The notes beneath the pieces were generated by a model. It had not been told where the DNA came from. It searched no databases and was given only the letters and a program-made list of their open reading frames with translations. From an uncultured Bacteroidales bacterium (lineage in GTDB: Bacteria > Bacteroidota > Bacteroidia > Bacteroidales > JAADJA01): a stretch of 64,000 bases of DNA. The DNA lies in NCBI GenBank assembly GCA_963708435.1, contig CAVPSZ010000023.1, positions 72,765 to 136,764 of the forward strand, read 5' to 3'. A program made the position numbers and the translations under genes. Of the stretch, positions 1 through 64,000 are shown one piece after another. Every line of letters starts with the position of its first letter. Position 1 is the first letter of the stretch.

Positions 1-187
1 ATGATCCAATTTCTTTGGCGGCTTTGTTGGATTCGGCAAGAATATCATCAAGCTGCTTTTGGATTTTTCTTCTTGTATCATCGAGTTCAAGTATTTTTTC
101 AATGATTTCAAGATCTTTGAAGTTTTTCACAGAAAGCCGGTCAATAACTTCTTTCTTATTTTCCCTGATATAATTAACCTGCAACAT
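1..187 (-). CDS. serS: seryl-tRNA synthetase, N-terminal fragment (gene runs off the left edge)
   Basis: Own reverse-strand translation from the ATG at 187: MLQVNYIRENKKEVIDRLSVKNFKDLEIIEKILELDDTRRKIQKQLDDILAESNKAAKEIGS. This resembles the conserved start and coiled-coil tRNA-binding arm of SerS. It is absent from the ORF track because the window edge truncates it. Confidence 0.6.
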   Translation of the reverse strand, partial: MLQVNYIRENKKEVIDRLSVKNFKDLEIIEKILELDDTRRKIQKQLDDILAESNKAAKEIGS

Positions 188-245
188 GAATTATGATATA
201 TTTAATGGCAAATGTATACTTTTCAAACAAGAAATCTATTAATCA

Positions 246-281
246 AAAGCAAAATGCCGGTTTCTGTTACCGGCATTTTAT
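246..281 (-). terminator. rho-independent terminator downstream of rpmA
   Basis: Perfect 9-bp stem AATGCCGGT (253-261) / ACCGGCATT (269-277) with a 7-nt loop. A/T runs flank both sides, and on the minus strand the stem is followed by TTTTGCTTTT. Confidence 0.6.
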
Positions 282-339
282 TAAATTTAATAATAATTTT
301 GAAAAAACGTTGAGAGATTCTGTACCCTTTGAACGTTTT

Positions 340-615
340 TTAGTTTACAACTTCTTTGGTTTCAACGGGAATGATATTCACAAAAGACTTATCATCTGTT
401 TTTTTCTTGAATTCAACAGTTCCATCCACCAATGCAAATAAAGTATGGTCTTTACCAATACTGACATTTGAACCGGGGAAATGCTTTGTGCCGCGTTGCC
501 TGAGAATAATATTCCCTGCTTTGGCGAATTGACCACCATATATTTTTACACCTAAACGTTTACTGTGAGATTCTCTTCCGTTCCTTGAACTTCCGACCCC
601 CTTTTTATGTGCCAT
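340..615 (-). CDS. rpmA: 50S ribosomal protein L27
   Basis: The 91-aa ORF begins [29 protein letters not shown]..., the canonical L27 N-terminus. It lies immediately downstream of rplU, the conserved gene order. Confidence 0.95.
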
Positions 616-653
616 GGTTTATAGAATTTTAATTATTAATGATTCAAATTATG

Positions 654-1193
654 TTATGCTTCCGACTTTTCTTCAGGAATTAATCCAGCGTTGTCGACAA
701 TATTATTTTTGATTTCATTTGAAGGTGTTTCATGGGATTTGGCTTTTTTTCTTGTGGGTTCGACCGCCGGCTCTTCTTTAGCTGGAAGATCTTTAGCAAC
801 AGCTTTAGCTTTTTTCACAGGTTTTTCTCCTGCAGCTTCCTTCTTGATTTTTTCTTTTTTTGGCGCTGCAGGCTGTTTCCCATCGGTAAGGATTTCCTCG
901 ATGAGAACTTTACTAAAATATTGTCTGTGTCCATTTTGCTTTTGATATCCTTTTCTCCTTTTTTTATGAAAAACAGTCACTTTTTCACCCTTCAGATGCT
1001 CTACTATTTTTGCCTGGATCATGGCACCGTTAACAGTAGGAGCACCAACAGTAATATTACCGCCCTGGTCCAGTAACAATACTTGGTCGAAGTTCACCGA
1101 AGTGCCTTTATCTCCTTCGAGACGATGAACAAAAATTTCCTGGTTTTTTTCAACCTTAAACTGCTGGCCTGCTATCTCAACTATCGCGTACAT
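654..1193 (-). CDS. rplU: 50S ribosomal protein L21 with a Lys/Ala/Glu/Pro-rich C-terminal extension
   Basis: Begins MYAIVEIAGQQFKVEKNQEIFVHRLEG...KVTVFHKKRRKGYQKQNGHRQ, the L21 core. The ORF is 179 aa, with about 75 extra low-complexity residues (KKEKIKKEAAGEKPVKKAKAVAK...). Confidence 0.9.
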   Translation of the reverse strand: MYAIVEIAGQQFKVEKNQEIFVHRLEGDKGTSVNFDQVLLLDQGGNITVGAPTVNGAMIQAKIVEHLKGEKVTVFHKKRRKGYQKQNGHRQYFSKVLIEEILTDGKQPAAPKKEKIKKEAAGEKPVKKAKAVAKDLPAKEEPAVEPTRKKAKSHETPSNEIKNNIVDNAGLIPEEKSEA

Positions 1194-1229
1194 TGTTTCA
1201 ATATTTAATTATTGTAAAAAAATGGAGTG

Positions 1230-1259
1230 CAAAATTAGAATAATTTTTTATTCCGCAAA
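1230..1259 (-). promoter_or_regulatory. candidate Bacteroidota sigma-A promoter for rplU-rpmA
   Basis: The minus strand reads TTTG (1259-1256), an 18-nt spacer, then TAATTTTG (1237-1230). This fits the -33 TTTG / -7 TAnnTTTG consensus. It sits 36 nt upstream of the rplU ATG. Confidence 0.4.
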
Positions 1260-1269
1260 TGATTTCTTT

Positions 1270-1300
1270 AAAAAAAAAGCCGGGTGGTATCTTCCCGGCT
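1270..1300 (-). terminator. rho-independent terminator of the beta-helix gene
   Basis: Stem AGCCGGG (1278-1284) / CCCGGCT (1294-1300). On the minus strand it is followed by a run of nine T (the A9 tract at 1270-1278). Confidence 0.65.
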
Positions 1301-1404
1301 TTAAAGAACTACATAAATGAAAGGATGAGATTAAGTTTGTTCGAATCTCATTTGTCTTAATACACTATTCAACTTATTTATTATTACTAATTTCCATAAG
1401 GAAT

Positions 1405-3009
1405 TTACTTCTTGATTATTTTTCTGACTTCTTTTTTCATCTCATTTGAGGTCAGCTGTAAAATATATACCCCTGGGTTTAAATCAGAAATATTTAATTC
1501 ATTCATCCCGGTGTCAATATCCTGAGTTAATAAAACTGTCCCGGAAAGATTGGTTAAAACCAATTTATTATATCCGAAAACATTAGCAACCCTGACAAAA
1601 TCATGAGCAGGATTTGGATAAATTTCAAAATCAGAATCCAAACTTATATTATTCAATGATGTATAAATTCCCTGGTCAAAATAGAATGCACCCATATCAC
1701 TCAATGTTCCGTCAGGATCTTCCGTTGAGTCGGGATCACCGGAATCAATGCAAGGCGATTTGGTGGTATTTTCTTCAGGGAAACTTGTCCATGAAAGATT
1801 ATAATTGTTATTAAGCGGATCGGTAAATAAAGGATCTGCATCTATATTTCCAATTCCTGGAAAGCCTCCTTTGATATCCGAGAAACTGATGACTGGAAAT
1901 AATGAAAATGCTTCAATTTCCGAACCTATATTATCATAAATGATTGAGTTGTGAACTACACTTGCAGGCGCAAAAATGGTATTAAATAATAAACCGCTAC
2001 CTGAAATACCGGCTATATTACCAGAAACAGTTGAATTATATAGGTTTATAGTGCCGTTATTTATAAAGGCTCCGCCGCCCTGGTGACCTGAAATATTTTT
2101 TGCAATCAGACCGGACTTAATTGAAATAACGGAAAAGAAACTCCCAAATATAGCCCCGCCATTATTGGCAGAAGAATTGCCGATTAACACAACATTGTAC
2201 ATCTGACAGCTTGCCATTCCGCAATATATTCCACCTCCGTCAACAGCCTGGTTATTTTCAATAGTAATATTTTCAAAATATACGATGGCATCATTATTTA
2301 AATAAGCACCGCCACCGCTTGAAGATGATTTATTGTTGGATATTTTACCGTTAATGAAGGAAGTAATAAGATAACCTGATCCATTCCCATTTATAGAAAT
2401 TCCCGAACCTTTATTATTTTTTACTGTGAAGTTCGATATCTGAGGGGATGAACTATTTAAAGCTAATCCGTCAGAATTATTATCTCTTATAACCGTGCTG
2501 GTAATCCTGATATCGGAAAAATCATTTAAAAGTAACCCGGAGGCTTTGTTGTAACGGATTTCGGAATCTCTGATACTTAATAAAGGATAATAAAGACAAA
2601 TGATCCCATTGAATTTGCTGTATTCAATATTACAATAAGCCATTATTGAACTATCGGGAAATCCGTAGTTCATACCGTTAAATAATAGTCCTGACCATCC
2701 GGAGTAATTGTTTTGGCTGTAACCAGTAGTATCGAAAAATGTAAAGGTTATACTATCTGACACAGTTCCCGTAGCATCCAGTTTCCCTTGTAGTTCAAAT
2801 CCATATTGCCCCTGAAAAATCACCTGGACACCAGGCCATATTCTTAACCGCTGGTCAGAAGGTAAATGGATATCCCCCTGAATCAAATAAGGGCTTCCAC
2901 TCAAAAACCAATCGCCAAAAACAGGCCCAGATTGAACGAATGTTTGAGAATTAAGAATTGTAGTAGAGGGCAGAATGAAGATCATTAAAATTAGAATTCT
3001 CGCTTTCAT
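1405..3009 (-). CDS. secreted right-handed parallel beta-helix repeat protein with T9SS C-terminal sorting domain
   Basis: N-terminal signal peptide (MKARILILMIFILPSTTILNSQ). Repeated N/G/S/I-rich ~22-aa turns typical of PbH1 beta-helix. The C-terminus (FEIYPNPAHDFVRV...LNPGVYILQL...KIIKK) is Por_Secre_tail-like. Confidence 0.7.
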   Translation of the reverse strand: MKARILILMIFILPSTTILNSQTFVQSGPVFGDWFLSGSPYLIQGDIHLPSDQRLRIWPGVQVIFQGQYGFELQGKLDATGTVSDSITFTFFDTTGYSQNNYSGWSGLLFNGMNYGFPDSSIMAYCNIEYSKFNGIICLYYPLLSIRDSEIRYNKASGLLLNDFSDIRITSTVIRDNNSDGLALNSSSPQISNFTVKNNKGSGISINGNGSGYLITSFINGKISNNKSSSSGGGAYLNNDAIVYFENITIENNQAVDGGGIYCGMASCQMYNVVLIGNSSANNGGAIFGSFFSVISIKSGLIAKNISGHQGGGAFINNGTINLYNSTVSGNIAGISGSGLLFNTIFAPASVVHNSIIYDNIGSEIEAFSLFPVISFSDIKGGFPGIGNIDADPLFTDPLNNNYNLSWTSFPEENTTKSPCIDSGDPDSTEDPDGTLSDMGAFYFDQGIYTSLNNISLDSDFEIYPNPAHDFVRVANVFGYNKLVLTNLSGTVLLTQDIDTGMNELNISDLNPGVYILQLTSNEMKKEVRKIIKK

Positions 3010-3310
3010 GTAGTTCTTTTTTAATTATTTGAGGATACAGATACCACTCAACTCCTCAAATTTTTTATTTAATTACTTACCTTGATGATTTTGGGATTGT
3101 CAAAAACTATGCAAGGTCAAGGATAGATTATAGAAAATGCGAAAATCTTTACAAAGCTATATTTGTAATTAACTAAATAATAGGTATTTGCGAATGGAAA
3201 AGTTTGTTATTAAAAAATGCGGATTACCCAAAGAAACGAAAAAATTAAAATTTAATTTGTTTCATTTTGGGAATAAACCCTATAAGAATTTCCAAAATTT
3301 CGACAGGAAA

Positions 3311-4919
3311 TTAATTTCCAGTGGTCAAGTGGGTGAAATTAAAATCATCTTCAATAACTTCAATTGCTTTCTGAAATCCTTCATCAATTTGGGTCATTAC
3401 CTGAAAGTAAGATTTAAATTCAAAAAGGTTCCGGGCAATTAAAGCTTTGATTTGAAATTTAATGATATCTCCAGACAGGACCAGATCTTCAGGTGTGACA
3501 TCAAGTCCCTTAGTTTTAGCGTACTCTACGAACCGGGCAAGAAAGGCAGTTTCAATCTGAAAATTGCTATCGAAAATATTAAAATCAGGGTAAAGCTTTT
3601 TAAGGTTTTTTCGTTCGATTTCCATATATTCCAGGACAAAATCATTGAAAACACCTTTACTTAAAAGATCAACATAAAAATCAGTATATTTTGTGGAATC
3701 CCACGGAACAAAAACATCTGGCATGATGCCACCCCCGCCATATACAATTCTGTTGTTTGGAGTATAAAACAATAAGGAATCAGGAAAATCGATTTTACTT
3801 GCACTCGTAAGTTCTCCTTTTTCAAGACGTTTAAGCAGGTCTTTATAATAGGTTTCATAGCCCTCGCTATATGGCTTTTGAATACATCTTCCTGTAGGTG
3901 TATAATATCTTGCAACCGTTAGCCGGATAACCGAACTATCAGGTAAATAATATGGCCTCTGGACAAGCCCCTTCCCAAAAGATCGTCTTCCAACCACAAT
4001 TCCCCTGTCAAGATCTTGTATTGCGCCAGCAACAATTTCGCTTGCTGAAGCAGAGCCTTCATCAATTAATACGATCAATTTCCCTTCCTCGAATTCGCCT
4101 CTGAAAGTAGATTTATATTTACGCTGGGGGCTGGAATACCCCTCGGTGAGAGAGAACAACATTTCCTTGTGGTATAAACTCATCCGTAAGATCAACTGCA
4201 ACATCCAGGTATCCTCCTGAATTTCCCCTCAGGTCGAGAATCAGGTCTTTCATGCCCTTATCCTTTAATTCCCCCAGTGCCATTCGGAATTCATCCATGG
4301 ATGTTCTTGCAAAACGATTCAGCTTTATATACCCTATCTGAGGACCTGCCATAAATGCCGCATCTATACTGTTGATAGGAATCCTGTCACGAACAATTGT
4401 ATAATCAATAGGTTTGATTCTCCCGGTGCGATAAATGGTTAAAATTACTTTAGTTCCTTTGTCTCCCCTTAGTTTTTTAAACACATAATTATCATCAATT
4501 AATTTCCCTGTTGAATTTTCGCCATCGATTGATATAATTTTATCACCGGCCAAAATACCCAGCCTTTCGCCGGTCCTCCGGGAACAGGAGCTATCACCAA
4601 TATGGTATCCCTGTGAATCTGAAAAGAAATTCCTATTCCCTCAAATTCTCCCTCAAGGGGTTCATTGGTCTTAATTAAATCTTTCTTTGAAATATATTGT
4701 GAGTGCGGATCAAGTTCTTTGAGTATTGCATATTATGGCTTTTTCAACTAAACCCTGCTCTGAAACAGAATCGACATAAGCAAAATTGATTATTTGCAGA
4801 ACCGAAGCAAATTTTTGGGTCGTAGATTTTGGATCTTGTTCCTGGGCGTATCCAATAGTAATACCTGTCAGAAAAATCTGAAGAAAAACCAAAAAACCGT
4901 GAACTGAAAATGCCTTCAT
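3311..4919 (-). pseudogene. ctp: S41 C-terminal processing (tail-specific) peptidase, split by at least 3 frameshifts
   Basis: Four collinear pieces: signal peptide and N-terminus (4710-4919); an unlisted frame reading ...YAILKELDPHSQYISKKDLIKTNEPLEGEFEGIGISFQIHRDTILVIAPVPGGP (about 4570-4730); PDZ plus [11 protein letters not shown] (4119-4553); catalytic DEGSASASE...FGKGLVQ (3311-4204). Frame breaks are near 4730, 4569 and 4175. Confidence 0.8.
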
Positions 4920-5298
4920 AATTATAAACCCATCATCAATACTTTGGAATTCCCATTAAAAATAATTATTTAAGATTTTATGTTCAATCATACCTGCCCA
5001 TCCTGTCATCAAAATTAATCCATATTTTAAGGATATTAATGAAAATGATCATGCTTAAACTGTTATCTGTCCTCAGCCGAATATCAGGCTGCTGTTAGCC
5101 TGTAATCAAATTTTTCTAATGATTCAATTGATACTCTGCTTTAAAAAATCAAACCGAACCGGTCATTAACAATGCTCTTATACGGTAAATATTTTTTTTC
5201 AGATTAAATTTTTGAAATTTATTTCAGATAGGTTGCTTATACTTGATATGATGATGCAGGTACTTAAAAGGATTTAAGAATAAATCAATAAGAGCCAC

Positions 5299-6072
5299 CT
5301 AAAAATCTTCACAAGCGCCTAATCCGAACAAGGCAAAATCATATTTTACAGGATCCAGAGGATCGAAAGTCCTTAATTTTGAGGTTAACTCTTCTACTGA
5401 TTTCCAATCGTTGGAATTTCTATTCAATAAACCGAGTTTCCGGCCAATTCTGCCTGTATGAACATCCAGCGGACAATAAAGCATAGATGCCGGAATGGAT
5501 TGCCAAAGGCCAAAGTCAATGCCCCTTTTATCATTTCGAACCATCCACCGGAGGAACATATTCAATCTTTTTGCGGAAGAGTTTTTCAATGGATTGGAGA
5601 GATGTTTTTCAACATGACTGGGGTGTCTTAATTCAAGAAAAAGCCTTCTGAAATCAACAATGCTTTCTTTCATCGTTTTTCCTGAAGAAATCGGGTTCGT
5701 GAAGATATTCTCCAATCCTCCATGCTTATTATAAATATTTTTTAATGATTCCACAAAATAGATACAATCCATTCCATTAAAGGTGCGATGAAAAAATTTA
5801 CCGCATTGCATGATTTCTTTGTTACTGGAATATTTGATAAATTGCCAGGGCGAATCATCCATAAGTTTCATGAGTTGGTGAGCACTATTGATGATTGATT
5901 TTCTTTTTCCCCAGGAAATAACTGAGGTGAGAAAGGCGGCTATCTCAATATCTTCTTTCTGGCCGAATCTGTGAGGAATCGAAATGGGATCATCACTGAT
6001 GTATTCAGGTCGGTTATACTGATCGTATTTAAAATCCAGAAAAATTTTTAAATCTTCATTCGTAAGCTTCAT
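5299..6072 (-). CDS. TIGR02757 (DUF2400) family protein
   Basis: 257 aa. The sequence MKLTNEDLKIFLDFKYDQYNRPEYISDDPISIPHRF...CPLDVHTGRIGRKLGLL...YDFALFGLG matches the conserved pattern of this family as I recall it. Confidence 0.65.
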   Translation of the reverse strand: MKLTNEDLKIFLDFKYDQYNRPEYISDDPISIPHRFGQKEDIEIAAFLTSVISWGKRKSIINSAHQLMKLMDDSPWQFIKYSSNKEIMQCGKFFHRTFNGMDCIYFVESLKNIYNKHGGLENIFTNPISSGKTMKESIVDFRRLFLELRHPSHVEKHLSNPLKNSSAKRLNMFLRWMVRNDKRGIDFGLWQSIPASMLYCPLDVHTGRIGRKLGLLNRNSNDWKSVEELTSKLRTFDPLDPVKYDFALFGLGACEDF

Positions 6073-6088
6073 TTTCGAATTAATTAAC

Positions 6089-6163
6089 CACCCATCCGCA
6101 AGCGGATGGGGAATCTTGGCGGAACGTATATTTTACTAACCTGCCGAAGGGCAGGAGTTCGGC
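6089..6163. repeat. GC-rich double-hairpin intergenic repeat (REP-like), copy 1
   Basis: Two hairpins: CCATCCGC-AA-GCGGATGG and CTGCC-GAAG-GGCAG. The reverse complement aligns with 53699-53722 and 53795-53830 (CGAACTnCTGCCCT..CGG.CAGG and GTTCCGCCAAGATnCCCCnTCCGnTnGCGGA). Confidence 0.6.
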
Positions 6164-6202
6164 TAAATTATTTTGTTACTTAAAATTATAGTCTCATTAA
6201 TT

Positions 6203-7222
6203 TTAAAATTGACTTCTTGCATAAGGTACTACCCGCTGATCAGTAAAAACCTTTTGTAAATACTTATAATATCCTGCAATGGCAATCATTGCAGCATTGT
6301 CAGTGGTAAATTGAAATTCGGGTATGTACACTTTCCATTGAAGGGTTTCTCCGGTTTCTATCAACTTTTTTCTCATTTGTGAATTAGCTGAAACACCACC
6401 AGCTACTGCAATCTCCTTAATCCCGGTTTGTAAGACCGAGGCCAACAGTTTATCCAAAAGTATTTCAATAATAACATGTTGCACTGATGCAGATAAATCA
6501 TGAATGTTTTTCTCTATAAACCCTGCATCTTTTTTTAATTCATCTCTTATGAAATAGAGAAAAGAGGTTTTAAGTCCACTGAAACTGAAATCAAGGCCAG
6601 AAATTTTTGGTTTGGGGAAATTATATTTTTTGGGATTCCCTTCCTTTGCTAGACGGTCGATGACCGGACCACCGGGATAAGGTAAGCCCATTATTTTGGC
6701 AGCTTTGTCGAATGCTTCCCCTGCGGCATCATCAATCGTTCTGCCAATGATTTCAGAATGCAGGTAATCATGCATTAACACAATTTGAGTGTGACCGCCT
6801 GAAATAGTCAGGCACAAAAAGGGAAAAGAGGGTGTCTGCTTTGATCCTTTTTCATTTTGGATGAAATGAGCAAGGATATGTGCCTGCATGTGATCAACTT
6901 CAATAAGCGGAATATTTAATCCTAAAGCAAAGGATTTGGCGAAAGATGTTCCAACTATTAGAGAACCAAGTAAACCTGGTCCCCGGGTAAAAGCTATTGC
7001 ACTTAATTGTTGTTTGTCCACTCCGGCTGTTTTTAATGCAGTATCAACAACAGGAATAATATTTTGCTGGTGAGCCCTTGAAGCAAGCTCCGGGACTACA
7101 CCACCATATTTATAATGGACTTCCTGATTTGCAATAATGTTGGCAAGAATCTTGTTATTTTCAAGTACAGCTGCGGAAGTATCATCGCAGGATGACTCGA
7201 TTCCCAATATATATGTTGTCAT
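6203..7222 (-). CDS. tsaD: tRNA N6-adenosine threonylcarbamoyltransferase
   Basis: 339 aa. ILGIESSCDDTSAAV...VPELASRAHQ...GPGLLGSLIVG...ISGGHTQ...AGGVSAN are the Kae1/TsaD signature blocks. Confidence 0.92.
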   Translation of the reverse strand: MTTYILGIESSCDDTSAAVLENNKILANIIANQEVHYKYGGVVPELASRAHQQNIIPVVDTALKTAGVDKQQLSAIAFTRGPGLLGSLIVGTSFAKSFALGLNIPLIEVDHMQAHILAHFIQNEKGSKQTPSFPFLCLTISGGHTQIVLMHDYLHSEIIGRTIDDAAGEAFDKAAKIMGLPYPGGPVIDRLAKEGNPKKYNFPKPKISGLDFSFSGLKTSFLYFIRDELKKDAGFIEKNIHDLSASVQHVIIEILLDKLLASVLQTGIKEIAVAGGVSANSQMRKKLIETGETLQWKVYIPEFQFTTDNAAMIAIAGYYKYLQKVFTDQRVVPYARSQF

Positions 7223-7424
7223 TAATTATATTCGTTGTTTATAGTATATTTTACACAATTCATTGTTGGTAAAATATCGATTAATATTAATAATGCTTAA
7301 AATAGTTTCTGAATTTCGTAACATGGGAAAATATATTCAATATTAAAATAACAAAGTTATCAAAAATAGGATTCTTAAAATTGCTGTTATTTTTCTGACC
7401 TCAGTAATTACATTATTTTTTGTA

Positions 7425-10400
7425 ATGGTGATCCTGATGAAGAATCCTTTTGTCCAAACAGTACTTGCCCGTGCAGCTGCAAACTACCTTGAAACCAAAT
7501 TGAACACTACATTAAAAATTGCCCGACTGGAGTTCAATCCTTTCAGGCGGATATCTCTTAATAACGTGCTTATCATGGATCAGCAACAGGATACTTTGCT
7601 CTACACTAAAGAACTTAAGGTTGGATGGAAAAAACTGAGTTTAAAAAATCCTGGGTTTGAACTAAAATCCATCTTTATTAATAATGCTGATATTCGGCTG
7701 AAAAAATATAAAAATACAACCGACTTAAATTATTCATTCATTCTCGATTATTTTAGCAGCGGAAAAGAATTATCGACTGACTCATCACAAAAAGAGCCAT
7801 CATCGCTTAGCTTCTTCCTGGAAAAAATAAATATCATTAATTGCAGGTTCATATTTGAAGATCAAAACGACACTGCAACCACTGAAGAGATCAATTTTTC
7901 TGATATTGATCTTATGATTCACAACTTCGAAACAGGTAATCTATCTGTCAATGGCGATTCAATTAAGGCTGACATCAGGCATTTGTCGTTTCAGGAAAAA
8001 AGCGGTTTCAGGGTCGACAGTCTTTCAGGTAAAATTATTTTTTGCCCGTCACTTTTACAGGCAGCAAACCTGCTTGTCAGGACACAAAACAATGATTTAA
8101 ACCTTGATGTGATATTTGCTTACGGTTCTATGGTTAGCTTTAATGACTTTATTCACAGTGTAAACATTCAGGCTAACATCCGGCCTTCTATCCTGAATTT
8201 ATACGATGTCGGTTACTTCGCTCCAATTTTGTTTGAACTGGATAATAAAACATTTGTGGAGGGTAAGATTTCAGGAACAGTTGACAACTTCAAAACCCGT
8301 GACTTTAAATTTTCCTTTGGGAATGAAACTCATTTTAATGGTAATATACAAATGAATGGGTTACCTGATTTTTTTGAAACATTTATTCACCTTTCCATCA
8401 TTGATTTTAATACTTCTGCCAGCGATATTGTCATGTTCAACCTACCCATTGAATCTAACCGCATTCAACTTCCCGAATTTCTGAACAAGCTGGGTGTTAT
8501 CAATATTAATGGAAAGTTTACCGGTTTCTATAATGATTTTGTATCGTATGGAAATTTTAAGTCCGATTTGGGCCAAATGAATACAGACCTTCTTTTTAAG
8601 TTCAAGGACAAAGATAATATTGAATACAAAGGAAATATCGCCACGAAGGATCTTAGAGTTGGAACCATATTTGAAATAGAAACCTACCTCAACAACCTGA
8701 CTTTAAAAGCCGAAGTCAAAGGACATGGTCTTGACTTTGAAACAATGGACCTCACAGCTAACGGAGTAATTCAATCTATAGATTTTTACAACAACAATTA
8801 TAAAGAAATTGATATTTCGGGAAACCTAAGAGATAAAAAATTCAATGGAACTGTTAATATAAATGATGAGCTTATAAAACTTGGATTTAAAGGAATCATT
8901 GATTATAGCCAAATGATCCCAGCTTATAAGTTTCTCGCAATTGTTGACAGTGCACAATTAAATAAAATGAACCTGATCAATAAAGACTCCTCAATTTATT
9001 TGTCCACCAAAATAAACATAGATTTATCAGGCAATCAATTCGATAATTTATTGGGCATTGTTCAATTGGATAGCACGATTTTAATTGAGAATGGCAATTC
9101 TCATATAATGAATAACTTTTCATTGAGTTTTTCCCGCAACGGACCGGATGAATCCAAAATTAATCTTACTTCTGATCTTGCAGATTTATCAATGGAGGGG
9201 AAATTTACCTTCAAAGACTTACCCTATTTTGCCAATAAATTTATTAACCGGTATATCGATACCGTATTTGTTGACTTGCCTGCAAATGAATCGATAGACA
9301 ACCAGGATTTTTCATTTGAATTACAATTTAAAAATGCTGATCCTTTAACAAGTTTAATTATTCCTCAGCTAAAAATATCCAAAGGAACTATTATTAAAGG
9401 CGGGTATAAGTCCAATGAAGATGACTTATTTTTTGATTTGGGTTCCGATGAAATTTCATATAAAAGTATCAGTTTTTGCCACCTCGATGTGCGGGTTTTA
9501 GTTCAGAATGATGACCTTATAATGAAAACATCTACCGGTCATCTTTATGTTTCAGACTCCCTGTCATTTGATAGCATTAATTGCTCATTTGCTGCAGGAA
9601 GAGATTCTCTGTTTTATGATGTAAATTGGAATAATAGGCGTTGGGAAGCTCCAAATTATGGCAATCTGGATGGTCATATTCTTTTTTATTCTCCAAAAGA
9701 TATGGTTTTTCAGGTAGATGAAGGTAAGATAGTAGTTAATGATACCGTCTGGGAATTTGAACCGGCAAGTTATATAAGTATTGACAGTTCAAGCCTGGAT
9801 TTTAAAAATTTTGGACTGAAGTGTACTAATCAGGGAATGATAGTTAACGGTAAGATTTCATCTGATCCGGCTGACACATTGATCCTTAAATTTGATCGGT
9901 TTAATTTATCCAATACTGATCTCTTTTTAAAAAATTCAGGTATTGATCTTGACGGTTTTCTTGACGGGAATTTAAGCATTGTAAATTTCTATAAAACGCC
10001 AAATTACCTCGCCGACATGTCAATATCGCAATTAGGGTTCAATAAGGAAAAACTTGGTGAAGCTATTATCAGAAGTGATTGGATTCCGCAAAACGAAGCC
10101 TTCAATATTCTGGCCCAAATAATTTATGAGGGTAATGTCGCAAAACATACAACCCTCGAAGTTATAGGAACTTACTATCCGAAAAAAAAGAACAATAACT
10201 TCGATATCAATATCAGGCTGGATAATTACAAGCTTCACACCCTGGCGCCTTTCATCAGGGATTTCAGTTCAAAAATTGAAGGACTTGCATCGGGTAATTT
10301 GAAGTTATTTGGCTCCACAAAGGAGCCTGAACTGGCAGGGAGTCTGAACATTATGCGAACGAATATGAAAATTGATTATCTCAACGTCATCTATTCCCTG

Positions 10401-11750
10401 ACTGGCAAAATAAATTTTGATCACAACCTGATCTCTTACGATAGTGTTCTTATTTGGGATTCATTAAATAATCAAGCCATTTCCAATGGTAAAATCACAC
10501 ATGATTATTTCAGGAATTTCAACCTTGATCTTAATTTTTCAGCTAAGAACCTATCCGGATTAAATACGACACGAGTACAAAATGAAACATTTTATGGTAC
10601 TGCTCTGGCAAGCGGCAATGTCAGCATTTATGGACCCCCAAGCAATCTCGCCTTGAAACTCGAGGTAAAATCGGAAAAGGGCACAAACATAAAGATTCCT
10701 GCTTCTTACGGATCAGAAATAGCTAACAATGACTTTATCGTATTTATTGATACAAGTAAAGAAATCCCTGATCCGGAGCTTAATTACGAGGTTGATATCA
10801 AGGGAATTACACTTGATCTGGGGTTAATTATTACACAGGATGCAAATATCCAATTGTTCCTGCCTTATCAAATGGGTAATATCCAGGCAAACGGAAGCGG
10901 AGATATTATCATGAATATTAATCCTGCGGGTGAAATGAGCATGAAAGGGGATTATATTATTAACAGAGGGTCATTCTTCCTGACCCTGCAAAACATAATC
11001 AACCGTGACTTTAATATCCGGCGTGGAAGTAAAGTCACGTGGACAGGAGATCCTTTCAATGCACAAATTGATCTTAAAGCCGTTTATAAGGTTAAAACTT
11101 CACTTGGGGAATATGGGCCTCCGGAAGATTCTGCTACAAGAGTCCATGTAGATTGTGTAATTGCTTTATCAAAAAACCTTGTTAATCCCGAAATAAAATT
11201 TACCATTGAGTTTCCCGAACTGAAGGAAAGTGATAAGCAATATATTTATTCCCAACTCGACACAACGGATCAGGCAATGATGAGCCAACAAATGATTTCC
11301 CTGCTCCTGCTCAACAGCTTTTCATATAGTTCAGGATCAACAGGCTCTGTCGGATTTAATACTTTTTCAATTTTAACAAACCAATTGAATAATTACCTGT
11401 CAGGATTAAGCAACAATCTGGATATTGGCCTCAATTACCGACCGGGTGGGCAATTGAGCTCTGATGAAGTTGACCTTGCCTTATCAACACGGCTATTTGA
11501 TGACAGGGTGACCATCGATGGAAATGTTGGGGTCAGAGGAAAAGAAAATACCAGCAATCTGATAGGCGAAGTGACTGTAGAAGTGAAAATTACTGATGAT
11601 GGCAGATTCAGAGCAAAGGTTTTCAATAAATCAAATAATGATGACCTTTACAAGAACTATGCTCCGTATACCCAGGGAGTAGGGGTTTTTTACACACAGG
11701 ATTTTCACCGGTTCAAAGATATATTCAGGCGAAAAGAACAAAATCAGTAG
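7425..11750 (+). CDS. tamB: translocation and assembly module protein TamB-like (DUF490)
   Basis: 1441 aa and divergent from tsaD, as is common in Bacteroidota. It has an N-terminal hydrophobic anchor, a long beta-rich body, and a C-terminal DUF490-like block. The start is uncertain because the TM helix continues upstream of the first ATG (see findings). Confidence 0.75.
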   Translation: MVILMKNPFVQTVLARAAANYLETKLNTTLKIARLEFNPFRRISLNNVLIMDQQQDTLLYTKELKVGWKKLSLKNPGFELKSIFINNADIRLKKYKNTTDLNYSFILDYFSSGKELSTDSSQKEPSSLSFFLEKINIINCRFIFEDQNDTATTEEINFSDIDLMIHNFETGNLSVNGDSIKADIRHLSFQEKSGFRVDSLSGKIIFCPSLLQAANLLVRTQNNDLNLDVIFAYGSMVSFNDFIHSVNIQANIRPSILNLYDVGYFAPILFELDNKTFVEGKISGTVDNFKTRDFKFSFGNETHFNGNIQMNGLPDFFETFIHLSIIDFNTSASDIVMFNLPIESNRIQLPEFLNKLGVININGKFTGFYNDFVSYGNFKSDLGQMNTDLLFKFKDKDNIEYKGNIATKDLRVGTIFEIETYLNNLTLKAEVKGHGLDFETMDLTANGVIQSIDFYNNNYKEIDISGNLRDKKFNGTVNINDELIKLGFKGIIDYSQMIPAYKFLAIVDSAQLNKMNLINKDSSIYLSTKINIDLSGNQFDNLLGIVQLDSTILIENGNSHIMNNFSLSFSRNGPDESKINLTSDLADLSMEGKFTFKDLPYFANKFINRYIDTVFVDLPANESIDNQDFSFELQFKNADPLTSLIIPQLKISKGTIIKGGYKSNEDDLFFDLGSDEISYKSISFCHLDVRVLVQNDDLIMKTSTGHLYVSDSLSFDSINCSFAAGRDSLFYDVNWNNRRWEAPNYGNLDGHILFYSPKDMVFQVDEGKIVVNDTVWEFEPASYISIDSSSLDFKNFGLKCTNQGMIVNGKISSDPADTLILKFDRFNLSNTDLFLKNSGIDLDGFLDGNLSIVNFYKTPNYLADMSISQLGFNKEKLGEAIIRSDWIPQNEAFNILAQIIYEGNVAKHTTLEVIGTYYPKKKNNNFDINIRLDNYKLHTLAPFIRDFSSKIEGLASGNLKLFGSTKEPELAGSLNIMRTNMKIDYLNVIYSLTGKINFDHNLISYDSVLIWDSLNNQAISNGKITHDYFRNFNLDLNFSAKNLSGLNTTRVQNETFYGTALASGNVSIYGPPSNLALKLEVKSEKGTNIKIPASYGSEIANNDFIVFIDTSKEIPDPELNYEVDIKGITLDLGLIITQDANIQLFLPYQMGNIQANGSGDIIMNINPAGEMSMKGDYIINRGSFFLTLQNIINRDFNIRRGSKVTWTGDPFNAQIDLKAVYKVKTSLGEYGPPEDSATRVHVDCVIALSKNLVNPEIKFTIEFPELKESDKQYIYSQLDTTDQAMMSQQMISLLLLNSFSYSSGSTGSVGFNTFSILTNQLNNYLSGLSNNLDIGLNYRPGGQLSSDEVDLALSTRLFDDRVTIDGNVGVRGKENTSNLIGEVTVEVKITDDGRFRAKVFNKSNNDDLYKNYAPYTQGVGVFYTQDFHRFKDIFRRKEQNQ

Positions 11751-11965
11751 TAAAGCAATTATTGATGATCTGATTAATTCTTGAATTCCCGGTAGCGTTT
11801 TTCATTCTAAGAGGTTAGCAAAGTACATGACCTTAAAAACATGAATCAATCAAAGGCCTTAATAAGCCTGCTTTGTGAAGAGATTTATCAATCAAACCCT
11901 TTTAACAATTCAAACAGACACAAAATGATTTTTATCTTTGCAAAAACTTTAATTCTCATGTTCAC

Positions 11966-12460
11966 ATGATCCAAAGAGTTCAAACAATATTTCTGACGCT
12001 GGCTGCAACTGCAATTTTAACAATGTTTTTCTATCCGGTCAGCAGCATAACTGAATTCACTAAATTGAAAACGGAAACCCTTGAAACGGACTACTATCAT
12101 CTTTTTCTGACTGGTTTCAATGATCCCTCAGCTGACAGCAAGCCCCAAATGAGTGCCTGGACTTTTGTCCCAATACTGGTATTAACCATAATGTTGCTTG
12201 TCCTGATCATTTATTCAATTTTCAGGTTTAAGAACAGGTTTCACCAGCTAAAAATGGTTAAACTTTCCATCTTTTTAAATATTCTTCTTGTTGCCGGGAT
12301 CTTCCTCAACTATCATAAGTTTTTTACTTCTGTCCCTACCATGATCGAGACTGGCGTAGGAGCTTATTTTCTTCTGGTGACCCTTGTGTTGCTGGTAGTA
12401 TCACACAGATTTATTTTAAAGGATGAAAAACTGATCCGCTCGGCTGACAGGCTCAGGTAA
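11966..12460 (+). CDS. DUF4293-like multi-pass membrane protein
   Basis: 164 aa starting MIQRVQTIFLTLAA, with about 4 hydrophobic helices. A possible -7 box, TATCTTTG, lies at 11933-11940. Confidence 0.55.
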   Translation: MIQRVQTIFLTLAATAILTMFFYPVSSITEFTKLKTETLETDYYHLFLTGFNDPSADSKPQMSAWTFVPILVLTIMLLVLIIYSIFRFKNRFHQLKMVKLSIFLNILLVAGIFLNYHKFFTSVPTMIETGVGAYFLLVTLVLLVVSHRFILKDEKLIRSADRLR

Positions 12461-12513
12461 GAGGTGATAAATCAGAGTTGAATTTAAACATAGCAATAAC
12501 AATTATCAACGGT

Positions 12514-13050
12514 TTATACTTTATTCCGTTGTTCGAGCTCAATTATTTCAAGGTTACTGATTTTATCTCCTTCAGCAGTAAACCTTATTAGGGTAATTAC
12601 CTTATGCATTCCAATTTTTCCGGCTGCGCCCGGATTAATATGGAGCAATTTGTATTTCTTGTCATAGATAACTTTCAGAATATGACTGTGCCCTGAGATA
12701 AATAGTCCGGGTTTTAAATCTATAATGATCTGCCTGATGTTCCTTTCATATTTTCCCGGATAACCTCCGATATGGGTCATCAGAACTTTGATGTTTTCAC
12801 ATTGGAAAACCTCCTTTACCGGAAGGATTTTTGTTAGGGGGTACCCGTCAATATTTCCATAAACGGCTCTTACAGGTTTTATTTTTCTTAGTTCATATAG
12901 TGTTTCCGGATTACCAATGTCGCCGGCATGCCAGATTTCATCGCAACCCGAAAACAAATCGGGTAACTTTGGATGCAGAAAACCATGTGTATCGGATAAC
13001 AAACCAACTTTTATCACGATAATGTCATTTGTTTTGCAGATTAAAAGCAA
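12514..13050 (-). CDS. YfcE/MJ0936-type metallophosphoesterase
   Basis: Motifs LSDTHG, WHAGDIG, GNIDG, MTHIGG and SGHSH, in the canonical order for calcineurin-like phosphoesterases. Confidence 0.8.
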   Translation of the reverse strand: MLLICKTNDIIVIKVGLLSDTHGFLHPKLPDLFSGCDEIWHAGDIGNPETLYELRKIKPVRAVYGNIDGYPLTKILPVKEVFQCENIKVLMTHIGGYPGKYERNIRQIIIDLKPGLFISGHSHILKVIYDKKYKLLHINPGAAGKIGMHKVITLIRFTAEGDKISNLEIIELEQRNKV

Positions 13051-13055
13051 TCAAA

Positions 13056-13880
13056 TTAATGGACCTGCCCGGGAGTAGGAATTGCCCCACTTACCGATCG
13101 CTTTGCAATGTCAAAGGTTATTTCAAGGCACATCCATGTTCTTACGGATTTCTCCTTCAATATTCCGGGAGACCACTTCAATAATTTCACTACCCGGATT
13201 GCCTCCTCCGTACATCCTCCCCCAACAGTTTTTTCAGTGAGAATATTGGATATTCTTCCGCTCGGTTCGATCACAAATTTAAGTTTGACTGTTCCGCTAA
13301 TATTCTGTTTGAACGCAGCTTCAGGATATTCCAGATGATTGGAGATGAAACTGCTGAAATTATAGTCTTTACTTGAATAAATGGGCTTTGGAGTAATATC
13401 TGTATCGAGCATTTGAAAAACAGTATAGCTTGTATCAACCGGCATGAAAGGATAATTGATTTTCTCATAACCCCTTGTTTTGACCCAGCCTTGATATTTC
13501 TTTATGTCAAATCTTAATTCAAAACTGTGCAAATAATCCACCGGTCGACCAAGGTCCGTTGCAGGATACCACAAAATCATCCGGCATATCCTCAAAGCCT
13601 CTTCATCTGTTTCTTTTGTTAAAGATTGGTTCACTTTATAATCAGTAACAGAACCATTGGCTTTGACAATAAATGATATTGTTACCAGTCCTTCAATATG
13701 GTTGCTTAAGGCTACTTCAGGATAAATCATTTCTTCCCTGATGAACTCATGCAGTAACCTTTTACCTCCATAGCATTCAGGCAGACTGATGTTTTGTGCT
13801 TTTACTTTTGGAAGACTTACAAAAATGCAAAGTAGGACAATTGCTATCTTCCACGGCAAATCTTTGCTCTTTGTTTTCAT
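13056..13880 (-). CDS. TonB-family protein with two TonB C-terminal-like domains
   Basis: Signal/anchor segment, then two copies of the pattern F....L.YPE.A....I.G.V...F.V...G.... Confidence 0.6.
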   Translation of the reverse strand: MKTKSKDLPWKIAIVLLCIFVSLPKVKAQNISLPECYGGKRLLHEFIREEMIYPEVALSNHIEGLVTISFIVKANGSVTDYKVNQSLTKETDEEALRICRMILWYPATDLGRPVDYLHSFELRFDIKKYQGWVKTRGYEKINYPFMPVDTSYTVFQMLDTDITPKPIYSSKDYNFSSFISNHLEYPEAAFKQNISGTVKLKFVIEPSGRISNILTEKTVGGGCTEEAIRVVKLLKWSPGILKEKSVRTWMCLEITFDIAKRSVSGAIPTPGQVH

Positions 13881-13989
13881 TTCATAAATGTTTTATCGCA
13901 ATAAAAGTAAGCATATTCCTGACAGCATGGAATTCTAATAATGTTGATTAAGCAGATAATTCAGAACCGACTTGAATTTCGGTCAAACA

Positions 13990-14148
13990 TCATCCATTCT
14001 TTTTATACCGGTCAGCTTCTTTCAAAGCCTTTTGAATAAGCCATTCCAACTGCCCATTGACGCTCCTGAACTCATCGGCGGCCCATTTTTCAATGGCAGC
14101 CATTACCTCCGGATCAATCCGTAATACAAATGGTTTCTTTTTCGACAT
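13990..14148 (-). CDS. small Arc/ribbon-helix-helix DNA-binding protein (52 aa, below the ORF-track cutoff)
   Basis: Own translation: MSKKKPFVLRIDPEVMAAIEKWAADEFRSVNGQLEWLIQKALKEADRYKKNG. This shows the beta-strand / helix / helix pattern of Arc/MetJ-type RHH proteins. It lies 45 bp downstream of the preceding gene on the same strand. Confidence 0.6.
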   Translation of the reverse strand: MSKKKPFVLRIDPEVMAAIEKWAADEFRSVNGQLEWLIQKALKEADRYKKNG

Positions 14149-14193
14149 TATTAACTTAAGCTAATGATTACGTAACTGTGGAACATAAAAACC

Positions 14194-14733
14194 TTAATTC
14201 TCATTCATCATTTTGGCCATAGCTGATCCAATCGCGGCTTTTCTTTGTGTTCCCAAAAGGATTTTTTTACCATTCTTCAGATAAAGCTGTAAGCCTATGT
14301 TTCCACTAACATTGTAGGCTACACCTATATTCCGTCTCCATTTATGTCGCTGTCGGATTCCCCAGCCTCCATATTCCTGAAGAGGCTTATATTGTCTTAC
14401 TTCATAACGCTCAATTTCTTCGGGACTGATCTTTTTTTCTCTTATAATAAAAGGCGGGTATTTATAAAACAGCCCTTTGTCCCGAATTTGAATCACCATC
14501 TTTGTTTTTAGCATCAAAAAGAGAATACCAATAATAATCAGATTAACTCCGAGGGTAACACCAATCAGTCCCAAATCCGACATCGGTTCATCTCCCCAGG
14601 GCTTACCTAAAATAATCTGCTTATATATTCCAATCCCCAAAATTACATTTATAACAGCCCAGGAAGGAAACATTATTAACCAAACAAATGTTGACTTGAA
14701 TCTTTGTTCTTCTGTAAAAAGTACTTTTTCCAT
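14194..14733 (-). CDS. membrane protein with two TM helices and a C-terminal bacterial PH-like domain
   Basis: 179 aa with two hydrophobic helices followed by a soluble ~90-aa domain. It lies 19 bp downstream of the SPFH gene. Confidence 0.4.
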   Translation of the reverse strand: MEKVLFTEEQRFKSTFVWLIMFPSWAVINVILGIGIYKQIILGKPWGDEPMSDLGLIGVTLGVNLIIIGILFLMLKTKMVIQIRDKGLFYKYPPFIIREKKISPEEIERYEVRQYKPLQEYGGWGIRQRHKWRRNIGVAYNVSGNIGLQLYLKNGKKILLGTQRKAAIGSAMAKMMNEN

Positions 14734-14752
14734 TGAAACAAATTATTAAAAT

Positions 14753-15619
14753 TTAGTGGTATAAAGTCCCGGTATTGACCACCGGAGTAGCATCTTTATC
14801 AGAGCATAAAACGACCATCAGGTTGCTGACCATTGAGGCTTTCTTCTCCTCATCGAGATCAACAATTTTCTTTTTTGATAAATTATCTAGCGCCATCTCA
14901 ACCATACTAACGGCGCCTTCAACGATCTTAAACCTGGCAGCAACCACAGCCGTAGCCTGCTGACGCCTCAACATGGCGCTGGCGATTTCCTGTGCATAAG
15001 CCAGGTAATTGATACGTGCTTCAATTACTTTAACCCCTGCGATGGCAAGCCTTTCCGTGATCTCGTCCTCAAGCAGTTTATTCACTTCTTCCTTTCCTCC
15101 CCGGAGCGTGATTTTGGCATCTTCATCCTCCAGGTTATCATAAGGAAATTCACCCGCCATTTTGCGCACTGCCGCTTCGCTTTGGATGGTAACAAAATGT
15201 TCATAATCATCCACCTCAAAAGCAGCTTTAAAGGTGTTTTCCACTTTCCAAACCAGGACAACACCGATCATAACCGGATTCCCGATCTTATCGTTCACTT
15301 TTATGGGCTCACTGTCGAGGTTGCGGGCGCGCAGGGAGATTTTCTTCCGGTTAAAAAACGGATTGACCCACCAGAAACCATTTTCCTTGATGGTCCCTTT
15401 ATAGGCGCCGAAAAGAACCATCACACTCGATTCGTTTGGATTGACAATAGAGAAACCACCCAGGCAAAACACTGCGACGAAAAGCACTACCCCTGCAAAA
15501 ATTTTATTTAAAATTCCCGGGATAAAAATGAGTACAAGAACCATCGCTACAATCAGCACAATTTCGATAAACAGGGCCATATAGCCCGACTTTGCTTTAA
15601 AATCTTTTTCTGTTTTCAT
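14753..15619 (-). CDS. SPFH/band 7 domain membrane protein
   Basis: 288 aa. N-terminal TM helices, then an SPFH core (VMVLFGAYKGT...VNDKIGNPV...) and a coiled-coil region (EIASAMLRRQQATAVVAAR). Confidence 0.8.
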   Translation of the reverse strand: MKTEKDFKAKSGYMALFIEIVLIVAMVLVLIFIPGILNKIFAGVVLFVAVFCLGGFSIVNPNESSVMVLFGAYKGTIKENGFWWVNPFFNRKKISLRARNLDSEPIKVNDKIGNPVMIGVVLVWKVENTFKAAFEVDDYEHFVTIQSEAAVRKMAGEFPYDNLEDEDAKITLRGGKEEVNKLLEDEITERLAIAGVKVIEARINYLAYAQEIASAMLRRQQATAVVAARFKIVEGAVSMVEMALDNLSKKKIVDLDEEKKASMVSNLMVVLCSDKDATPVVNTGTLYH

Positions 15620-15812
15620 GTTGTTAAATTTAAAATGATATTAAAATGATATTGCAATGATACAACATTTTAATATCCGAAGTCAAGTTTTTTTGAAAAT
15701 ATTTTTTATAAATTTTTTATGTCACTGAAAATCAATAAGATTTTTTATGCAAAACAGAAACGTTTTCACTAATTCTATTTTTTAATAATTAAATGCGACT
15801 AATAGCCATTCA

Positions 15813-18800
15813 ATGATTAAAACCATTTTCAAGTTGGGAATTATTTTTAACTTTACCCCTGCTAAAAAAAATAATGACATGAAAACAATTTGCCGATTAT
15901 ATTACATTATATTAATTCTGGTTTTTATAAATATTTCTTTCGAGCTTCATTCCCAATACTCCCTCGACTTCAATGGCGAAGGCGATTATGTTGCGCTCAA
16001 TGGAACCGATATAACTCCACCCTGGACAATGGAAATTATGGTAAATAAAAATGAGACCGACAACTATCAGCACCTTCTTACCGGTACAGATGGTAACAGC
16101 GGTATCCGTATTGAACAGTGGTGGGGAACTCAGGTCGGCTTTACACAGTCCGGTGTTATGGACTGGTATTTCAATTATGTTTGTCCCCTCGGGCAGTGGA
16201 TACCTTTGGCAATTACCAACAACGGCACAACCTCAAAGCTTTATGTCAATGGAACACTCAACAGTTCAGTGAATGCTTCCATCAATTTCCCGATGAAGTG
16301 GATCAGCAAGAACACCAATGATGCATCACTTAAGGCTAAGATTGATGAGTTGAGGATCTGGAATATTGTCCTTAGCGATGCCGTGATCCTTCAATACGCT
16401 GGTCAGACGGTCGAACCTTCTCACCCGAATTATGTGAATCTGCTGCATTATTATAAATTCGACGAAGGGAGCGGAAACATATGCTACGATTCCAAAGGCG
16501 CTTTGAACGGAACCATCTATGGTGCGGTCTATTATTTTCCCACAAACAATGATGCAGGAGTCCTCAAACTTGTTGCGCCGGAAAATTCTCCGGATAATTA
16601 TTCATGGGAAGAACCCCTGATTGTGCGGGTGAAAAATTTCGGAGCACAGAATATCACTGAAGATTTTACGGTTTCCTATTCGCTTCAGGGGACTTTACAG
16701 GAAACAAAAACCATACCCGCAGGAACAGTCCCGCTTCTTTCGAACCAGACTATAGATGTCGAGTTCACGTCTGTGAACCTGAATGCTTCGGGTTCTTACA
16801 ATTTTGAGTTTTATACGTCACTGCAGAACGATGAAAACGCGCAAAACGACACTTTAACCAAAACACTTGTCAGTGTATCGAACGTAATCGGAAACATAAC
16901 TAATTTTTCAGTCGACACCTGCACTGCTCTGATCACTTGCGGGACAACTAAAGTAAGGGTGATCTTTTACAAGGATGAGATGTTCCGCATCTGGCTGGCT
17001 CCAAACGGCAATTTTTCTAATCCGGCAGGGAACAATATCGTTGTCAGTTATAATTTCCCTTTGATCAGTATCAACTGGTCGGATGAAGGTAATTATTATA
17101 AGATTTCAACTAATGAATTGGTCTTAAGGGCTTATAAAAATCCCTTGAAGTTTGCGCTTTATCAATTCGATAATACTACCGAAATCTGGAATGAGGCTTA
17201 TGGCCTGGATTATGGAACCCGGACCTTCCAGTATCTAGAAACAGCTGACAATGAGTACTTCTATGGTGGTGGAATGCAAAACGGCTATTTTTCACATAAG
17301 GGAACAAAGATCAAGATTTCGAAAGAGACCGAGAATTGGGACAACGGCGCTGTACCCAATCCGGTTCCTTTTTACATGAGCACATATGGATATGGTTGTT
17401 TTAGAAATACCTTTTCACCAGGAGAATATGATTTCAGAGGTAGCGCATATACCAGAACCTCGCATAATGAAAACCGCTTCGATTGCTTTTATTTCTATGG
17501 ACCATCGCTAAAAGAAATACTTAATGGTTATACGGAACTTACTGGTCGCCCATCTTTGATTCCCCGCTGGGGGCTTGAACTTGGAGATGCTGATTGTTAT
17601 AACCTGAATGGACAAACTACTCCGGATGTGATTGAGCTGGTAGCTGATCCATACCGTAACAACGACCTGCCCGGCGGCTGGATACTTCCCAACGATGGCT
17701 ATGGATGTGGTTACACAGATTTGCCCAATGTTGTTTCCGAACTTCATGAAAGGGGATTTTGGACCGGGTTATGGACAGAGGATGGGGTAAGCCAAATAGC
17801 CTGGGAAGTTGGCACCGCAGGAACAAGGGCTTGCAAACTTGATGTCGCCTGGGTAGGTGCTGGCTACCAGAATGCACTAAATGCTTGTAAAGCAGCTTAT
17901 AATGGAATTGAACAAAACTGTAATGATCGTGCCTATGTGTGGTCGGTGTGCGGATGGGCAGGGACACAACGTTATTCAGTTGTATGGTCCGGAGACCAGT
18001 CGGGAAACTTTGAATACATCCGTTTTCATATTCCGACATTCATTGGTTCAGGCTTATCAGGATATAATTATGCCTCCAGCGACGTGGACGGAATTTTCGG
18101 GGGCAGCAGCACATCGTATGTTCGTGATTTGCAATGGAAAACTTTTATTCCGGTCACCTATTGCATGTCGGGATGGGCCGCGAACGACAAGCACCCATGG
18201 AATTACGGAACAAATATCACCAACATAAACAGGAATTACCTGAAATTAAAGATGCGTCTTACACCCTATCTCTATACTTATTGCAATGCCGCCTTTGAAT
18301 CAGGAATACCTGTTGTTCGGGCTATGTTACTGGAACATCCCGAGGATCCTGTTTGCCTCGACAAAACCACTCAATATCAATTTATGAGCGGCGAATGGTT
18401 CCTTGTTGCACCGGTTTACAAGCCTTTCCTGGAGCGAGATAGCATTTATTTCCCAGCCGGAAAATGGATTGACTACTGGAGCGGCAATGTTTACCAAGGA
18501 CCAGAAACCCTTAATGATTATCCGGCTGATCTCTCAAAATGCCCTGTATTTGTGAAAGCCGGAGCAATAATTCCCATGTATCCTGAGATGCTTTACGATA
18601 ATCAGTATCCCAAAGATCCGGTTACTTTTGATATTTATCCGCATGGCTATTCTTCCTTCGAATTGTATGAGGACGATGGCATATCAAGGGAACACCGGAA
18701 TGGAGCTTTCGCAAAAACTTTAATTGAATCTGAAGGTCCAATTTTCGGTAATGGTGGCGATGTGATCATCACGGTTAATGAAAGTGCCGGAACTTATGAA

Positions 18801-19292
18801 GGAAAACCTGATGCACGCTCCAATCTTTTCCAAGTGCATTTTCATGTTAAACCGGATGGCGTTTTGTTGAATGAAGCCGGGTTGAATGAATACGCCACAC
18901 TTGAAGAATTACAGCAGGCTTCCGACGGCTGGTTTTATGATCCGGCTGAAAAATTGGGAATCGTTCATATTAAAACCCAATCCTTGCCAACCAATGCTTC
19001 CTTCCAGGTTAAACTTTTGGCTGTCACAAACGTGCCTGATGGTCAAACAGAGAAAGGTATCAGGATGTTCCCCAATCCAACATCAGGATCAGTTTTAGTT
19101 TCGTCCGATGACAGCATTTGGCAGATCAGTGTTTACGACTTCAATGGAAAACCTATAATCAGTAAAACTCATTTAAGCAACAATAATAAAAATGTTAAAG
19201 TTGATCTTTCAACGTGGCCTAATGGAGTGTATTTTCTTGAAGTAAAAACTGAATCTGGCTCAGTAAGCCGAAAGATAAATTTAGTGAAATAA
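15813..19292 (+). CDS. glycoside hydrolase family 31 enzyme with N-terminal LamG-like domain and T9SS C-terminal domain
   Basis: LamG-like block (DELRIWN). GH31 catalytic blocks (ACKLDVAWVG as candidate nucleophile region, VWSGDQSG as acid/base region). C-terminus MFPNPTSGSVLV...WPNGVYFLEV. The likely true start is the ATG at 15879 (MKTICRLYYIILILVF signal peptide). Confidence 0.75.
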   Translation: MIKTIFKLGIIFNFTPAKKNNDMKTICRLYYIILILVFINISFELHSQYSLDFNGEGDYVALNGTDITPPWTMEIMVNKNETDNYQHLLTGTDGNSGIRIEQWWGTQVGFTQSGVMDWYFNYVCPLGQWIPLAITNNGTTSKLYVNGTLNSSVNASINFPMKWISKNTNDASLKAKIDELRIWNIVLSDAVILQYAGQTVEPSHPNYVNLLHYYKFDEGSGNICYDSKGALNGTIYGAVYYFPTNNDAGVLKLVAPENSPDNYSWEEPLIVRVKNFGAQNITEDFTVSYSLQGTLQETKTIPAGTVPLLSNQTIDVEFTSVNLNASGSYNFEFYTSLQNDENAQNDTLTKTLVSVSNVIGNITNFSVDTCTALITCGTTKVRVIFYKDEMFRIWLAPNGNFSNPAGNNIVVSYNFPLISINWSDEGNYYKISTNELVLRAYKNPLKFALYQFDNTTEIWNEAYGLDYGTRTFQYLETADNEYFYGGGMQNGYFSHKGTKIKISKETENWDNGAVPNPVPFYMSTYGYGCFRNTFSPGEYDFRGSAYTRTSHNENRFDCFYFYGPSLKEILNGYTELTGRPSLIPRWGLELGDADCYNLNGQTTPDVIELVADPYRNNDLPGGWILPNDGYGCGYTDLPNVVSELHERGFWTGLWTEDGVSQIAWEVGTAGTRACKLDVAWVGAGYQNALNACKAAYNGIEQNCNDRAYVWSVCGWAGTQRYSVVWSGDQSGNFEYIRFHIPTFIGSGLSGYNYASSDVDGIFGGSSTSYVRDLQWKTFIPVTYCMSGWAANDKHPWNYGTNITNINRNYLKLKMRLTPYLYTYCNAAFESGIPVVRAMLLEHPEDPVCLDKTTQYQFMSGEWFLVAPVYKPFLERDSIYFPAGKWIDYWSGNVYQGPETLNDYPADLSKCPVFVKAGAIIPMYPEMLYDNQYPKDPVTFDIYPHGYSSFELYEDDGISREHRNGAFAKTLIESEGPIFGNGGDVIITVNESAGTYEGKPDARSNLFQVHFHVKPDGVLLNEAGLNEYATLEELQQASDGWFYDPAEKLGIVHIKTQSLPTNASFQVKLLAVTNVPDGQTEKGIRMFPNPTSGSVLVSSDDSIWQISVYDFNGKPIISKTHLSNNNKNVKVDLSTWPNGVYFLEVKTESGSVSRKINLVK

Positions 19293-19326
19293 AGATTAGA
19301 TCTGCCTACAAGTATTGAGATAATAG

Positions 19327-19362
19327 AAGGCTGGTTAATAGTTCAAACAAACCGGCCTTTTC
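19327..19362 (+). terminator. terminator between convergent genes
   Basis: Stem AAGGCTGGTT (19327-19336) / AACCGGCCTT (19350-19359) with one G-U pair, followed by TTTT. Confidence 0.55.
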
Positions 19363-19393
19363 GTGTCAGCGAATTAGAAGGTAATTGCGTAAA

Positions 19394-20251
19394 TCACGGA
19401 CAAACCATATCCAAAAGCAATTCGTCCCAGCAATGCCATTCAGCATTTCCGAAGTGGTCTTCATCTTTTACACGACCATTTTTATTTGCGCGGCTCCATT
19501 CAATGGTCAGAAGATTGTCGGCACTGGCACCATAAATATGATAATAGGCATCAAATGGTGAATTGGTATTAATTCCGTAAAAAATATAGCCACCGTTTTC
19601 CGGTGCACCAACCTTTACATTCGTGTACTTGATGTCACCTTCCGTTCCTAAGGTATTTCTATTCCATTCGATTAGGATAATTTCACCTGGATTATTCGGA
19701 TTTTCATTAACGTGCCATTCACCTTGCGTATTCGAAAGGTTTGATAGTCCATTGTACCAGAGAAAATCGCTGAAAGCGTTGGTTTTCGAAATGTACATTT
19801 CCCATTTAACCCCTTCCGGTACCAGAGAAGCCTTTAATTCGGCAAGGTGCATAACGCCTCCCGCCATAAAATTATAGGACCATATCCATTTTTGTTCAGT
19901 GGGATTCCATACTCCCTGGTGGTTGAACGATTCATAAAATGATGCAACCGGAATTGCAAATGTAACTGTCAACAGAAAATTCCAGACTCCAGCATTCCAT
20001 GCAGACCATCCCCAATTATTATATGTCAGGCTGTTTTTGTAAGCTGTCGTATCAATATTGGTATAATCGGAAAAATCAATCGCAAAAGTTGAGACTGGTG
20101 GAATTGCCGGTGCCGGCTGCGGTTCGGCTGACTCATCTTCTTTAGTGCAACTTGTTACCAGCATAAGAAAACAAGACAAAACCAGAATTCTCAAAATGAA
20201 TATTCCCGAAGAGATCTTTTCTAATGTTTTCATATCTTTTAATTTTATCAT
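19394..20251 (-). CDS. hypothetical lipoprotein
   Basis: Lipobox LVTSC after a hydrophobic segment, followed by a Trp/Asn-rich body. I recognise no family. Confidence 0.5.
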   Translation of the reverse strand: MIKLKDMKTLEKISSGIFILRILVLSCFLMLVTSCTKEDESAEPQPAPAIPPVSTFAIDFSDYTNIDTTAYKNSLTYNNWGWSAWNAGVWNFLLTVTFAIPVASFYESFNHQGVWNPTEQKWIWSYNFMAGGVMHLAELKASLVPEGVKWEMYISKTNAFSDFLWYNGLSNLSNTQGEWHVNENPNNPGEIILIEWNRNTLGTEGDIKYTNVKVGAPENGGYIFYGINTNSPFDAYYHIYGASADNLLTIEWSRANKNGRVKDEDHFGNAEWHCWDELLLDMVCP

Positions 20252-20377
20252 TTAACAATCAGTACACATTTTTGTTACAGTTTTATTTTCTCTTGTTCTG
20301 GTAATACACATCAAAGTTCATTTACCCTTAGTTAGTATCTTGTAATTATAGTAAATTTGTTCCGTCATTGCATCTAA

Positions 20378-21071
20378 ATGAAGTATAAACACATATTCAT
20401 CGATCTGGATCGTACGCTTTACGATTTTGACCTAAGCACCCGTGAAACATTCCTTGAGCTATTTGAAAAGTTTGGACTTTACAAAAGGGGAGTAGAGCCT
20501 TTTGACAAATTTTTTCAGATGTATTTGAAGAATAACGTTCAACTCTGGGAAAAATACAGAAACGGTGAAATTACCAAACGATTTCTTAATGTTCATCGCT
20601 TTCATATCACGCTGCTTGAATTCGGGATCAATGACCGGGCATTTGCCGGAAGGTTTGCAAGCGACTATGTTCGCATGAGCCCCCTTAAAAAAGCTTTATT
20701 TCCTAACGTTGCAGAAGTTCTTGAATACCTTCAGAGGAAAATACATTCTTCATATAATCACAAACGGATTTCAGGAGGTTCAAAAAGTAAAGATCGAAGC
20801 CAACGATCTGGATAAATATTTTACTACCATCACTACCTCGGAGGAAGCCGGATCGAAAAAACCGGAAAAAAAGATTTTTGAGTTTGCCTTGAAAAAAGCC
20901 AATGCCAAACCCGGTGAAAGCCTGATGATCGGTGATGACCTTGAAGTAGATATCGAAGGTGCAAAGAAAGCCGGAATAGATGGTCTGTTCTGTAATTTCG
21001 ATAACCTTTCCCATAACGGGCAGGTGACTTATGAGGTCAAAAGTTTTGCAGAAATAAAAGAAATTTTATAG
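20378..21071 (+). pseudogene. HAD-superfamily hydrolase (YjjG-like nucleotidase type), one frameshift
   Basis: Fragment 1 (20378-20815) carries FIDLDRTLYDF (the DxD motif). Fragment 2 (20709-21071) carries ILHIITNG...MIGDDLEVDIEGAKKAG. Removing one A from the A4 run at 20738-20741 gives a continuous LEYLQRKYILHIITNG. Confidence 0.8.
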
Positions 21072-21333
21072 AATTTCCAACCTTTCAATCGTTGAAAACC
21101 CATTGCGTAATTTACGTTACGTAAAATATGAAATAAACTTTATCCATATTCACTCTCTTTCAAAGTCAAAAACAACCTTTAAATACTTTTATAATAGGCT
21201 GATATGAAATAGAAAATTACTATTTGTTTTTAAAGAAGAAGAAAGAAAACTTCATATTTCGGTCATTACTTGACAAAATGCTGTATTTTTTTGCCAAAAG
21301 ATTGGGAAAATAAAGCCTTAAATAGTGAATATC

Positions 21334-22310
21334 TTAAATTGGCAAATACACCTTATCCACCATCTCCTGGTATTCTGATTCGCAATTGCTGAAGCTGGTA
21401 ATCCCACCACCGCTTTTAAAGTAGAATTCCTCTCCAATCTTTTCAATAAACCGGATCATCACTGCGCTCTCCAGTTTTTGACCATCGAAATAACCGAAAA
21501 TACCGGTAAAATATCCGCGGTTATAATTTTCAACTTCTTTGATGATTTCCACGGTTTTTTTCTTGGGAGCGCCACTGATGGAGCCTGCCGGCAACATGGT
21601 GATCAGGACATCGCCGATGTGTTCCTTCCAGTCTGGGCGGCAAATCCCCGCAAATTTTTGAGCTGGTTTGCAGCAATTCCTTTTCATGAGGTTTTGATTT
21701 TATCAATGTACCTGAACTTTTCAACCCTGCACATTTTTCGAAACCATACTCAGGTCGTTGCGGATAAGATCAACAATCGTATTGTGCTCAGCCAATTCTT
21801 TTCTATCATTCAGCAAAACAGTTTCGGCATCCTGAATTCCGGCATCAATGGTTCCTTTCATCGGGTAGGACGAAATGGTATTGCCTTCAATTTTTACAAA
21901 AGCTTCTGGCGAGAAAACGACAAATTGATCTTTATAAATAAGTTTATAGGGTGCGTTACTTAGCTCAAAAATTTCAGGAAGCGAAAGTCTGGTTTGGATT
22001 TTTGTTTTAAAGGTCAGGTTAAGCAGGTAGGTGTTTCCAAAACGGATGTGATTCATCACTTTATCAAATGCCTGCCGGTATTGATCAAGTTTGATTGGGA
22101 ATTTTTGGAAGTCAGCTTGTGATAGGGTAGGATATTTAACTTTGAAATTGCTAAAACCATGTGATATCAAAACATATTTCTTCAGGATTAACATCTTTGA
22201 ATCGGTAATAAAACAGGGTTTTCCAGTTCGAAATCGAGGATAAAAAGGAAAGGTTCGGATTTTTGCCCGAAATCATTCATCTGTTTTATTATATCTTTGG
22301 CAGCGTTCAT
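21334..22310 (-). pseudogene. pabB: aminodeoxychorismate synthase component I (short chorismate-binding enzyme), at least 2 frameshifts
   Basis: Three collinear pieces. N-terminus MNAAKDIIKQMNDFGQKSEPFLFILDFELENPVLLPIQ (from the ATG at 22310, own translation). 21721-22194 carries SPEAFVKIEGNTISSYPMKGT...ELAEHNTIVDLIRNDL. 21334-21687 carries SGAPKKKTVEIIKEVENYNRGYFTGIFGYF...KSGGGIT. It is divergent from pabA. Confidence 0.75.
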
Positions 22311-22345
22311 AGCAAACTGACGGCAAATTTAGCTTTTCCGGCTCA

Positions 22346-22915
22346 ATGAAGGTATTGATCATCGATAATAACGACTCTTTCACTTACAACCTGGCACAAC
22401 TTGTTGAACAAGCCGGTTTTGGCTATCCTGAAATCATCAAAACAAACCAATTAAACCTTGAAAGTGTCAGCAGCTTTAATAAAATCCTGATTTCACCTGG
22501 ACCGGGTTTACCAAAGGACTTCCCAAACCTTTTTCGTCTGCTTGACCTGTACTCATCTTCCAAAAGCATCCTGGGTGTTTGTCTTGGGCACCAGGCAATA
22601 GCAGCATTTTTCGGAGCGAAGCTTTTCAATATGAACATGGTCTACCATGGTGTGATCAAGAAGGTCAACATCCTGAAACCTGACGATTACCTTTTTAAAG
22701 ATATTCCGGATGGTTTCGAAGGCGGATTGTATCATTCCTGGGCTGTATCGGAAATGGATTTCCCACCGGAACTTCAAATTACCGCAAAAGCTGATGATGG
22801 CATCATTATGTCGTTATCACATCGTACTTTTGATGTCGGTGGAATTCAGTTTCATCCCGAATCTATCATGACAAAATCCGGATCCGCTATCATAATAAAC
22901 TGGCTGAAGAATTAG
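22346..22915 (+). CDS. pabA: aminodeoxychorismate/anthranilate synthase component II (glutamine amidotransferase)
   Basis: 189 aa with MKVLIIDNNDSFTYNL, GVCLGHQAI (catalytic Cys) and IQFHPES (catalytic His/Glu). Confidence 0.85.
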   Translation: MKVLIIDNNDSFTYNLAQLVEQAGFGYPEIIKTNQLNLESVSSFNKILISPGPGLPKDFPNLFRLLDLYSSSKSILGVCLGHQAIAAFFGAKLFNMNMVYHGVIKKVNILKPDDYLFKDIPDGFEGGLYHSWAVSEMDFPPELQITAKADDGIIMSLSHRTFDVGGIQFHPESIMTKSGSAIIINWLKN

Positions 22916-22971
22916 AATTTCCTTCTTTTAACTAAATTTGTCTGTTTGTCAAATGGGTTTGGCTACAACGA

Positions 22972-24306
22972 ATGTCAATTCGTATTTTATATATTGCTGC
23001 AATAATTCTCCTATCATGTCAAGTTGCCTTGTCACAGGATCAGTATGTTATCAAAGGAAGAATTATAGATAAAACTTCCAGTGTCCCCATTAGTGATGTA
23101 AATATCAAATTGAGGGATTTACCGGTTGGAACAACAACTTCTAAAGAAGGCCTTTTTACCATTTCAGTTGAAGCATTACCAGTAACACTTATTATCTCCC
23201 ATATAAGCTTCCAGACTAAAATTGTCGAAATCGCTGATCTTAATGAGCAGGAAATTTTCATTTCACTCGAAAGAAAGACTGAAGAACTTGATGAGATTGT
23301 AATTTCAGGTACTAAAGTTGAATCTGTTTATAAGGATGATGTTTATTCCGTTCTTGACTATGAATTCCTGGATGATGATATCCTTCTTTTGGTTTACAGA
23401 AATTCTTTTTCAAAAGAGCTGATCCTTTTAGATCCGTTCAATGATACAATTACCAAACTCAATACGGCAAAAATTAAACCGGCATCAATTTTTAAGGATT
23501 GTTTTAATGCAGTTCATGTTTTAGGTAAAGATTCCGCTTACCAGCTTTACTTTCATGATGGGCGAATCGACCTGATCTATCCAACCCAAGTTGATGAGTT
23601 TAAGAAATTGATGTTCCCTTGTATCACTCAGCTTAATGATAATATCTATTTTAAACTGACTTTTTTTAATGAACTGGTAGTTGAATATCGATATGCAAAA
23701 GAAAGAGAAGGCCAATTGCATCTTTTAAGACGGATTGTCGATTCGGTAAAAACAGATTTGATCAATTCCAATCCATACATGAGGAGTTTGTTGAATATAG
23801 GTTTGTATAATGGTTCTGAAGAAAGAATTTTAAACATGAGAGACTATACAGCTATGGATGATCAGATTAAAATGATGAATGAACTAAGGACCGCGGAATT
23901 TGAGGCTCATTACCTGCGGAAAATTATTTTAACTCCGGTTTTTGCGCCAATTGTAAAATTGAGAGATACCCTTGTGATCTTCAATCATCCTCAAGGTCAA
24001 ATTGAGTTTTATTCACCCGATAATAGGTTAACCAGGACAGTGAAGATTAATTATGCTGATGATCCTGACTGGGTGAAAGAAATAATTGCAGATCAGATTT
24101 CCAGCAATGTCTATTGCCTTTTTTTAAAATCAGGAGTTTATAAAATCAGAAAGGTAAACACCCGGAATGGCCAAATAGAGCAAATTTTAAGAATTTATTA
24201 TCCATTTGTAAAGGAAATAAAAGTCAGAGATGGGTACATATTTTATATTTATAAAGGAATAGGCGAAGGAGGCAATTCAAAACTTTTTCGCCAAAAACTG
24301 AATTAA
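22972..24306 (+). CDS. hypothetical protein with N-terminal carboxypeptidase-regulatory-like domain
   Basis: Signal peptide, then VIKGRIIDKTSSVPISDVNIKLRDLPVGTTTSKEGLFTI (CarboxypepD_reg-like). I do not recognise the rest. Confidence 0.5.
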   Translation: MSIRILYIAAIILLSCQVALSQDQYVIKGRIIDKTSSVPISDVNIKLRDLPVGTTTSKEGLFTISVEALPVTLIISHISFQTKIVEIADLNEQEIFISLERKTEELDEIVISGTKVESVYKDDVYSVLDYEFLDDDILLLVYRNSFSKELILLDPFNDTITKLNTAKIKPASIFKDCFNAVHVLGKDSAYQLYFHDGRIDLIYPTQVDEFKKLMFPCITQLNDNIYFKLTFFNELVVEYRYAKEREGQLHLLRRIVDSVKTDLINSNPYMRSLLNIGLYNGSEERILNMRDYTAMDDQIKMMNELRTAEFEAHYLRKIILTPVFAPIVKLRDTLVIFNHPQGQIEFYSPDNRLTRTVKINYADDPDWVKEIIADQISSNVYCLFLKSGVYKIRKVNTRNGQIEQILRIYYPFVKEIKVRDGYIFYIYKGIGEGGNSKLFRQKLN

Positions 24307-24416
24307 TACCAAATTCTGTTATATCCGATAAAAGTTGACAGAATTTGTTGCTTTGGTTAATTTCGTAATCGGCCTAAGGCATAGATAATTGGACTTTTAA
24401 ATATTTCCAATCCATA

Positions 24417-24953
24417 TTATTCTTTAATACACCGGACACTGAAATAATAATGCTTTTTCACAGTTGAACGATTTATATTGGTTTTATTAACATCGAATTG
24501 ACGCATCCAGGCTGTTGTTTCATTGAATGAAGTGGAAGTCCAGTAATATCCATTAATGTGGAGGTAACTAAAAACATCCAGCAAGTCATTATAATTTCCG
24601 CCCGGCAAAGCCTTAAATCCTGATTTTCCCCTTGTCAGTAAATTTCTACCTGCTATATCGCTTCCGCCTGATTCTCCTGCTAAAATTGTCCATTCCTCAT
24701 CTGTAGGAAGCCTGAATCCTTGCGGACAGATCGTAATTGCTGCTTCCCAATTATAAAGTCTGCCAAAATCCTTACAGTTTTGCAGTAAATCTTTGTAACA
24801 GCGGCTACCGGATGAATCGATGTCAAGGTTTTTGGCCATCCAAACCTGGTCGCCGATTTGTATGGTTTCATATTCCTGAGCAATGAGATTACAAGTGATT
24901 CCAAGGAATATTAAAATCCCAAATTCCTTTTTCATACCCCAAATTAAAATCAA
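24417..24953 (-). CDS. FISUMP (Fibrobacter succinogenes major paralogous) domain protein
   Basis: IGDQVWMAKNL...GRLYNWEAA...CPQGFRLPTDEEW..L...GYYWTST...VRC matches the TIGR02145 pattern. Confidence 0.75.
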   Translation of the reverse strand: MILIWGMKKEFGILIFLGITCNLIAQEYETIQIGDQVWMAKNLDIDSSGSRCYKDLLQNCKDFGRLYNWEAAITICPQGFRLPTDEEWTILAGESGGSDIAGRNLLTRGKSGFKALPGGNYNDLLDVFSYLHINGYYWTSTSFNETTAWMRQFDVNKTNINRSTVKKHYYFSVRCIKE

Positions 24954-24992
24954 ATAACCCTTCGAACATCAAACTTTGAACTTCGAACTATT

Positions 24993-25358
24993 TTAATTGT
25001 CCACATAATCCTGTTTCATGACCAGGAAATAAAAATCATCCTCGATAGGGAGGTACCCGAATTCATAACAATAATAATAGATTTTGCCGGCTTTAGTCTT
25101 GTAAGTGTTGGTATAATAGTCAAAATTAAAGCCCTTGTCTTTCAGTTTCTGAAAGTGAACTTTGGCTTTTCCTGTGGGATTTAATTCTTCAAGAACACGA
25201 CGATTTTTCCTTAGAATACCGTTGACATTTCTTACGAAATTATTGCTATCCTGCTTCTTTCGGTTATTGTAAGTGTTCCGGCATTGATCCGAACAAAACT
25301 TTTTATCCGAGCGGCCTGTGATCTCGTAGCCACACTCGGGACATTTTGCTTTTTCCAT
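24993..25358 (-). CDS. hypothetical zinc-ribbon protein
   Basis: N-terminal CPECGYEITGRSDKKFCSDQC four-Cys ribbon followed by a basic region. Confidence 0.4.
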   Translation of the reverse strand: MEKAKCPECGYEITGRSDKKFCSDQCRNTYNNRKKQDSNNFVRNVNGILRKNRRVLEELNPTGKAKVHFQKLKDKGFNFDYYTNTYKTKAGKIYYYCYEFGYLPIEDDFYFLVMKQDYVDN

Positions 25359-25378
25359 AACCTGTTTGGTTTAAATGT

Positions 25379-25858
25379 TTATTCTTTTTCCCTCATTCTT
25401 ATATATCTGAATTTCATCTTTTCTGCTTTTCCATTCAGTATTCCCTGGATGGTTCCTGTCAGTGAATCATCCGAAGCTAATTCGTAAGTAATCATTTGCG
25501 GGAAATCATGGGTCTTGTTTTCAAAGACAACCTTATCCCTGCCTGATTCAATGAGCTTAAAGGGGACCGGTTTTTCCTTATTCTGTCCTCTCACAGTTGC
25601 CTCGAAATATGTTTCACCATCTCTCTCCGTTATTCTGATTTTCTCCATTACAAGGAGTTCTTTGCCTAATGGTTTATAAACTGTTGCCCGGTAAAGTTCG
25701 CCGTCTTTTTCCCACTTTTCGATTGTGGTGCTGTTTTCGAGTTTCCATTTCCCTGGCAGCCTGTCGAAAAAATCTTTCGATAAGGATGATTCTTTTACTT
25801 CCGGCGACGAACAGGCGAAAACTAGAAAGCTGAATAATATTAGGTGGTATTTTTTCAT
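25379..25858 (-). CDS. hypothetical lipoprotein
   Basis: Lipobox VFAC at the N-terminus and a small beta-rich body with the motif NKTHDFPQMITYE. Confidence 0.45.
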   Translation of the reverse strand: MKKYHLILFSFLVFACSSPEVKESSLSKDFFDRLPGKWKLENSTTIEKWEKDGELYRATVYKPLGKELLVMEKIRITERDGETYFEATVRGQNKEKPVPFKLIESGRDKVVFENKTHDFPQMITYELASDDSLTGTIQGILNGKAEKMKFRYIRMREKE

Positions 25859-25887
25859 TTTTATTTTTTTCGTTTTTCTGAAAATGG

Positions 25888-26283
25888 TTATTGCTTTTCA
25901 ATCCTGAATTCGGGGTTATAAATTAATCCAATGATGTTGCCCCACGGGTCTTTAACACTGGCGACCACGATTTCTCCTCCCACATTGGTTGGTTTTTCAT
26001 ATTCAACCGCACCTGATTCTAAAAACCGGTTGTACTCTTTCTCTATATCGTTTACACCCCAAAAAGCAACCACGCTTTCAGGTTTTTCAGTTGGTGGGTT
26101 TTCGTCCGGCTGAAGTCCAAGTTCATAACCTCCGATATTAAAACCAACATAAAAGGGTTCATCAAAGTAGGGTTCGGTCTGAAAGGCTTTTGCATACCAT
26201 TCTTTTGCTTTGGCAATGTCTCCGACTTTGTAACTCACTGTCCTCAATCCGAGGATGGGTGTCTGATTTGCTGTCTTATCCAT
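25888..26283 (-). CDS. VOC (glyoxalase/bleomycin-resistance fold) family protein
   Basis: 131 aa with a typical paired beta-alpha-beta-beta-beta pattern (...VSYKVGDIAKAKEWY...VKDPWGNIIGL). Confidence 0.6.
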   Translation of the reverse strand: MDKTANQTPILGLRTVSYKVGDIAKAKEWYAKAFQTEPYFDEPFYVGFNIGGYELGLQPDENPPTEKPESVVAFWGVNDIEKEYNRFLESGAVEYEKPTNVGGEIVVASVKDPWGNIIGLIYNPEFRIEKQ

Positions 26284-26563
26284 AGTTATTTGATTTGTGT
26301 TTTCCTATGAAAAAATATTCAATGAAATTAAAAGTGTTAATCCTGATATTAGAAGTTTGTTTTTCATTTATTTTTTTTAACCGCCCGCAGCTTTGCTGCG
26401 TGCCGCTTTTGTACCTTTATGTTTGTTGAGTTTTATGCTGCGTAAATTTGCAATTTCTTGTCTTGATGACCACTATGTGCGGCATGCAATATGAGCCGCT
26501 ATTAGGGGTATGTGCTTTTACCTTTCTTCAATTTTTTAATCAATTAATTCAATATGCTGTACT

Positions 26564-27847
26564 TTAAATTATAAATTCATAATTAAGTATTTCATTTTTT
26601 CTCTGTACTTCAAATGTCAATTTAGTACCAGGTTTTGAATACTCAAAAGACCTTAGTTCGTCATTTGTAATCTCACCTGATGGTTTATCATTAATTTTTA
26701 ATATTGTGTCACCTAACTGGATACCAGCTTCGACCGCTGGTGAAGATTCGTACAACGAATTAACGTATAGTAATTTCGAATCTGATGTTCTGTAAAGTTT
26801 CATGCCAAGGTTAAATAGATTATGAAGTTTTGAGTATTCGTTATTTGGTTTTACATAAAACATGGAATTTCGATAATCAAAAATTACTTGAAATTTCCGG
26901 AAGAATTCATTACCCAGAAACCCGATTTGTTGAGGAGCAATTCTAAAATCCAGTATATTTACCTCTTCATTTTGGAAGGTTAAAGAATCAAGCATTGAAA
27001 TATTGCTTGTGTTAATTATTTTCCGCAGAATTGTCTTTTGAGGATTCCATGACAATGATTTGGTATTAAATATTCTCAAATCTTGAGGAATATCTACCGG
27101 GACAACGGAACCTTTATTATCCTTTAAAGCACGTTTACCTGTCTGCAAGTATAAAAACCCAGGTGCTCCAATATCTAAAACCAATTCTCCATTGAGCTTA
27201 ATATTATGGTTTATCGTGGATATTTCAACATCAGTTGGAACTGTAAAATATGTTACTGGATTACCCATAAATGGGAACGAGGTATATTGTTCTTTAATGC
27301 TATCAAGTTTGTCTTGAGACAGTATTCTGAAATATTGGTGTTCAAGATCCATTAAAACGATGTTGTTTTCAAAAAACCAATATGCAGGAAAAAGTGCGTC
27401 AGTATTTAACCTTGTTTTCGATAAATCTGCAACGTCGATACGCATATTACCACCAATGTTCATTCCCAAAGCACTAAATTTTAGCTCACCTCTCATTTGA
27501 CTGTTTATGTTAATAACTCCTCCCGGTGTTATGGTTCGTCTTTTGGTTTCTTCAAAACTAACTCCAAGTTTATCTTTATTTAAACTGGTAAACGTGCTAT
27601 CAAATAATGGACTTTGTGCCCCAGTATCGAATAATAGAGATGTTTCAACAGAGTCGTTTATGATTGCTTGAACAATAATATGTCTGCCATTGAAATGAAA
27701 TTTGTAAGAATCCTCGGGGTAAATGAAAGCATTCTCTGATTTCTTATTCTCTTGGATTGTTTGGTTATTTGGTGAGGAAGAACACCCTGCTAAAATTATA
27801 AATATGATAATACAGAAGATAATTCTCATGGTTAGAAGTTTATTCAA
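26564..27847 (-). CDS. lipoprotein with retropepsin-like aspartyl protease domain and C-terminal PDZ domain
   Basis: Lipobox LAGCSS. LLFDTGAQSP (D-T-G active-site motif). A second pseudo-lobe motif LVLDIGAPGF. C-terminal PDZ-like AGIQLGDTILKINDKP. Confidence 0.65.
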   Translation of the reverse strand: MNKLLTMRIIFCIIIFIILAGCSSSPNNQTIQENKKSENAFIYPEDSYKFHFNGRHIIVQAIINDSVETSLLFDTGAQSPLFDSTFTSLNKDKLGVSFEETKRRTITPGGVININSQMRGELKFSALGMNIGGNMRIDVADLSKTRLNTDALFPAYWFFENNIVLMDLEHQYFRILSQDKLDSIKEQYTSFPFMGNPVTYFTVPTDVEISTINHNIKLNGELVLDIGAPGFLYLQTGKRALKDNKGSVVPVDIPQDLRIFNTKSLSWNPQKTILRKIINTSNISMLDSLTFQNEEVNILDFRIAPQQIGFLGNEFFRKFQVIFDYRNSMFYVKPNNEYSKLHNLFNLGMKLYRTSDSKLLYVNSLYESSPAVEAGIQLGDTILKINDKPSGEITNDELRSFEYSKPGTKLTFEVQRKNEILNYEFII

Positions 27848-27891
27848 TTTTATTCTTAATCACCGTGCTCATTGAATCATTATTACCGCTG

Positions 27892-29361
27892 TTAAGGCAC
27901 GTTATTCATTAATTCTATTAAATCATTTTTCCCAAAATCGAAATATCCATCCTTTATTATTTTTCCGGATTTATCGAATATTGCATAATGTGGTATTGCA
28001 CTAAAGTGCAATATTTCTTTTAAATCATTGCTTTGTTTCCTATCTAAACAAAAATGCATTCCTCCCAACTCATGAATTTTCACTAAATTTTGCCAGCGTT
28101 CATAATCTGTGATCCCATTCAAACAGAAGTAAACAAATTCTACATCCAGACCATTGAAAATATTAAACATTTGTTTCATTTTAGGAAATGCTTCAATGCA
28201 TGGACTACAAAAAGTTCCCCAACAATCAATTACAATTACTTTATTTCTATTGATTTCAAAAATTGTATCTAAAATAGTGCTAATTGATAATTCTTTTAGA
28301 GTATCTGCGAAAACAATTGATTTTGCCGGATTTTCAATTTTGCTTTTTGTTGAATAATAAAGTTCATTTAAATTTTCTTTAAGGAAGAAAGTAGAAATTT
28401 CATGTTCGCTTGTTGATATGAAATTTTTATATGGTTTTAAATTTCCCGTATTAATTTTTGATGAAAGCCAATATGACAAAACAAGTTCTTTCGTAAACTC
28501 CCCTTTTGAATGTTTAATAATACCATCAATAAAAATCGAATCAGATCTATGATCATTATCGTCAAAGAGTTTCAATAATTCACTATTCTCTTCAATTATT
28601 TTAGGTTTTATTGAACCTTCAAAGTATTCTGGAATAAATAAATTTAAGTTGTATGCAGCTGCTATCATATCTTTAGTTATTGGTAGCAACCTCTCCTGAA
28701 ATCTGTAAAAATCATTTCCAGTTTTAATATCTCTTCGATAAATGGGAAACCAATACATGTTATGAAAGTAGAGCTTGGAAGCATACCACTTCATCCAATT
28801 CTCAGTTTCAACCGAAGGATGATGTCCCTTTGTGAATGTTTCACATAACCGCATGGATTTCTTTTGAACACTATCCATAAACAAGATAAAAAGTGGAGCG
28901 CTCATATTATCCCGAGCTTCTTCAATCTGTTTTCTATCTATTGAATTAGCACTTACATACTCTTGGAAATTTATTATAAATTGGTTTTCCATAATTCTAT
29001 CGCCACTTATAAACAAAGTATTCCAGAAATCAGATTTACCATATTCAAACTCAATATGAATATTGTCTCCGGGATGAGTAAGGATGGAAAAGTTCGCCTG
29101 GTTTGCAATTAATCGAAAATCACTCGGGGTATTATTATTAAATGAATAAGTAAATTGTCCAAGGCTGTCAAGTATTAATGTCTCAATTTTATCTTCAATA
29201 CATAACTTCGGTGCGAAGATTCTTATCTCATTATTTTCCGACTTGAAATCAATTATTTTTCCTGTTATCGTAATTGATGTTTTTTCCTTATTTTCTTTTG
29301 AAGTATGGCATGAATATAAAACAAGAAGGAGAAAACAAAGAAATATGTTTAGTTGCTTCAT
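27892..29361 (-). CDS. TlpA-like thioredoxin-fold protein with long N-terminal domain
   Basis: Signal/lipoprotein start (LLVLYSC). The C-terminal thioredoxin domain has VIVIDCWGTFCSPCIEAFPKM (a CxxC motif). Confidence 0.7.
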   Translation of the reverse strand: MKQLNIFLCFLLLVLYSCHTSKENKEKTSITITGKIIDFKSENNEIRIFAPKLCIEDKIETLILDSLGQFTYSFNNNTPSDFRLIANQANFSILTHPGDNIHIEFEYGKSDFWNTLFISGDRIMENQFIINFQEYVSANSIDRKQIEEARDNMSAPLFILFMDSVQKKSMRLCETFTKGHHPSVETENWMKWYASKLYFHNMYWFPIYRRDIKTGNDFYRFQERLLPITKDMIAAAYNLNLFIPEYFEGSIKPKIIEENSELLKLFDDNDHRSDSIFIDGIIKHSKGEFTKELVLSYWLSSKINTGNLKPYKNFISTSEHEISTFFLKENLNELYYSTKSKIENPAKSIVFADTLKELSISTILDTIFEINRNKVIVIDCWGTFCSPCIEAFPKMKQMFNIFNGLDVEFVYFCLNGITDYERWQNLVKIHELGGMHFCLDRKQSNDLKEILHFSAIPHYAIFDKSGKIIKDGYFDFGKNDLIELMNNVP

Positions 29362-29560
29362 TTCATTTTAAATTTAATGTGCCTTAACTCGTTTTTTTTA
29401 CACCTGTAAATTCTCCCCCAAAATTATAAAACATTTCTTGAAAATCAACAAAATAATCGTGTTTACCCAAGTGCACACGCTTACAAACGAATGTTAAACG
29501 AATACAAATGATTAATAACCGAATCAGGTGGCGGGGTGGGGGTAATTTTGCTTCAACAAA

Positions 29561-29602
29561 TTCAGTTCAGGGTTCAGAGTTCTGGGTTTTGAGTTCAAAG
29601 TT
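29561..29602 (+). repeat. degenerate heptamer array (GTTCAGR)n upstream of the four-helix-bundle gene
   Basis: Reads ttcaGTTCAGgGTTCAGaGTTCTGgGTTTTGaGTTCAAaGTT, with 7-nt periodicity. An inverted counterpart lies at 30046-30078. Confidence 0.7.
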
Positions 29603-29630
29603 TTTAACAGAAATAAAATAAATAGAAATC

Positions 29631-30020
29631 ATGGCAAAGTTTAAAAAGTTCGAAGAAATTGAATGCTGGAAAAAAGCAAGGGCTTTTTCGCAGATGATAT
29701 ATTCTGAATCTTCTAACGAGAGGTTCACAAAAGATTTTGTTTTAACCTGGCAAATTAAAGCTTCCTCAGGCTCCATAATGGATAATATAGCCGAAGGATT
29801 TGAACGCGGTGGAAATAAAGAATTTATACACTTTCTTTATATTTCAAAAGGCTCCGCTGCTGAAACTAAATCACAATTATACAGAGCCTTGGATCAAAAG
29901 TATATTTCAAAAGAATTATTTGCAACACTATATTCTAAAGCCGATGAAATCGGTAATATGATAGGAAGTTTGATTAAGTATTTAAAAACAACTGAATTCA
30001 AAGGAGTCAAATTTAAATAA
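29631..30020 (+). CDS. four-helix-bundle protein (TIGR02436, 23S rRNA intervening-sequence protein family)
   Basis: 129 aa. FEEIECWKKARAF...SSGSIMDNIAEGFERGGNKEFIHFLYISKGSAAETKSQLY is the family signature. Confidence 0.85.
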   Translation: MAKFKKFEEIECWKKARAFSQMIYSESSNERFTKDFVLTWQIKASSGSIMDNIAEGFERGGNKEFIHFLYISKGSAAETKSQLYRALDQKYISKELFATLYSKADEIGNMIGSLIKYLKTTEFKGVKFK

Positions 30021-30045
30021 AACCTTAGGGTTGAGTACTAAGGTC

Positions 30046-30078
30046 AACTCAGAACTTAGAACCCAAAACACGGAACAT
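30046..30078 (-). repeat. inverted heptamer array downstream of the four-helix-bundle gene
   Basis: The plus strand reads aactCAGAACtTAGAACcCAAAACaCGGAAC. Its reverse complement is GTTCCGt GTTTTGg GTTCTAa GTTCTGa, the same heptamer family as 29561-29602 in opposite orientation. It is preceded by the hairpin CCTTAG-N9-CTAAGG (30023-30043). Confidence 0.65.
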
Positions 30079-30122
30079 CTTTTTAACAAACATATTTTAC
30101 TAACAATTAAATTTTTACAATT

Positions 30123-30461
30123 ATGAACGCTTTAAGAAACAGAGTACAACTCATCGGACACCTGGGAAATGATCCCGAAATCAAATCATTAAATGGTGGA
30201 AAGAACGTAGCCAGATTTTCTATGGCTACAAGTGAATCCTATAAAAAGGAAAATGGTGACAAAGTCACCGAAACCCAGTGGCACAATATCGTTGCCTGGA
30301 ACGGTACAGCAAAAATCGTTGAAAAACTACTGAAGAAAGGCAGTGAAGTTGTGGTCGAAGGAAAGCTAACTTCCCGCAGTTGGGATGATAAAGATGGCAA
30401 AAAGCACTACATCACTGAAATTGTTGCTAACGAAATCCTCCTTTTAAAGTCGAAGGAATAA
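30123..30461 (+). CDS. ssb: single-stranded DNA-binding protein (short form without acidic tail)
   Basis: 112 aa. MNALRNRVQLIGHLGNDPE...TQWHNIVAWNGTAKIVEKLLKKGSEVVVEGKLTSRSW.DKDGKKHYITEIV is an OB-fold SSB pattern. Confidence 0.85.
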   Translation: MNALRNRVQLIGHLGNDPEIKSLNGGKNVARFSMATSESYKKENGDKVTETQWHNIVAWNGTAKIVEKLLKKGSEVVVEGKLTSRSWDDKDGKKHYITEIVANEILLLKSKE

Positions 30462-30483
30462 GCAAATCCTTTGACTAATAATC

Positions 30484-30528
30484 AGGATGACCATTCCCAA
30501 TCATGGCGGGAAGGTCATCCTTTTTTTG
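30484..30528 (+). terminator. rho-independent terminator of ssb
   Basis: Stem AGGATGACC (30484-30492) / GGTCATCCT (30513-30521) followed by T7. Confidence 0.75.
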
Positions 30529-30536
30529 TATTTGCG

Positions 30537-30681
30537 ATTGACTAAAGTTTAAATTGACTAATTATGAATTGGATTCAATTGAATTTTGTGCTCTTTAACT
30601 GAAATGAATTTCACCAAAATTTAAACTTGTTATTCAGCTCCATTTTAGGCATTCAAGTCAATTTAGTCAATTTAGTCAATT
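30537..30681. repeat. inverted cluster of the 9-mer ATTGACTAA
   Basis: ATTGACTAA occurs at 30537-30545 and 30553-30561 on the plus strand. Tandem TTAGTCAAT copies lie at 30663-30671 and 30672-30680, with a partial copy at 30656-30662 (reverse orientation). The two clusters enclose about 95 bp. The same word occurs at 32157-32165 and 32173-32181. Confidence 0.7.
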
Positions 30682-30688
30682 CCCTGAC

Positions 30689-30986
30689 TCAATCCGGTTT
30701 CTTTACCTTCAAATAATCCTGCAAAGCCTCCACATATTTTTCGAAGGCATCAATTCCTTTCGGTGAAACTTTACAGGTCGTAAGCGGATAATTATTCCGG
30801 AAGCTTTTCTTTACATCAATATAATCACCTTCTTTCAGTTTGTTGATCTGAACGCTGAGGTTTCCCCTAGTCGCGCCGGTTTTTTCGAGAAGGAAATTAA
30901 ACTCTGCCGATTCTACGCTGATCAGCAGGCTCATGATCGAAAGCCTGTAGCTGATTGTGCAGTAAAGGATCCAATTCCTGAAACAT
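30689..30986 (-). pseudogene. small winged-helix transcriptional regulator, one frameshift near 30947
   Basis: The ATG at 30986 gives MFQELDPLLHNQ. The 81-aa frame continues YRLSIMSLLISVESAEFNFLLEKTGATRGNLSVQINKLKEGDYI.... Removing one base in CAGCTACAGG restores LDPLLHNQLRLSIMSLL. The start lies 4 bp after the stop of the upstream membrane-protein gene. Confidence 0.6.
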
Positions 30987-30989
30987 GGC

Positions 30990-31568
30990 TTAATTCTCCT
31001 TTGACTTTAAAATGTAACCCGGAATCAGGTAAGAAATAATAACAGATAATGCAATCAGCAATAATACATTTTCAGAAGCTACAAAAAAAGCTATAACTGC
31101 AATGATCCAGCAGGCAATCCCCCCAATGATCAATGGCCTGAACCGCAGAACGCCTCCTGATACAAAGGTGCCCAGTCCGTAAAGCGATATAATGAGAGGA
31201 TGGGTGGTTATCCAGGGAATTTTCTGAAATGCTGCCATAACAATGATAATCATGAGTGTAAAGAAAAACCCGTACCAAAGGTAAATCATCATATTATCGA
31301 AATGAGAAACCACCTTTGCTTTCTTTCCAAGCCGGATACCGGCGATAATTGAAACAACCATTCCTCCCAGCATCAGTATCGGCCAGGGAAGGTAAGAATA
31401 TTCATGATAATTCATCCTCAACAGGAGGTAATGAGTCAGACTAGCGATCAATACCAGCCAACCCCATAATAAATAGAAGAAACTGTTGTCCCTGAGTTTG
31501 CTCTTTGAAGTTGCAATCATTTCCTGAATGATTTTCATGCTTTCATGTTCCGTAAGATTTGTTTCCAT
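30990..31568 (-). CDS. multi-pass membrane protein (about 5-6 TM helices), hypothetical
   Basis: 192 aa and highly hydrophobic. It looks translationally coupled to the winged-helix gene. Confidence 0.5.
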   Translation of the reverse strand: METNLTEHESMKIIQEMIATSKSKLRDNSFFYLLWGWLVLIASLTHYLLLRMNYHEYSYLPWPILMLGGMVVSIIAGIRLGKKAKVVSHFDNMMIYLWYGFFFTLMIIIVMAAFQKIPWITTHPLIISLYGLGTFVSGGVLRFRPLIIGGIACWIIAVIAFFVASENVLLLIALSVIISYLIPGYILKSKEN

Positions 31569-31714
31569 AATAAATTGTTTTTTAAATTAAAATGATAAAT
31601 TAAATAATAAATAAGTTGCAAAGATAAATAAGTTTATTTAATAAACCAAATTTATTTTAATTTTTTTTTGAACTTTTTACAATGTCGTATGTTTGCGACA
31701 TACTAAAATGTATT

Positions 31715-32006
31715 ATGACATATACAAAGTCAACGGCATTTGAAGTCAATCTGCAGGAAGTGTCAAAATTTGCTAATGTGGCATCCCATCCGGCAAGACT
31801 GGCCATTCTGCAACACTTATCAAAATGCTGTACTTGTCATTTCGGGTGTTATTGCCAGTGAGTTGCCTTTAAGCCGCACAACTGTTTCGCAGCATCTCCT
31901 GGAGTTAAAAAATCTGTGATTATTAAAATATGAATTGAATGTGGTAAAAGTTTGTTATGAAGTAGATATAAAAATGCTGATGAATTTTAAACAAGCATTA
32001 GGATAA
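31715..32006 (+). pseudogene. arsR: degraded ArsR/SmtB-family regulator
   Basis: Frame 1 reads ...VSKFANVASHPARLAILQHLSK, then breaks. The next frame reads VIASELPLSRTTVSQHLLELKNL and ends in a stop. A third frame reads LLKYELNVVKVCYEVDIKMLMNFKQALG*. There are at least two frame changes plus an internal stop. It lies upstream of arsM. Confidence 0.65.
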
Positions 32007-32243
32007 TTATTTTGAAGTGGGATTGCTTGAACTTATGTGTGGCTCTAAAAAATAGTTGATTGCCCGCCTTAATAGGTCTAACATGAAATTGAACCGAGAA
32101 CTCAATCTTAAATCTGGCTTGCCGGCAGGCAGGCTTCGAAAAGAACAATTGCCTAAATTGACTAGATTTTAGATTGACTAAATTAGAAGATCAGAAAACA
32201 GAGAACAGAAAACGAAGTAAAAAAACTGTATACAATAATTATA

Positions 32244-33041
32244 ATGGAAGAAAAAATTAAGACAGTAGAACAAAAAACTCAGGTTGAAAATAGCGCTTGT
32301 GGTTGTGGATCAGGCGGCTGCGGTTCCCATTCTCACGGCCATAGCCATCATCATGCTCATGGTGAAATGGAAATGCCTGTTCGTTTCCAGATACTCCGGG
32401 AGGGGGACAGGGTCGTTGAGTTCGGATCAGGGACAGGAAATGATTGCCTGGCTGCTGCCCAGGTTGTTGGTCCAACAGGAAAAGTAATAGGAATTGAAAT
32501 TTCTGAAAAGAACCTCAACATCTCAAGGGAGTATGTTGATAAATTAAGGATTTCTAATGTTGAATTCAGGCAGGGAGATATTCAGAATGTTCCTTTACCA
32601 AAAGAGTATGCTGATATTGTCTTTTCAAATTGTGTGTTTAATCTGCAGCAAAACAAACAAAAGGTAGCAGACGAAATGTACAGGGTTACCGACCATCACG
32701 GTTTGGTTTGCATTTCCGATTTTGTGACCCTACAGCCAGTGCCTGAGGGATTGAAAAAAGAAGGAGGGGAACTTGCCGGATGCATTGCAGGTGCTGAGAA
32801 CATTGAAGATTTTGTGGAATATTTCAGAAAAACAGGATTTATCAATCTTGAAATTGTTGAGATGAACAAAGTTCACTTACCGGATGATATTTTTTACAGG
32901 CATCTGACTCAGGAACAGGTTGAAAACTATAAAAGTATAAATTCAGATGAGGGCATTTTCAGTGTGACATTGATCGCTGAAAAGCCTGAGACATGTTCAG
33001 CAGAAACCTGTTGCTGTAACGCGGATAAGCACAAAAACTAA
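32244..33041 (+). CDS. arsM: arsenite S-adenosylmethionine methyltransferase-like protein with Cys/His-rich termini
   Basis: SAM motif VVEFGSGTGNDCLAAAQVVGPTGKVIGIE. Also DIVFSNCVFNL and LAGCIAGAE, the conserved Cys-containing ArsM blocks. N-terminus CGCGSGGCGSHSHGHSHHHAHGE. C-terminus CSAETCCCNADKH. Confidence 0.7.
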   Translation: MEEKIKTVEQKTQVENSACGCGSGGCGSHSHGHSHHHAHGEMEMPVRFQILREGDRVVEFGSGTGNDCLAAAQVVGPTGKVIGIEISEKNLNISREYVDKLRISNVEFRQGDIQNVPLPKEYADIVFSNCVFNLQQNKQKVADEMYRVTDHHGLVCISDFVTLQPVPEGLKKEGGELAGCIAGAENIEDFVEYFRKTGFINLEIVEMNKVHLPDDIFYRHLTQEQVENYKSINSDEGIFSVTLIAEKPETCSAETCCCNADKHKN

Positions 33042-33098
33042 TCAACCCGTAGTTTTTTAAGGAGTCCTTGAAATTAATGTTACCGGATTATTATCATC

Positions 33099-33497
33099 TC
33101 AAAGTACCTTTTTGGAAAGGATTTGGGCTTTGTCGTTAAGGAGCAGGAGAATTCTGATAACCGGATTTTTCCTGACGATCACTTCATAAAAAATGTTGTT
33201 CCCCCTGTTGATAAGGATTGCATTCATGATTTCGCCCCTGGAAGCGGCGATCGTTTTAGCAGGTTCAGGAAGAGAGGTAGGTGATATGTTGGTTCTGATT
33301 TCAATCAGGTTTCCCAACTTGTCGAATCGTGCAATTTTTTCAATTTCGTTGTCGTAAAACAATGCTTCAAACACTTTCCCGGCCTTTGACCATTCCACAT
33401 TAACCGAATGATCAAACACACGGGAAAATCCAGTGACAACAGATTGCGGAACCTTTAACGGTTTCTTTTGAAAAAAATTCTTAATCAGACTTTTCAC
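33099..33497 (-). CDS. PepSY-like (beta-lactamase-inhibitor-like) small protein
   Basis: 132 aa with two ~55-aa pseudo-repeats (...VEWSKAGKVFEALF...KIARFDKLGNLIE...). It is downstream of the sigma factor gene. Confidence 0.4.
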   Translation of the reverse strand: MKSLIKNFFQKKPLKVPQSVVTGFSRVFDHSVNVEWSKAGKVFEALFYDNEIEKIARFDKLGNLIEIRTNISPTSLPEPAKTIAASRGEIMNAILINRGNNIFYEVIVRKNPVIRILLLLNDKAQILSKKVL

Positions 33498-33551
33498 CCA
33501 ATAAATTTTGTATTATGACGGACATAATCATGTTTGGTCACATAAAAAAGT

Positions 33552-34130
33552 TTATTGGGTCTCAGAATATTCCCGTTTATACAAATAGACAACCCTAGCT
33601 CTTGCCCGTTTAATTCGCATTTTGGCTGCGCTTTCACTTATCCTGAGCGATTTTCCAATATGGCTGATCGGAATCTCGTCGTTGTACTTCATGAGCAGCA
33701 GGGCTTTTTCTTCGGGGTGTATCAAGTCGAGGATTTTCATCAGTCGCTGGTAATTGATCTCGGTTAAATCCTCTTCCGATTCATCGATTATTTCCGGGAG
33801 TTCATTGTTGTTATTCCATTCCGGATAATGCAGCTTGTTTTTTAACCTCAGAAAATCGATGCAATAATTATAGGTAATAGAGTAAAGCCAGGACGAGAAA
33901 GATGAATTGCCTTTAAAGGATTTGAGTTTTTCAAAAGTTCTTTCGAACACATTTTGAACAGCATCATCTGCCAACTCTTTATTTTTAAGCAATCCGTAGC
34001 ATTTGTCGCGTACCTTTTTGGAGTATCGATCGTAAATCACCTGAAACAGGTCATTGTTATTTTCCTTAATCAGGATGGATACGATTTCTTCATCCTTTAA
34101 TGACCTGAAATGATCGCTCTTCATCAGCAA
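33552..34130 (-). CDS. ECF-type sigma-70 family RNA polymerase sigma factor
   Basis: 192 aa. Region 2 (DDAVQNVFERTFEKLKSFKGNSSFSSWLYSITYNYCIDFLR) and region 4 (ISHIGKSLRISESAAKMRIKRAR). Confidence 0.8.
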   Translation of the reverse strand: MLMKSDHFRSLKDEEIVSILIKENNNDLFQVIYDRYSKKVRDKCYGLLKNKELADDAVQNVFERTFEKLKSFKGNSSFSSWLYSITYNYCIDFLRLKNKLHYPEWNNNNELPEIIDESEEDLTEINYQRLMKILDLIHPEEKALLLMKYNDEIPISHIGKSLRISESAAKMRIKRARARVVYLYKREYSETQ

Positions 34131-34368
34131 AATTAAAAAATCATCAGCGAAGGTAGCAAATGTTTATTATTATAAACCAAGATATGATTAAAAGTTTTTT
34201 AAAAAAAATTGTTACTTTTTTATTATTTCTCGTCTTAATAACATTAATTTTGCGCCCGCGTTCTTTAATGATTATTTTAGAATTCAATATCCGTGAGGAA
34301 AAGCAATAAAATTTAAAGTAAATAAAGTATACATTTTTAACAATTAATTCATTACTGGAGGAAACATC

Positions 34369-34965
34369 ATGAAAAACAGAATTTTATTAAGTTTGATTAC
34401 CGTGATTACAGTGGCATTTATGACCAGTTGTAACAAAGTCCCGCAAGTTGAAATTGATGCAGCTACTTTAGCGCTCAGCGAAGCTAAGGCAGCCGGTGCA
34501 GATCTTTATCTGCCGGATCAATACAACGCTATTCAGGATTCGATGAATGTTGCTATGCAGATTATCGAAGCCAAGAAATCAAAATGGTTTGCACGTTATG
34601 GCGAAAGCATTAAACAGCTCGAAGCAATTAAAGTAAAATCAGCAGAAGTTGTTCAGGCTACCCAGGTTCGTAAAGAAGAAATCAAGAGAGAAGTTGAAGC
34701 TTCGTTAACCGAAGTCACAACACTCCTCACCGAAGACAAAGACCTGCTTGCCAAAGCTCCGAGAGGTAAAGAAGGCAAGGAAGTTCTTGACGCCATTACC
34801 AGTGAACTTGCAGTTCTTGAAACCACCGTTGGTGAAGTTAGCGCTCAGCTTGCAAGCGGAGATTTACTCGGTGCTCAAAGCAAAGTAAATGCTGCTAAAG
34901 AAAAAGCAATGTCGATTAAAACTGAATTAGAAAATGCTATTGCTAAAAAAGCAGGCAAGAAATAA
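34369..34965 (+). CDS. coiled-coil lipoprotein (DUF4398-like)
   Basis: Lipobox FMTSC, then an Ala/Glu/Lys-rich helical sequence with LSEAKAAGADLYLPDQYNAIQDS. Confidence 0.55.
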   Translation: MKNRILLSLITVITVAFMTSCNKVPQVEIDAATLALSEAKAAGADLYLPDQYNAIQDSMNVAMQIIEAKKSKWFARYGESIKQLEAIKVKSAEVVQATQVRKEEIKREVEASLTEVTTLLTEDKDLLAKAPRGKEGKEVLDAITSELAVLETTVGEVSAQLASGDLLGAQSKVNAAKEKAMSIKTELENAIAKKAGKK

Positions 34966-34992
34966 ATATCTAAAACAGTAAATAATAAGTAT

Positions 34993-35028
34993 AACCCCCG
35001 GGAAGTTTCTTTCGGGGGTTTTATTTAA
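34993..35028 (+). terminator. stem-loop/partial terminator between lipoprotein and first L,D-transpeptidase gene
   Basis: Stem AACCCCCG (34993-35000) / CGGGGGTT (35013-35020) followed by TTATTT. Confidence 0.55.
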
Positions 35029-35041
35029 TTTTTAGTTTTGA

Positions 35042-36160
35042 ATGAAAAGGAAACGGAAGACAAGAATTGCGATCGTGCTGGGGGTATCAGTGGTGATCAT
35101 CACTGCCCTTGTTTTTCTGTTTGTGCGAATGGCTCCCGTTCCGCCGATTGAAAAAATAGAAAGAGCAAGAATTGCCGTTTCTGAAGCCAAAAAAGTGAGG
35201 GCGGACGCTTATGCACCTTCCCTGTTTAAGGAATCGGAAAAGCTATACAACATGGCTATAACCCGATGGAAATCGGAAAATGAAAAATTTATTCTGAAAC
35301 GCGATTTCGAATCTATCGACCAACTGGTAGAGCTTTCTGTTGCAAAGGCAAAAGAAGCAAAAAATAAAGCCCTTTCCCATTCCAGCGACCTCGAAACCTC
35401 AATCGGCGCTACTATTAATGCTCTTGAAAACTCGGTTGAAAAATACGATAAGCTCTTTAACAATCTTCCTTTGCGGAAGGTCACTTTTCAGAATTATGAA
35501 AAAGGCCTGATGCTCTTAAAAGAAGGAAAATATGACTATAAAGCAAAGAATTATCTCGTCAGCAAACCTAAAATTGACAAGGCTTCGAAATATCTTAACG
35601 ATTGCTTTGCAACAGTAAAATCCTACCTGAAAGATTATTTCACTAGTTATTCCTCGTGGATAGATTGGAATGAAAGAACGATCAGTGGTGCCAAAAAAAA
35701 TAAGTCAGATGCAATCGTGGTGGATAAATTCGCAAAAAAATGTTATGTTTATAAAAACGGAAAACTGAAACACACTTTTGATTGTGACCTGGGTAAAAAC
35801 TGGATCGGAAGGAAAAGACACAAAGGAGATAAAGCCACACCCGAAGGGATTTATCATGTTACGAAAAAACTTGACAGCAATAAAACAAAATATTATAAGG
35901 CTTTGCTGATTAATTACCCCAATGATGAGGATAAAAGCAGGTTCAATAAAGAAATAAGGCAGGGTACTCTATCCAAAAGAACCCAAATTGGCGGTTTGAT
36001 TGAAATTCATGGAAACGGAGGAAAGGGAGCTAACTGGACAGAGGGTTGTGTAGCCTTAAAAGACAGCGATATGGATATTATTTTCCGGATTGCTGATGTC
36101 GGAACACCCGTAACCATTGTCGGTTCGCTGGAACGTTTATCTGATCTTGTGGACTTATAA
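35042..36160 (+). CDS. L,D-transpeptidase (YkuD) family protein with N-terminal DUF4398-like helical domain
   Basis: TM anchor. VSEAKKVRADAYAPSLFKESEKLY is paralogous to the preceding lipoprotein. C-terminal catalytic pattern LIEIHGNGGKGANWTEGCVAL (His...Cys). Confidence 0.7.
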   Translation: MKRKRKTRIAIVLGVSVVIITALVFLFVRMAPVPPIEKIERARIAVSEAKKVRADAYAPSLFKESEKLYNMAITRWKSENEKFILKRDFESIDQLVELSVAKAKEAKNKALSHSSDLETSIGATINALENSVEKYDKLFNNLPLRKVTFQNYEKGLMLLKEGKYDYKAKNYLVSKPKIDKASKYLNDCFATVKSYLKDYFTSYSSWIDWNERTISGAKKNKSDAIVVDKFAKKCYVYKNGKLKHTFDCDLGKNWIGRKRHKGDKATPEGIYHVTKKLDSNKTKYYKALLINYPNDEDKSRFNKEIRQGTLSKRTQIGGLIEIHGNGGKGANWTEGCVALKDSDMDIIFRIADVGTPVTIVGSLERLSDLVDL

Positions 36161-36204
36161 AATTAAATGGAAAGATCTGTATTTAATGATTTTAAAATTT
36201 ATCA

Positions 36205-36933
36205 ATGAAGCTATTAACGGTATTATCTGAACGGTTTCATTCATCGAAGAAATTCAGGACATGGAGTTTTTTCATTGGGTCGGTTGTTGTGATCATACTT
36301 ATGGTTTTATTCGCCTTTATTTTCGTACTTCATATTTTACCCGCAGCATACGATAATGGAGCAAGGCTGGTGGAAGTTCAGGTGAAAGCCGAAGAAAACT
36401 TACCGGAGACGGATTCTCTCAGAACAGAAACTGTAAATAAGCAGGTAAAAATTGTTACAGGACTGGAGAAGCAGTTCGAAAAGCTTACTCCCAAAGCCAA
36501 TTACCTTGTGATCAACACCACTGAAAACCGTTTTTTTCTTTATTCGGGAAAGGAACTATTGCGGGCAGGAATGTGTTCGACCGGCAGCTATACATTACTC
36601 GTAAAGGATGATAAAAAGAAATGGGAGTTCAAAACCCCGAAAGGAATCTTTAAGATACGGGAGAGAAAAACCGAGCCGGTATGGAAAAAGCCCGACTGGG
36701 CATTTGTGGAAGAAGGGCTTCCTGTTCCGTCTCCCAATCACCCGTCGAGGTATGAATACGGCACCCTTGGGGATTATGCCCTTAGCCTGGGTGATGGATA
36801 CATGATCCACGGAACACTTTACCAGCGATTCCTTGGTATGCCTGTAACTCATGGTTGCATCAGGCTCGGCGATGACGATCTTGAGGCCGTTTTCAAAGCA
36901 ATGCCTACGGGAGCCAAAGTGTATATTTATTAG
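36205..36933 (+). CDS. L,D-transpeptidase (YkuD) family protein
   Basis: TM anchor. YMIHGTLYQRFLGMPVTHGCIRL is the canonical HG..(S/T)HGC(I/V)R active site. Confidence 0.8.
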   Translation: MKLLTVLSERFHSSKKFRTWSFFIGSVVVIILMVLFAFIFVLHILPAAYDNGARLVEVQVKAEENLPETDSLRTETVNKQVKIVTGLEKQFEKLTPKANYLVINTTENRFFLYSGKELLRAGMCSTGSYTLLVKDDKKKWEFKTPKGIFKIRERKTEPVWKKPDWAFVEEGLPVPSPNHPSRYEYGTLGDYALSLGDGYMIHGTLYQRFLGMPVTHGCIRLGDDDLEAVFKAMPTGAKVYIY

Positions 36934-36944
36934 TTTCCAGTCAC

Positions 36945-37691
36945 ATGAAAAACAAAATATTAATCATCATCCTTTCGTCCCTGATTCTGATCCTTATCGT
37001 CACATTTATTGTGCTTTCGGCTATGGCGCCCATCAGGGCGGTCAGGCTCGTCAATGAAAATTACCCCGACTCAGGAATGACAGAAAAGTATTCATCCGGG
37101 CAAATCTACCTGATGAAAAAAGAAGCATTCTTAAAGGCAAGGCTAAAAATGGCTGAAGCCGACTCAGCATGTTTGTCAATCAATCTTTTGGATAGCATCA
37201 TCATTGTGGAAATTCAGGGAGTTAAACTGCTCGAAACTAAAATCCAGAAATCATGGACGAGTAAAATCTATTCCCGATTCAGTAAACAAGCTTTTTATGA
37301 CTGCTTTGCAGCGCCATTTGTAATTGACAGCGATTACTGCACAATACCTAAGGAATTTTTCAATATCAAATACGCCCCGGAAGACACTATTGCCGCACAA
37401 GCTCCTAAAACCATGCCCGACACCACCATTAAAGATCCGGTTTATTTTACCCTTTACCTCGACCGGGGACTGATGATCGATATAAGACAATCCGATACCC
37501 TGCGTCCTGAAATTTATAAAGTTTACAACCAACACCTCCGGGATCAAAAAATAAAGAAAATGTGGAGTTCGCTTTATAAGTTCGAAGTTCCTGCCTACGA
37601 TCCCGTGATCAGGATTGAAATCCCGCACAAAGATGCCCGCTCCATTTACAAAGCGCTGCCCAGGCATGCACAGGTGTCGGTGATTTTATAG
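36945..37691 (+). CDS. hypothetical membrane-anchored protein, last gene of the L,D-transpeptidase operon
   Basis: 248 aa with an N-terminal TM helix. It starts 12 bp after the preceding stop. I recognise no family. Confidence 0.45.
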   Translation: MKNKILIIILSSLILILIVTFIVLSAMAPIRAVRLVNENYPDSGMTEKYSSGQIYLMKKEAFLKARLKMAEADSACLSINLLDSIIIVEIQGVKLLETKIQKSWTSKIYSRFSKQAFYDCFAAPFVIDSDYCTIPKEFFNIKYAPEDTIAAQAPKTMPDTTIKDPVYFTLYLDRGLMIDIRQSDTLRPEIYKVYNQHLRDQKIKKMWSSLYKFEVPAYDPVIRIEIPHKDARSIYKALPRHAQVSVIL

Positions 37692-37912
37692 TTCTGAGAT
37701 AAAAAACAGTTCTGTAATAGATCGAAATTCTATTCATTATATAACTGTCAGGCGGGCGTGAAATCATACCTTTAAGACAGATTCGAAGTTTTTACATTCA
37801 AATTACATTTCTACTCAAATATTTTACCCCGAATAAAATTTAAACAGTCTCAAATTAAAGGAATGTTTTTTTGTAAATTTGTTTGGTTAAATATACTCTA
37901 AAACAATAAAAT

Positions 37913-39400
37913 ATGAAACAGCTTTTTACACTATTTTTATTGGCATTACTGAATATCCCCAACCTTTTTACTCAAAATGTGAACGGGATAATAATTTCAG
38001 ATTCGGCAAATCTGACTGTTGTTAAAATTTGGGGAACCCATGAAGAAAGAGGATTGGCATACGGCTATCTGCTGGGAGAAGAGATCAGTGATATGGTAAC
38101 CAATTATATGCTGCCAATTTTGGGAACGCACCATGATGAAGCTCGTCAGGTTATTATCGATGGTGAAGATATTTCAATTGATCCGGAATTTGTGCAGGAG
38201 GCGATGGCCATGGTAGAAGGAATGAACATGGCTGGTACCAATTACGCAAATATAGATTATATTGACGGCCTTATATCCAATGCTTTTCTCGATATCCTGA
38301 AACTACTCGGACTGGCTGCCGATGGACCGGGATGCTCCAGCCTGATGAGCTGGGGAGACGCAACCTTAGGAACCGGCCTTGATGGAAAATCGGTTATCTC
38401 AAGGCACCTGGACTGGACACCCCATCCAACGCTGATCAATAACCAGGTGATGGCAATCCATTTTCCGTCGGAAGCAGATGAGCAGCCCTGGGCTTTGGCA
38501 GGATTTGCAGGGCAAATGAGTGTACTTTCGGGATTCAATCAGCATATCGCCGTCTTTCAGCACATGATGAGCGATTTTTCAGGACCGACCGTTCATCATG
38601 CCGGATTTGAACCTGTATGGCTCACCCTTCGGAAATCTATTGAAAAGCTCGACTTTAATAATGACGGAGTTAACAATACTCAGGATGTTTGGGATGCCGT
38701 AAATCAAAACACCATGGGCTATGCCGACGGATATATCCTAACCGCTTTGGCTCCTTCCACCGCCGGAGCCGACAGCCTGATCGCACTGGTAGCAGAGGTT
38801 ACACCTCAGGTACCCCTGATCACTTTCCGGACTAATTCATATCCGGATGCCATTCCCGGAGATAATCTTTACGCTGCAAATTATGAGATCAAAAGGAATA
38901 ATCATAACCATTATTGCCCAAGATATACGGCTGTCAAAGTTGCGTTAGGCGACGGAACAGGAATCGGACTGGAAGAAAACTGGCAGATCATGCGCGATTA
39001 CTCCAACTCTTCTTTCGGGAATATCCAGTTCATGCAGTTCAGTCCTGAATCGGATCTGTTCAGAATCTCTGTTTTCAGGGAGAATGCGCCAGCATACCAG
39101 AAACCACCGGTTGATTTTACCATTTCCGGGTTGTTTTTGCTGCCGGTTGGAATAACTAATCATAATCAAAATTCTGAAAGGTTTTTATTCCCTAATCCAG
39201 CCTGCTTTGAAATTCATGTCAGGTTTGATAAGAATGTGAAGGGAAGTAATTATCAGATTTATTCAATAGATGGTCATATTGTTTCAGAGGGAGAAATTGT
39301 TGAGGAATATCAAACTATTTCCATTCAACATCTTAAAACTGGAATTTACTTCCTAAAAAAAGACATTAATGCGGGAATTAAGTTTATTAAGTATTACTAG
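37913..39400 (+). CDS. secreted C45/Ntn-hydrolase-like protein with dockerin/EF-hand-like loop and T9SS C-terminal domain
   Basis: Signal peptide. GPGCSSLMSWGDATLGTGLDGKSVISRHLDW resembles the Gly-Cys autoprocessing site plus the RN.DW block of C45/choloylglycine-type Ntn hydrolases. LDFNNDGVNNTQDVWDAV looks like a Ca-binding loop. C-terminus FLFPNPACFEIHV...LKTGIYFLK. Confidence 0.45.
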   Translation: MKQLFTLFLLALLNIPNLFTQNVNGIIISDSANLTVVKIWGTHEERGLAYGYLLGEEISDMVTNYMLPILGTHHDEARQVIIDGEDISIDPEFVQEAMAMVEGMNMAGTNYANIDYIDGLISNAFLDILKLLGLAADGPGCSSLMSWGDATLGTGLDGKSVISRHLDWTPHPTLINNQVMAIHFPSEADEQPWALAGFAGQMSVLSGFNQHIAVFQHMMSDFSGPTVHHAGFEPVWLTLRKSIEKLDFNNDGVNNTQDVWDAVNQNTMGYADGYILTALAPSTAGADSLIALVAEVTPQVPLITFRTNSYPDAIPGDNLYAANYEIKRNNHNHYCPRYTAVKVALGDGTGIGLEENWQIMRDYSNSSFGNIQFMQFSPESDLFRISVFRENAPAYQKPPVDFTISGLFLLPVGITNHNQNSERFLFPNPACFEIHVRFDKNVKGSNYQIYSIDGHIVSEGEIVEEYQTISIQHLKTGIYFLKKDINAGIKFIKYY

Positions 39401-39597
39401 CGTGTTGTGCGGTTTAAATTCCATAAAATTGATTTTGTGAAACTTAGTGTCTTCGAGTCTTCGTGGCAGTGTAAAAATTTTGCCACAAAAACACCAAGGC
39501 TCAAAGATCCACCAAGAATAATTAAATTGGATATCAACCAATTAAAATGTGAAAAACAAATTTGATTCAAAATCTTGTGATCAAATCGCACAACACG
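39401..39597. repeat. 197-bp intergenic element bounded by 11-bp perfect inverted repeats
   Basis: CGTGTTGTGCG (39401-39411) pairs with CGCACAACACG (39587-39597), and there are further imperfect matches outward. The interior contains GTCTTCGaGTCTTCGTGGCAgtgtaaaaattTTGCCACaaaaacacc, a hairpin and word content typical of Bacteroidota intergenic repeats. That content produces the spurious ORFs at 39353-39541 and 39397-39591. Confidence 0.6.
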
Positions 39598-42464
39598 TTA
39601 TTACTAATTCTTCTGCCTCCGGTACGATTTTCTTCGTCACTTTTTCCTCGCCGCGCTTCACTACGATCTCCGTTTCCACATCGGGCTTCAGGTCGTTCAG
39701 GATGTTCATGAAGTCATAAATGTTATTGACCTCTTTGCCATTCAGAATGATAATAATATCATTTGCAATCAACCCCGCTTTTTCGGCTGGCCCTCCTGGT
39801 CTTACGCCCTGAATCTGAACACCCGGCTCATCGCTGCCGGCATAGGCCGGAATGGTTCCGAGAGATACCGAAGCCGCACCCTTGCTTGATTTTTGACGGT
39901 TTACTTTCACTTCCTGGTAAGTCAGCGGTTGTTCGGGTTTCATTATTTCTTTGATAAGTAAGGAAGAAAACTTTGTTATGCGCTGCATGCCCTCAAAATT
40001 GATGAATTGAACATCATCATTATAAGTGTGATAATCGTTGTGAACACCGGTAAAGAAACTTGCCACGGGAATCCCTTTCAGATAAAAGGAAGTGGCATCG
40101 GTGGGCAAATAGGGATCTTCTCCCATCACCAGGTTAAAACCCGAAACTACATTTTTCCTTTCGGCAAGTGACTTCCATTCTGTGGCAGATCCGATACCCT
40201 GCAATTCGAGGCGGTTATCTTTCAACCGTCCGACCATATCATAGTTGAGGTAGGCTTTGATCTTTTCTTTATCTATTGGTAATTTTGAAGTGAAGCTATT
40301 CGATCCGAGAAGCCCCAGCTCTTCTGCCGACCATAAGCAAAAGACGAGATTACTGGTAATTGAAGCGGGATTGTCTTTTTTCATCCCTGCGAAATATTCG
40401 GCAAGCTCGATGATCGTTACTGTTCCTGATCCATTGTCATCAGCTCCGTTGTGAGCTTCTGTTTTGTGTTCACCCACTGAACGGGAATTCACCTCACCCA
40501 ACCCCAAATGATCGTAATGAGCGCCAATGAAAATATAGGCAGCCTCCGGATTGTCAGATGGAATCATACCTACGATATTATTATCCTGTTCGATGATACG
40601 ATCAATTTTGGCGACAATCTTTACATTGGCGGCGGTTGCAAAGAGGTGTTCATTTACTTTTGGATCTCCATCTTTCAGTTTTTCCTTTAAAGCATCTGTT
40701 GCTTGATTCGATTTAGCAAGAATTTTATTCGCCAGTTCTTCGGAAATATTGATCGAAATAATTCCTGAAGTACCGACAATTTCATGACTTGTTTCGTCAT
40801 GGATTTTCGGAGATACAATCAAAATCGCTTTGGCGCCGTTCTGCCGGGCAAGCATTTGCTTGTAACCACTTGCAATGTTGCGCTCGAAAAGTTTTTCCTT
40901 TTCTTCATCCAGGCCTGAGGGAATTCCATCCAAGCACCATCACAATTTTATCCTTCACATCGATCTTTTCGTACGAATTGTATTCGTAGCCGGCACCATC
41001 ATTGATTTTCAATCCGTAACCTGCAAAAACCACTTCTGCATCAACCTCCCCATTCTCCGTTGATGAAAGCGGTATAAAGTCCTTATTCAATTCAAATTCT
41101 TTTCCATCCAAAACAAAATGGTTTGACCCTGGTTCGGATTTTATGTCTGCCGTAAAATCAAATGACCAGTAATAATCAGCGTGGCCGCCTAATGGCTGCA
41201 ATCCCTGTGCTTTAAAAATGCCGGTGATATAATCCGCAGTCATTTGAATTCCTTTGGATCCCGTCATGCGGCCACCTGTAGCATCCGAAGCGATATATGC
41301 CAGCTTTTCCTGCATTTCCGATTCGAGGATCTCAGGTTTGAACTGATAATTCAGGCTTCCGGTAGTGTTTTTCCGGAAAGGTGATTTTGCCAGTTGTTCC
41401 CGTGCAAAGGTATCGTTCCAGCCGGCAATAAAAAGCTGGGTTTTACCATCGGTGCACCGGCTGGAAGTCCAGACTAACTTTTTCCCATCCGGTGAAAAAA
41501 CCGGCAATCCGTCAAATTTGTCGGTATAGGTTACCCTTACAGGTTCCTTTAACCCTTCCGCATCAACCATGTAAACCTCAAAGTTTGTATAGCCAAGCTT
41601 ATTGGAGGCGAAAACGAGGTAATCTCCTGAGGGATGAAAGAAAGGTGCCCAACTCAAACTTCCGAAGTCAGTTAGTCTTTTTTCACCGGTTCCATCCACA
41701 TTAATGGTATAAACATCTGCCGAATGCCCGTCTTCACTAAACCTGCGCCAGGTAATTTTTTTCCCGTCATTTGAGAAAAATGGGCCTCCGTCGTATCCGG
41801 GAACATTGGTCAGTTGCTTTAGTCCGCTGCCATCGGCATTCATTAAATAGAGATCGCAGAAATAGGAGGGATCAACCTCTAACTTTTGTTGTTCTTCTTT
41901 GGTAAGCTTCGAATTATAGGCATAGCGGTTGGAACTGAAAACAATCAGCTTTCCATCCGGTGAATAAGAACCCTCAGCGTCATAACCCAGCTCAGTTGTG
42001 AGTTGTTTAATATCAGAACCATCCGGCATTGCGGAAAAAATATCCATTTCCGGTTCATAATCCCAGGCATATCTCTTTTTCTGTCCTGATGCCCTGAAAT
42101 CTAATTCTTCTTTTTGTTTTTTTCTTGCATCCGGATCGAGGTGACTGGAAGCATACTGTACCCTTTTGCCATTCCACTGAAAATAGGCACAAGTTGTTTT
42201 GCCATATCCGGGTGAAACCCTGTTTATATCACCAGTTTCAAAATCGAGAATATAGATTTGATAAAATGGATTGTCAGGCTCTTTTTCACTCTGGAAGATC
42301 AGGTAGCGTCCGTCTTCGGAAAAATATCCCTCACCCGAACGGTTACCGTCATAAATTAATTGGCGGGTATTTGAAAGAAATTTGTTTTCGAGGTTCTCAG
42401 TTTCCTGAGCAAAAGAAAGGATGGCAATAAATAGTGCCGGAAGCAAAAAAAATTGTTTTTTCAT
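39581..42464 (-). pseudogene. TolB-like beta-propeller + PA domain + M28 aminopeptidase + PDZ fusion protein, one frameshift near 40930
   Basis: 40905-42464 carries a signal peptide, PD40/WD40-like propeller repeats (SPDGK..VF.S.R) and the start of the PA domain. 39581-40933 carries the M28 block (GAHYDHLG...GADDNGSG...LWSAEELGLLGS) and a C-terminal PDZ. Removing one G from CTTGGATGG joins IVMVL-DGIPSGLDEEK. Confidence 0.8.
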
Positions 42465-42623
42465 TCGTTTTTAATTTATCAGTCTATAACACTGCTTTTC
42501 TTTGTTTGTTTTGTAAAAGACCGGCAAAATTAGGTTTTTTAAGAAAATGAGATTCAAATTCTTCAGTTTATCAAAACATTGAATTATTGAGTAATTTTAG
42601 GCCTGAATGAAAAACAGATAACT

Positions 42624-43988
42624 ATGAATAAACTTTTCTTCAAATTAATCGCCTTCATTTCATTGAATTTGTTTTTGGTTTTAACAGTTCAAACTCAAAA
42701 TTATGTTACAACATATGCCGGAACGGGAAGCGCCGGGTTCGTAAACGGGGATACAAGCGTGGCAAGCTTTAACAAACCATTTGGTATTTGCATTGACCAG
42801 GAAGGAAATTTATATCTGGCTGATGCTTACAACAATTGTATCCGGAAAATAAGCAATGATGGAATGGTGACAACTTATGCTGGAACCGGGACAGCCGGCT
42901 ATTTGGATGGACCTGCTACAGAAGCAAAGTTCAATCAGCCGATCAATATTTGCCTCGATGAGGAAGGAAATATGTACGTGTCGGATTTCCTGAACCAGCG
43001 GATAGGAAAATTTCTTCGGATATGATGGTCACAACCATTGCCGGTACAGGCGTTGCTGGATTGCTTGACGGACCTGCTGAACAGGCAAAATTCAATTACC
43101 CGAGAGGTATTTGTCTGGATGATACCGGCAATATTTACATAGGCGACTCCTGGAATCACCGTGTCAGGAAAATCTCTTTGGATGGAATCGTTTCTACCTG
43201 GGCAGGAGGCGGAACGACCATAGGCGTTCAGAGTGTAGGAGATTATGTGGATGCCAGCGATACAGCAGCGCGATTCTATACACCCTGCGAATTGTCTATT
43301 GATTTATCAAACAACATTTTTGTCGCCGATGCCTATAATCACCGCATCCGGAAAATTGATCCTGAAAGAATGGTGACTACTGTTGCCGGCAGCGGATCTT
43401 CAGGACCGGATGCCGGAGGATTTCAGAACGGACCGGCTGACCAGGCATTGTTCAAAGTGCCAACCGCCTGCCATGTCAGTCTGACCGGTTCGATTTATGT
43501 TGGTGATGGACAAAACCAGCGGGTTCGAAAAATAAGCCCGAATGGCATTGTCTCAACCTTTGCAGGTTCAGGAGAAACCGGATTTGAAAACGGTCCTGAT
43601 TCGCTGGCAACATTTAATTTTCCCCGGAGGATGCGTGATGGATTATCAGGCTCACCGATTGTATGTTGTGGATTTTAACAATCATGCGGTAAGGATCGTT
43701 CATTTATCGGAAATAACAGGGATTGAAAATAAGGATACTGACAAGGAGTTTTCAATTTACCCAAATCCGGCAGGAAATGAAATTCTGATTAGAGGAGGAA
43801 TTGATCAATCCAATCTGACCATTCTTATTTATCGTGCTACAGGCCAATTGGTAAAAGAAGAACATAGGTATAAAGGAACGCCTATGGTGGTAAATATCTC
43901 TGATCTTGAAGGTGGGATATATTGTATTGGATTTCTCAGTCACAAGGATTTTTTGGGTTATAGAAAGATCATCGTTATAAACAAATAA
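42624..43988 (+). pseudogene. NHL-repeat beta-propeller protein with T9SS C-terminal domain, 2 frameshifts
   Basis: Three collinear fragments (42624-43025, 43022-43678, 43542-43988). Each has NHL repeats (F..P.GI..D..GN.YVAD..N..IRKI...G.V.T.AG.G). The tail is FSIYPNPAGNEILIRG...LEGGIYCIGF. Frame breaks are near 43010 and 43625. Confidence 0.8.
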
Positions 43989-44010
43989 AACTAACATGAA
44001 TTTCAATAAA

Positions 44011-44040
44011 AGAGGCTGTCCCAGTTTTGAGACAGCCTCT
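44011..44040. terminator. bidirectional terminator between convergent NHL gene and giant gene A
   Basis: Perfect 10-bp stem AGAGGCTGTC (44011-44020) / GACAGCCTCT (44031-44040), flanked by AAA upstream and TTT downstream. Confidence 0.75.
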
Positions 44041-45599
44041 TTGTAATAAGTTCATTTATTAAAATATCAGGGCAACGTACTGGTTTTTCCAGTGTTAGAC
44101 TTCCAGGTGTCATTCTTATCCTGGTTCTGCACCTGGCCATTCAAGTCATAATCGCCTGCGAAGATAACCGCGTTTTGCCGCATCGGCATTCCAGACAGCA
44201 TTCACATCCTGGTGTGATGGTGACCTGGCCGTCGGCATCGCCATCACCGGCAACCATACCAAACCGTGGCGGGCTGCTGCCAATTTGCTTATAGCCGGTA
44301 TGTGCCGCCATATGCTTTGTTAAGCGATCGGAGAAGTCATAGCATATAAACTTCACCATCCAATGTTGCACCCTGATTACTCAATAACAGCCAGATGATT
44401 GCGATGATAAACAACTACATAACAGTGAACCCGACAATTGCGGATTACCGATCCAGGGAAGATTAGTGCCATCCATATCAACGATCGATCCGTCATTTTT
44501 AAGGAAGGCTGCTTTCCGCCAGAATAAGAATCACTGTTTGCCGAAGCGGTAGGAGCTGAAGCATCCCGCCATTCGATCAATACCCAGTCGACAACATCTG
44601 CTGGCATAGTTGTTACCTCTTCATCTACCTGGATAATTCCATGGTGAACCCTGGTAAGGCTGCGATAAGCGGCAACAGATCCATTATCCCTGAGGCTTGG
44701 TTTCCATCAGGTCATTGCATTTCATCATAAGGACCTTCAAGGAAGATCTTCGCATCAAGCTGCTTCGGGAAAGTCGAGAATGGCTCAGGACCTGCCCATG
44801 AGCTTTGAACAACCGGAGAACACTTGCTCTGAACATAGAATTCGTAGTACGATTCAGGAGTTAAACCTGTAATGGTCAATGGTTTCGTTGAAACATTGGA
44901 AAGCATCGTACCCGTTCCGGGTGTAAAGCCAGCCGGGCCATATTCAACATTCCATTCCTGTTTCAGTATCACCGGGCTCCCAATCGAGGATAGCTTCGTA
45001 TAGGTAATATACCTGTTGATCAGCCCGGATGGGTTTGCACAAAATACTTCACCCAGGGTAAAATCACCAAAGGCATCGAATACGGTAAAGTTGGTGTAAT
45101 TGGGTGCAGTGGTGGAAACGGTATTAATATTGAACCCATCGCCCCGCATCATCCAAACAGACCCTACCGGATTAAATCCGGTGACATTCAGGGTGAGTGT
45201 AAAGGTAAAATTAATGCCACCGGTTTGCGAAATAATCCAGTAATGATCAGCATACGAGGTTATATTGCCGGGAATGGTTCCCGGGATCGTTCCTCCGATA
45301 TATTCAACATCCACCATACTGGTTCCTGTCAGGGTTACATAGTTGAATACCATAGGTCCATAGGTCGTGGCTGTTCCAACCGGGAAATATCTCGACCCGA
45401 TAGTATTGTACCCGCAGCGCAATCTGCCGTAAATGTAGGCCGTTGCTGATCCACCAGTGATAGTTCCTGAAGGCATTACAATAAATACATAAGTACCGGT
45501 TGTAATGATTCCTTCGGTAAGGATCAGCTCATAGTGAACCGTCACATTTCTGTTCAGCAAAATTCCATAGGGGTTGTTGACCCTGAAGCGGTAATAGCC

Positions 45600-48500
45600 C
45601 GTTTCATTACTTCCTCCGATGGTTTGCTGAACCGTACCTATAAAATGAATATAACTTGTGCTATAAACAAATATTCCGTTATTGATCCAGTTACCATGAA
45701 TGTAATGCTCGTATGAACCTGCATCGAAATGGTTCGTTATGGTCAGGTCACCGTAAATGGTCAGTGAACCGTTTGCAGTAATGGTCCCTGTCCTGGCAAA
45801 GACAACATGATAGAAATTGTTCGTGCCGAGAAGCAGGTTCTGTGAACCCACAAACCGTATCCTTGAAGTTCCGTGGACAAAGGTGCCGTTATTGATCCAG
45901 TTCCCATAAACATAATGATCGTAGGTAGCTGCATCAAAATGATTCAGAATGGTCACATCACCATAAAAATACAATGTACCCGTTGCTGTCACCGTACCGG
46001 AGCATGCAAAAATAACATGGTAGAAATTGCCTGCACCAATAAGGATACTTCCTGAACCGACGAAGCGAATGGTAGAAGTATTGTAAACAAAGGTTCCGTT
46101 GTTGGTCCAGTTGCCATACACATAATGGATATAAGGCCCGGCATCAAAATAATTATTGATGGTCACATCGCCATGAATGGTGAGTGAACCGGTTGCTACA
46201 ACAGTTCCTGTTCCGCCAAAAATAATATGGTAGAACTCATAATCGCCGATGTATACATTGCCCGAACCACTGAAATGGATGGTAGAGGTTCCATAAACAA
46301 ATACCCCATAATTGTACCAGTTGCCGTAAATGTAATGGACATACGATCCGGCATCGAAGTAATTATTGATGGTCACATCACCATAAACATACAATGACCC
46401 GGTTGCAGCAATGGTTCCCGTCCCTCCGAAAATGATATGGTAGAAATTACTGCCACCAATCAGGATGCTTCCTGTTCCGGTAAAATGAATGGTTGAAGTA
46501 CCGTAAACAAAAGTTCCGTTGTTGGTCCAGTTACCATAGACATAATGGACATAAGCTCCGGCATTAAAGTAATTGTTGATGGTCACATTGCCATGGAAGA
46601 TCAGTGTTCCGGTAGCTGTTACAGTGCCGCTTCCACCGAATACCACATGATAGAATTCCTCAGGATTCAGGAGAATATTTCCCGTTCCGACGAAATGAAT
46701 GGTAGAGGTTCCGTAAACGAAAATTCCATAATTGTACCAGTTTCCATAAATATAATGCTCGTAAGAACCGGCGTCGAAATAAGTGTTGATTGTAAAATCA
46801 CCATAAACCGTAAGCGAACCCGTGGCTGTTATTGTTCCGGTGCTGGCAAACAGGATATGGTAGAAATCGCTCTCACCGATCAGGATGTTGGTACTTCCGA
46901 GGAAATGGATCGTGGAAGTGCCGTACACAAAAGTACCCGTGTTGGTCCAGTTGCCGTAAACATAGTGAATGTATGATCCGCCACCGAAATTAGCCGGTGA
47001 TGTTCACATTCCCGTAAATGGTCAGTGATCCGGTTGCCGTGACGGTTCCTGTTCCTCCGAATATCACATGATAGAAGTTTCCGGCATTGACAAAGCTGAT
47101 CCCTGTTCCCATGAAATGAATGGTAGAGGTTCCATAAACAAAGACACCATTTACCGTCCAGCTTCCGTAAACATAATGTGTGAAAGCCCCGGCATCGAAG
47201 TAGTTATTGATGGTCACGCTACCATAAAAGGTAATGGAACCTGTGGCAACATAATTTCCCGTACCGGCAAAGACAACATTGTAAAATTCATTCGTGTTGA
47301 TATAGATATTAACAGTCGCCGAAAAATAAATGGTCGAAGTTCCGTAAATAAAGGTGCCGTTATTGATCCAGTTCCCGTATACATAATGCGCAAACGATCC
47401 GGCATCAAAGTAATTATTGATTGTCACATCACCCCAAATGGTTAGCGAGCCTGTTGCTGTTATGGTGCCCGTCCCTCCGAAAATGATATGATAGAAATTA
47501 CTTCCGCCAATCAGGATGCTGCCTGTTCCGGTAAAATAAATAGTTGATGTGCCGTAAACAAATGTACCGTTAACGATCCAGTTGCCATACACAAAATGGG
47601 TAAATGATCCCGCATCGAAGTAGTTATTGATGGTCACATTCCCATAAAAGGTAATGGAACCTGTGGCGGTGTAAGTACCTGATCCGGCAAACACAACATG
47701 ATAGAATTCATTCGTGCTTATGAATAAGTTAACAGTCCCGACAAACGTGATGGTTGATGTCCCATAAACAAAAGTCCCGTTATTGAACCAGTTGCCATAA
47801 ACATAATGAACAAAAGATCCCTGCATCGAAATAATTGTTGATGGTCACATCACCATAAATGGTTAACGATCCGGTGGCAAAAACTGAGCCTGTTCCTCCA
47901 AAGACAACATTGTAAAAACTGCTTGCCCCGATATAAATGTTCACTGTTCCAACGAAATAAATGGTTGAAGTTCCATAAATGAACGTTCCGTTGTTGGTCC
48001 AGTTACCATAAATATAATGCTCGTATGAGCCTGCATCAAACGTACTGTTGATGGTCACATTCCCATAGAAATTAAGCGAGCCTGTTGCAATGAAAATTCC
48101 GGTACCGCCAAAGATCACATTGTAGAAATCGTTTTGGGTGATGGTTATATTCCCGCTCCCGATAAACTCAACGGTAGAGGAACCATAATCGAAAATGCCA
48201 TTATTTACCCAGTTTCCATAAACACTGATGGTGTATGTCCCTGCATAAAAATTGGTAGTAATGGTAATATCACCATAAATGGAAATTGATCCGCTGGCAT
48301 AGTATGTTCCCGTTCCGCTGAAAATAATGTTATAGAAGGTACTTGCGCCGACATAAACGGTTCCGGTTCCAACAAAATTAACAGTAGAAGTCCCATAAAC
48401 GAATGTGCCATTGTTGATCCAGTTTCCATAAACATAATGGACAAAAGACCCGGCATCGAAATAATTGTTGATGGTCACATTGCCATAGAATGTCAACTGC

Positions 48501-49060
48501 CCTGAAGCAATTACAGTTCCGGAACATGCAAAAATTACATTGTAAAAATTGCTTGCACCAATGGTAATATTTCCGGTTCCACTGAACTGAATGGTCGATG
48601 TTCCCTGAACAAAGGTTCCATTGTTGATCCAGTTTCCATAAACATAATGGGTAAATGCTCCGGCATCGAAGTAATTATTGATGGTAATGTTGCCATAAAT
48701 GGATAAAGAACCCGTTGCTGTGTAGGTACCCGATCCTGCAAAAATGATGTTGTAGAAATTGCTGATGCTGATATAGTAGGTTGCCGTACCCATGAACTGG
48801 ATGGTGGATGTGCCATAAACAAAAACCCCGTTGTTGATCCAGTTCCCATAAACATAATGGGTAAAGGAGCCTGCATTGAAATGATTGTTAATGGTCAAAT
48901 CTCCATAAACGGTCAATGATCCGGATGCTGTGATGGTGTCAGAACCGGCAAAAACAACATTGTAAAAATTACTTACACTGATAAAGATATTCACAGTGCA
49001 GTGTGAAATAAACAGTTGCCGTTCCTGGAATGAAAATGCCGTCATTGGTCCAGTTTCCGC
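45600..49060 (-). repeat. tandem array, about 16.5 copies of a 210-bp (70-aa) coding repeat
   Basis: Unit consensus: YGTSTIhFxGTGxIxIGxSNFYHIIFGGTGTxTATGSLTIYGDVTINNYFDAGSFxHYVYGNWxNNGTFV. About 6 copies lie in ORF 47780-49045, about 4 in 46990-47826 and about 6.5 in 44712-46928. Confidence 0.85.
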
Positions 49061-50516
49061 CCAGGGTGATATTGTGGTTGTTCACATCCAGCGTTCCGGC
49101 AATGATATGGATATTCCCGCTGATGCTGATCGCTTGTGAAAGGGTAACCACCATTCCCGGTGCATTGATGGAGATATTGCCCGGTGTGTTTTGAACCAGA
49201 GCATCACCCGTAAACTGGTTTGAGGTTCCTGTGAATACATAATGTGCTCCTGAGTAATAGGTTCTTGACCCGGTTACCTGAATATTACCAGTGTTGTTGC
49301 TAACTGTAATACCAGCCGAGGAACCAACATGAATGGTACCTCCGGCAACGATCCTGAAATGTCCTGCACCATTAACAACCGCTGTCGAATGCATGATCAG
49401 GGTTCCGTTGACAGTGAGGGTATCACCTGAAATGATTCCCAAATGCAACATCATTCTGCACTTCAAGGATACCACCTGCATCGACGGTCACATTTCCGAA
49501 ATCAACGGCAGCATCAACACTGATTGTGTGTCCGTCACGAACAACTGCAAGTGGATTTGGACATACAATACCGGCTGAAGAAGGATAATCAACAGCATCC
49601 ACCCAGGTGGTTCCGTTAAAGTATTCCCATGTTGCGATGTTATCCCAATCCCCTGAGTTTTTAGTTCGGTAGCGGTCTCTTCCTTCAATGGAGATTTGGA
49701 TTGTATCCGAAGATGCTGCTCCAGACCAGTCAGGCATACAAGTTACTCTTGCCAGTCGCCTGAACCAGGTGGTTGCGGTTAAAACACTCCCGTATGATAA
49801 CCCCTCTGAGTTGCTTCCCGGAATGTCATTGAACACCATGTTATCTGAAGAGGATTGCCATTTATATTCCAGTATACCAATATGTCCTGTGGCAGGATCA
49901 ACACTGGTAAATGAAGCTGGAACCGTCCCGAAGCAGATGGTTTGAGAGGAAGCAATAGTTCCGCCATCTGTGGGATTTGAGCAAGGCGCTCCTTCCAGCG
50001 TTGTAAAAGTTACCGGCCCTGCCCATGAACTAACTGTATTCTCATAGCAGGCTGATCTGACATAGAAATCATAGGTTGTATTTGAACCCAGGCCAAATAA
50101 ACCAAAATTATTGCTGTAAACATTGCTGATCAACGTTCCTGTTCCCTGGGTAAATCCAGTTGGTCCGTACTCAATGTTCCAGGCTGTCTCCATATTAGCC
50201 TGCGTCCAGTGCAGAATAGCCGAATTTTCAGTGGTATCCGAAACAGATAAAGCTGTGGGTTGTGTGCAGGTATAAACTGAAACCTGTTTTATCGTGGTAT
50301 CGGGGCAACCTTCTGCTGAGATCAGGATTAGCCTTGCATTATAAGTACCGGCAGCTGGATAGGTATGGGTAAATCCATGATTATAGGTGTAATCTGTTAC
50401 ATTATCACCATTTACGTCCCAGCGATATTGTGTGTTTCCATTTGTGCTGGTTGAAAGGTCAGTAAATGTGGTGCTATTTCCAAGCCATACATTATTTGCG
50501 CTGAAATCAGCCTGCG

Positions 50517-51882
50517 GAGTATGGCAGAACTGGTCGAGAAGCGTCAAACTCCATTTGCCGTTTTCATCCCTTATCCTGAGGAAAAGCATGTGGTTGCCCA
50601 TGATGAGCTGACTAAGGTCAACTTCGAAATTCAGGTCAGTCACATTCGAACTGGGATTAGGTATCGGAATTTGAATTCCTGAACCAATACCCGGATCGGT
50701 ATCAATGAAATACTCGGCCTTAGTTAGTAAAGGATTTAAAACGTTAACAACCTGTTTCAGGAATGGACGCCTGGAGGTCAGGCTCCATTTGCCTTCTGTA
50801 TCCTTCACCCTGACATAGAGATTATGAAATCCATCCGGTAAGGAACTCAGGTCAATGCTAAAATCGAGAACTGCATTGGATCCATTCGGGGTAATGGGAA
50901 CCGAAGTACCCTGTCCGAAACCTGGATCGGTATCAAAAAAATACTCAGCCTTAGTGAGCAAAGGATTTGGAACGGTAACAATCTGTTTCAGAAATGGACG
51001 CCTGGAGGTCAGGCTCCATTTGCCTTCCGTATCTTTTACCCTCACATAGAGATGATGAAACCCATCAGGCAACGAACTCAGGTCAATGCTAAAATCAAGA
51101 ATTACATTGGATCCATTCGGGGTTATGGGTACAGAAGTACCCTGTCCGAAACCCGGATCGGTATCGAAGAAATATTCAGCCTTGGTGAGCAAAGGATTTG
51201 GAACGGTAACATTCTGTTTCAGAAATGGACGCCTGGAGGTCAGGCTCCAATTGCCTTCTGTATCTTTCACCCTCACATAGAGATGATGAAACCCATCAGG
51301 TAAAGAGCTCAGGTCAATGCTGAAATCGAGAATTGCACTGGATCCATTCGGGGTAATGGGCACTGAAGTTCCCTGTCCGAAACCCGGATCGGTATTGAAG
51401 AAGTACTCTGCTTCAGTAAGCAAAGGATTTGAAACTGTTATCACCTGTTTCAGGAATGGTCTGCGGTTGGTAATGCTCCATTGCCCCTGCTGATTTTTAG
51501 TCCGCACATAAAGGTGATGAAATCCATCTGGCAATCCGCTGATATCAATGCTGAAATTAAGGTTGGAAAGTTCGGGTCCGGCAGTAATGGGAACATTGGT
51601 TCCGTTGCCCGGCCCGGGATCGGTATTAAAGAAGTATTCAACTTTCGTTAAATCGTACAATGGTGTGGTAACTGTGTTTTTATAAAATGCACGATTATGC
51701 GTAAAGCTCCATACTCCATTCTCATCTTTTGCCCTGACAAACAGTCTATGAAAACCGTCGTTCAAGCCGGAAATGCTGGTGCTAAAGCTGAAATTGCTAA
51801 GGTCGGGGGCGGGAGGTGTCACAGCCACCTGGGTTCCGGCTCCAAATCCCGGGTCGGTATCGTAGAAATACTCCACCTTCAC
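50517..51882 (-). repeat. six tandem 77-80-aa 'EYFxDTDPGxGxG' repeats; the middle three (50716-51408) are near-identical 231-bp units
   Basis: The repeats are read directly from the 867-aa translation. The antisense ORFs at 50855-51049 and 51086-51280 differ in only 5 of 64 residues, confirming the 231-bp period. Confidence 0.85.
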
Positions 51883-52046
51883 GAGATTCTGCGCCAGCGC
51901 ATTCCCGGCCATAACCAGCATCAGCAACATCAGCAGCAAAAAGCCTGATGGTGCGGGCAATGGTCTATGGTTCTTCCAATTATTTATCATAACTATATCT
52001 TTTTTTATAATTAACTTCAAAGGCAACTCCTTCGAAGTGAAAACGA

Positions 52047-53030
52047 TTAGTTATGTGACTTGGCCTTTAAGTTTACATCGAGGGTATTGGAAGGTAACGA
52101 TTGGGCATCCAGATCGTAAATAGCCGGGATTGGAGGCATACCGCTGAGTTTATAAGGATAATCACCGCCATACATACCGATATCTACACCTTCTTCACCT
52201 GCTCCGATTGCCGGTGATCCGGATTTTAAGTTTCCATTGTCCGTCGGTGCTGTTGCCGGTTAATCCAACAAACAATGCACTCGCAGGAACATTCTGCTGG
52301 TTGCCATTCAAAGTACCAAATTGGGTGGAGTTCCCAATGTTGTAGGTTGCGATGCAATTGCTTAAAGTTACAGAAGATAGAGCTATGTTGTTGACAAGTG
52401 TAGAATTATAAATGCCAATGGGATAACCAAAAATATTATTTGATAAAAAATCCGCTGAAAGTTGCGCTAGTGCTTACAGAACCGGCAAAATAATTATTCG
52501 AAACAAGGATATTTGAATGTGTATAACCAAAATTTAGGCAATATCCTGATATATCCAAAATAATTATTTCGTATTATAATATTCGAACAGTTACCTTGCG
52601 GATAAATTGAATAAGTTGAATAAAAGTAGTTTCTTTCGATGGTAATATTATTTACATTAACATAGATTGAATATAAGAAAGTACATCCGATAAATTTTGA
52701 CCCTTCACTGCCTGCTGAGCAATATACATAAGAATCAAAAGGACTTATATTTTTGTAGTACTGGGTCTCAGGATTCTCAGTTAAAAAATAGCCAGTTCCT
52801 ATGATAGTAAGTTTTTTTGACAGGCTCAACCCACCTACAGCAAGGGTAGAACCTTCAAGATACAACGTATCGTTGTTTAAAGTAGTAGCCGCATTATGCG
52901 CAGCCTGTGCAGTTGAATAATGCGCACTGGAATTTGGTGTTGGGTTCACCCGCCAAACTTTGGCAGAAACGTTAACACTGGCAACAATCAATGTTGCAAT
53001 CATCATCGAAGTAAAAGTTTTTGTTCTCAT
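52047..53030 (-). pseudogene. secreted beta-helix-like protein, frameshifted
   Basis: 52494-53030 has a signal peptide (MMIATLIVASVNVSA) and parallel beta-helix-like N-rich turns. Downstream frames (own translation) continue ...NVPASALFVGLTGNSTDGQWKLKSGSPAIGAGEEGVDIGMYGGDYPYKLSGMPPIPAIYDLDAQSLPSNTLDVNLKAKSHN*, with a stop at 52047-52049. There are at least 2 frame breaks. Confidence 0.55.
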
Positions 53031-53320
53031 AATGTTAATTTTAAAGTTGTTAAATAATATTTTTTATTGTTTTAATTCAATTCATTATCCCAAAAAGACA
53101 ACCCGGCAAATTTATCGGGCAGAATAGAATTACACAATACTACTTTAATGTGATTTTTTGAAGTATCAATTGTTTTGTGATACAAGATTAACTGGCTTTT
53201 TTGTGAAGGGAAAAACAGGCATGCAGGGAGAATATCCCGGTAGTTTGAGTTTAAGAGAAGTTGATCAGTAATGATTATGAGTTTGGTAGAATTTACTATT
53301 TATGCTGACTTCTATTTAAT

Positions 53321-53556
53321 AACTGATGTTACGCAAGCATATTTTTATTTGAGTTAATTTGAGATTCCTCATTTCGCTTTGCTTCATTCGGAATGACAGG
53401 TTTTGTATATAGTTATGGGTGGTCGCTGTGCCACGAGGCCTCGTGGCACAGCGACCACCCTAAAAAAACCCAACACCATGTCATTCCGATCCGCCAGCCG
53501 GCGGAGAGGAATCTCCATTTTATCACCTAAATTTATGTTCTTGCGTAACATCAGTT
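53321..53556. repeat. 236-bp nested inverted-repeat element with a perfect 44-bp central palindrome
   Basis: Outer arms AACTGATGTTACGCAAG (53321-53337) / CTTGCGTAACATCAGTT (53540-53556). Middle arms GAGATTCCTC...TTCGGAATGAC (53361-53397) / GTCATTCCGA...GAGGAATCTC (53480-53515). Core GGGTGGTCGCTGTGCCACGAGG|CCTCGTGGCACAGCGACCACCC (53417-53460). Confidence 0.85.
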
Positions 53557-53698
53557 AATGATTCCTTTTTACAACAAATAATAGGTAATGAAATCTTGTT
53601 ATTTCCATGTTATATGGAGTATAACAGAAATATAACATAACGAAATTGCTGACATTAAATCAGTGAGAATATAATTTTGAGAAACAAAATTATTTAGG

Positions 53699-53830
53699 CG
53701 AACTACTGCCCTAACGGTCAGGCGGGGATTAAGAGCGGAGTCGAGTGATCATACGGGTTATATTCTCCTTCATTTGTGGTGAATATAATATTAAGTTCCG
53801 CCAAGATACCCCGTCCGTTGGCGGACGAGG
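53699..53830. repeat. GC-rich hairpin repeat (REP-like), copy 2, split by a ~72-bp insert
   Basis: CGAACTACTGCCCTAACGGTCAGG (53699-53722) and GTTCCGCCAAGATACCCCGTCCGTTGGCGGACGAGG (53795-53830) match the reverse complement of 6089-6163. Confidence 0.6.
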
Positions 53831-53980
53831 TATTTAATTGGCAATCTGCTTTAATAAGTTTCAGTTACAGCTGTGCTTTCGTTATTTTACCATTTAAAAA
53901 ATAACTGCCAGGTCGATTAATTCCTTACGAAGCAGAATAGTGGAGCCCGTACTTCAAAACAGATCATTCAATACCTGGCG

Positions 53981-56900
53981 TTAGGGTATTTGAATACCCA
54001 AGCCTTCATAAAGAATCCAAAGTTCATTTTTATCCTTGTTATCCACCTGTCCATCGAGGTTAAAATCACTTTCGAGATAACCTGTTTTTCCCGCCTGGAT
54101 CATCCACCTAACGGTTTTGTCAGAACTGTTTATTTGACCATCCGGCAAGGCATCGCCCGGGATCATTCCATAAATGCCGGGTGCAATTTCGGTCTGAGCA
54201 TCTGTGCCATAAGCCTGGCTTGGTCCGGAAGTAAAATCGTAGGCAAAGGTATCATTGCCGTTGAAAATCATCGGGCTTGCCGACATAATCCCGAGGTGAT
54301 TCCTGTGCCAGACAATAACATACAATTGGTGAACAGGAGAATAGTTGAATAGCAGGAGGGAAGAACCGTCCAATCCGACCACTTTTCCGTTACTCAGAAG
54401 AAAGGCCGCCTTTTTTGCAACAGTAGTTGCACTGGTTGCCGTTTCGGGCCCACCGGGAGTTTCACGAAGCTCAATCACCACCCAGTCAACAATATTGGGT
54501 TGTGGGATCAAGGTTACGGATTCAGTTCCCGGGTAATGCCAGATAGCAGCAGGATTATTATAGGGTTGCTGGAGTGGTAAATAGTTCATTAAGTTGAGGC
54601 TTGTATTCATAATTACCGGACCGGAGGCTGGTTTATAATCTCCGCCAAGAATTACATCCAGATCAACCTTAAAGCTGGAAAGGACAATGCTGACTTTATA
54701 ATCTTCTACTTCGCCATTGATTACAAGTCCATTAAAACTGATCGTCCCGCTATAATCCCTGAACCTGAAACGGGCATAGGAAGTTCCAACAGAAGCTGTA
54801 CCCGGAACATTAAAGGATAAATTATTAGCACCTGCAACAAGGGGAGTACTGGTGAAAATATGTTCACTCGCATCAGCCCAGTCATTGTCGAGGTTGAAAT
54901 CCATCCATGCATCGAGGTAACCATTTACTGAAGCATTTACGGTTATAGAAACCAAAGAACCTTTCTGAACCGAAGCTGGAATAGTTACCCCATCCTCATC
55001 ATCCCCAAAGGAGGGATAAATGCAATCCGAGTCATCACAATTGGCATTTGCACCGGGTTGTCCGTCGGGTTCGGGATCAACCTGACTCCCTAAGAAAATA
55101 CCGGGGACATAAGTGTGGCGGGCGCCATTGAAAGCGAGTAGTTGTTGGATATTTTCCAGTAGCATTTTCAGGTGCATCTCCAAAATCGTATTCAGGATCA
55201 GCTTCCTGGATGAAAACTGTATAATCTTCCACTTCGCCATTCGCAACCAAGCCCGTTGAAACTGATGTTTCCACTGGCAGTGCGGAATCTGAAACGAACA
55301 TAGGATTGTCCGACTGAAGCATTTGCCGGAATCGTCAATGAAAGGATGTTTGATCCTGCAGTCAAGGCTGTATTGGTAAAAATATGTTCTCCGGCCTCGG
55401 CCCAACTTCCATTTAAGTTAAAATCCATCCATGCATCGAGGATTCCACTGACCGAAGCGGTAACAGTAATTGAAACATTCGTTCCCTTAGTAACGGAAGA
55501 CGGAAGAATAACCCCATCCTCATCATCACCCAGTGAAGGGGCCAGACAATCGTTGTCATCGCAGTTGGCTGACGCGTTAGGCTGTCCATTGGTTTCCGGA
55601 TCAACTTTGCTTCCAAGGAAAATACCGGCAACGATGGTATGTCGTGCGCCATTGTTAGCCAACAGAGTAGGATAAGAAGGATCAGGAGCATCGCCAAAAT
55701 CAATATTTCCCGGAGAGGAGGCTGTGATGTTTACTTTATAATCTTCCACCTCACCATTGAGTACAAGTCCGTTATAACTTATTGCTCCGCTATAATCCCT
55801 GAACCTGAAACGGGCATAGGAAGTTCCGGTAGAAGCTGTGCCCGGAACATTAAATGATAAATTATTTGCCCCTGCAACAAGCGGAGTACTTGTGAAAATA
55901 TGTTCACCTGCATCAGCCCAATCCTGATCAAGATTGAAGTCCATCCATGCATCAAGGTACCCATTTACAGATGCAACAACCGTTATTGAAACCGAAGAAC
56001 CTTTTGCAACCGAAGCAGGAATCGTAACTCCATCTTCATCATCACCAAAGGAAGGATGAATACAATCCGAATCATCGCAATCGGCATTAGCACCGGGTTG
56101 TCCGTCTGGTTCGGGATCAACCAAACTTCCGAGAAAAATACCAGGAACAAAAGTGTGACGTGCTCCATTGAATGCAAGGGTTGTCGGATAATTTCCGGAA
56201 GCATTTTCAGGAGCATCCCCAAAGTCGTATTCCGGATCAGCTTCCTGGATGAAAACCGTATAATCTTCCACTTCCCCATTCGCAACAAGTCCGTTGAAAC
56301 TGATGTTTCCATTGGCAGTGCGGAACCTGAAACGAACATAGGATTGTCCGACTGTGGCATTTGCCGGAACTGTAAATGTAAGGATATTTGAACCTGCCAG
56401 ACAAAGAATGAATTGGTGAAAATATGTTCTCCGGCGTCGGCCCAACTTCCATTCAGGTTAAAATCCATCCATGCATCGAGGAATCCACTGACTGAAGCAG
56501 TAACAGTAATTGAAACATTCGTTCCCTTAGTAACCGAAGACGGAAGAATAACCCCATCCTCATCATCACCCAAAGAAGGAGCCAAACAATCGTTGTCATC
56601 GCAGTTGGCTGAGACGTTAGGTTGTCCGTTGGTTTCAGGATCAACTTTACTTCCAAGGAAAATACCTGAAACGATGGTATGCCTTGCACCATTGTTAGCC
56701 AAGAGAGTAGGATAAGAAGGATCAGGAGCATCGCCAAAATCAAGATTTCCCGGAGAGGAAGCTGTGATGTTTACTTTATAATCTTCCACTTCTCCATTCA
56801 ATACAAGTCCATCGTAACTGATGGTTCCGCTATAATCACGGAACCTGAAACGGGCATAGGAAGTTCCGGTGGAAGCTGTGCCCGGAACATTAAATGATAA

Positions 56901-57349
56901 ATTATTTGACTCCGGCAACAAGCGGAGTACTTGTGAAAATATGTTCACCGGCATCAGCCCAGTCCTGATCAAGGTTAAAGTCCATCCATGCATCAAGGTA
57001 ACCCATTTACAGAAGCAACAACAGTAATTGAAACTGTAGAGCCTTTTGAAACCGAAGCAGGAATTGTTACTCCATCTTCATCATCACCAAAGGAAGGATG
57101 AATGCAATCCGTATCATCACAATCAGCATTGATACCGGGTTGTCCGTCGGGTTCAGGGTCAACCATATTTCCCAGATAAATTCCCGGAAGAATGATATGC
57201 CTTGCACCATTGAAAGCTTGGGTTGTTGGATATTTACCTGCCGGGTTTTCAGGCGCATCGCCATAATCTTCCTCTTCAAGCTCAGGCAAAGGAACCTCGG
57301 CAGGAACCTGATCTAGCAAATCCGATTCCCAATCAGATAGCCGGTTCAT
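53981..57349 (-). pseudogene. GEVED-domain repeat protein B (~1120 aa) with HRNHL C-terminal module, at least 4 frame breaks, no detectable signal peptide
   Basis: Collinear fragments 56993-57349, 55983-56996, 55198-56445 and 53981-55405. Five ~173-aa domains each start (D/Y)(F/Y)GDAP(E/D) and end NGEVEDY(K/T)V. The C-terminal 230 aa is homologous to the end of gene A. Confidence 0.75.
54698..57268 (-). repeat. five tandem GEVED domains in alternating b-a-b-a-b subtypes (about 1040-bp super-repeat)
   Basis: Subtype b: ...NGARH..PGI.LG..VDPEPDGQPG.NA.CDD.DCI.PSFGDDEDGVTIPASV. Subtype a: PSYPTLLANNGARHTIV.GIFLGSKVDPETNGQPN.SANCDDNDCLAPSLGDDEDGVILPSSV. The antisense ORFs at 55346-55675 and 56413-56715 are near-identical with a 1040-bp offset. 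Confidence 0.8.
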
Positions 57350-57533
57350 GACTGTTGTAAATTTATCAGTGTTTTCATTTTTTCCATCCCTGTTGAAATT
57401 TACTGCCCAGAGAGGAAATGATGCTAAACGCCATCGACGGCGCTTAGCATCAGATATTTAATTTTATTTTTCACAACTGCTCCGATTTATTTGATGAAAA
57501 TTCATTTTTAAACTATCTGTTTGTATAAGGCAA

Positions 57534-60500
57534 TTAGTCTTTCATTTTAACCATTTTGCCTTGCTCGATAATTCCTGAGCTCGCATCAGTCAGCGTGATA
57601 AAGTAGAATCCATTCCTCAGATTGACGAATATCCAGTTCAATTCCGCCTGTGACGAAGTTGACAGTGTAATCTGTCACCAGTTTTCCACTAACATCAAAC
57701 AATTCAATCTTGCAGTTTTCACCATTGTTATGAACCAATTCGACATAGACCTTATCAAAAGCAGGGTTGGGGTAAATGTTCAAGTAAGTCGATTCACTCT
57801 CAATGCGTTTGATATTGTCACTCTGGATGACTTCTGGTGAGCTGATTTCCTCGACCTGGTAATCGTTATATGTCGGGGTATTATTCAGCAATGAAACCGC
57901 ATAATTGGAATTATAAGATTTCTTGTCTATGATCATTTCAAGCTGGGCCTCATCAGATGATGTTAAAGCCTCAGAGCCATTGATGGCCATTGACAGATCG
58001 ATGGTCAGAAGGGCTTTTAAATCAGCCTCATCCTGGTTTCCGGGAATGAAGTTATTCAATACTAAACCAGCGTTGACGAAATCAGAATTCCTGTAGTAAA
58101 ATCCATACTTCAGTAAAGCTTTTTCGTTTTCAGTCAATGAAGAATTGTCCAGAATGTATTGAGTAGTTCAGCATCAGCATTTTCATAGGAAGCCAGTATC
58201 ATATTGGCAAGGTTGAACTGATCTTCTGATCCGATAAGGATTTCGAGATAGTTTCCGGAAAGGTTATAGGTTCCGCCGGTACCTGATAAAGGATCCTGAA
58301 TTTGCTTATAATGGTCACAGGTATAGGAAATGTTCAGATTTCCCTGTGAAGGCATGTTGAAAATCTGGTGGCCACATGATGCGGTGGAGTGGTATGGCCT
58401 GTTGCTTGTAATTTGAACCTGAGGCCATGAAATATTGAACATCCCGAAGTTGTCAGCAACCGTAATTGAAGTATTGCTATTGATATCAACGGCTGAGTTG
58501 TAATTGCTCCATAGGGTATTAAGACCGGGACTGCTCAGTGTTCCAATATTCCCGGAGTGACCCTGAACATTGATACCGACATTGTTATAATTATAGAGGA
58601 AATTGTTCCTGATTAACGGCAACGGGGTATTTCCGATGAAAGATTTGAAATCCATCGAAGTATAGCTATCGGTCACACAATTGCTCGAAACCTCGCTTAC
58701 AGCTGAGTTAAATTCACACCAAAAATACCACGGGTGTTGTTATAATTGCGCATCTTGATCATATTGCAGGTGATAAAGGTGCGGTCGTTTTTACCCGGGC
58801 TGGAGAAGTAAATTCCGTTATATCGCAGTCATTGATCTGGTTGTTGCTGATCTGGAAATTTTGCGAATTTACTCCGATGATTCCATACCTGAAGCCATCA
58901 ATCTCATTATTAACTATACTAACGTTCTTTGATTTGCTTGCATAAATAGCAGAGAAACTGTTATACTGATTGGTGTTGTTCGAGATTTTATTATTGTTAA
59001 TCTCAATCACCGGGCCAGCCGTATTAAGAACGTAAATGGTTGATGGTGAGAATAACGCTGGTTCATTCACTGAAATTTTATTATTCTCAACATTGGTCGG
59101 GAATGAAGCCGATTCGATCAATACAGAATAAGACATATCTGTAAATACATTTTCCGAGATCAGCGACCCGCCATTAAACTGGAAGATGCCATAAGTCCTC
59201 GGGAATGTTGCCCCCCAGGTATTGATAAATTCATTCTGCGATGCCTGCTCAGTAAGTCGTGAAGCATTTGTGGTATAGATGCCATAAGTCGCCTGGTTCG
59301 TGACAAATGGATACACAGAAATGCAATCCCATGACGGGAAGAACTGCTCTGTTACAAAGTGGTTATCGCTGATCGGGTGATTGAAATTATTATTGTTTTC
59401 AACCCTGACTCCATAATTACAGTTCGAGAACAGGTTGCCTGAAACCACACCATCTGATCCTTCCTGGAAATATAGAGCTACTTCAGCATTTTTAAAAGTA
59501 GAGGTCGTTAATGATATTATCGAATTCACCGGGACCGAATGAAGCTTAACCCTTTCCATGTTTTATCAATGTTACATGGTCTGAACACGGAGTTGGTTGC
59601 ACGCAAATAAGCGCTGTCCTGGAACACAATTCCAGCACATTCACCAAACACCACATCTACCGTAGTAATGTCGAGGACTGCTCCATTATTGACGGTTACA
59701 ATCACATTATCGTCAATATAGTATTTACCATCCCAAACCACATCTGAGCTGTAAGTTATTGGCGCAAGTATCTTCACAAAAAGCGAATCCGCATAAGCAA
59801 AACAGCACAAACCATTATCTCCGATCATAAATGGTGGAATACCTCCTGGATAATTAACCACTCCATTTACAATTGCATTCGGAATGAAAATCCCATTGCT
59901 TGCCACCAGGTTATAAGTTTCCTGGTTATTTATACAAAAAGTTAATGTGTCGGTGCAATTCACCATATCAAAATGATAGAAATCCATTTCGTTGGCTGTA
60001 TTTACCAGGTTAAAGGAAATTGTCGAATCACATCCGCAGGGAGTTTCAGCCGAAACGATGATGGTAACTGTGGTATCAACAGAGAGACAGAATGCGCCGA
60101 TAGAATCAACACAACCAAAACTGTTTTGTACTCTCGACTGAAATCTGGTAATTGCCAGTAAGTGCAGGACTATAAGCCAGGTTTTCACCTGATCCTACAA
60201 AGTTTCCATTGGAATACCAGTTAATAAACGGATAAGCCGAAGGATAGGTATTCAATGGCGGCTGCCAGTTAAGTGCCAATGGAATGTAGATATTAAAAGT
60301 ATCAAGCAGGCAGATGTTATCACAACCAGTCGGGAAGAGACTCAGATCAGGTTTTGCATGGATGAAGCCAGCATTGGCCGTTGCAAAACAGCCATTCGAC
60401 TTATTGGTGACCGTGACACTGTAGAACCCGGGGCTCGAAGCAATGATGGAAGGTGTCGTGGCGCCATTGCTCCAGAGATAACTAAACAATGTAGGATTGT

Positions 60501-63500
60501 TTGGAGTGACATTCAGTGGCACCGATGTACCTTCACAGGCGTTCAGGAAGGTTACATTTGGAATGGGCTCCCTATAGAACGCTACACATATCGTATCGGC
60601 GTTCTGACAACCTGTAATGGTGTCGGTTACATTGACAATGAATTCATAAATGACCGGGAGAACAAGTGGCAAGGTTACTGTTGCCAGCGTAAAGAAATTA
60701 TTTGTAGGGCTGAACGTTGCTCCCGGAGGATTGCTGCTCCAGCTATAGATATAGTTGGTATTGAATACGGTTGCCAGGTTCACTCCTACGCTAGCATTCG
60801 GCTGCGCGCAATAGCGTCTGGTTCCGGTGATCTTAGCAACAGGAAGCGAATTCATATAAATATAAAGGCTGTCGGAATTGTTGTAACAACCAAAAGTATT
60901 ACTCATTTCAACCCAGTATTCGCCATGCTCTTTAACATAGTGGGTCATTCCGTTTGCTCCACTGATTGGATTTCCGTTTTTATACCACTGGTAAGTTGAC
61001 ATTCCGTTGCAGGCAGAAAGCGGCAACGAATCGCCGGGACAGAAAATGGTATCTGGATACATCAGGTTGCAACTTGGCAGAGGATTAATGGTAACGGGTT
61101 TAATAGTATCAATATCGAGGCAATAGGGGCTAAAGGAAGCGCGTAAGATAAACATTATAGATGCCGGGATTCGGATAAATATGCTGGGTTGGTGTGTTGA
61201 AATGAAGTTGTAAAATCCCCAAAATCCCAGGCATAAGAATAAGTCCCGGATTGAAAGGCACTGCCCAGAAGTTCATCTGCTGATTTGCACACGCTGGATT
61301 CGGATTCCAGTTAAAATCAAGGATGGAATCACATATAAATGGAGGAAGTTGTCCACCTGTTCCGCAAGTACCAATCCGGATCATAATATTACTTGTTACG
61401 CTGCAAAGTCCATTGGAAACTTCAACAGAGAAGAATATAAGTACCTCCACCCGTAAATGTTCCATTGGGGATTGAATAAGTATTATTGGTTTGTCCGAAA
61501 AGTATTCCGTTATGATACCATTGATAAGTACTATAAATATTTGGAACGCTTAAGATGAGATTGTTTGGTAAACTAGGCAGGCAATATTCTGTTAGGCCAT
61601 TTATAGAGATAACAGGTTTTACCGGTGGATTAAGAATGTTGACGATTGATTTGATCCGATCCGGAACAAGTACTCACTGTTAGGGTTGCTGATCCTGGTG
61701 GTCCATGCCACAAAACCTGAACGGAATTACTACCCTGTCCTGATTGGATGGTTCCCTGTCTGGCAGGAGAAATTGTCCACTGGAAATTGCCGGACAAATT
61801 GGATCCGCCGGCAGTATATCCTTCCACATCATCCACACAAACATTGGTTTGCCCTGTGATATTCGGTGCAAGGAATGGGTAAATATTTTTCACCATGGTC
61901 AGGGACTGGCAAAATACCCCCGGATTGATTTCTATTTCCTGGTAAACGCTGAGTTGCCAGGGGCCTGCCAGGGGAGTAGTTAAATTTCACAACGATGGAA
62001 TCTTTATCGGCTCCCATATATGATAAAATTTGTCCGGTTCCTCCCGTTATCTGCCACATAAATGGTGATCCGCTGGTATTGGAAGAAATGCTGTAGGTTA
62101 AATTTTTGCCCGGACAGATACTATCCGGTCCGATGATATTGTTCAGGATTGGCATGGCAATTACATCCACCTTCATCACAGCAGTATCATTACAGAAAGC
62201 CGAAGCATTGATCGGAGCAGCTTTCAGGTAATAGGTACCTGGAGTTGTCCAGGTAACAGTCACCGGATTACCAGGTGTTCCTCCAATGATGGGTCCGGGA
62301 GGGGTCACTACCCAATTGGCTGGTCCGAAAATGCCATTGTAGGAAATTGTGCTCATTTCGCAAACTTTATTGTCTCCAAAAATGGAATAGACCGGTTTAA
62401 CATCCACCTGGATAGAATCAACACCGCTGCAACCGGCTAAAGGATTGTTATAATCACACCTTACCCAATAAGTGCCCTGTGTATTGAAGGTGATATTTAC
62501 ACTTGGAGAATTTCTGTCAACCTGATTAAAGGTATAAAAACCGCCATTCACCGTCCATGTATAATAGGTTCCGGGAAGGGTTGGCAAGGTATAAGTTCCT
62601 GAAGCGCCAACGCAAAGTGTGGTTGGTCCGACAATCGGCAGGTTAGGATATAAAACAGGAACATCAATGGTTGTTGTTCCGATACATGGGGCTGAACCGC
62701 AACCGGGAACAGTTAAGCTTACGGTTGTCGGTCCGGTATAGGTTGCATTCCATTTGACCTGGATGCAACTGGAATTTGGAGGGGAAATAATGGTGCCATT
62801 GGTTACTACCCAATTATATGTGGTGCAAACCTGGGGTGTGCAAAGTGTGGTCGTATCACCGGGACAAACTGTACCAAAGCAGCAATCTTTTTCAATGATT
62901 GGTCCCTGGCCTGGCAATACTACAATTTGTTTGTGAAATTGTATCGCTGCAACCGCAGGGAACTAGTGTTTCTCTTGGCGGCTGTCCGCTGACAACCCAT
63001 ACTGCCCGGCTCCCATATCGGTAACTTTAAGTATAACCGTATAAGTCCCGGGAAACTGTAAGAATGTAGCTGGAGGATTGGCAGGTGAAGTAGGAAAAGT
63101 GGTTCCATCTCCAAAATCCCAGAAATAGTGGCTTCCGCCCAATGAGGTATTGGTAAAAGTAACAGGTGTGTTCTGGCAAACTGTGTCGGGTGGCAAAGTG
63201 AATCGGCCTGGGGTCCATCAATCAGGCAAATTTGCATGAAAACCGAATCAACACATGTGCCACCAGAAGGAATATTGCTGATGACTACTTTAATAAATCC
63301 GGTACTCCCGCTTCCCCATTGAATTACATTGGGATTGCCAGTAATGCTTGCAGGTGTTCCGCCTGTAACCGTCCATGTATAGGTATACATCGGGATCATT
63401 GGGATAAACCGTGTATTCGTGATAGCTTAACTTACATGCAGCTGCTGCATGCCCCCCGACAGCGCCATCGCTTCCGCAGGCACCCTGGGGCGGGCAAATC

Positions 63501-63624
63501 TCAACGGCATCTTTCAGAACGAATTCAGGACAGCAGGACTGAGCGACTAAATCATTTGATTTCGTTACAATGGATGCAATCCAAAAAAAGCAAGAACGAC
63601 AAATACTTTTTTAACATTTGCCAT
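57534..63624 (-). pseudogene. giant (~2030 aa) surface protein C with PKD/Ig-like repeats, beta-helix region and T9SS C-terminal domain, at least 9 frame breaks
   Basis: The start ATG at 63624 gives MANVKKVFVVLAFF, then a frameshift in a T7 run. Collinear fragments: 62920-63399, 62963-63196 (PKD: FTNTSLGGSHYFWDFGDGT), 61829-62917, 61630-61896, 61130-61465, 60106-61155, 59526-60188, 58759-59559 (PbH1-like NN.ISNN turns), 58134-58676 and 57586-58137. The tail YLNIYPNPAFDKVYVEL...continues after a shift as NLRNGFYFITLTDASSGIIEQGKMVKMKD*, with a stop at 57534-57536. Confidence 0.7.
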
Positions 63625-63801
63625 TCCTGTGATTTCCAGGAGTAATAAGATTTTTCATACGTTATGATTTGAATTATTATTTGCCTTTTTATTTGAACGT
63701 ACAAAAGTATTTACCTGAAAAGCAAATTTCTTTAGGAATACAGGAGTGGTAATGTTGAAGAAAGAAATGGTAAGAATGAAGTGCTGGCTGGTTTTATCAG
63801 G

Positions 63802-64000
63802 TTAAGTCCGGATTGTCCTTAAAGGAATTTTAAAACTAACCCTTGTCCCGGGAGAGGGTTGACCGGGAAGAACTTCGCTGAACTGAATTTCAAACTTCAG
63901 CTTGTGTTGTTTGCAGATAAGGTTGAGTCTTTTTTGGGTGGTCTCCATCCCGATGCTGACATGATCATGCTTCGTAAAATATTGACCCGACTGTTTCATC
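63802..64000 (-). CDS. sensor histidine kinase, C-terminal end (gene continues beyond the right edge)
   Basis: ...SIGMETTQKRLNLICKQHKLKFEIQFSEVLPGQPSPGTRVSFKIPL resembles the G2-box and end of the HATPase_c domain of LytS/LytTR-associated kinases (GIGL.N...RL.L.Y). Confidence 0.5.
   Translation of the reverse strand, partial: MKQSGQYFTKHDHVSIGMETTQKRLNLICKQHKLKFEIQFSEVLPGQPSPGTRVSFKIPLRTIRT

Follow-up and report, generated by a model that had tools for sequence, protein, structure and literature searches.

Giant repeat adhesins that are secreted by the T9SS are well known from Bacteroidota, SprB and the large CHU proteins among them. The locus described here resembles these adhesins in its multi-kilobase repeat genes with signal peptides, and one of its genes, gene C, combines PKD and beta-helix repeats with a Por_Secre_tail domain. 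The likeness is one of architecture alone, and two further genes of the locus (A and B) differ from SprB and CHU-style adhesins in ending in another module and in having no T9SS domain.

A second well-described system is of a technical nature. Indels are the commonest error type of Nanopore reads and inflate the pseudogene counts of long-read MAGs, worst at low coverage (PMC8103633), and many purported bacterial pseudogenes can be traced to assembler, platform and coverage (PMC11017572). Such spurious pseudogenes, from Nanopore as well as PacBio CLR reads, are split by 1-nt events in the absence of nonsense mutations and are intact in short-read relatives, as is the case here (PMC8103633, PMC11017572); they are coverage-dependent and, likewise, longer genes are struck more often. 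The locus differs from them in that its errors are very unevenly spread, reaching about 1.3% in a stretch of 930 nt, and show no link with homopolymers, the latter being a departure from the classic Nanopore signature.

Four frame-broken genes on the minus strand

The window, a stretch of 64,000 nucleotides from a 434-kb contig of an uncultured Bacteroidales bacterium, has four co-oriented surface-protein genes on the minus strand between 44.07 and 63.66 kb, and none of the four is readable as one ORF. Stop-to-stop analysis resolved the minus strand of 44.0-63.7 kb into about 25 open stretches that hop among the three frames, in agreement with the first-pass annotation, which had described four consecutive repeat-rich genes with no single ORF between them. 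The predicted content of PKD, FN3-like, GEVED, beta-helix and novel solenoid repeats was recovered too: the block contains PKD, fn3 and Big_13-type repeats, six GEVED domains, beta-helices and a solenoid of 70-aa repeats. Comparison of the whole window with Rfam gave zero matches.

Gene A (44067..51992, 2650 aa once frame-corrected, 16 frameshifts) ends with a stop codon at 44067-44069 and most likely starts with the ATG at 51990, the start that its orthologues use. Next by coordinate lies the gene of a beta-helix-like secreted protein (52047..53030, 329 aa once frame-corrected), with three frameshifts near 52547, 52444 and 52221. Gene B (53981..57457, about 1160 aa once frame-corrected) has its stop at 53981-53983, an N-terminus of uncertain position near 57349-57457 and five frameshifts near 57007, 56910, 56398, 55254 and 55142. 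Two further candidate frameshifts of gene B, at 56337 and 56236, were rejected, as they arose where the alignment was made to take in the N-terminus of a repeat protein. Gene C (57534..63658, about 2050 aa once frame-corrected, 19 frameshifts) has its stop at 57534-57536 and, by homology, its start at 63658; five of its frameshifts are placed at 61.1-61.7 kb. An in-frame stop at 63611 of gene C was considered as a nonsense mutation and rejected: it results from a pair of frameshifts. These boundaries are essentially those proposed earlier, with two exceptions: the TTG at 52026 is merely the earliest possible start in the ORF of gene A, and the ATG at 63624, previously taken as the start of gene C, sits within the same N-terminus in another frame.

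Orthologues and the distribution of breaks

The genes were compared with those of four short-read Bacteroidales MAGs (L001, L002, L003 and L005) and of one Nanopore-only MAG (L004), as the first-pass annotation had suggested. Orthologues of gene A are single intact ORFs in L001 (2494 aa), L002 (2717 aa) and L003 (2573 aa), and the one of L005 is an uninterrupted ORF of more than 2012 aa that is stopped by the contig end. The beta-helix gene is intact in L003 (352 aa), L001 (329 aa) and L002 (382 aa), and lies directly upstream of the gene A orthologue in every case. Frameshift-aware alignment to the orthologues placed about 43 (plus or minus about 3) frame breaks in the block, 17+2 in gene C, 5 in gene B, 3 in the beta-helix gene and 16 in gene A; the same method applied to the DNA of L001 and L002 returned zero. 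The heavy disruption reported before thus stands, and the previous count of at least 22 breaks was an underestimate.

The gene A orthologue of L004 has four frameshifts, all of them +1, none at a homopolymer and all at positions different from those of the window; the catalogue that it comes from relies on Nanopore reads only, which were assembled with metaFlye, followed by a single Medaka round (PMC12313526). At positions matching the breaks of the window, the orthologues have no breaks. Identity of gene A to its L003 orthologue is 77% for the corrected window sequence, 76% for L004 and 72% for L001, and since the distance of the window equals that of L004, the window lineage shows no rate acceleration in gene A. 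The searched collections contained no assembly of the same species: the best non-self match to gene A has 64% identity (77% in GTDB MAGs). A flanking gene has a single mate in its 90% cluster (L081, from Logan) that ends before the block; as its DNA identity is only 88%, it belongs to a different species.

Frame breaks are also found elsewhere in the window, in genes with housekeeping functions. An S41 peptidase (3311-4553) is frame-broken, a HAD hydrolase (20378-21071) is split into two consecutive ORFs, the first with motif I and the second with the C-terminal half of HAD_2, and near 21.7 kb a PabB-like enzyme has two to three shifts inside about 60 nt. The block nevertheless has about 2.2 breaks per kb and the region of 1-39 kb about 0.15-0.2, an enrichment of about 10-fold in the block, and the region of 29.4-39.4 kb has zero breaks: of its ten ORFs that could be paired with called genes of a syntenic contig (L080), eight have identical lengths and the remaining two measure 132 versus 112 aa and 192 versus 190 aa. 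An ab initio codon-usage Viterbi search for frameshifts across the window served as a rough guide only: just about 45% of the known breaks were among its calls, and several true gene boundaries were flagged as shifts, in genes that Pfam showed to be intact.

Because short-read relatives carry intact versions of the genes, we consider it very probable that the frame breaks are uncorrected single-base indel errors of a long-read metagenome assembly; the genes as such are real. This reading has on its side the error signature, the orthologues without breaks and the broken housekeeping genes of the window, and among the earlier suggestions the supported one is that the region defeats the sequencing chemistry. 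The outcome is also the one that the first-pass annotation had set out as its refutation, breaks of assembly origin in genes whose architecture holds. The contig most likely stems from a long-read metagenome assembly, of a platform that we infer, and its consensus would have kept uncorrected single-nucleotide insertions and deletions, each of which would shift the frame, so that long genes would fall into many short ORFs. A uniform error process does not predict a patchy density, which calls for an additional assumption, on local coverage or on heterogeneity among strains. The likeliest source of the roughly 10-fold local excess, we infer, would be read support that is low or mixed between strains over a variable island of surface-protein genes, from which assembler and polisher would yield a poor consensus in the block.

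A variant of the assembly-error explanation, to which we give somewhat less than an even chance, is that the consensus collapses the alleles that several co-existing strains have at a hypervariable island, with indels introduced by the polisher where these alleles disagree. It is consistent with the patchiness of the errors, as 12 of the 16 gene A frameshifts fall into the 930 nt of 44.07-45.0 kb (44070-45000) and none into the following 2 kb, and with the enrichment in surface-protein genes, which are typically strain-variable. One report describes apparent frameshifts from collapsed alleles in a long-read eukaryote assembly (PMC8445201), and the MFD study names microdiversity as a factor in MAG recovery (PMC12313526). 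The distribution within gene A argues against it: the repeat-rich solenoid, where mis-mapping should peak, has fewer errors than the unique 3' end.

Spectrum and context of the breaks

Genuine recent pseudogenisation, with an adhesin island released from selection and gathering real indels, would account for the 10-fold enrichment of breaks in the block over the other 40 kb and for the apparently intact adjoining 10 kb. It would also fit the variable slot of gene B, which holds a different gene in L004 and is empty in L003, as expected of a dispensable island. We consider it improbable, and the decaying adhesin island of the first-pass annotation is not supported by the spectrum of the breaks. 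There are no true nonsense codons in about 6200 codons, against about 43 frameshifts. About 4.0% of random substitutions in the block's codons would give a stop; were the indels of evolutionary origin, finding no nonsense codon would have a probability of 0.037 for two substitutions per indel and of 2.6e-4 for five. Nearly all events are single-nucleotide: most breaks are lone 1-nt events, and 29 of the 36 frameshifts mapped in gene A, gene C and the beta-helix gene are isolated, with no codon gap close by. Net +1 events exceed net -1 events by 29-31 to 12 (about 2.5:1; binomial p 0.005-0.012); bacterial pseudogenes, by the account of Mira, Ochman and Moran from 2001, reportedly tend towards deletions and have indels of widely varying size.

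Protein identity is undiminished in all segments of useful length, which also argues against decay: the segments of at least 12 codons between two breaks, whatever their frame, all share 50-93% identity with the L003 orthologue. Corrected gene A shares 77% identity with the intact 2573-aa ORF of L003, and corrected gene C shares 75%, over 2025 codons, with an intact 2031-aa ORF of the same MAG. Constraint was judged by protein identity and not by dN/dS, as synonymous sites are saturated. The unaccelerated lineage and the same lesions in housekeeping genes of the window weigh against pseudogenisation as well.

Homopolymers, the sites of real slippage, are not preferred by the breaks. The mean longest run within 5 nt of a break is 2.42, compared with 2.55 at random positions; 42 of the 43 mapped sites have no run of more than 3 nt within 5 nt, and a single one has a run of at least 5 nt; in addition, the gene C break near 63575 falls in a T7 run. 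No 4-mer (GATC included) is enriched within 9 nt of the sites beyond what is expected by chance for 136 tested, and the sites have neither a recurrent motif nor a tandem repeat. Homopolymers and methylation motifs were therefore both rejected as the cause of the errors.

If the indels were real nevertheless, a whole conserved adhesin cluster would have to have been inactivated, either by a mutational process specific to indels or because selection was lost very recently. We regard this as highly improbable; about 43 single-base frameshifts without substitutions would be an unprecedented spectrum for the decay of bacterial genes. A contingency or phase-variable locus, with breaks that slipped-strand mispairing or programmed frameshifting would switch so as to adjust adhesin expression, has practically no chance: phase variation typically acts on large surface-protein genes and the one T7 run would suit it, but the sites otherwise lack homopolymers and simple repeats, which by itself refutes it, the 16-19 breaks per gene in A and C would all have to revert together for switching, and the orthologues are unbroken at the matching positions. 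The supposedly unusual block of inactivated or switchable adhesins thus falls away as an artefact, and the annotation of its genes was largely right.

Annotated as it stands, the block would pass for about 25 hypothetical ORFs or for a dead adhesin island; pseudogene counts, pangenome analyses and the inference of phase variation would be misled in both cases. The main value of the locus is one of caution. It also provides a practical way of separating assembly indels from genuine decay without reads: counts of nonsense codons and frameshifts, size and direction of the indels, their sequence context, conservation segment by segment and comparison with orthologues from accurate reads.

The corrected proteins

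The four genes are real, functional-looking surface-protein genes, and the products of gene A, the beta-helix gene and gene C are conserved adhesin-like proteins among the relatives. Gene A encodes an N-terminal signal peptide and seven 77-aa repeats ('EYFFDTDPGFG'), which form a 231-nt tandem array at 50689-51561, followed by PKD, fn3, the 70-aa solenoid, a further fn3 and an X-dockerin-like C-terminal module at about 44070-44780. The solenoid consists of about 21 repeats of 70 aa (about 45.4-49.0 kb) that match no Pfam or NCBIfam model and that were modelled as an all-beta solenoid with a pLDDT of 94. Its nearest PDB chains are beta-helical, and it is comparable to right-handed beta-helix/solenoid passenger domains such as those of the autotransporters Hbp and Hap and of the antifreeze adhesin MpIBP; it differs from them in that none of the matches is significant (best E 0.095, TM at most 0.3).

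Gene B has six GEVED domains and no visible signal peptide, and a close orthologue is absent from L001-L005. Its C-terminal module (53984-54694) is of the same X-dockerin-like type as that of gene A, a type common to many Bacteroidales proteins. The model of the module, which spans about 235 aa, shows a beta-sandwich and, after it, a duplicated Ca-loop/helix segment (pLDDT 88), and the sequence of the module has DxDxDGxxxxxD-like Ca-loop motifs. The top PDB matches of the model are X-dockerin chains (E 7.8e-4, probability 0.99), with modest TM values of 0.34-0.41 (query) and 0.48-0.59 (target) and an identity of 11-14%. The predicted fold may be like that of the type II X-module-dockerin dyad of clostridial cellulosome scaffoldins (ScaA XDoc, PDB 4u3s and 2b59), from which the module differs by the low TM, the low identity and the absence of a profile match, as neither Pfam (dockerin included) nor NCBIfam has a model that matches it. 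The unclassified 70-aa repeat and the X-dockerin-like module may be modest leads for the biology of surface anchoring.

The beta-helix protein carries a signal peptide and has no match among Pfam or NCBIfam models. Frame correction yields full-length models of this protein and of gene A, as a pair conserved in several uncultured Bacteroidales.

Gene C encodes Cys-rich PKD/PKD_6 repeats and a right-handed beta-helix; a signal peptide was recovered in its reconstructed N-terminus and a T9SS type A sorting domain, Por_Secre_tail (PF18962, E 1.3e-10), at aa 1970-2038 (about 57.54-57.76 kb). Only gene C combines these two features of T9SS cargo, and its product is a predicted T9SS cargo; a Pfam profile search found no T9SS C-terminal sorting domain in gene A, gene B or the beta-helix protein. 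The genes flanking the block also bear T9SS tails.

Frameshifts in the surface-protein block

Between 44.0 and 63.7 kb, about 25 open stretches cover the minus strand, switching among all three frames, and Pfam domains are recognisable on the pieces: PKD, fn3 and Big_13-type repeats on a piece at 49.4-52.0 kb, GEVED domains at 54.0-57.1 kb and PKD_6 and Ig_7 at 60.1-63.0 kb, all on the minus strand. The first-pass annotation was thus right to describe four co-oriented, repeat-rich and fragmented genes (A, the beta-helix gene, B and C). The fragmentation it reported is confirmed, but its count of at least 22 was too low: frameshift-aware alignment finds about 43 frameshifts and no genuine nonsense codon.

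Breaks were counted with a custom-written dynamic-programming aligner (protein to DNA, explicit states for 1-nt and 2-nt frameshifts), guided by intact orthologous proteins. With proteins of the related Bacteroidales locus L003 as guides, gene C (guide of 2031 aa) has 17 frameshifts plus two N-terminal ones (75% identity after correction, 2025 codons), the beta-helix gene (352 aa) has three (71% after correction) and gene A (2573 aa) has 16, or 17 against the related locus L001 (77% after correction); 12 of the 16 are clustered in 44,070-45,000. Gene B, guided by GEVED homologues, has five (61% after correction); two further calls in this gene were alignment edge artefacts. The single apparent in-frame stop, in gene C at 63611, is really two extra frameshifts, whose correction gives back a signal peptide matching that of L003. 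Run as a control on the DNA of loci L001 and L002 against L003 protein (72% and 49% identity), the aligner found no frameshifts.

Origin of the breaks

It is very probable that the breaks of the block are uncorrected consensus errors of a long-read assembly, and that the apparently disrupted island is an assembly artefact instead of a biological feature: the lesions are indel-only, single-nucleotide, +1-biased and context-independent and come without protein decay, short-read relatives lack them while a Nanopore-only relative has lesions at other sites, and the same lesions occur in housekeeping genes of the window. Such a set of features is known to mark uncorrected consensus errors in long-read assemblies (PMC8103633; PMC11017572).

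Among 36 events of gene A, gene C and the beta-helix gene, 29 stand alone, no codon gap lying within four aligned positions of them, which indicates simple 1-nt events. Net +1 events outnumber net -1 events (29-31 versus 12, p 0.005-0.012; the aligner's deletion penalty is slightly above its insertion penalty), and the bias is also seen, independently of the aligner, in the raw frame transitions between open stretches. There is no association with homopolymers (mean longest run within 5 nt 2.42 at break sites and 2.55 at random positions), and no 4-mer near the sites is enriched beyond chance expectation for 136 tests. All inter-frameshift segments of at least 12 codons are, whichever frame they lie in, 50-93% identical to the L003 orthologue; shorter segments are too small to judge, and an 11-codon stretch at 44671-44703 lies in a poorly alignable linker. 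Gene A of the window and its orthologue in the Nanopore-only locus L004 are equally distant from L003 (77% and 76% identity), indicating no acceleration in the window's lineage.

Neither evolutionary decay nor phase variation produces such a lesion pattern. A random substitution in these codons has a chance of about 4.0% of creating a stop. If the 41 indels were real, the probability of finding no nonsense codon would be 0.037 with two substitutions for each indel and 2.6e-4 with five; in bacteria, substitution-to-indel ratios are usually above two to five.

Syntenic loci were found in uncultured Bacteroidales MAGs by scanning GTDB species representatives; the window's own gene fragment was located on a 433,887-bp contig. 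In L003 (DeMMO3_5), gene C (2031 aa), the beta-helix gene (352 aa) and gene A (2573 aa) are intact ORFs, in the order and on the strand found in the window. L001 has intact ORFs of 329 and 2494 aa and L002 has ORFs of 382 and 2717 aa (beta-helix and gene A in both), and the gene A orthologue of locus L005 is an ORF of more than 2012 aa ended by the contig edge. The pair of beta-helix gene and gene A is kept in L001-L004; among these loci, only L003 has gene C next to it. What stands between gene C and the beta-helix gene (53981-57457) varies: in the window it is the GEVED-repeat gene B and, after it, 950 nt of non-coding DNA, L003 has no gene there and L004 has a different large gene ending in the C-terminal module shared by A and B.

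In L004, from the Microflora Danica catalogue, the window's genes are present but fragmented as well (gene A identity to the window 77% over the queried N-terminal part and 79% over the best long segment), and the same aligner finds four frameshifts, all +1 and at sites differing from the window's. The catalogue was built from Nanopore reads only, with metaFlye assembly and one round of Medaka polishing (PMC12313526), and the lesions call for caution with giant-protein annotations from it. L004 is a public GTDB species representative (MFD04716.bin.1.251); its four frameshifts are in the gene A orthologue, at positions 10196-11783 of L004, and the large gene upstream of that orthologue is broken into four overlapping ORFs.

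Error density across the window

An S41 peptidase of the C-terminal processing type is split into two ORFs (4119-4553 and 3311-4204, with Pfam profile positions 2-65 and 64-156, respectively), as is a HAD hydrolase (20378-20815 with motif I, DLDRT; 20709-21071 with HAD_2 positions 93-174), and a PabB-like chorismate-binding enzyme (21334-22194) has a short out-of-frame stretch near 21.7 kb, bounded by 2-3 indels within about 60 nt. These three genes, of housekeeping type, indicate that indel errors occur in patches across the contig. Other small ORFs nearby are complete single-domain genes.

Ten ORFs in 29.4-39.4 kb were paired with called genes of a syntenic JGI contig (84% protein identity for the flanking gene used as query): eight have identical lengths and two differ (132 versus 112 aa and 192 versus 190 aa). 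Error density in 1-39 kb is about 0.15-0.2 per kb, falling to zero over these 10 kb; in the block it is about 2.2 per kb, with a patchy distribution. This strong non-uniformity is the main reason why genuine recent inactivation of the block keeps a small probability, although we regard it as quite unlikely. The sequence itself gives no explanation for the local enrichment of errors; the likeliest cause would be that few reads, or reads of mixed strains, cover a variable surface-protein island. Apparent frameshifts from collapsed alleles are documented in a long-read eukaryote assembly (PMC8445201).

Just downstream of the block, an NHL-repeat gene with a T9SS tail (42624-43988) is present as three ORFs and is probably also frame-broken. 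At 39581-42464, a PD40 beta-propeller ORF and an M28 peptidase/PDZ ORF share an overlap of 29 nt, and this region looks frame-broken too. The error-rich zone thus seems to start near 39.5 kb instead of at 44 kb.

Gene products and a hairpin

Domains were called on the frame-corrected proteins, and the four gene products belong, as new members, to bacterial surface proteins of known kinds. T9SS Por_Secre_tail domains also occur in genes flanking the block and place the organism in Bacteroidota. Gene A (2650 aa) encodes, from N- to C-terminus, a signal peptide, seven 77-aa EYFFDTDPGFG repeats (in the DNA a 231-nt tandem array with 83-88% matches), PKD and fn3 domains, about 21 tandem copies of a 70-aa repeat (~45400-49000, minus strand), another fn3 and a C-terminal module of about 235 aa. 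The 70-aa repeat (consensus ...FYNVxFxGTGTxTATGSLTIYGDVTINNYFDAGSxxHYVYGNWxNNGTFVYGTSTIxF...) matches no Pfam or NCBIfam model; it is predicted by AlphaFold2 to form a regular all-beta solenoid (pLDDT 94), and this model has no significant PDB neighbours (best E 0.095).

Besides six GEVED domains, gene B encodes the C-terminal module seen in gene A (minus strand, 44070-44780 in A and 53984-54694 in B), its copy being about 39-40% identical to gene A orthologues. The module has no Pfam or NCBIfam model and is also found in dozens of otherwise unrelated Bacteroidales proteins. In its AlphaFold2 model (pLDDT 88), a pair of Ca-loops comes after a beta-sandwich. The model is similar to type II X-dockerin of clostridia, dyads of which are the best PDB matches (E 7.8e-4, TM 0.34-0.59), and the module may be a surface anchor of another type than the T9SS C-terminal domain. 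In gene C, PKD-type repeats are numerous, and a right-handed beta-helix and a T9SS Por_Secre_tail are present as well. The beta-helix gene encodes a 329-aa protein with a signal peptide and no match to any known family.

Within the 950 nt of non-coding DNA that separate gene B from the beta-helix gene lies a nested, near-perfect hairpin of about 240 nt (53320-53557), whose inverted-repeat arms measure 23, 15 and 51 nt. Its minimum free energy as RNA is -127 kcal/mol (z = -15.8 against shuffles). It is present as a single copy in the window, was not found in 79 related loci and matches nothing in Rfam; a MITE-like element is one possibility, a strong terminator or insulator another.

Follow-up and report, generated by a model that had tools for sequence, protein, structure and literature searches.

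The window analysed here, a 64,000-nt stretch of DNA from an uncultured Bacteroidales bacterium, contains two minus-strand genes (A and B) that end in a common module of ~225-231 aa. The question raised by this locus is what such a tail is for. A first-pass annotation had set the module apart from the canonical T9SS tails, and had considered alternative sorting, anchoring and Ca-dependent docking of very large cargo as its possible roles. To our knowledge, detailed understanding of cohesin-dockerin assembly is almost confined to Gram-positive cellulosome producers. A literature search on 'HRNHL', a motif of the module, returned only unrelated demographic-survey papers, and the module was not described in the literature found on dockerin or cohesin together with Bacteroidetes or Bacteroidales and T9SS. 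In PMC4189754, cohesin and dockerin are used merely as generic cellulosome markers.

Two genes with a common tail

Gene A encodes ~2,650 aa when its frameshifts are read through, as judged from its ORFs and translations, Pfam matches and tandem repeats. The protein begins with a clear signal peptide, which is followed by 77-aa repeats, PKD, fn3, about 13 copies of a 70-aa repeat, an fn3-like domain and the module. Gene B is shorter (~1,100 aa) and consists of GEVED-domain repeats followed by the module. It has at least three frameshifts, and its start, N-terminus and signal peptide are uncertain. The features are as follows.

44067..52026, minus strand: gene A, whole
44070..44765, minus strand: C-terminal module of gene A, homologous to that of gene B, with ~9 frame changes (stop codon at 44067-44069)
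44392..44406, minus strand: HRNHL motif of gene A (YVVVYHRNHLAVI)
44118..44153, minus strand: Ca-binding loop 2 of gene A (DYDLNGQVQNQD), canonical
53981..57349, minus strand: gene B, whole
53984..54676, minus strand: C-terminal module of gene B, 231 aa, intact (beta-sandwich and dockerin)
54164..54676, minus strand: module residues 1-171 of gene B, X-module-like beta-sandwich (strands E2-7 to E168-171 in the model)
54293..54307, minus strand: HRNHL motif of gene B, residues 124-128
53984..54163, minus strand: module residues 172-231 of gene B, dockerin-like pair of Ca-loop/helix repeats and conserved ..Q[VI]P C-terminal tail
54119..54154, minus strand: Ca-binding loop 1 of gene B, residues 175-186, DALPDGQINSSD
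54032..54067, minus strand: Ca-binding loop 2 of gene B, residues 204-215, DFNLDGQVDNKD, canonical
15813-19292, 1405-3009, 37913-39400, 43542-43988 and 57534-58137: Por_Secre_tail CTDs at the Pfam threshold

The module of gene B lies intact at the end of ORF 53981..55405, in which all of the gene B strings quoted by the first-pass annotation are present (e.g., IVDWVVIELRETPGG, WHRNHLGIMSA, and DFNLDGQVDNKDKNELW). The gene A tail is split across all three frames, with ~9 frame changes in 700 nt according to three-frame HMM matches. Once stitched, it aligns with positions 3-224 of the family profile (213.5 bits, E 2.4e-67; the gene B module scores 303.7 bits), and it is 38% identical to the gene B tail (81 of 211 columns). 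A raw tblastn search of the window with the gene B tail already recovers the gene A tail unstitched (E 1e-9), so the similarity of the two tails is far above chance. The proposal that the two genes have a homologous module in common is thus borne out.

The module HMM matches only these two copies in the window. A 297-aa ORF at 3311-4204, considered as one of the 297-aa mini-proteins of the family, was rejected on the same evidence. An Rfam scan of the whole window gave no match. Canonical T9SS tails are also fewer than the six or more that had been counted, since only the five listed above reach the Pfam threshold.

Composition and predicted fold of the module

By homology, the last ~60 aa of the module is a dockerin. 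In gene B numbering, its two loops (175-186 and 204-215) are paired with helices at 184-194 and 213-223 in the AF2 model, which gives the two tandem ~22-residue Ca-loop/helix segments that characterise dockerins. The canonical loop pattern used for comparison was D1, N/D3, D/N5, G6, a hydrophobic residue at 8 and D12, followed by a helix. Across 71 homologues, both loops read D-x-N/D-x-D-G-x-I/V-x-x-x-D, and positions 1 and 12 are conserved at 90-97%. The frequencies are D175 95%, N177 71%, D179 76%, G180 80%, I/V182 97%, and D186 90% for loop 1, and D204 97%, N206 78%, D208 76%, G209 64%, and D215 95% for loop 2. The dockerin/EF-hand-type loops (DxNxDGxxxxxD) that had been noticed at the outset are therefore present. 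In hhalign, the module end aligns with bona fide dockerins over 49 columns that include both loops (probability 94.9%, E 4.5e-8), while the sandwich part, used as a negative control, reaches 0.5%. At E<=1, the family profile matches 24 sequences of the PDB, dockerins with few exceptions (best E 0.0033), and all of these matches are confined to the dockerin part.

This dockerin is a divergent one. Similar to type I dockerins (PF00404), it has a duplicated 12-residue EF-hand-like loop with a helix and the same ligand positions; unlike them, it comes fused to the HRNHL sandwich in every case, and in most members it has diverged too far for the Pfam model to recognise. Among the relatives scanned, 3 of 71 and 2 of 35 have a significant Dockerin_1 match (~5% of scanned members), and the gene B tail has no Pfam match at E<=0.1, Dockerin_1 included. 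The failure of the gene B tail to reach significance counts against a docking role, as does the Leu at position 3 of its loop 1, a ligand position where the family has Asn or Asp.

The ~170 aa that precede the dockerin are, as far as profile searches go, an undescribed sequence family. Residues 1-171 have no Pfam, NCBIfam, or PDB sequence match, and no sandwich family or T9SS CTD model is matched when genes A and B and 106 relatives are scanned with Pfam and NCBIfam. The sandwich carries two signatures, VDWVxxELR and HRNHL, and the latter is conserved in 71 homologues at 95% (H124), 97% (R125), 100% (N126), 100% (H127), and 92% (L128). The strongly conserved residues are D64, W65, E69, R71, H124-R125-N126-H127, and F148. 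The invariant H-R-N-H/W/E/R set suggests a role of the sandwich beyond buttressing the dockerin; this, and a size about double that of clostridial X modules, speak against the docking reading.

AF2 predicts the gene B module with high confidence (pLDDT 96.2, pTM 0.93) as one compact unit in which the sandwich packs on the dockerin. The top 10 Foldseek matches in the PDB are all type II X-module-dockerin (XDoc) chains of clostridial scaffoldins (probability 0.91-1.00). The resemblance is moderate, another point against docking: 188-239 aligned columns, rmsd 5-8 A, identity 12-15%, and a target-normalised TM of 0.30-0.63 (0.50-0.63 for the six chains of ~156 aa). In the XDoc dyads of C. thermocellum CipA and A. 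cellulolyticus ScaA (2b59, 4u3s, 5g5d, 3kcp), an Ig-like sandwich is likewise packed on a C-terminal dockerin. The sandwich of the module differs in being ~170 aa long, compared with ~100 aa for the X module, and in having its own invariant HRNH/W/E/R signature; sequence homology between it and known X modules was not found.

Is the module a known T9SS tail? The type A CTD is a C-terminal sandwich of ~75 aa with seven strands. T9SS CTDs (PF18962/TIGR04183 and PF13585/TIGR04131) resemble the module in being C-terminal, in having a beta-sandwich component and in occurring on the same types of cargo in T9SS-bearing hosts, but the module is two to three times longer and contains a dockerin. None of these four models matches the module. 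The type A model has no matches in genes A and B and 71 relatives; the type B model does not match gene B (Pfam/NCBIfam, E<=0.1) or any of the 71 relatives. With regard to type C CTDs, the NCBIfam scan of gene B yielded nothing relevant. The structural comparison that had been suggested gives the same answer: the best matches are type II XDoc, and no CTD structure is among the top 50 Foldseek matches. The distinction drawn from canonical T9SS tails is thus supported.

The family and its cohesin neighbours

The module belongs to a family of 5,401 clusters (50% identity, E<=1e-30), which is concentrated in MAGs of uncultured Bacteroidales, with many paralogues in individual MAGs; for distant members, the cluster records give hardly any taxonomic names. 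In about 90% of the copies no more than 30 aa follow the module, and in 73% no more than 3 aa; the terminal ..Q[VI]P[ED] is conserved. The position is not always C-terminal, however. Tandem arrays of 2-5 copies, N-terminal copies and internal copies are found, some copies precede a ~210-aa Fib_succ_major domain, and one, in a contig that is probably archaeal, precedes a TM anchor. The module and Por_Secre_tail occur together in only 1 of 248 proteins and 1 of 117 ORFs, with Por_Secre_tail downstream of the module. Most members have an SPI-type signal peptide and no CTD.

The cargo is, to judge from its domains, varied and extracellular in type (Peptidase_C25, PKD, GEVED, FG-GAP, Laminin_G_3, and MAM). 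It is not particularly large, as had been assumed: carriers among the top 147 cluster representatives range from 254 to 3,230 aa, the commonest carrier length among the closest relatives is ~297 aa, and gene B itself reaches only ~1,100 aa. Adhesin-like repeat proteins, gingipain-like peptidases and proteins with lectin-type domains are the carriers, and cellulases are not the main ones. The module looks like a large dockerin-type tag of a Gram-negative lineage that has gone unannotated, with no Pfam or NCBIfam model. Defining the family would provide an annotation for thousands of 'hypothetical' C-termini in Bacteroidales MAGs.

Cohesins are encoded next to the module in some relatives. In five MAG lineages (L002/L003, L023, L031, L037, and L045), a gene with one cohesin and a Por_Secre_tail lies directly upstream of a gene with a signal peptide, 3-4 cohesins and the module, and further module genes often come next after this scaffoldin-like gene. 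By analogy, this pair is the anchor-and-scaffoldin layout of the cellulosome. Cohesins (1-4) are N-terminal to the module in 11 of the 248 module proteins, and the module closes every protein with several cohesins that was found in the fetched loci or among those 248. Against a docking role, a cohesin is found within 6 kb in only 8 of 88 module loci. A homologue search with the L031 anchor cohesin as query gave a single match. In an AF2 monomer model of one protein with a cohesin and the module (P0072), the module is well predicted (pLDDT >90) and the cohesin is unfolded (<50). In the 64-kb window itself, tblastn with MAG cohesin proteins and two home-made cohesin HMMs detected no cohesin, which means that the partner of genes A and B themselves is not seen.

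Probable docking role and its alternatives

Cellulosome producers use dockerins as tags on varied cargo. The module probably acts in a comparable way, as a Ca-dependent, XDoc-like unit that docks to cohesins. This reading is favoured by the dockerin homology, the XDoc fold, the cohesin neighbours, the tag-like usage, the autonomy of the module and a precedent in Cloacimonadota. The analysis shows the homology and domain composition of the module, its predicted fold and conserved Ca ligands, and its distribution and gene neighbourhood; from these we infer cohesin binding, Ca dependence and a surface location. Of the roles first considered, docking is thus the one that the evidence favours, and alternative sorting is not.

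The mechanism might work as follows. Proteins bearing the module would be exported by Sec. The Ig-like sandwich of ~170 aa would pack on the C-terminal dockerin of ~55 aa with its two Ca2+-binding loop-helix repeats, and the dockerin face, buttressed in this way, would bind the cohesin of a partner in a Ca-dependent manner. One likely partner, in related Bacteroidales, is an anchor that combines a beta-helix, a classical dockerin and a single cohesin with a T9SS type A CTD, by which that cohesin would be displayed on the cell surface. Another is the scaffoldin-like protein with 3-4 cohesins and a C-terminal module of its own. Genes A and B would then encode cargo of the surface or adhesin type, attached non-covalently to a cohesin lattice and not directly via a T9SS CTD.

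Among homologues, the likeness to clostridial XDoc dyads may extend to gene context, in that the module ends multi-cohesin proteins and the adjoining gene encodes a cohesin on a putative surface anchor, although the cognate pairing is putative as well. The differences lie in the hosts, which are diderm Bacteroidales with a T9SS CTD on the anchor in place of SLH repeats, and in the usage: the module is found on many types of cargo and not on scaffoldins alone, its cohesin binding is putative, and genes A and B themselves lack cohesins. Another parallel is the cellulosome-like system of 'Ca. Stygibacter' (Cloacimonadota), likewise inferred from MAGs and from the FCB superphylum (Fibrobacterota-Chlorobiota-Bacteroidota), where signal-peptide enzymes with C-terminal dockerins (Peptidase_C25 and GH18 among them) were inferred together with a cohesin scaffold that has a T9SS CTD for surface attachment (PMC8542988). 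That study reported standard dockerins and a single giant scaffoldin, whereas the sandwich-dockerin unit described here is 225 aa long, and anchor and scaffoldin are encoded by adjacent genes. The module is apparently linked to cohesin proteins with T9SS anchors, and a definition of its family would also point to modular surface assemblies in environmental Bacteroidota.

The best placed of the alternatives, though a doubtful one, is that the sandwich is a glycan- or cell-envelope-binding domain (CBM- or lectin-like), which keeps proteins attached to LPS, to capsule or to a polysaccharide substrate, while the EF-hand pair is only a structural Ca stabiliser and binds no cohesin. The conserved polar and aromatic residues of the sandwich would suit a ligand site, fusions to Fib_succ_major, Laminin_G_3 and BACON-type domains are frequent, most module genes have no cohesin nearby, and Foldseek gives a weak match to a putative carbohydrate-binding protein (4iyk, probability 0.44). 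However, the best structural matches span sandwich and dockerin jointly, as an XDoc dyad, and the termination of all multi-cohesin proteins found (fetched loci and 248-protein set) in the module fits a cohesin-dockerin network. There is also no sequence match to a Pfam CBM family.

Docking alone leaves surface arrival in a diderm cell unexplained, since most members have an SPI signal peptide and no CTD. It is conceivable, if unlikely, that the module serves for docking and for export alike, or that it is itself read as a fourth class of T9SS signal. In the first case, CTD-less module proteins would bind the cohesin of a T9SS-CTD partner already in the periplasm, and the folded complex would pass piggy-back through the very wide T9SS translocon. 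If either version is true, a large part of what these uncultured Bacteroidales expose at the surface would arrive there without a canonical CTD. The module poses a testable question: by what route proteins without a CTD pass the outer membrane of T9SS organisms.

Improbable, too, is a sorting role, in which the module would be a further, non-canonical CTD class, read by the translocon or shuttle in place of a type A or B CTD. CTD classes are still growing: type C has been newly recognised (ChiA-like, cl41395), and type B requires >200 aa for secretion (PMC10202324). A sorting signal would also account for the predominantly C-terminal placement with its conserved end, the near mutual exclusivity with the type A CTD, and the SPI signal peptide that is the only such element on most members. 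The host organisms contain T9SS cargo, and Peptidase_C25 with propeptide, PKD and GEVED proteins normally bear CTDs in Bacteroidota. On the other hand, the tandem, N-terminal and internal copies, those that precede Fib_succ_major, a genuine type A CTD or the TM anchor of the probably archaeal protein, and the lack of sequence or fold likeness to CTDs all argue against it, as do the genuine dockerin inside the module and the candidate cohesin partners encoded adjacent to it. The first-pass annotation had itself named membership of a dockerin family and internal occurrence as grounds for abandoning a new sorting domain; the last 60 aa fall in the former and internal copies exist.

It is highly improbable that the tail is a structural cap or stalk without address function, or that the gene A copy is a dead remnant, since the many frame changes in that copy, and a family known from sequence and models alone, are set against an extremely large family with a well-conserved sequence, Ca ligands included. 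In gene A, those conserved positions of the family that can be seen in the profile alignment have survived the frame changes, which suggests that errors in sequencing or assembly may be the origin of these changes. Inspection of the frameshift junctions for homopolymers revealed no obvious long runs. The neighbouring NHL gene is similarly broken into three ORFs in the window, while its orthologue in a related contig is an intact gene of 454 aa.

The common C-terminal module of genes A and B

The first-pass annotation had proposed that the minus-strand genes A and B end in a common module, here called the HRNHL module, and this proves to be correct. A tblastn search of the window with the gene B tail already finds the gene A tail (E 1e-9). 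In addition, a profile built from homologues matches successive pieces of the gene A tail in alternating frames, jointly covering profile positions 3-224. Once the junctions are located (~9 frame changes within 700 nt) and the pieces stitched, the resulting 221-aa peptide matches the profile from end to end with 213.5 bits (E 2.4e-67) and is 38% identical to the gene B tail. The stitched match and the tblastn hit thus establish the shared module as real. The strings quoted earlier from the end of gene B are all present in its intact copy.

Genes A and B and their parts (window coordinates)
44067-52026, minus strand: gene A, ~2,650 aa with frameshifts read through, with a clear signal peptide
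44070-44765, minus strand: gene A module, broken by frame changes, with pieces in all three reading frames
45865-48978 and 50689-51561, minus strand: the two gene A repeats, a tandem repeat with ~13 copies of a 210-nt (70-aa) unit (..FYHIIFGGTGTITATGSLTIYGDVTINNYFDAGSYVHYVYGNWTNNGTFVYGTSTIHF..), and 3.8 copies of a 231-nt unit (..AEYFFDTDPGFGQGTSVPITPNGS..HHLYVRVKDTEGKWS..)
53981 to roughly 57349, minus strand: gene B, only ~1,100 aa, N-terminus not clear-cut
53984-54676, minus strand: gene B module, intact, 231 aa, at the end of the last ORF (53981..55405)

The 70-aa unit has no Pfam match. A stretch of ~950 nt (53031-53980) separates a fragmented beta-helix gene (52494-53030) from the gene B terminus; its ORFs do not exceed 55 aa, and it gives no match in Rfam.

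Frame changes are closely spaced between 39.5 and 64 kb of the window, whereas genes in 1-39 kb are intact, among them the long genes for TamB (1441 aa) and GH31 (1159 aa) on the left (1-39000). Almost every gene in the right-hand 25 kb (39500-64000) is split by frameshifts: an M28/PD40 gene (39581-42464), an NHL-CTD gene (42624-43988), genes A and B, and a large CTD gene (57534-63399). Sequencing or assembly error is the favoured explanation, since the NHL-CTD gene, present as three ORFs in the window, has an intact 454-aa orthologue in a related metagenome contig, and the positions conserved in the family, as far as the profile alignment shows them, are kept in the gene A tail.

At least six other proteins of the window had been credited with T9SS C-terminal sorting domains (CTDs) of the Por_Secre_tail type (type A); five are above Pfam's threshold. 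The string 'IYPNPGIYNVYL' (61133-61549, minus strand), which resembles the start of a T9SS CTD, is a PKD-type motif.

Sequence and predicted fold of the module

Neither the gene B module nor the module of any of 71 homologues scanned singly is covered by a Pfam or NCBIfam model. Five residues are invariant in the alignment (P38, W65, G97, N126 and H127; gene B module numbering), and D64, E69, R71, H124, R125, L128, F148, D175, D186, G199, Y200, D204 and D215 are nearly so. Residues 175-186 and 204-215 fit the EF-hand/dockerin loop D-x-N/D-x-D-G-x-I/V-x-x-x-D, each followed by a helix. When the family profile is compared with all PDB sequences, 24 matches are obtained at E<=1 (best E 0.003); almost all are dockerins, and all fall within the C-terminal stretch. 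In a local hhalign run, the last 64 residues match bona fide dockerins, namely those of neighbouring anchor proteins (two Pfam-positive) and three from the PDB, with 94.9% probability (E 4.5e-8); the control, the N-terminal 167 residues, reaches 0.5%.

AlphaFold2, run with the 71-sequence alignment, predicts that residues 1-171 form a beta-sandwich and that two helices come after it (pLDDT 96.2, pTM 0.93). The ten best Foldseek matches in the PDB are type II X-module-dockerin (XDoc) chains of clostridial scaffoldins (probability 0.91-1.00). Their target-normalised TM is 0.30-0.63, with six ~156-aa XDoc chains at 0.50-0.63, and no T9SS CTD is found among the top 50 PDB matches. From the profile matches, the controlled hhalign comparison, the predicted fold and the XDoc matches, it follows that the module joins a divergent dockerin to an X-module-like sandwich whose sequence family is undescribed. 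Structurally it comes closest to the type II XDoc dyad (e.g., PDB 2b59).

Family size, architectures and hosts

The family is large. A word-indexed search returned 101 relatives (E down to 1e-107), and a full HMMER scan, its profile restricted to the module, returned 15,934 clusters (50% identity) at E<=1e-3 and 5,401 at E<=1e-30. At least 586 stretches in GTDB species genomes encode the module; the best 80 of these belong without exception to MAGs of uncultured Bacteroidales, Bacteroidetes or 'Chlorobiota', and many paralogues occur in several MAGs. The carriers, 254 to 3,230 aa long among the 147 best cluster representatives, include among their cargo domains Laminin_G_3, GEVED, Peptidase_C25 with its propeptide, PKD, FG-GAP, MAM, BACON and cohesin. 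By a simple heuristic, most N-termini resemble SPI signals (119, against 8 that resemble lipoprotein signals).

Among the closest matches, the commonest architecture is a protein of ~297 aa consisting of a signal peptide, a short 'LTQGFQQP' motif and the module (P0017, P0022, P0035, P0037, P0046, P0060 and others; L001 8001-8894, L005 8001-8885). The motif spans ~50 aa (S.GGY...SLSWTLGE...LTQGFQQP). These mini-proteins often lie within clusters of large unannotated proteins, some with Fib_succ_major, Peptidase_S74 or PTL_trimer matches.

One rival reading is that the module is a new class of T9SS signal. It is favoured by the C-terminal bias, with the protein ending within 3 residues of the module in 107 of the 147 best representatives, and by the conserved terminus. 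Furthermore, modules and CTDs are nearly mutually exclusive, and SPI-only module proteins need some way across the outer membrane. Against it, the module has no CTD similarity at all, and copies occur in tandem (arrays of 2, 3 and 5), internally and N-terminally. A protein of locus L011 has an internal copy (555-776) and ends in a genuine Por_Secre_tail, so that the module co-occurs with a real CTD, and P0113 combines an N-terminal copy with a C-terminal CTD. Of the remaining representatives, 25 have a 4-30-aa extension, mostly repeating the ..GYKCQVPE ending, 11 a ~210-aa Fib_succ_major domain, and 4 other continuations. Fib_succ_major directly after the module is a recurrent second architecture (~7% of module proteins: P0138, P0179, P0184, P0192, P0195, P0196, P0209, P0213, P0223, P0229, P0244; L005 3333-4727, where the module occupies residues 29-251).

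Copies on a probably archaeal contig also speak against a T9SS signal. Three consecutive module genes (L088 7915-12709) lie on this contig, which is labelled Candidatus Thermoplasmatota, next to genes with archaeal Pilin_N domains. Of the three, one contains the module twice in tandem; in another, the module is followed by a Pro/Gly/Ser linker and then a TM anchor at the C-terminus. Being ~50% identical to Bacteroidales copies, they suggest lateral transfer.

The closest relative of the gene B tail, P0001 (72% identity; metagenome contig of JGI sample 3300075153), is encoded convergently to an NHL and Por_Secre_tail gene, which in the window is the place of the gene A tail. Exchange or rearrangement of the two tails between lineages is therefore a possibility.

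Putative cohesin partners and the proposed role

A gene pair recurs in five MAG lineages (loci L002/L003, L023, L031, L037 and L045). The first codes for a large beta-helix protein that also has a classical dockerin, a single cohesin and a Por_Secre_tail CTD; the second, immediately after it, encodes a signal peptide, 3-4 cohesins and a C-terminal module. At L031, these are an anchor-like gene (2-3208) and a scaffoldin-like gene (3193-6672). Domains were confirmed by Pfam (precomputed for L002): Cohesin in the L031 scaffoldin-like protein (89 bits), Dockerin_1 and Por_Secre_tail in its anchor, and all three together in the L087 anchor. Additional module-bearing genes often follow the pair. In all, 11 of 248 module proteins have 1-4 cohesins upstream of the module; no cohesin is encoded in the 64 kb of the window. 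The layout is that of the clostridial cellulosome, with an XDoc on the scaffoldin and a cohesin on the anchoring protein, except that a T9SS CTD stands where clostridia have SLH repeats.

The direct observations, namely homology, fold prediction, ligand conservation, distribution and gene neighbourhood, are best accommodated if the module is a Ca-dependent cohesin-docking tag, which is probably its role. From them we infer cohesin binding, Ca dependence and a surface location of module proteins. As in type II XDoc, the dockerin part would supply the cohesin-binding face, while the sandwich would buttress it and possibly extend the interface. The products of genes A and B would then be adhesin-like cargo tethered to a T9SS-anchored cohesin lattice. 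The invariant HRNH/W/E/R cluster favours another reading, in which the sandwich binds glycan or the envelope and the Ca sites are purely structural. Last among the rivals to a docking tag, the module might serve as a structural cap, or be a dead remnant.

Among described systems, the closest is the cellulosome-like assembly of Cloacimonadota MAGs, where dockerin-tagged C25 and GH18 enzymes were inferred to bind a cohesin scaffold with a T9SS CTD (PMC8542988). T9SS reviews distinguish CTD types A, B and C and do not mention dockerins (PMC10202324). The dockerin part is a member of a known superfamily. In the literature searched, no mention was found of the HRNHL motif, nor any description of the sandwich, of the fused 225-aa unit, of the unit's very large expansion in Bacteroidales or of its pairing with T9SS-anchored cohesins.

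A candidate lipid-anchored cohesin is encoded at L082 1805-2317: this 171-aa protein combines a signal resembling that of lipoproteins (..LLLLFAC) with one cohesin, and its gene lies 1.4 kb upstream of that for a module protein of 973 aa.

Follow-up and report, generated by a model that had tools for sequence, protein, structure and literature searches.

Within the window, which is the whole 64,000-nucleotide stretch of DNA analysed here, from an environmental, uncultured member of the Bacteroidales, five minus-strand ORFs that follow one another in different frames fall into a single frame after four 1-nt deletions. Joined together and aligned with the intact ortholog P0020, they make up one giant gene (44067..51990, minus strand) of about 2,600 aa when read through. 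Removal of one base at each of the four sites restores 2,436 continuous codons with no internal stop, and the read-through product is 71% identical over its length to P0020 (2,494 aa), which one NCBI MAG shares in identical form with two independent Logan assemblies. The ATG at 51990 aligns with the start of P0020, and tblastn with P0020 puts the 3′ end of the gene at '...GKTSTLP' followed by a TGA at 44067-44069. Unlike the window gene, P0020 lies among sulfotransferase and polysaccharide genes, and the gene neighbourhoods gave no operon-level clue.

The product is most likely a secreted multidomain surface protein, all of whose parts are encoded on the minus strand. By inspection, it starts with a Sec-type signal peptide (51889..51990; MINNWKNHRPLPAPSGFLLLMLLMLVMAGNALA before a Q) with a basic n-region, a hydrophobic core and an A-x-A site, and the N-terminus of P0020 begins in the same way. 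Six tandem units of about 77 aa follow (50527..51885), recognised by TRF (period 231 nt, 50689-51561, 83-88% matches) and by the motif EYFFDTDPGxGxGT, which recurs every 77-78 aa. These units are probably Ig-like beta-sandwiches; against Pfam they gave only sub-threshold matches (Big_13, GbpA_D3, Y_Y_Y), and this second repeat has no assigned family. Next come a PKD domain (50287-50523; Pfam PKD E 2.1e-7, PKD_4 E 7.8e-7) and a first fibronectin type III domain (50005-50262; Pfam fn3 E 3.7e-7). The pre-array region (49029..49680) consists of irregular beta-strand-like segments and ends in a degenerate partial unit (...NITLGGNWTNDGIFI) with a weak unit-HMM match; it is conserved in P0002, P0003 and P0020, matches no Pfam family, and probably caps the solenoid discussed below at its N-terminal end and supplies its first rungs. 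Beyond the array, alignments with relatives delimit a degenerate last partial unit and a domain of about 200 aa (45039..45665), for which Pfam had no match. This domain aligns with P0004, P0007, P0011 and P0012, also with P0020 and P0021, and follows the repeats in distant family members as well. A second fibronectin-III-like domain (44766..45038; Pfam fn3 sub-threshold, E 0.056) is paralogous to the first: its counterpart in P0020 also matches that first domain, at 50268-49996, with 42% identity. The C-terminal module of about 230 aa (44070..44765) was reconstructed from three frames with P0020 and P0004 as guides.

Between the pre- and post-array regions lie 16 full tandem units of 70 aa (45666..49028, minus strand), supported by the unit profile, by alignment and by a predicted all-beta structure. 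Read from 49028 to 45666, every unit is exactly 70 aa long and the register is perfect, with amino-acid indels in none of the 16. Their consensus is YGTSTIxFxGtgnixigxsnFYhviFagtGTxtAtGSLtxYGdvTInnyFdAGsyxHYvYGNWxNNGtFV. TRF reported a period of 210 nt at 45865-48060 (10.5 copies, 64% matches) and at 48408-48978 (2.7 copies). In the six-frame translation of the window, the unit HMM scored each intact unit at 95-118 bits (E 1e-31 to 1e-38), added a degenerate partial unit on each flank (49029-49178 and 45606-45665) and found no further copies elsewhere. A sequence-only reading of the window had described about 16.5 diverged copies at 45600-49060 with a strict 210-bp period; its coordinates, copy number, identity range and consensus agree with TRF, the unit HMM and the alignment, and the 16 indel-free units confirm the period. 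That reading was silent on the minus strand, on the single host gene of about 2,600 aa and on the frame changes.

Compared with one another, the 16 units are 49-83% identical in amino acids (mean 63%) and 57-80% identical in nucleotides (mean 66%), identity being 45% at third codon positions versus 77% at positions 1 and 2. Units 1-6 match their positional counterparts in P0020 at 76-90%, versus about 60% for other units of the same protein. Because of this positional match, and because synonymous sites are near saturation (pS 0.61, pN 0.086, dN/dS about 0.07), the copies are old and not recent, as had been proposed from their divergence. The array is under strong purifying selection and is the most conserved part of the giant protein (pN 0.22 for the N-terminal part versus 0.086 for the array).

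Four extra bases break the frame of the gene in this assembly. Two are an extra G in a GGG run, one just upstream of the array (49437..49440) and one in unit 6 (47821..47823). Another extra base lies in unit 1 (49000..49002), where the unit HMM switches frame at 49000/49001, and an extra T in unit 10 (46992), outside any homopolymer, makes a TAA (GGC-T-AAT). All four are absent in four of four related genomes (L004-L007); in L006, which at the last site reads CACCGGC-AATTTCGG, and in L007 the reading frame is open across 6.2 kb. One base is also missing at 49437 and at 47821 in a cave-metagenome contig and at 46992 in metagenome contigs, all of these being from related populations (runs with 5-11% of words) and not source reads. 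About 9-11 frame changes scramble the C-terminal module, which may also contain an in-frame TGA at 44712-44714, and the gene carries at least 13 frame disruptions in total. At least four other window genes are broken by the same kind of single-base change. Given the absence of the extra bases from the four relatives and the intact genes of short-read relatives such as the source of P0020, the breaks are, on these sequence comparisons, probably sequencing or assembly errors and not biology; other MAGs, probably long-read ones, are also broken. The assembly is hence flagged as carrying many single-base indel errors. Programmed frameshifting and phase variation were considered as causes and rejected, as the sites are not conserved and the four relatives lack the extra bases.

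The window copy of the gene may nevertheless be non-functional in this genome, as a true pseudogene inactivated by frameshifts. We regard this as rather unlikely, in spite of the crowding of most of the frame changes into the 650-nt C-terminal module together with the candidate TGA, of a break density that is about 0.55 per kb for the main body, rises far above this at the 3′ end and compares with roughly 0.16 per kb elsewhere in the window, and of the extra T at 46992, which no homopolymer accounts for. Apart from the candidate TGA at 44712, all disruptions are 1-nt indels, and none of the 2,436 restored codons is a nonsense codon. Amino-acid conservation is high inside each frame piece, and pN/pS against L006 is as low as for two intact orthologs. 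Indels without substitutions are a mark of read errors, not of decay, and the broken genes elsewhere in the window, together with the contrast between short-read and probably long-read genomes, point the same way.

Searches of the array against Pfam and NCBIfam gave no significant match. PDB sequence searches with a 4-unit profile and with the broad profile returned an LRR protein and the left-handed helix of GlmU at E 0.04-0.4, with no domain passing, and a literature search for a description of the 70-aa repeat found none. Together with the structural searches below, these results uphold the view that the repeat belongs to no named family. With the unit profile we found 446 clusters at E <=1e-3, 126 at <=1e-10 and 27 at <=1e-30 among 1.84 billion representatives, mostly giant Bacteroidota proteins, and GTDB species genomes hold 225 confirmed repeat stretches. 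A word-indexed homologue search with a broad 80-unit profile returned six short fragments only. The wider family has the consensus ...STV.FNG...Q.I....F.N..F.G.GTKTA.G.L...G..TI....F.AG.FTH.V.GNW.NNGTF, its cultured carriers include Algoriphagus (A. mannitolivorans DSM 15301), Chitinophaga (C. filiformis DSM 527) and Pontibacter species, and related sequences come from groundwater, cave, sediment and soil. We define the 'GNW-NNGTF' family by tandem units of about 70 aa that match the profile in a large secreted protein, as the window array does; this 70-80-aa repeat is an undescribed sequence family within a familiar class. The repeat is not unique to this gene, and the window array is the most regular member of the 446-cluster family. 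Members of the wider family such as the Pontibacter liquoris T9SS protein P0018 share homologous units and the same post-repeat domain. Their units are of 72-80 aa, come in interrupted runs of 2-5, contain Lys and are Tyr-poor, whereas the window and a few Bacteroidales MAGs have units of exactly 70 aa in uninterrupted, lysine-free, Tyr/His-rich arrays of 8-16. The unit offers a clean, alignable definition of one building block, which could become a Pfam entry, and marks hundreds of protein clusters, mostly T9SS cargo, with cultured carriers suited to study. It fills an annotation gap and does not overturn current ideas.

To get an indication of the fold, we modelled units 11-14 with AlphaFold2, which gave an all-beta model (best pLDDT 90.6, pTM 0.84); the pLDDT of the five models ranged from 90.6 down to 45.7, two being below 50. 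Units 15-16, modelled in a second construct, showed the same strand pattern (pLDDT 75-88), and the post-array domain, the Fn3 domain and the start of the module in that construct all had pLDDT <50. DSSP assigned 11 strands to each unit, which we grouped as three rungs of 26, 25 and 19 residues, each a strand, a Gly turn, a strand, a Gly turn and a long strand. The pattern suggests that each unit most likely comprises three non-equivalent, three-stranded rungs. Comparison of unit sub-blocks by hhalign, under 3-rung and 4-rung partitions, gave probabilities <=33%, none significant, so the rungs are not detectably copies of each other and their number is read from the DSSP pattern alone. The best Foldseek neighbours of the array model are all beta-solenoids, though none is significant or reaches TM 0.4. 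The array is thus most likely a beta-solenoid, as predicted by a program that is notorious for over-predicting solenoids in repeat sequences. The sequence-only reading had also suggested a beta-solenoid with about three turns per unit, and the models and the grouping of their strands lend support to both suggestions at the level of prediction.

AlphaFold2 can yield confident yet unrealistic beta-solenoids for repeats (PMC11795689). With two of the five models below pLDDT 50 and structural neighbours none of which is close, the solenoid could be an artefact of the repeat input, the array being folded otherwise or partly disordered. This seems to us quite improbable. The units are diverged and not perfect copies, their length is invariant over all 16 and between species, and selection on the array is strong. 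Its composition is strongly beta-prone (Gly 15%, Pro 0.3%, hydrophobicity period 2), with regularly spaced conserved Gly, Pro nearly absent and no charged residues to bury. Disorder is hard to reconcile with this divergence, fixed length, selection and composition.

Giant repetitive surface proteins are a common protein kind and make up a large, mostly unannotated share of Bacteroidota genomes. They probably determine adhesion targets in sediments, groundwater and soils. On the evidence above, the array is probably the rigid beta-helix stalk of such a giant Sec-exported extracellular or cell-surface protein, a reading we hold with fair but not high confidence. A search for RNA runs as transcript evidence came back empty. 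In each 70-aa unit, three unlike parallel beta-helix rungs would stack Phe, Ile, Val and Trp inside and place Gly and Asn at the corners. The 16 units and their degenerate flanks would then add up to about 50 rungs, stacked in a rigid rod that is unbranched and perhaps 23-27 nm long. Such a rod would keep the N-terminal domains (the six Ig-like repeats, PKD and Fn3) apart from the C-terminal part (the ~200-aa domain, Fn3 and a dockerin-like module), which presumably attaches the protein to the cell surface. As its surface in the tight Bacteroidales sub-family would have no lysine and hardly any charge but plenty of Tyr, His, Thr and Asn, the rod may also be adhesive.

Several known systems resemble this layout. 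Like FHA, HMW1, EtpA and the autotransporter passengers or Pmp repeats, the window gene encodes a giant extracellular protein in which a long repetitive beta-helix rod would bear or form the adhesive part. Foldseek places HMW1 and EtpA among the top neighbours of the array model, at non-significant values (E 0.2-0.6, TM <0.3). Fil_haemagg (PF05594) stayed below threshold on the array (E 0.2, 12.8 bits versus a cut-off of 21.5) and on the pre-array region (E 2.4). Unlike two-partner secretion proteins and autotransporters, the window protein has neither a TPS domain nor a beta-barrel translocator and comes from another phylum, and most repeat-family members differ from them in using T9SS as the export route. 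Another likeness is to SprB and RemA of Flavobacterium johnsoniae, which are also Bacteroidota proteins of thousands of residues with a Sec signal peptide and a highly repetitive body, and most repeat-family members share with them a T9SS C-terminal sorting domain. The sorting domain of SprB is of type B. The window repeat differs from that of SprB in being unrelated in sequence, the SprB-repeat match being absent on the window gene. Sorting domains of both types, A and B, are missing from the window protein and P0020, which end in the ~230-aa module instead. SprB forms surface filaments (PMC9870892), a role comparable to the one proposed here.

An alternative that is compatible with a stalk is that the rod itself is the working surface, exposing ladders of Tyr, His, Thr and Asn on an uncharged, lysine-free solenoid. 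It might bind an ordered substrate (crystalline polysaccharide, mineral or ice), or the rods might pack side by side into fibres; we give either version only a minor chance. The composition of the array is suggestive: Lys 0%, charged residues (D+E+K+R) 3.7%, Phe/Tyr/Trp/His 24% and Tyr 10%. The Tyr-rich composition is specific to the tight Bacteroidales sub-family (8-10% versus 2% in the remaining family), and Tyr stands at unit positions 1, 22, 41, 49, 58 and 60, which in the wider family are taken by Thr, Asn, Ser or Ala. The high conservation of the array, unmatched elsewhere in the protein, also fits, although packing constraints alone would predict it too. Among the top Foldseek matches are an ice-binding solenoid and the cellulose-binding tapirins, but these are non-significant (E >=0.096, TM <=0.3), the outward-facing residues are only presumed, and the habitats do not suggest ice. 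The best PDB match, region IV of the Marinomonas primoryensis ice-binding adhesin (3p4g; E 0.096, TM 0.24, 17% identity), is a narrow solenoid with flat Thr/Asn-rich faces inside a giant adhesin. Its RTX-type fold needs Ca2+ at Asp/Gly-rich turns, whereas the array has 2.4% Asp and no such motif. Whether or not its surface is a working one, the regular, uncharged, aromatic 16-unit array makes a good structural target, possibly also for protein-material design.

The PbH1 right-handed beta-helix has rungs of about 22-25 residues, each with three parallel-stacked beta-strands (PB1-3). The predicted rungs of the array (about 23 residues, ranging over ~19-26, three short strands, Gly/Asn corners, aliphatic and aromatic inner stacks) resemble them, and alginate lyases, pectate lyase and tailspikes are among the weak Foldseek matches. 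The array could thus be imagined as a catalytic right-handed beta-helix, i.e., a pectate-lyase-type polysaccharide lyase, hydrolase or epimerase, but we consider this very improbable. Neither PF13229 (Beta_helix), PF05048 (NosD) nor the pectate-lyase families matched the array ORF pieces at E <=1, yet PF13229 detected two canonical proteins elsewhere in the window (E 3e-12 on the ORFs at 1405-3009 and 58759-59559). Where PbH1 proteins repeat one rung, the array repeats a fixed 70-aa super-repeat of three dissimilar predicted rungs. Unlike the PbH1 enzymes, it has no conserved charged residues or groove and is far longer and more regular; its invariant columns hold only S, F, Y, G, A, T, I and W, with no Asp, Glu, Lys or Arg among them, and 16 near-equivalent units leave no unique active-site groove.

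As for export, the window holds many T9SS cargo genes, and a T9SS type A sorting domain was found at the C-terminal end of 90 of the 148 best family representatives (locally built HMM). Family members P0021, P0022 and P0026 carry the T9SS sorting domain (PF18962 / TIGR04183); no such domain is recognisable in the window gene or in intact P0020, so that for these two T9SS is no more than a candidate route across the outer membrane. Both end instead in the C-terminal module, whose pattern LEGPY...DWVL.EWR...HRNHL...GDGDxDGQ...GDYDxxGQV.NQDKND contains dockerin-like Asp/Gly loops. The hallmark of dockerin (PF00404) is a duplicated Ca2+-binding loop-helix motif. In the module of P0020, the motifs GDGDGNGQI and GDYDMDGQVKNQDKND look dockerin-like by eye; against Pfam this intact module matched no family at E <=5, dockerin PF00404 included, and NCBIfam had no match for the module. 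An intact copy (53984-54670, 39% identity) ends the neighbouring GEVED gene. At least 119 protein clusters contain the module, and in five of these a Cohesin domain (PF00963) accompanies it. The module is thus common to a neighbouring, unrelated surface protein and to cohesin-bearing proteins, in keeping with its presumed anchoring role. A bolder proposal, which we put forward as doubtful, is that the rod is a functional surface, for an ordered substrate or for lateral assembly as fibres or a sheath, and is held in place by pairing of the so far undescribed dockerin-like module with cohesin-bearing proteins of the same bacteria. If true, it would imply a cellulosome-style surface assembly in environmental Bacteroidales, beside or instead of attachment through the T9SS type A domain.

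Downstream of the giant gene, a perfect hairpin (AAAGAGGCTGTC-(loop)-GACAGCCTCTTT; 44008..44042, unstranded) separates two convergent genes and is probably a bidirectional terminator. It was missed by a consensus terminator scan, as the stem is not directly followed by a run of at least 5 T residues. Many unrelated metagenome contigs match the 35-nt hairpin stretch alone (loose ends 44005-44042).

Tandem Repeats Finder (TRF) reported a 210-nt period at 45865-48060 and 48408-48978, and on the minus strand, which is the coding strand of the repeat, we resolved 16 units of exactly 70 aa each, in perfect register from 49028 to 45666. In a six-frame translation of the window scanned with a unit HMM, every intact unit scored 95-118 bits, one degenerate partial unit was found on either flank of the array, and no further copies were detected elsewhere in the window. 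The sequence-only reading, which had reported about 16.5 copies with a strict 210-bp period, thus described the repeat accurately; it left out the strand and the frame breaks. Its claim that the copies are old and diverged also holds: the units share 49-83% identity at the protein level (mean 63%) and 57-80% at the DNA level, and identity among them is 45% at codon position 3 vs. 77% at positions 1 and 2, indicating that the copies are old and maintained by protein-level selection.

The repeat belongs to an unnamed family, which we delineate here. The array had no match in Pfam or NCBIfam at E up to 1, and the Pfam negative is meaningful, since two other proteins of the window, both canonical beta-helices, were detected by the Pfam Beta_helix model. 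PDB sequence-profile searches with the array were negative, and a literature search found no published description of the family. A word-indexed search of 5.8 billion proteins returned only 19 hits, the four close ones being fragments from Bacteroidales MAGs. When 1.84 billion cluster representatives were scanned exhaustively with the profile, 446 proteins passed E 1e-3, of which 126 reached 1e-10 and 27 reached 1e-30; many members of this set have lengths of 2,000-6,000 aa and up to 39 matched stretches. Among GTDB species genomes, 225 unit stretches were confirmed. A tight group, with unit identity of 69-90%, spans seven species of uncultured Bacteroidales, whose habitats are groundwater, springs, lakes and soil; a looser group includes Paludibacter, Algoriphagus, Saprospiraceae, Chitinophagaceae, Pontibacter, Adhaeribacter, Chitinophaga and Flavobacterium, with a few outlying matches in Chlorobiaceae, Ignavibacteriales and Blastocatellia. 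Only the tight group keeps the exact 70-aa period over long unbroken runs (16 units in the giant protein, 14 in its intact ortholog P0020, and 8-9 in the family members P0021, P0022 and P0026), and outside it the units are 72-80 aa long, in runs of 2-5. Of the 148 best representatives, 90 terminate in a T9SS type A sorting domain, which marks the 70-aa unit as a component from which T9SS cargo is built. For P0021, P0022 and P0026 the domain was verified with Pfam and NCBIfam; the other calls come from a locally built HMM.

The giant gene that hosts the array starts with the ATG at 51990 and ends with a TGA at 44067-44069 (minus strand), as one continuous protein sequence spread over five consecutive minus-strand ORFs in different frames (49423-52026, 48969-49481, 47780-49045, 46990-47826 and 44712-46928). 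Deleting one base at each of the four junctions yields 2,436 stop-free codons, with the array at residues 1000-2119. From the N-terminus, the protein consists of a signal peptide, six units of about 77 aa, a PKD and an Fn3 domain, a region without family assignment that passes gradually into the array, the array itself with its 16 units of 70 aa, a domain of about 200 aa without family assignment, a second Fn3-like domain, and, at the C-terminus, a ~230-aa module whose Asp/Gly loops are dockerin-like. The ~77-aa units (50527-51885, minus strand; 231-nt period; motif EYFFDTDPGxGxGT...DGFHxLYVR.KD..G.WS) form a second tandem repeat without family assignment, for which Pfam gave only sub-threshold matches (Big_13, GbpA_D3, Y_Y_Y). 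At the DNA level its three central copies share 83-88% identity, and so are far younger than the 70-aa array.

Each of the four frame breaks in the main body is a single extra base, all four of which are missing from four related genomes (L004-L007), and cave-metagenome contigs, 85-95% similar, also omit three of them. The C-terminal module is hit much harder, with about 9-11 frame changes within 650 nt and a possible TGA, and its frame pieces are each still up to ~80% identical to the ortholog. Four other genes of the window are likewise broken into overlapping same-strand ORFs, among which the parts of one domain architecture are divided: a PD40/M28-PDZ gene (39581-42464), an NHL gene with a T9SS tail (42624-43988), a GEVED gene in three GEVED pieces (53981-56996), and a beta-helix/Ig gene (Beta_helix/NosD and Ig_7; 58759-61155). 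The assembly appears to contain many single-base indel errors. Relatives in short-read MAGs are open over 6.2 kb, and other MAGs are broken too: the homologous gene is in four open pieces in L010 (contig JAWKKM010000010.1), in two each in L004 and L005, and open throughout in L006 and L007, a pattern across Bacteroidales MAGs that fits differences in sequencing technology rather than biology. One NCBI MAG and two independent assemblies encode the very same P0020 sequence (2,494 aa, 71% identity to the giant protein). Compared with L006, the array shows pN of 0.086, pS of 0.61 and dN/dS of ~0.07, a constraint no worse than that between two intact orthologs. Indels without substitutions or nonsense codons are indicative of error, and the breaks in the giant gene point to the reads or the assembly as their source. 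A very recent pseudogene, in which the breaks would be real, is the less likely reading.

Run on units 11-14, AlphaFold2 predicted an all-beta model with pLDDT 90.6 and pTM 0.84; its input alignment was shallow and consisted of paralogous segments in register plus the related protein P0001; the remaining four models had pLDDT 77, 69, 47 and 46. Another construct gave an identical strand pattern for units 15-16 (pLDDT 75-88). The predicted model has 11 DSSP strands per unit, which reduce to nine if the pairs 19-21/23-26 and 44-46/49-51 are read as single kinked strands. These would group into three rungs of 26, 25 and 19 residues: residues 5-30 (TIHF, ILI, SNFYHVIF), 31-55 (TVTA, LTI, VTINNYFD) and 56-74 (VHYV, WTN, TFV), with Gly-containing turns between the strands of each rung. 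The model therefore lends support to the three turns per unit proposed from the sequence. As hhalign found no rung-to-rung similarity, the unit would be a super-repeat of three unlike rungs. With a rise of 0.48 nm per rung, as in general beta-helix geometry, 48 rungs would make a rod of ~23 nm, or ~27 nm including the flanks.

Foldseek found no significant PDB neighbor (best 3p4g, E 0.096; all TM at most 0.32), which, together with the negative profile searches, upholds the claim that the repeat belongs to no named family. Its top matches were all beta-solenoids (an antifreeze adhesin domain, HMW1, tapirins, EtpA, tailspikes and lyases), and the matches in a viral structure library were generic models of beta-helices and tail fibres, none exceeding TM 0.39. 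AlphaFold2 is reported to produce confident yet unrealistic solenoids from repeat sequences (PMC11795689). Independently of it, the array shows period-2 hydrophobicity, regularly spaced conserved Gly, scarce Pro and almost no charge requiring burial; given these beta-prone features and the divergence of the units, a beta-solenoid is the likely fold class. Judged by predicted fold and presumed role, the array is a beta-helical stalk of the well-known sort seen in giant bacterial surface proteins. It has neither an HMM match to PbH1/pectate lyases nor their catalytic residues, it falls outside the FHA/two-partner-secretion repeats and the Ca2+-dependent solenoids, and the giant protein, being without a sorting domain, does not qualify as T9SS type A cargo. 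The 70-aa repeat merits a family definition and a structure.

The 1,120 residues of the array include no Lys, 0.4% Arg and 3.3% Asp and Glu, with 24% Phe/Tyr/Trp/His, 15% Gly, 14% Thr and 10% Asn. Absence of lysine and 8-10% Tyr are common to the giant protein, P0020, P0021 and P0022, vs. 2.4% Lys and 2% Tyr in the wider family. At the positions of the extra Tyr and His, members of the wider family carry Thr, Asn, Ser or Ala, and these positions are therefore probably surface-exposed.

The array is the most conserved part of the giant protein. Units 1-6 pair one-to-one with units 1-6 of P0020 (76-90% identity vs. ~60% to other units) and the last units of the two proteins are 81% identical, so the units have not undergone concerted homogenization. 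The array exceeds that of P0020 by two units, a difference that a two-unit block duplication explains: identity reaches 79% and 73% for units 11-12 and 13-14, and TRF reported a 420-nt period at 45949-47228. Stalk length therefore differs between species in two-unit steps.

The signal peptide suggests export by Sec, and the family context a final location outside the cell, since T9SS cargo proteins account for the majority of relatives and genes for such cargo abound in the window. There the array would act as a stiff rod that keeps the Ig-like, PKD and Fn3 domains of the N-terminus at a distance from the C-terminal part, and its aromatic, uncharged surface makes it plausible that it is also adhesive or self-associating. 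Attachment would probably be via the C-terminal module (44070-44765, minus strand; LEGPY...DWV..E.R...HRNHL...followed by two dockerin-like DxDxDGQ loops), which had no hit in Pfam or NCBIfam and is not a known sorting domain. An intact copy, 39% identical, ends the unrelated adjoining GEVED protein (53984-54670, minus strand), and at least 119 protein clusters contain the module. Bacteroidales MAGs are the source of most of these clusters, many are ~296 aa long, and five also carry a Cohesin domain. This recurrence fits an undescribed shared anchoring or sorting module, which the C-terminal module may represent.

The P0020 locus (L001, contig JAIOZS010000015.1, 1-9945) adjoins three tandem sulfotransferase genes, a polysaccharide-synthesis flippase and a glycosyltransferase, a neighborhood unlike that of the window, so the giant gene has no fixed set of travelling partners. 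The window itself is dense in T9SS cargo genes with a Por_Secre_tail domain, encoding a canonical right-handed beta-helix protein (1405-3009), a GH31 glycosidase with a laminin-G domain (15813-19292), a 495-aa protein without family assignment (37913-39400) and the NHL-repeat protein (42624-43988); a TamB homologue lies at 7425-11750. A perfect hairpin with a 12-bp stem at 44008-44042 (AAAGAGGCTGTC ... GACAGCCTCTTT), on which a simple terminator scan made no call, separates the giant gene from the convergent NHL gene. Its 35-nt stretch alone is matched by many unrelated metagenome contigs, which identifies it as a widespread terminator-like element.
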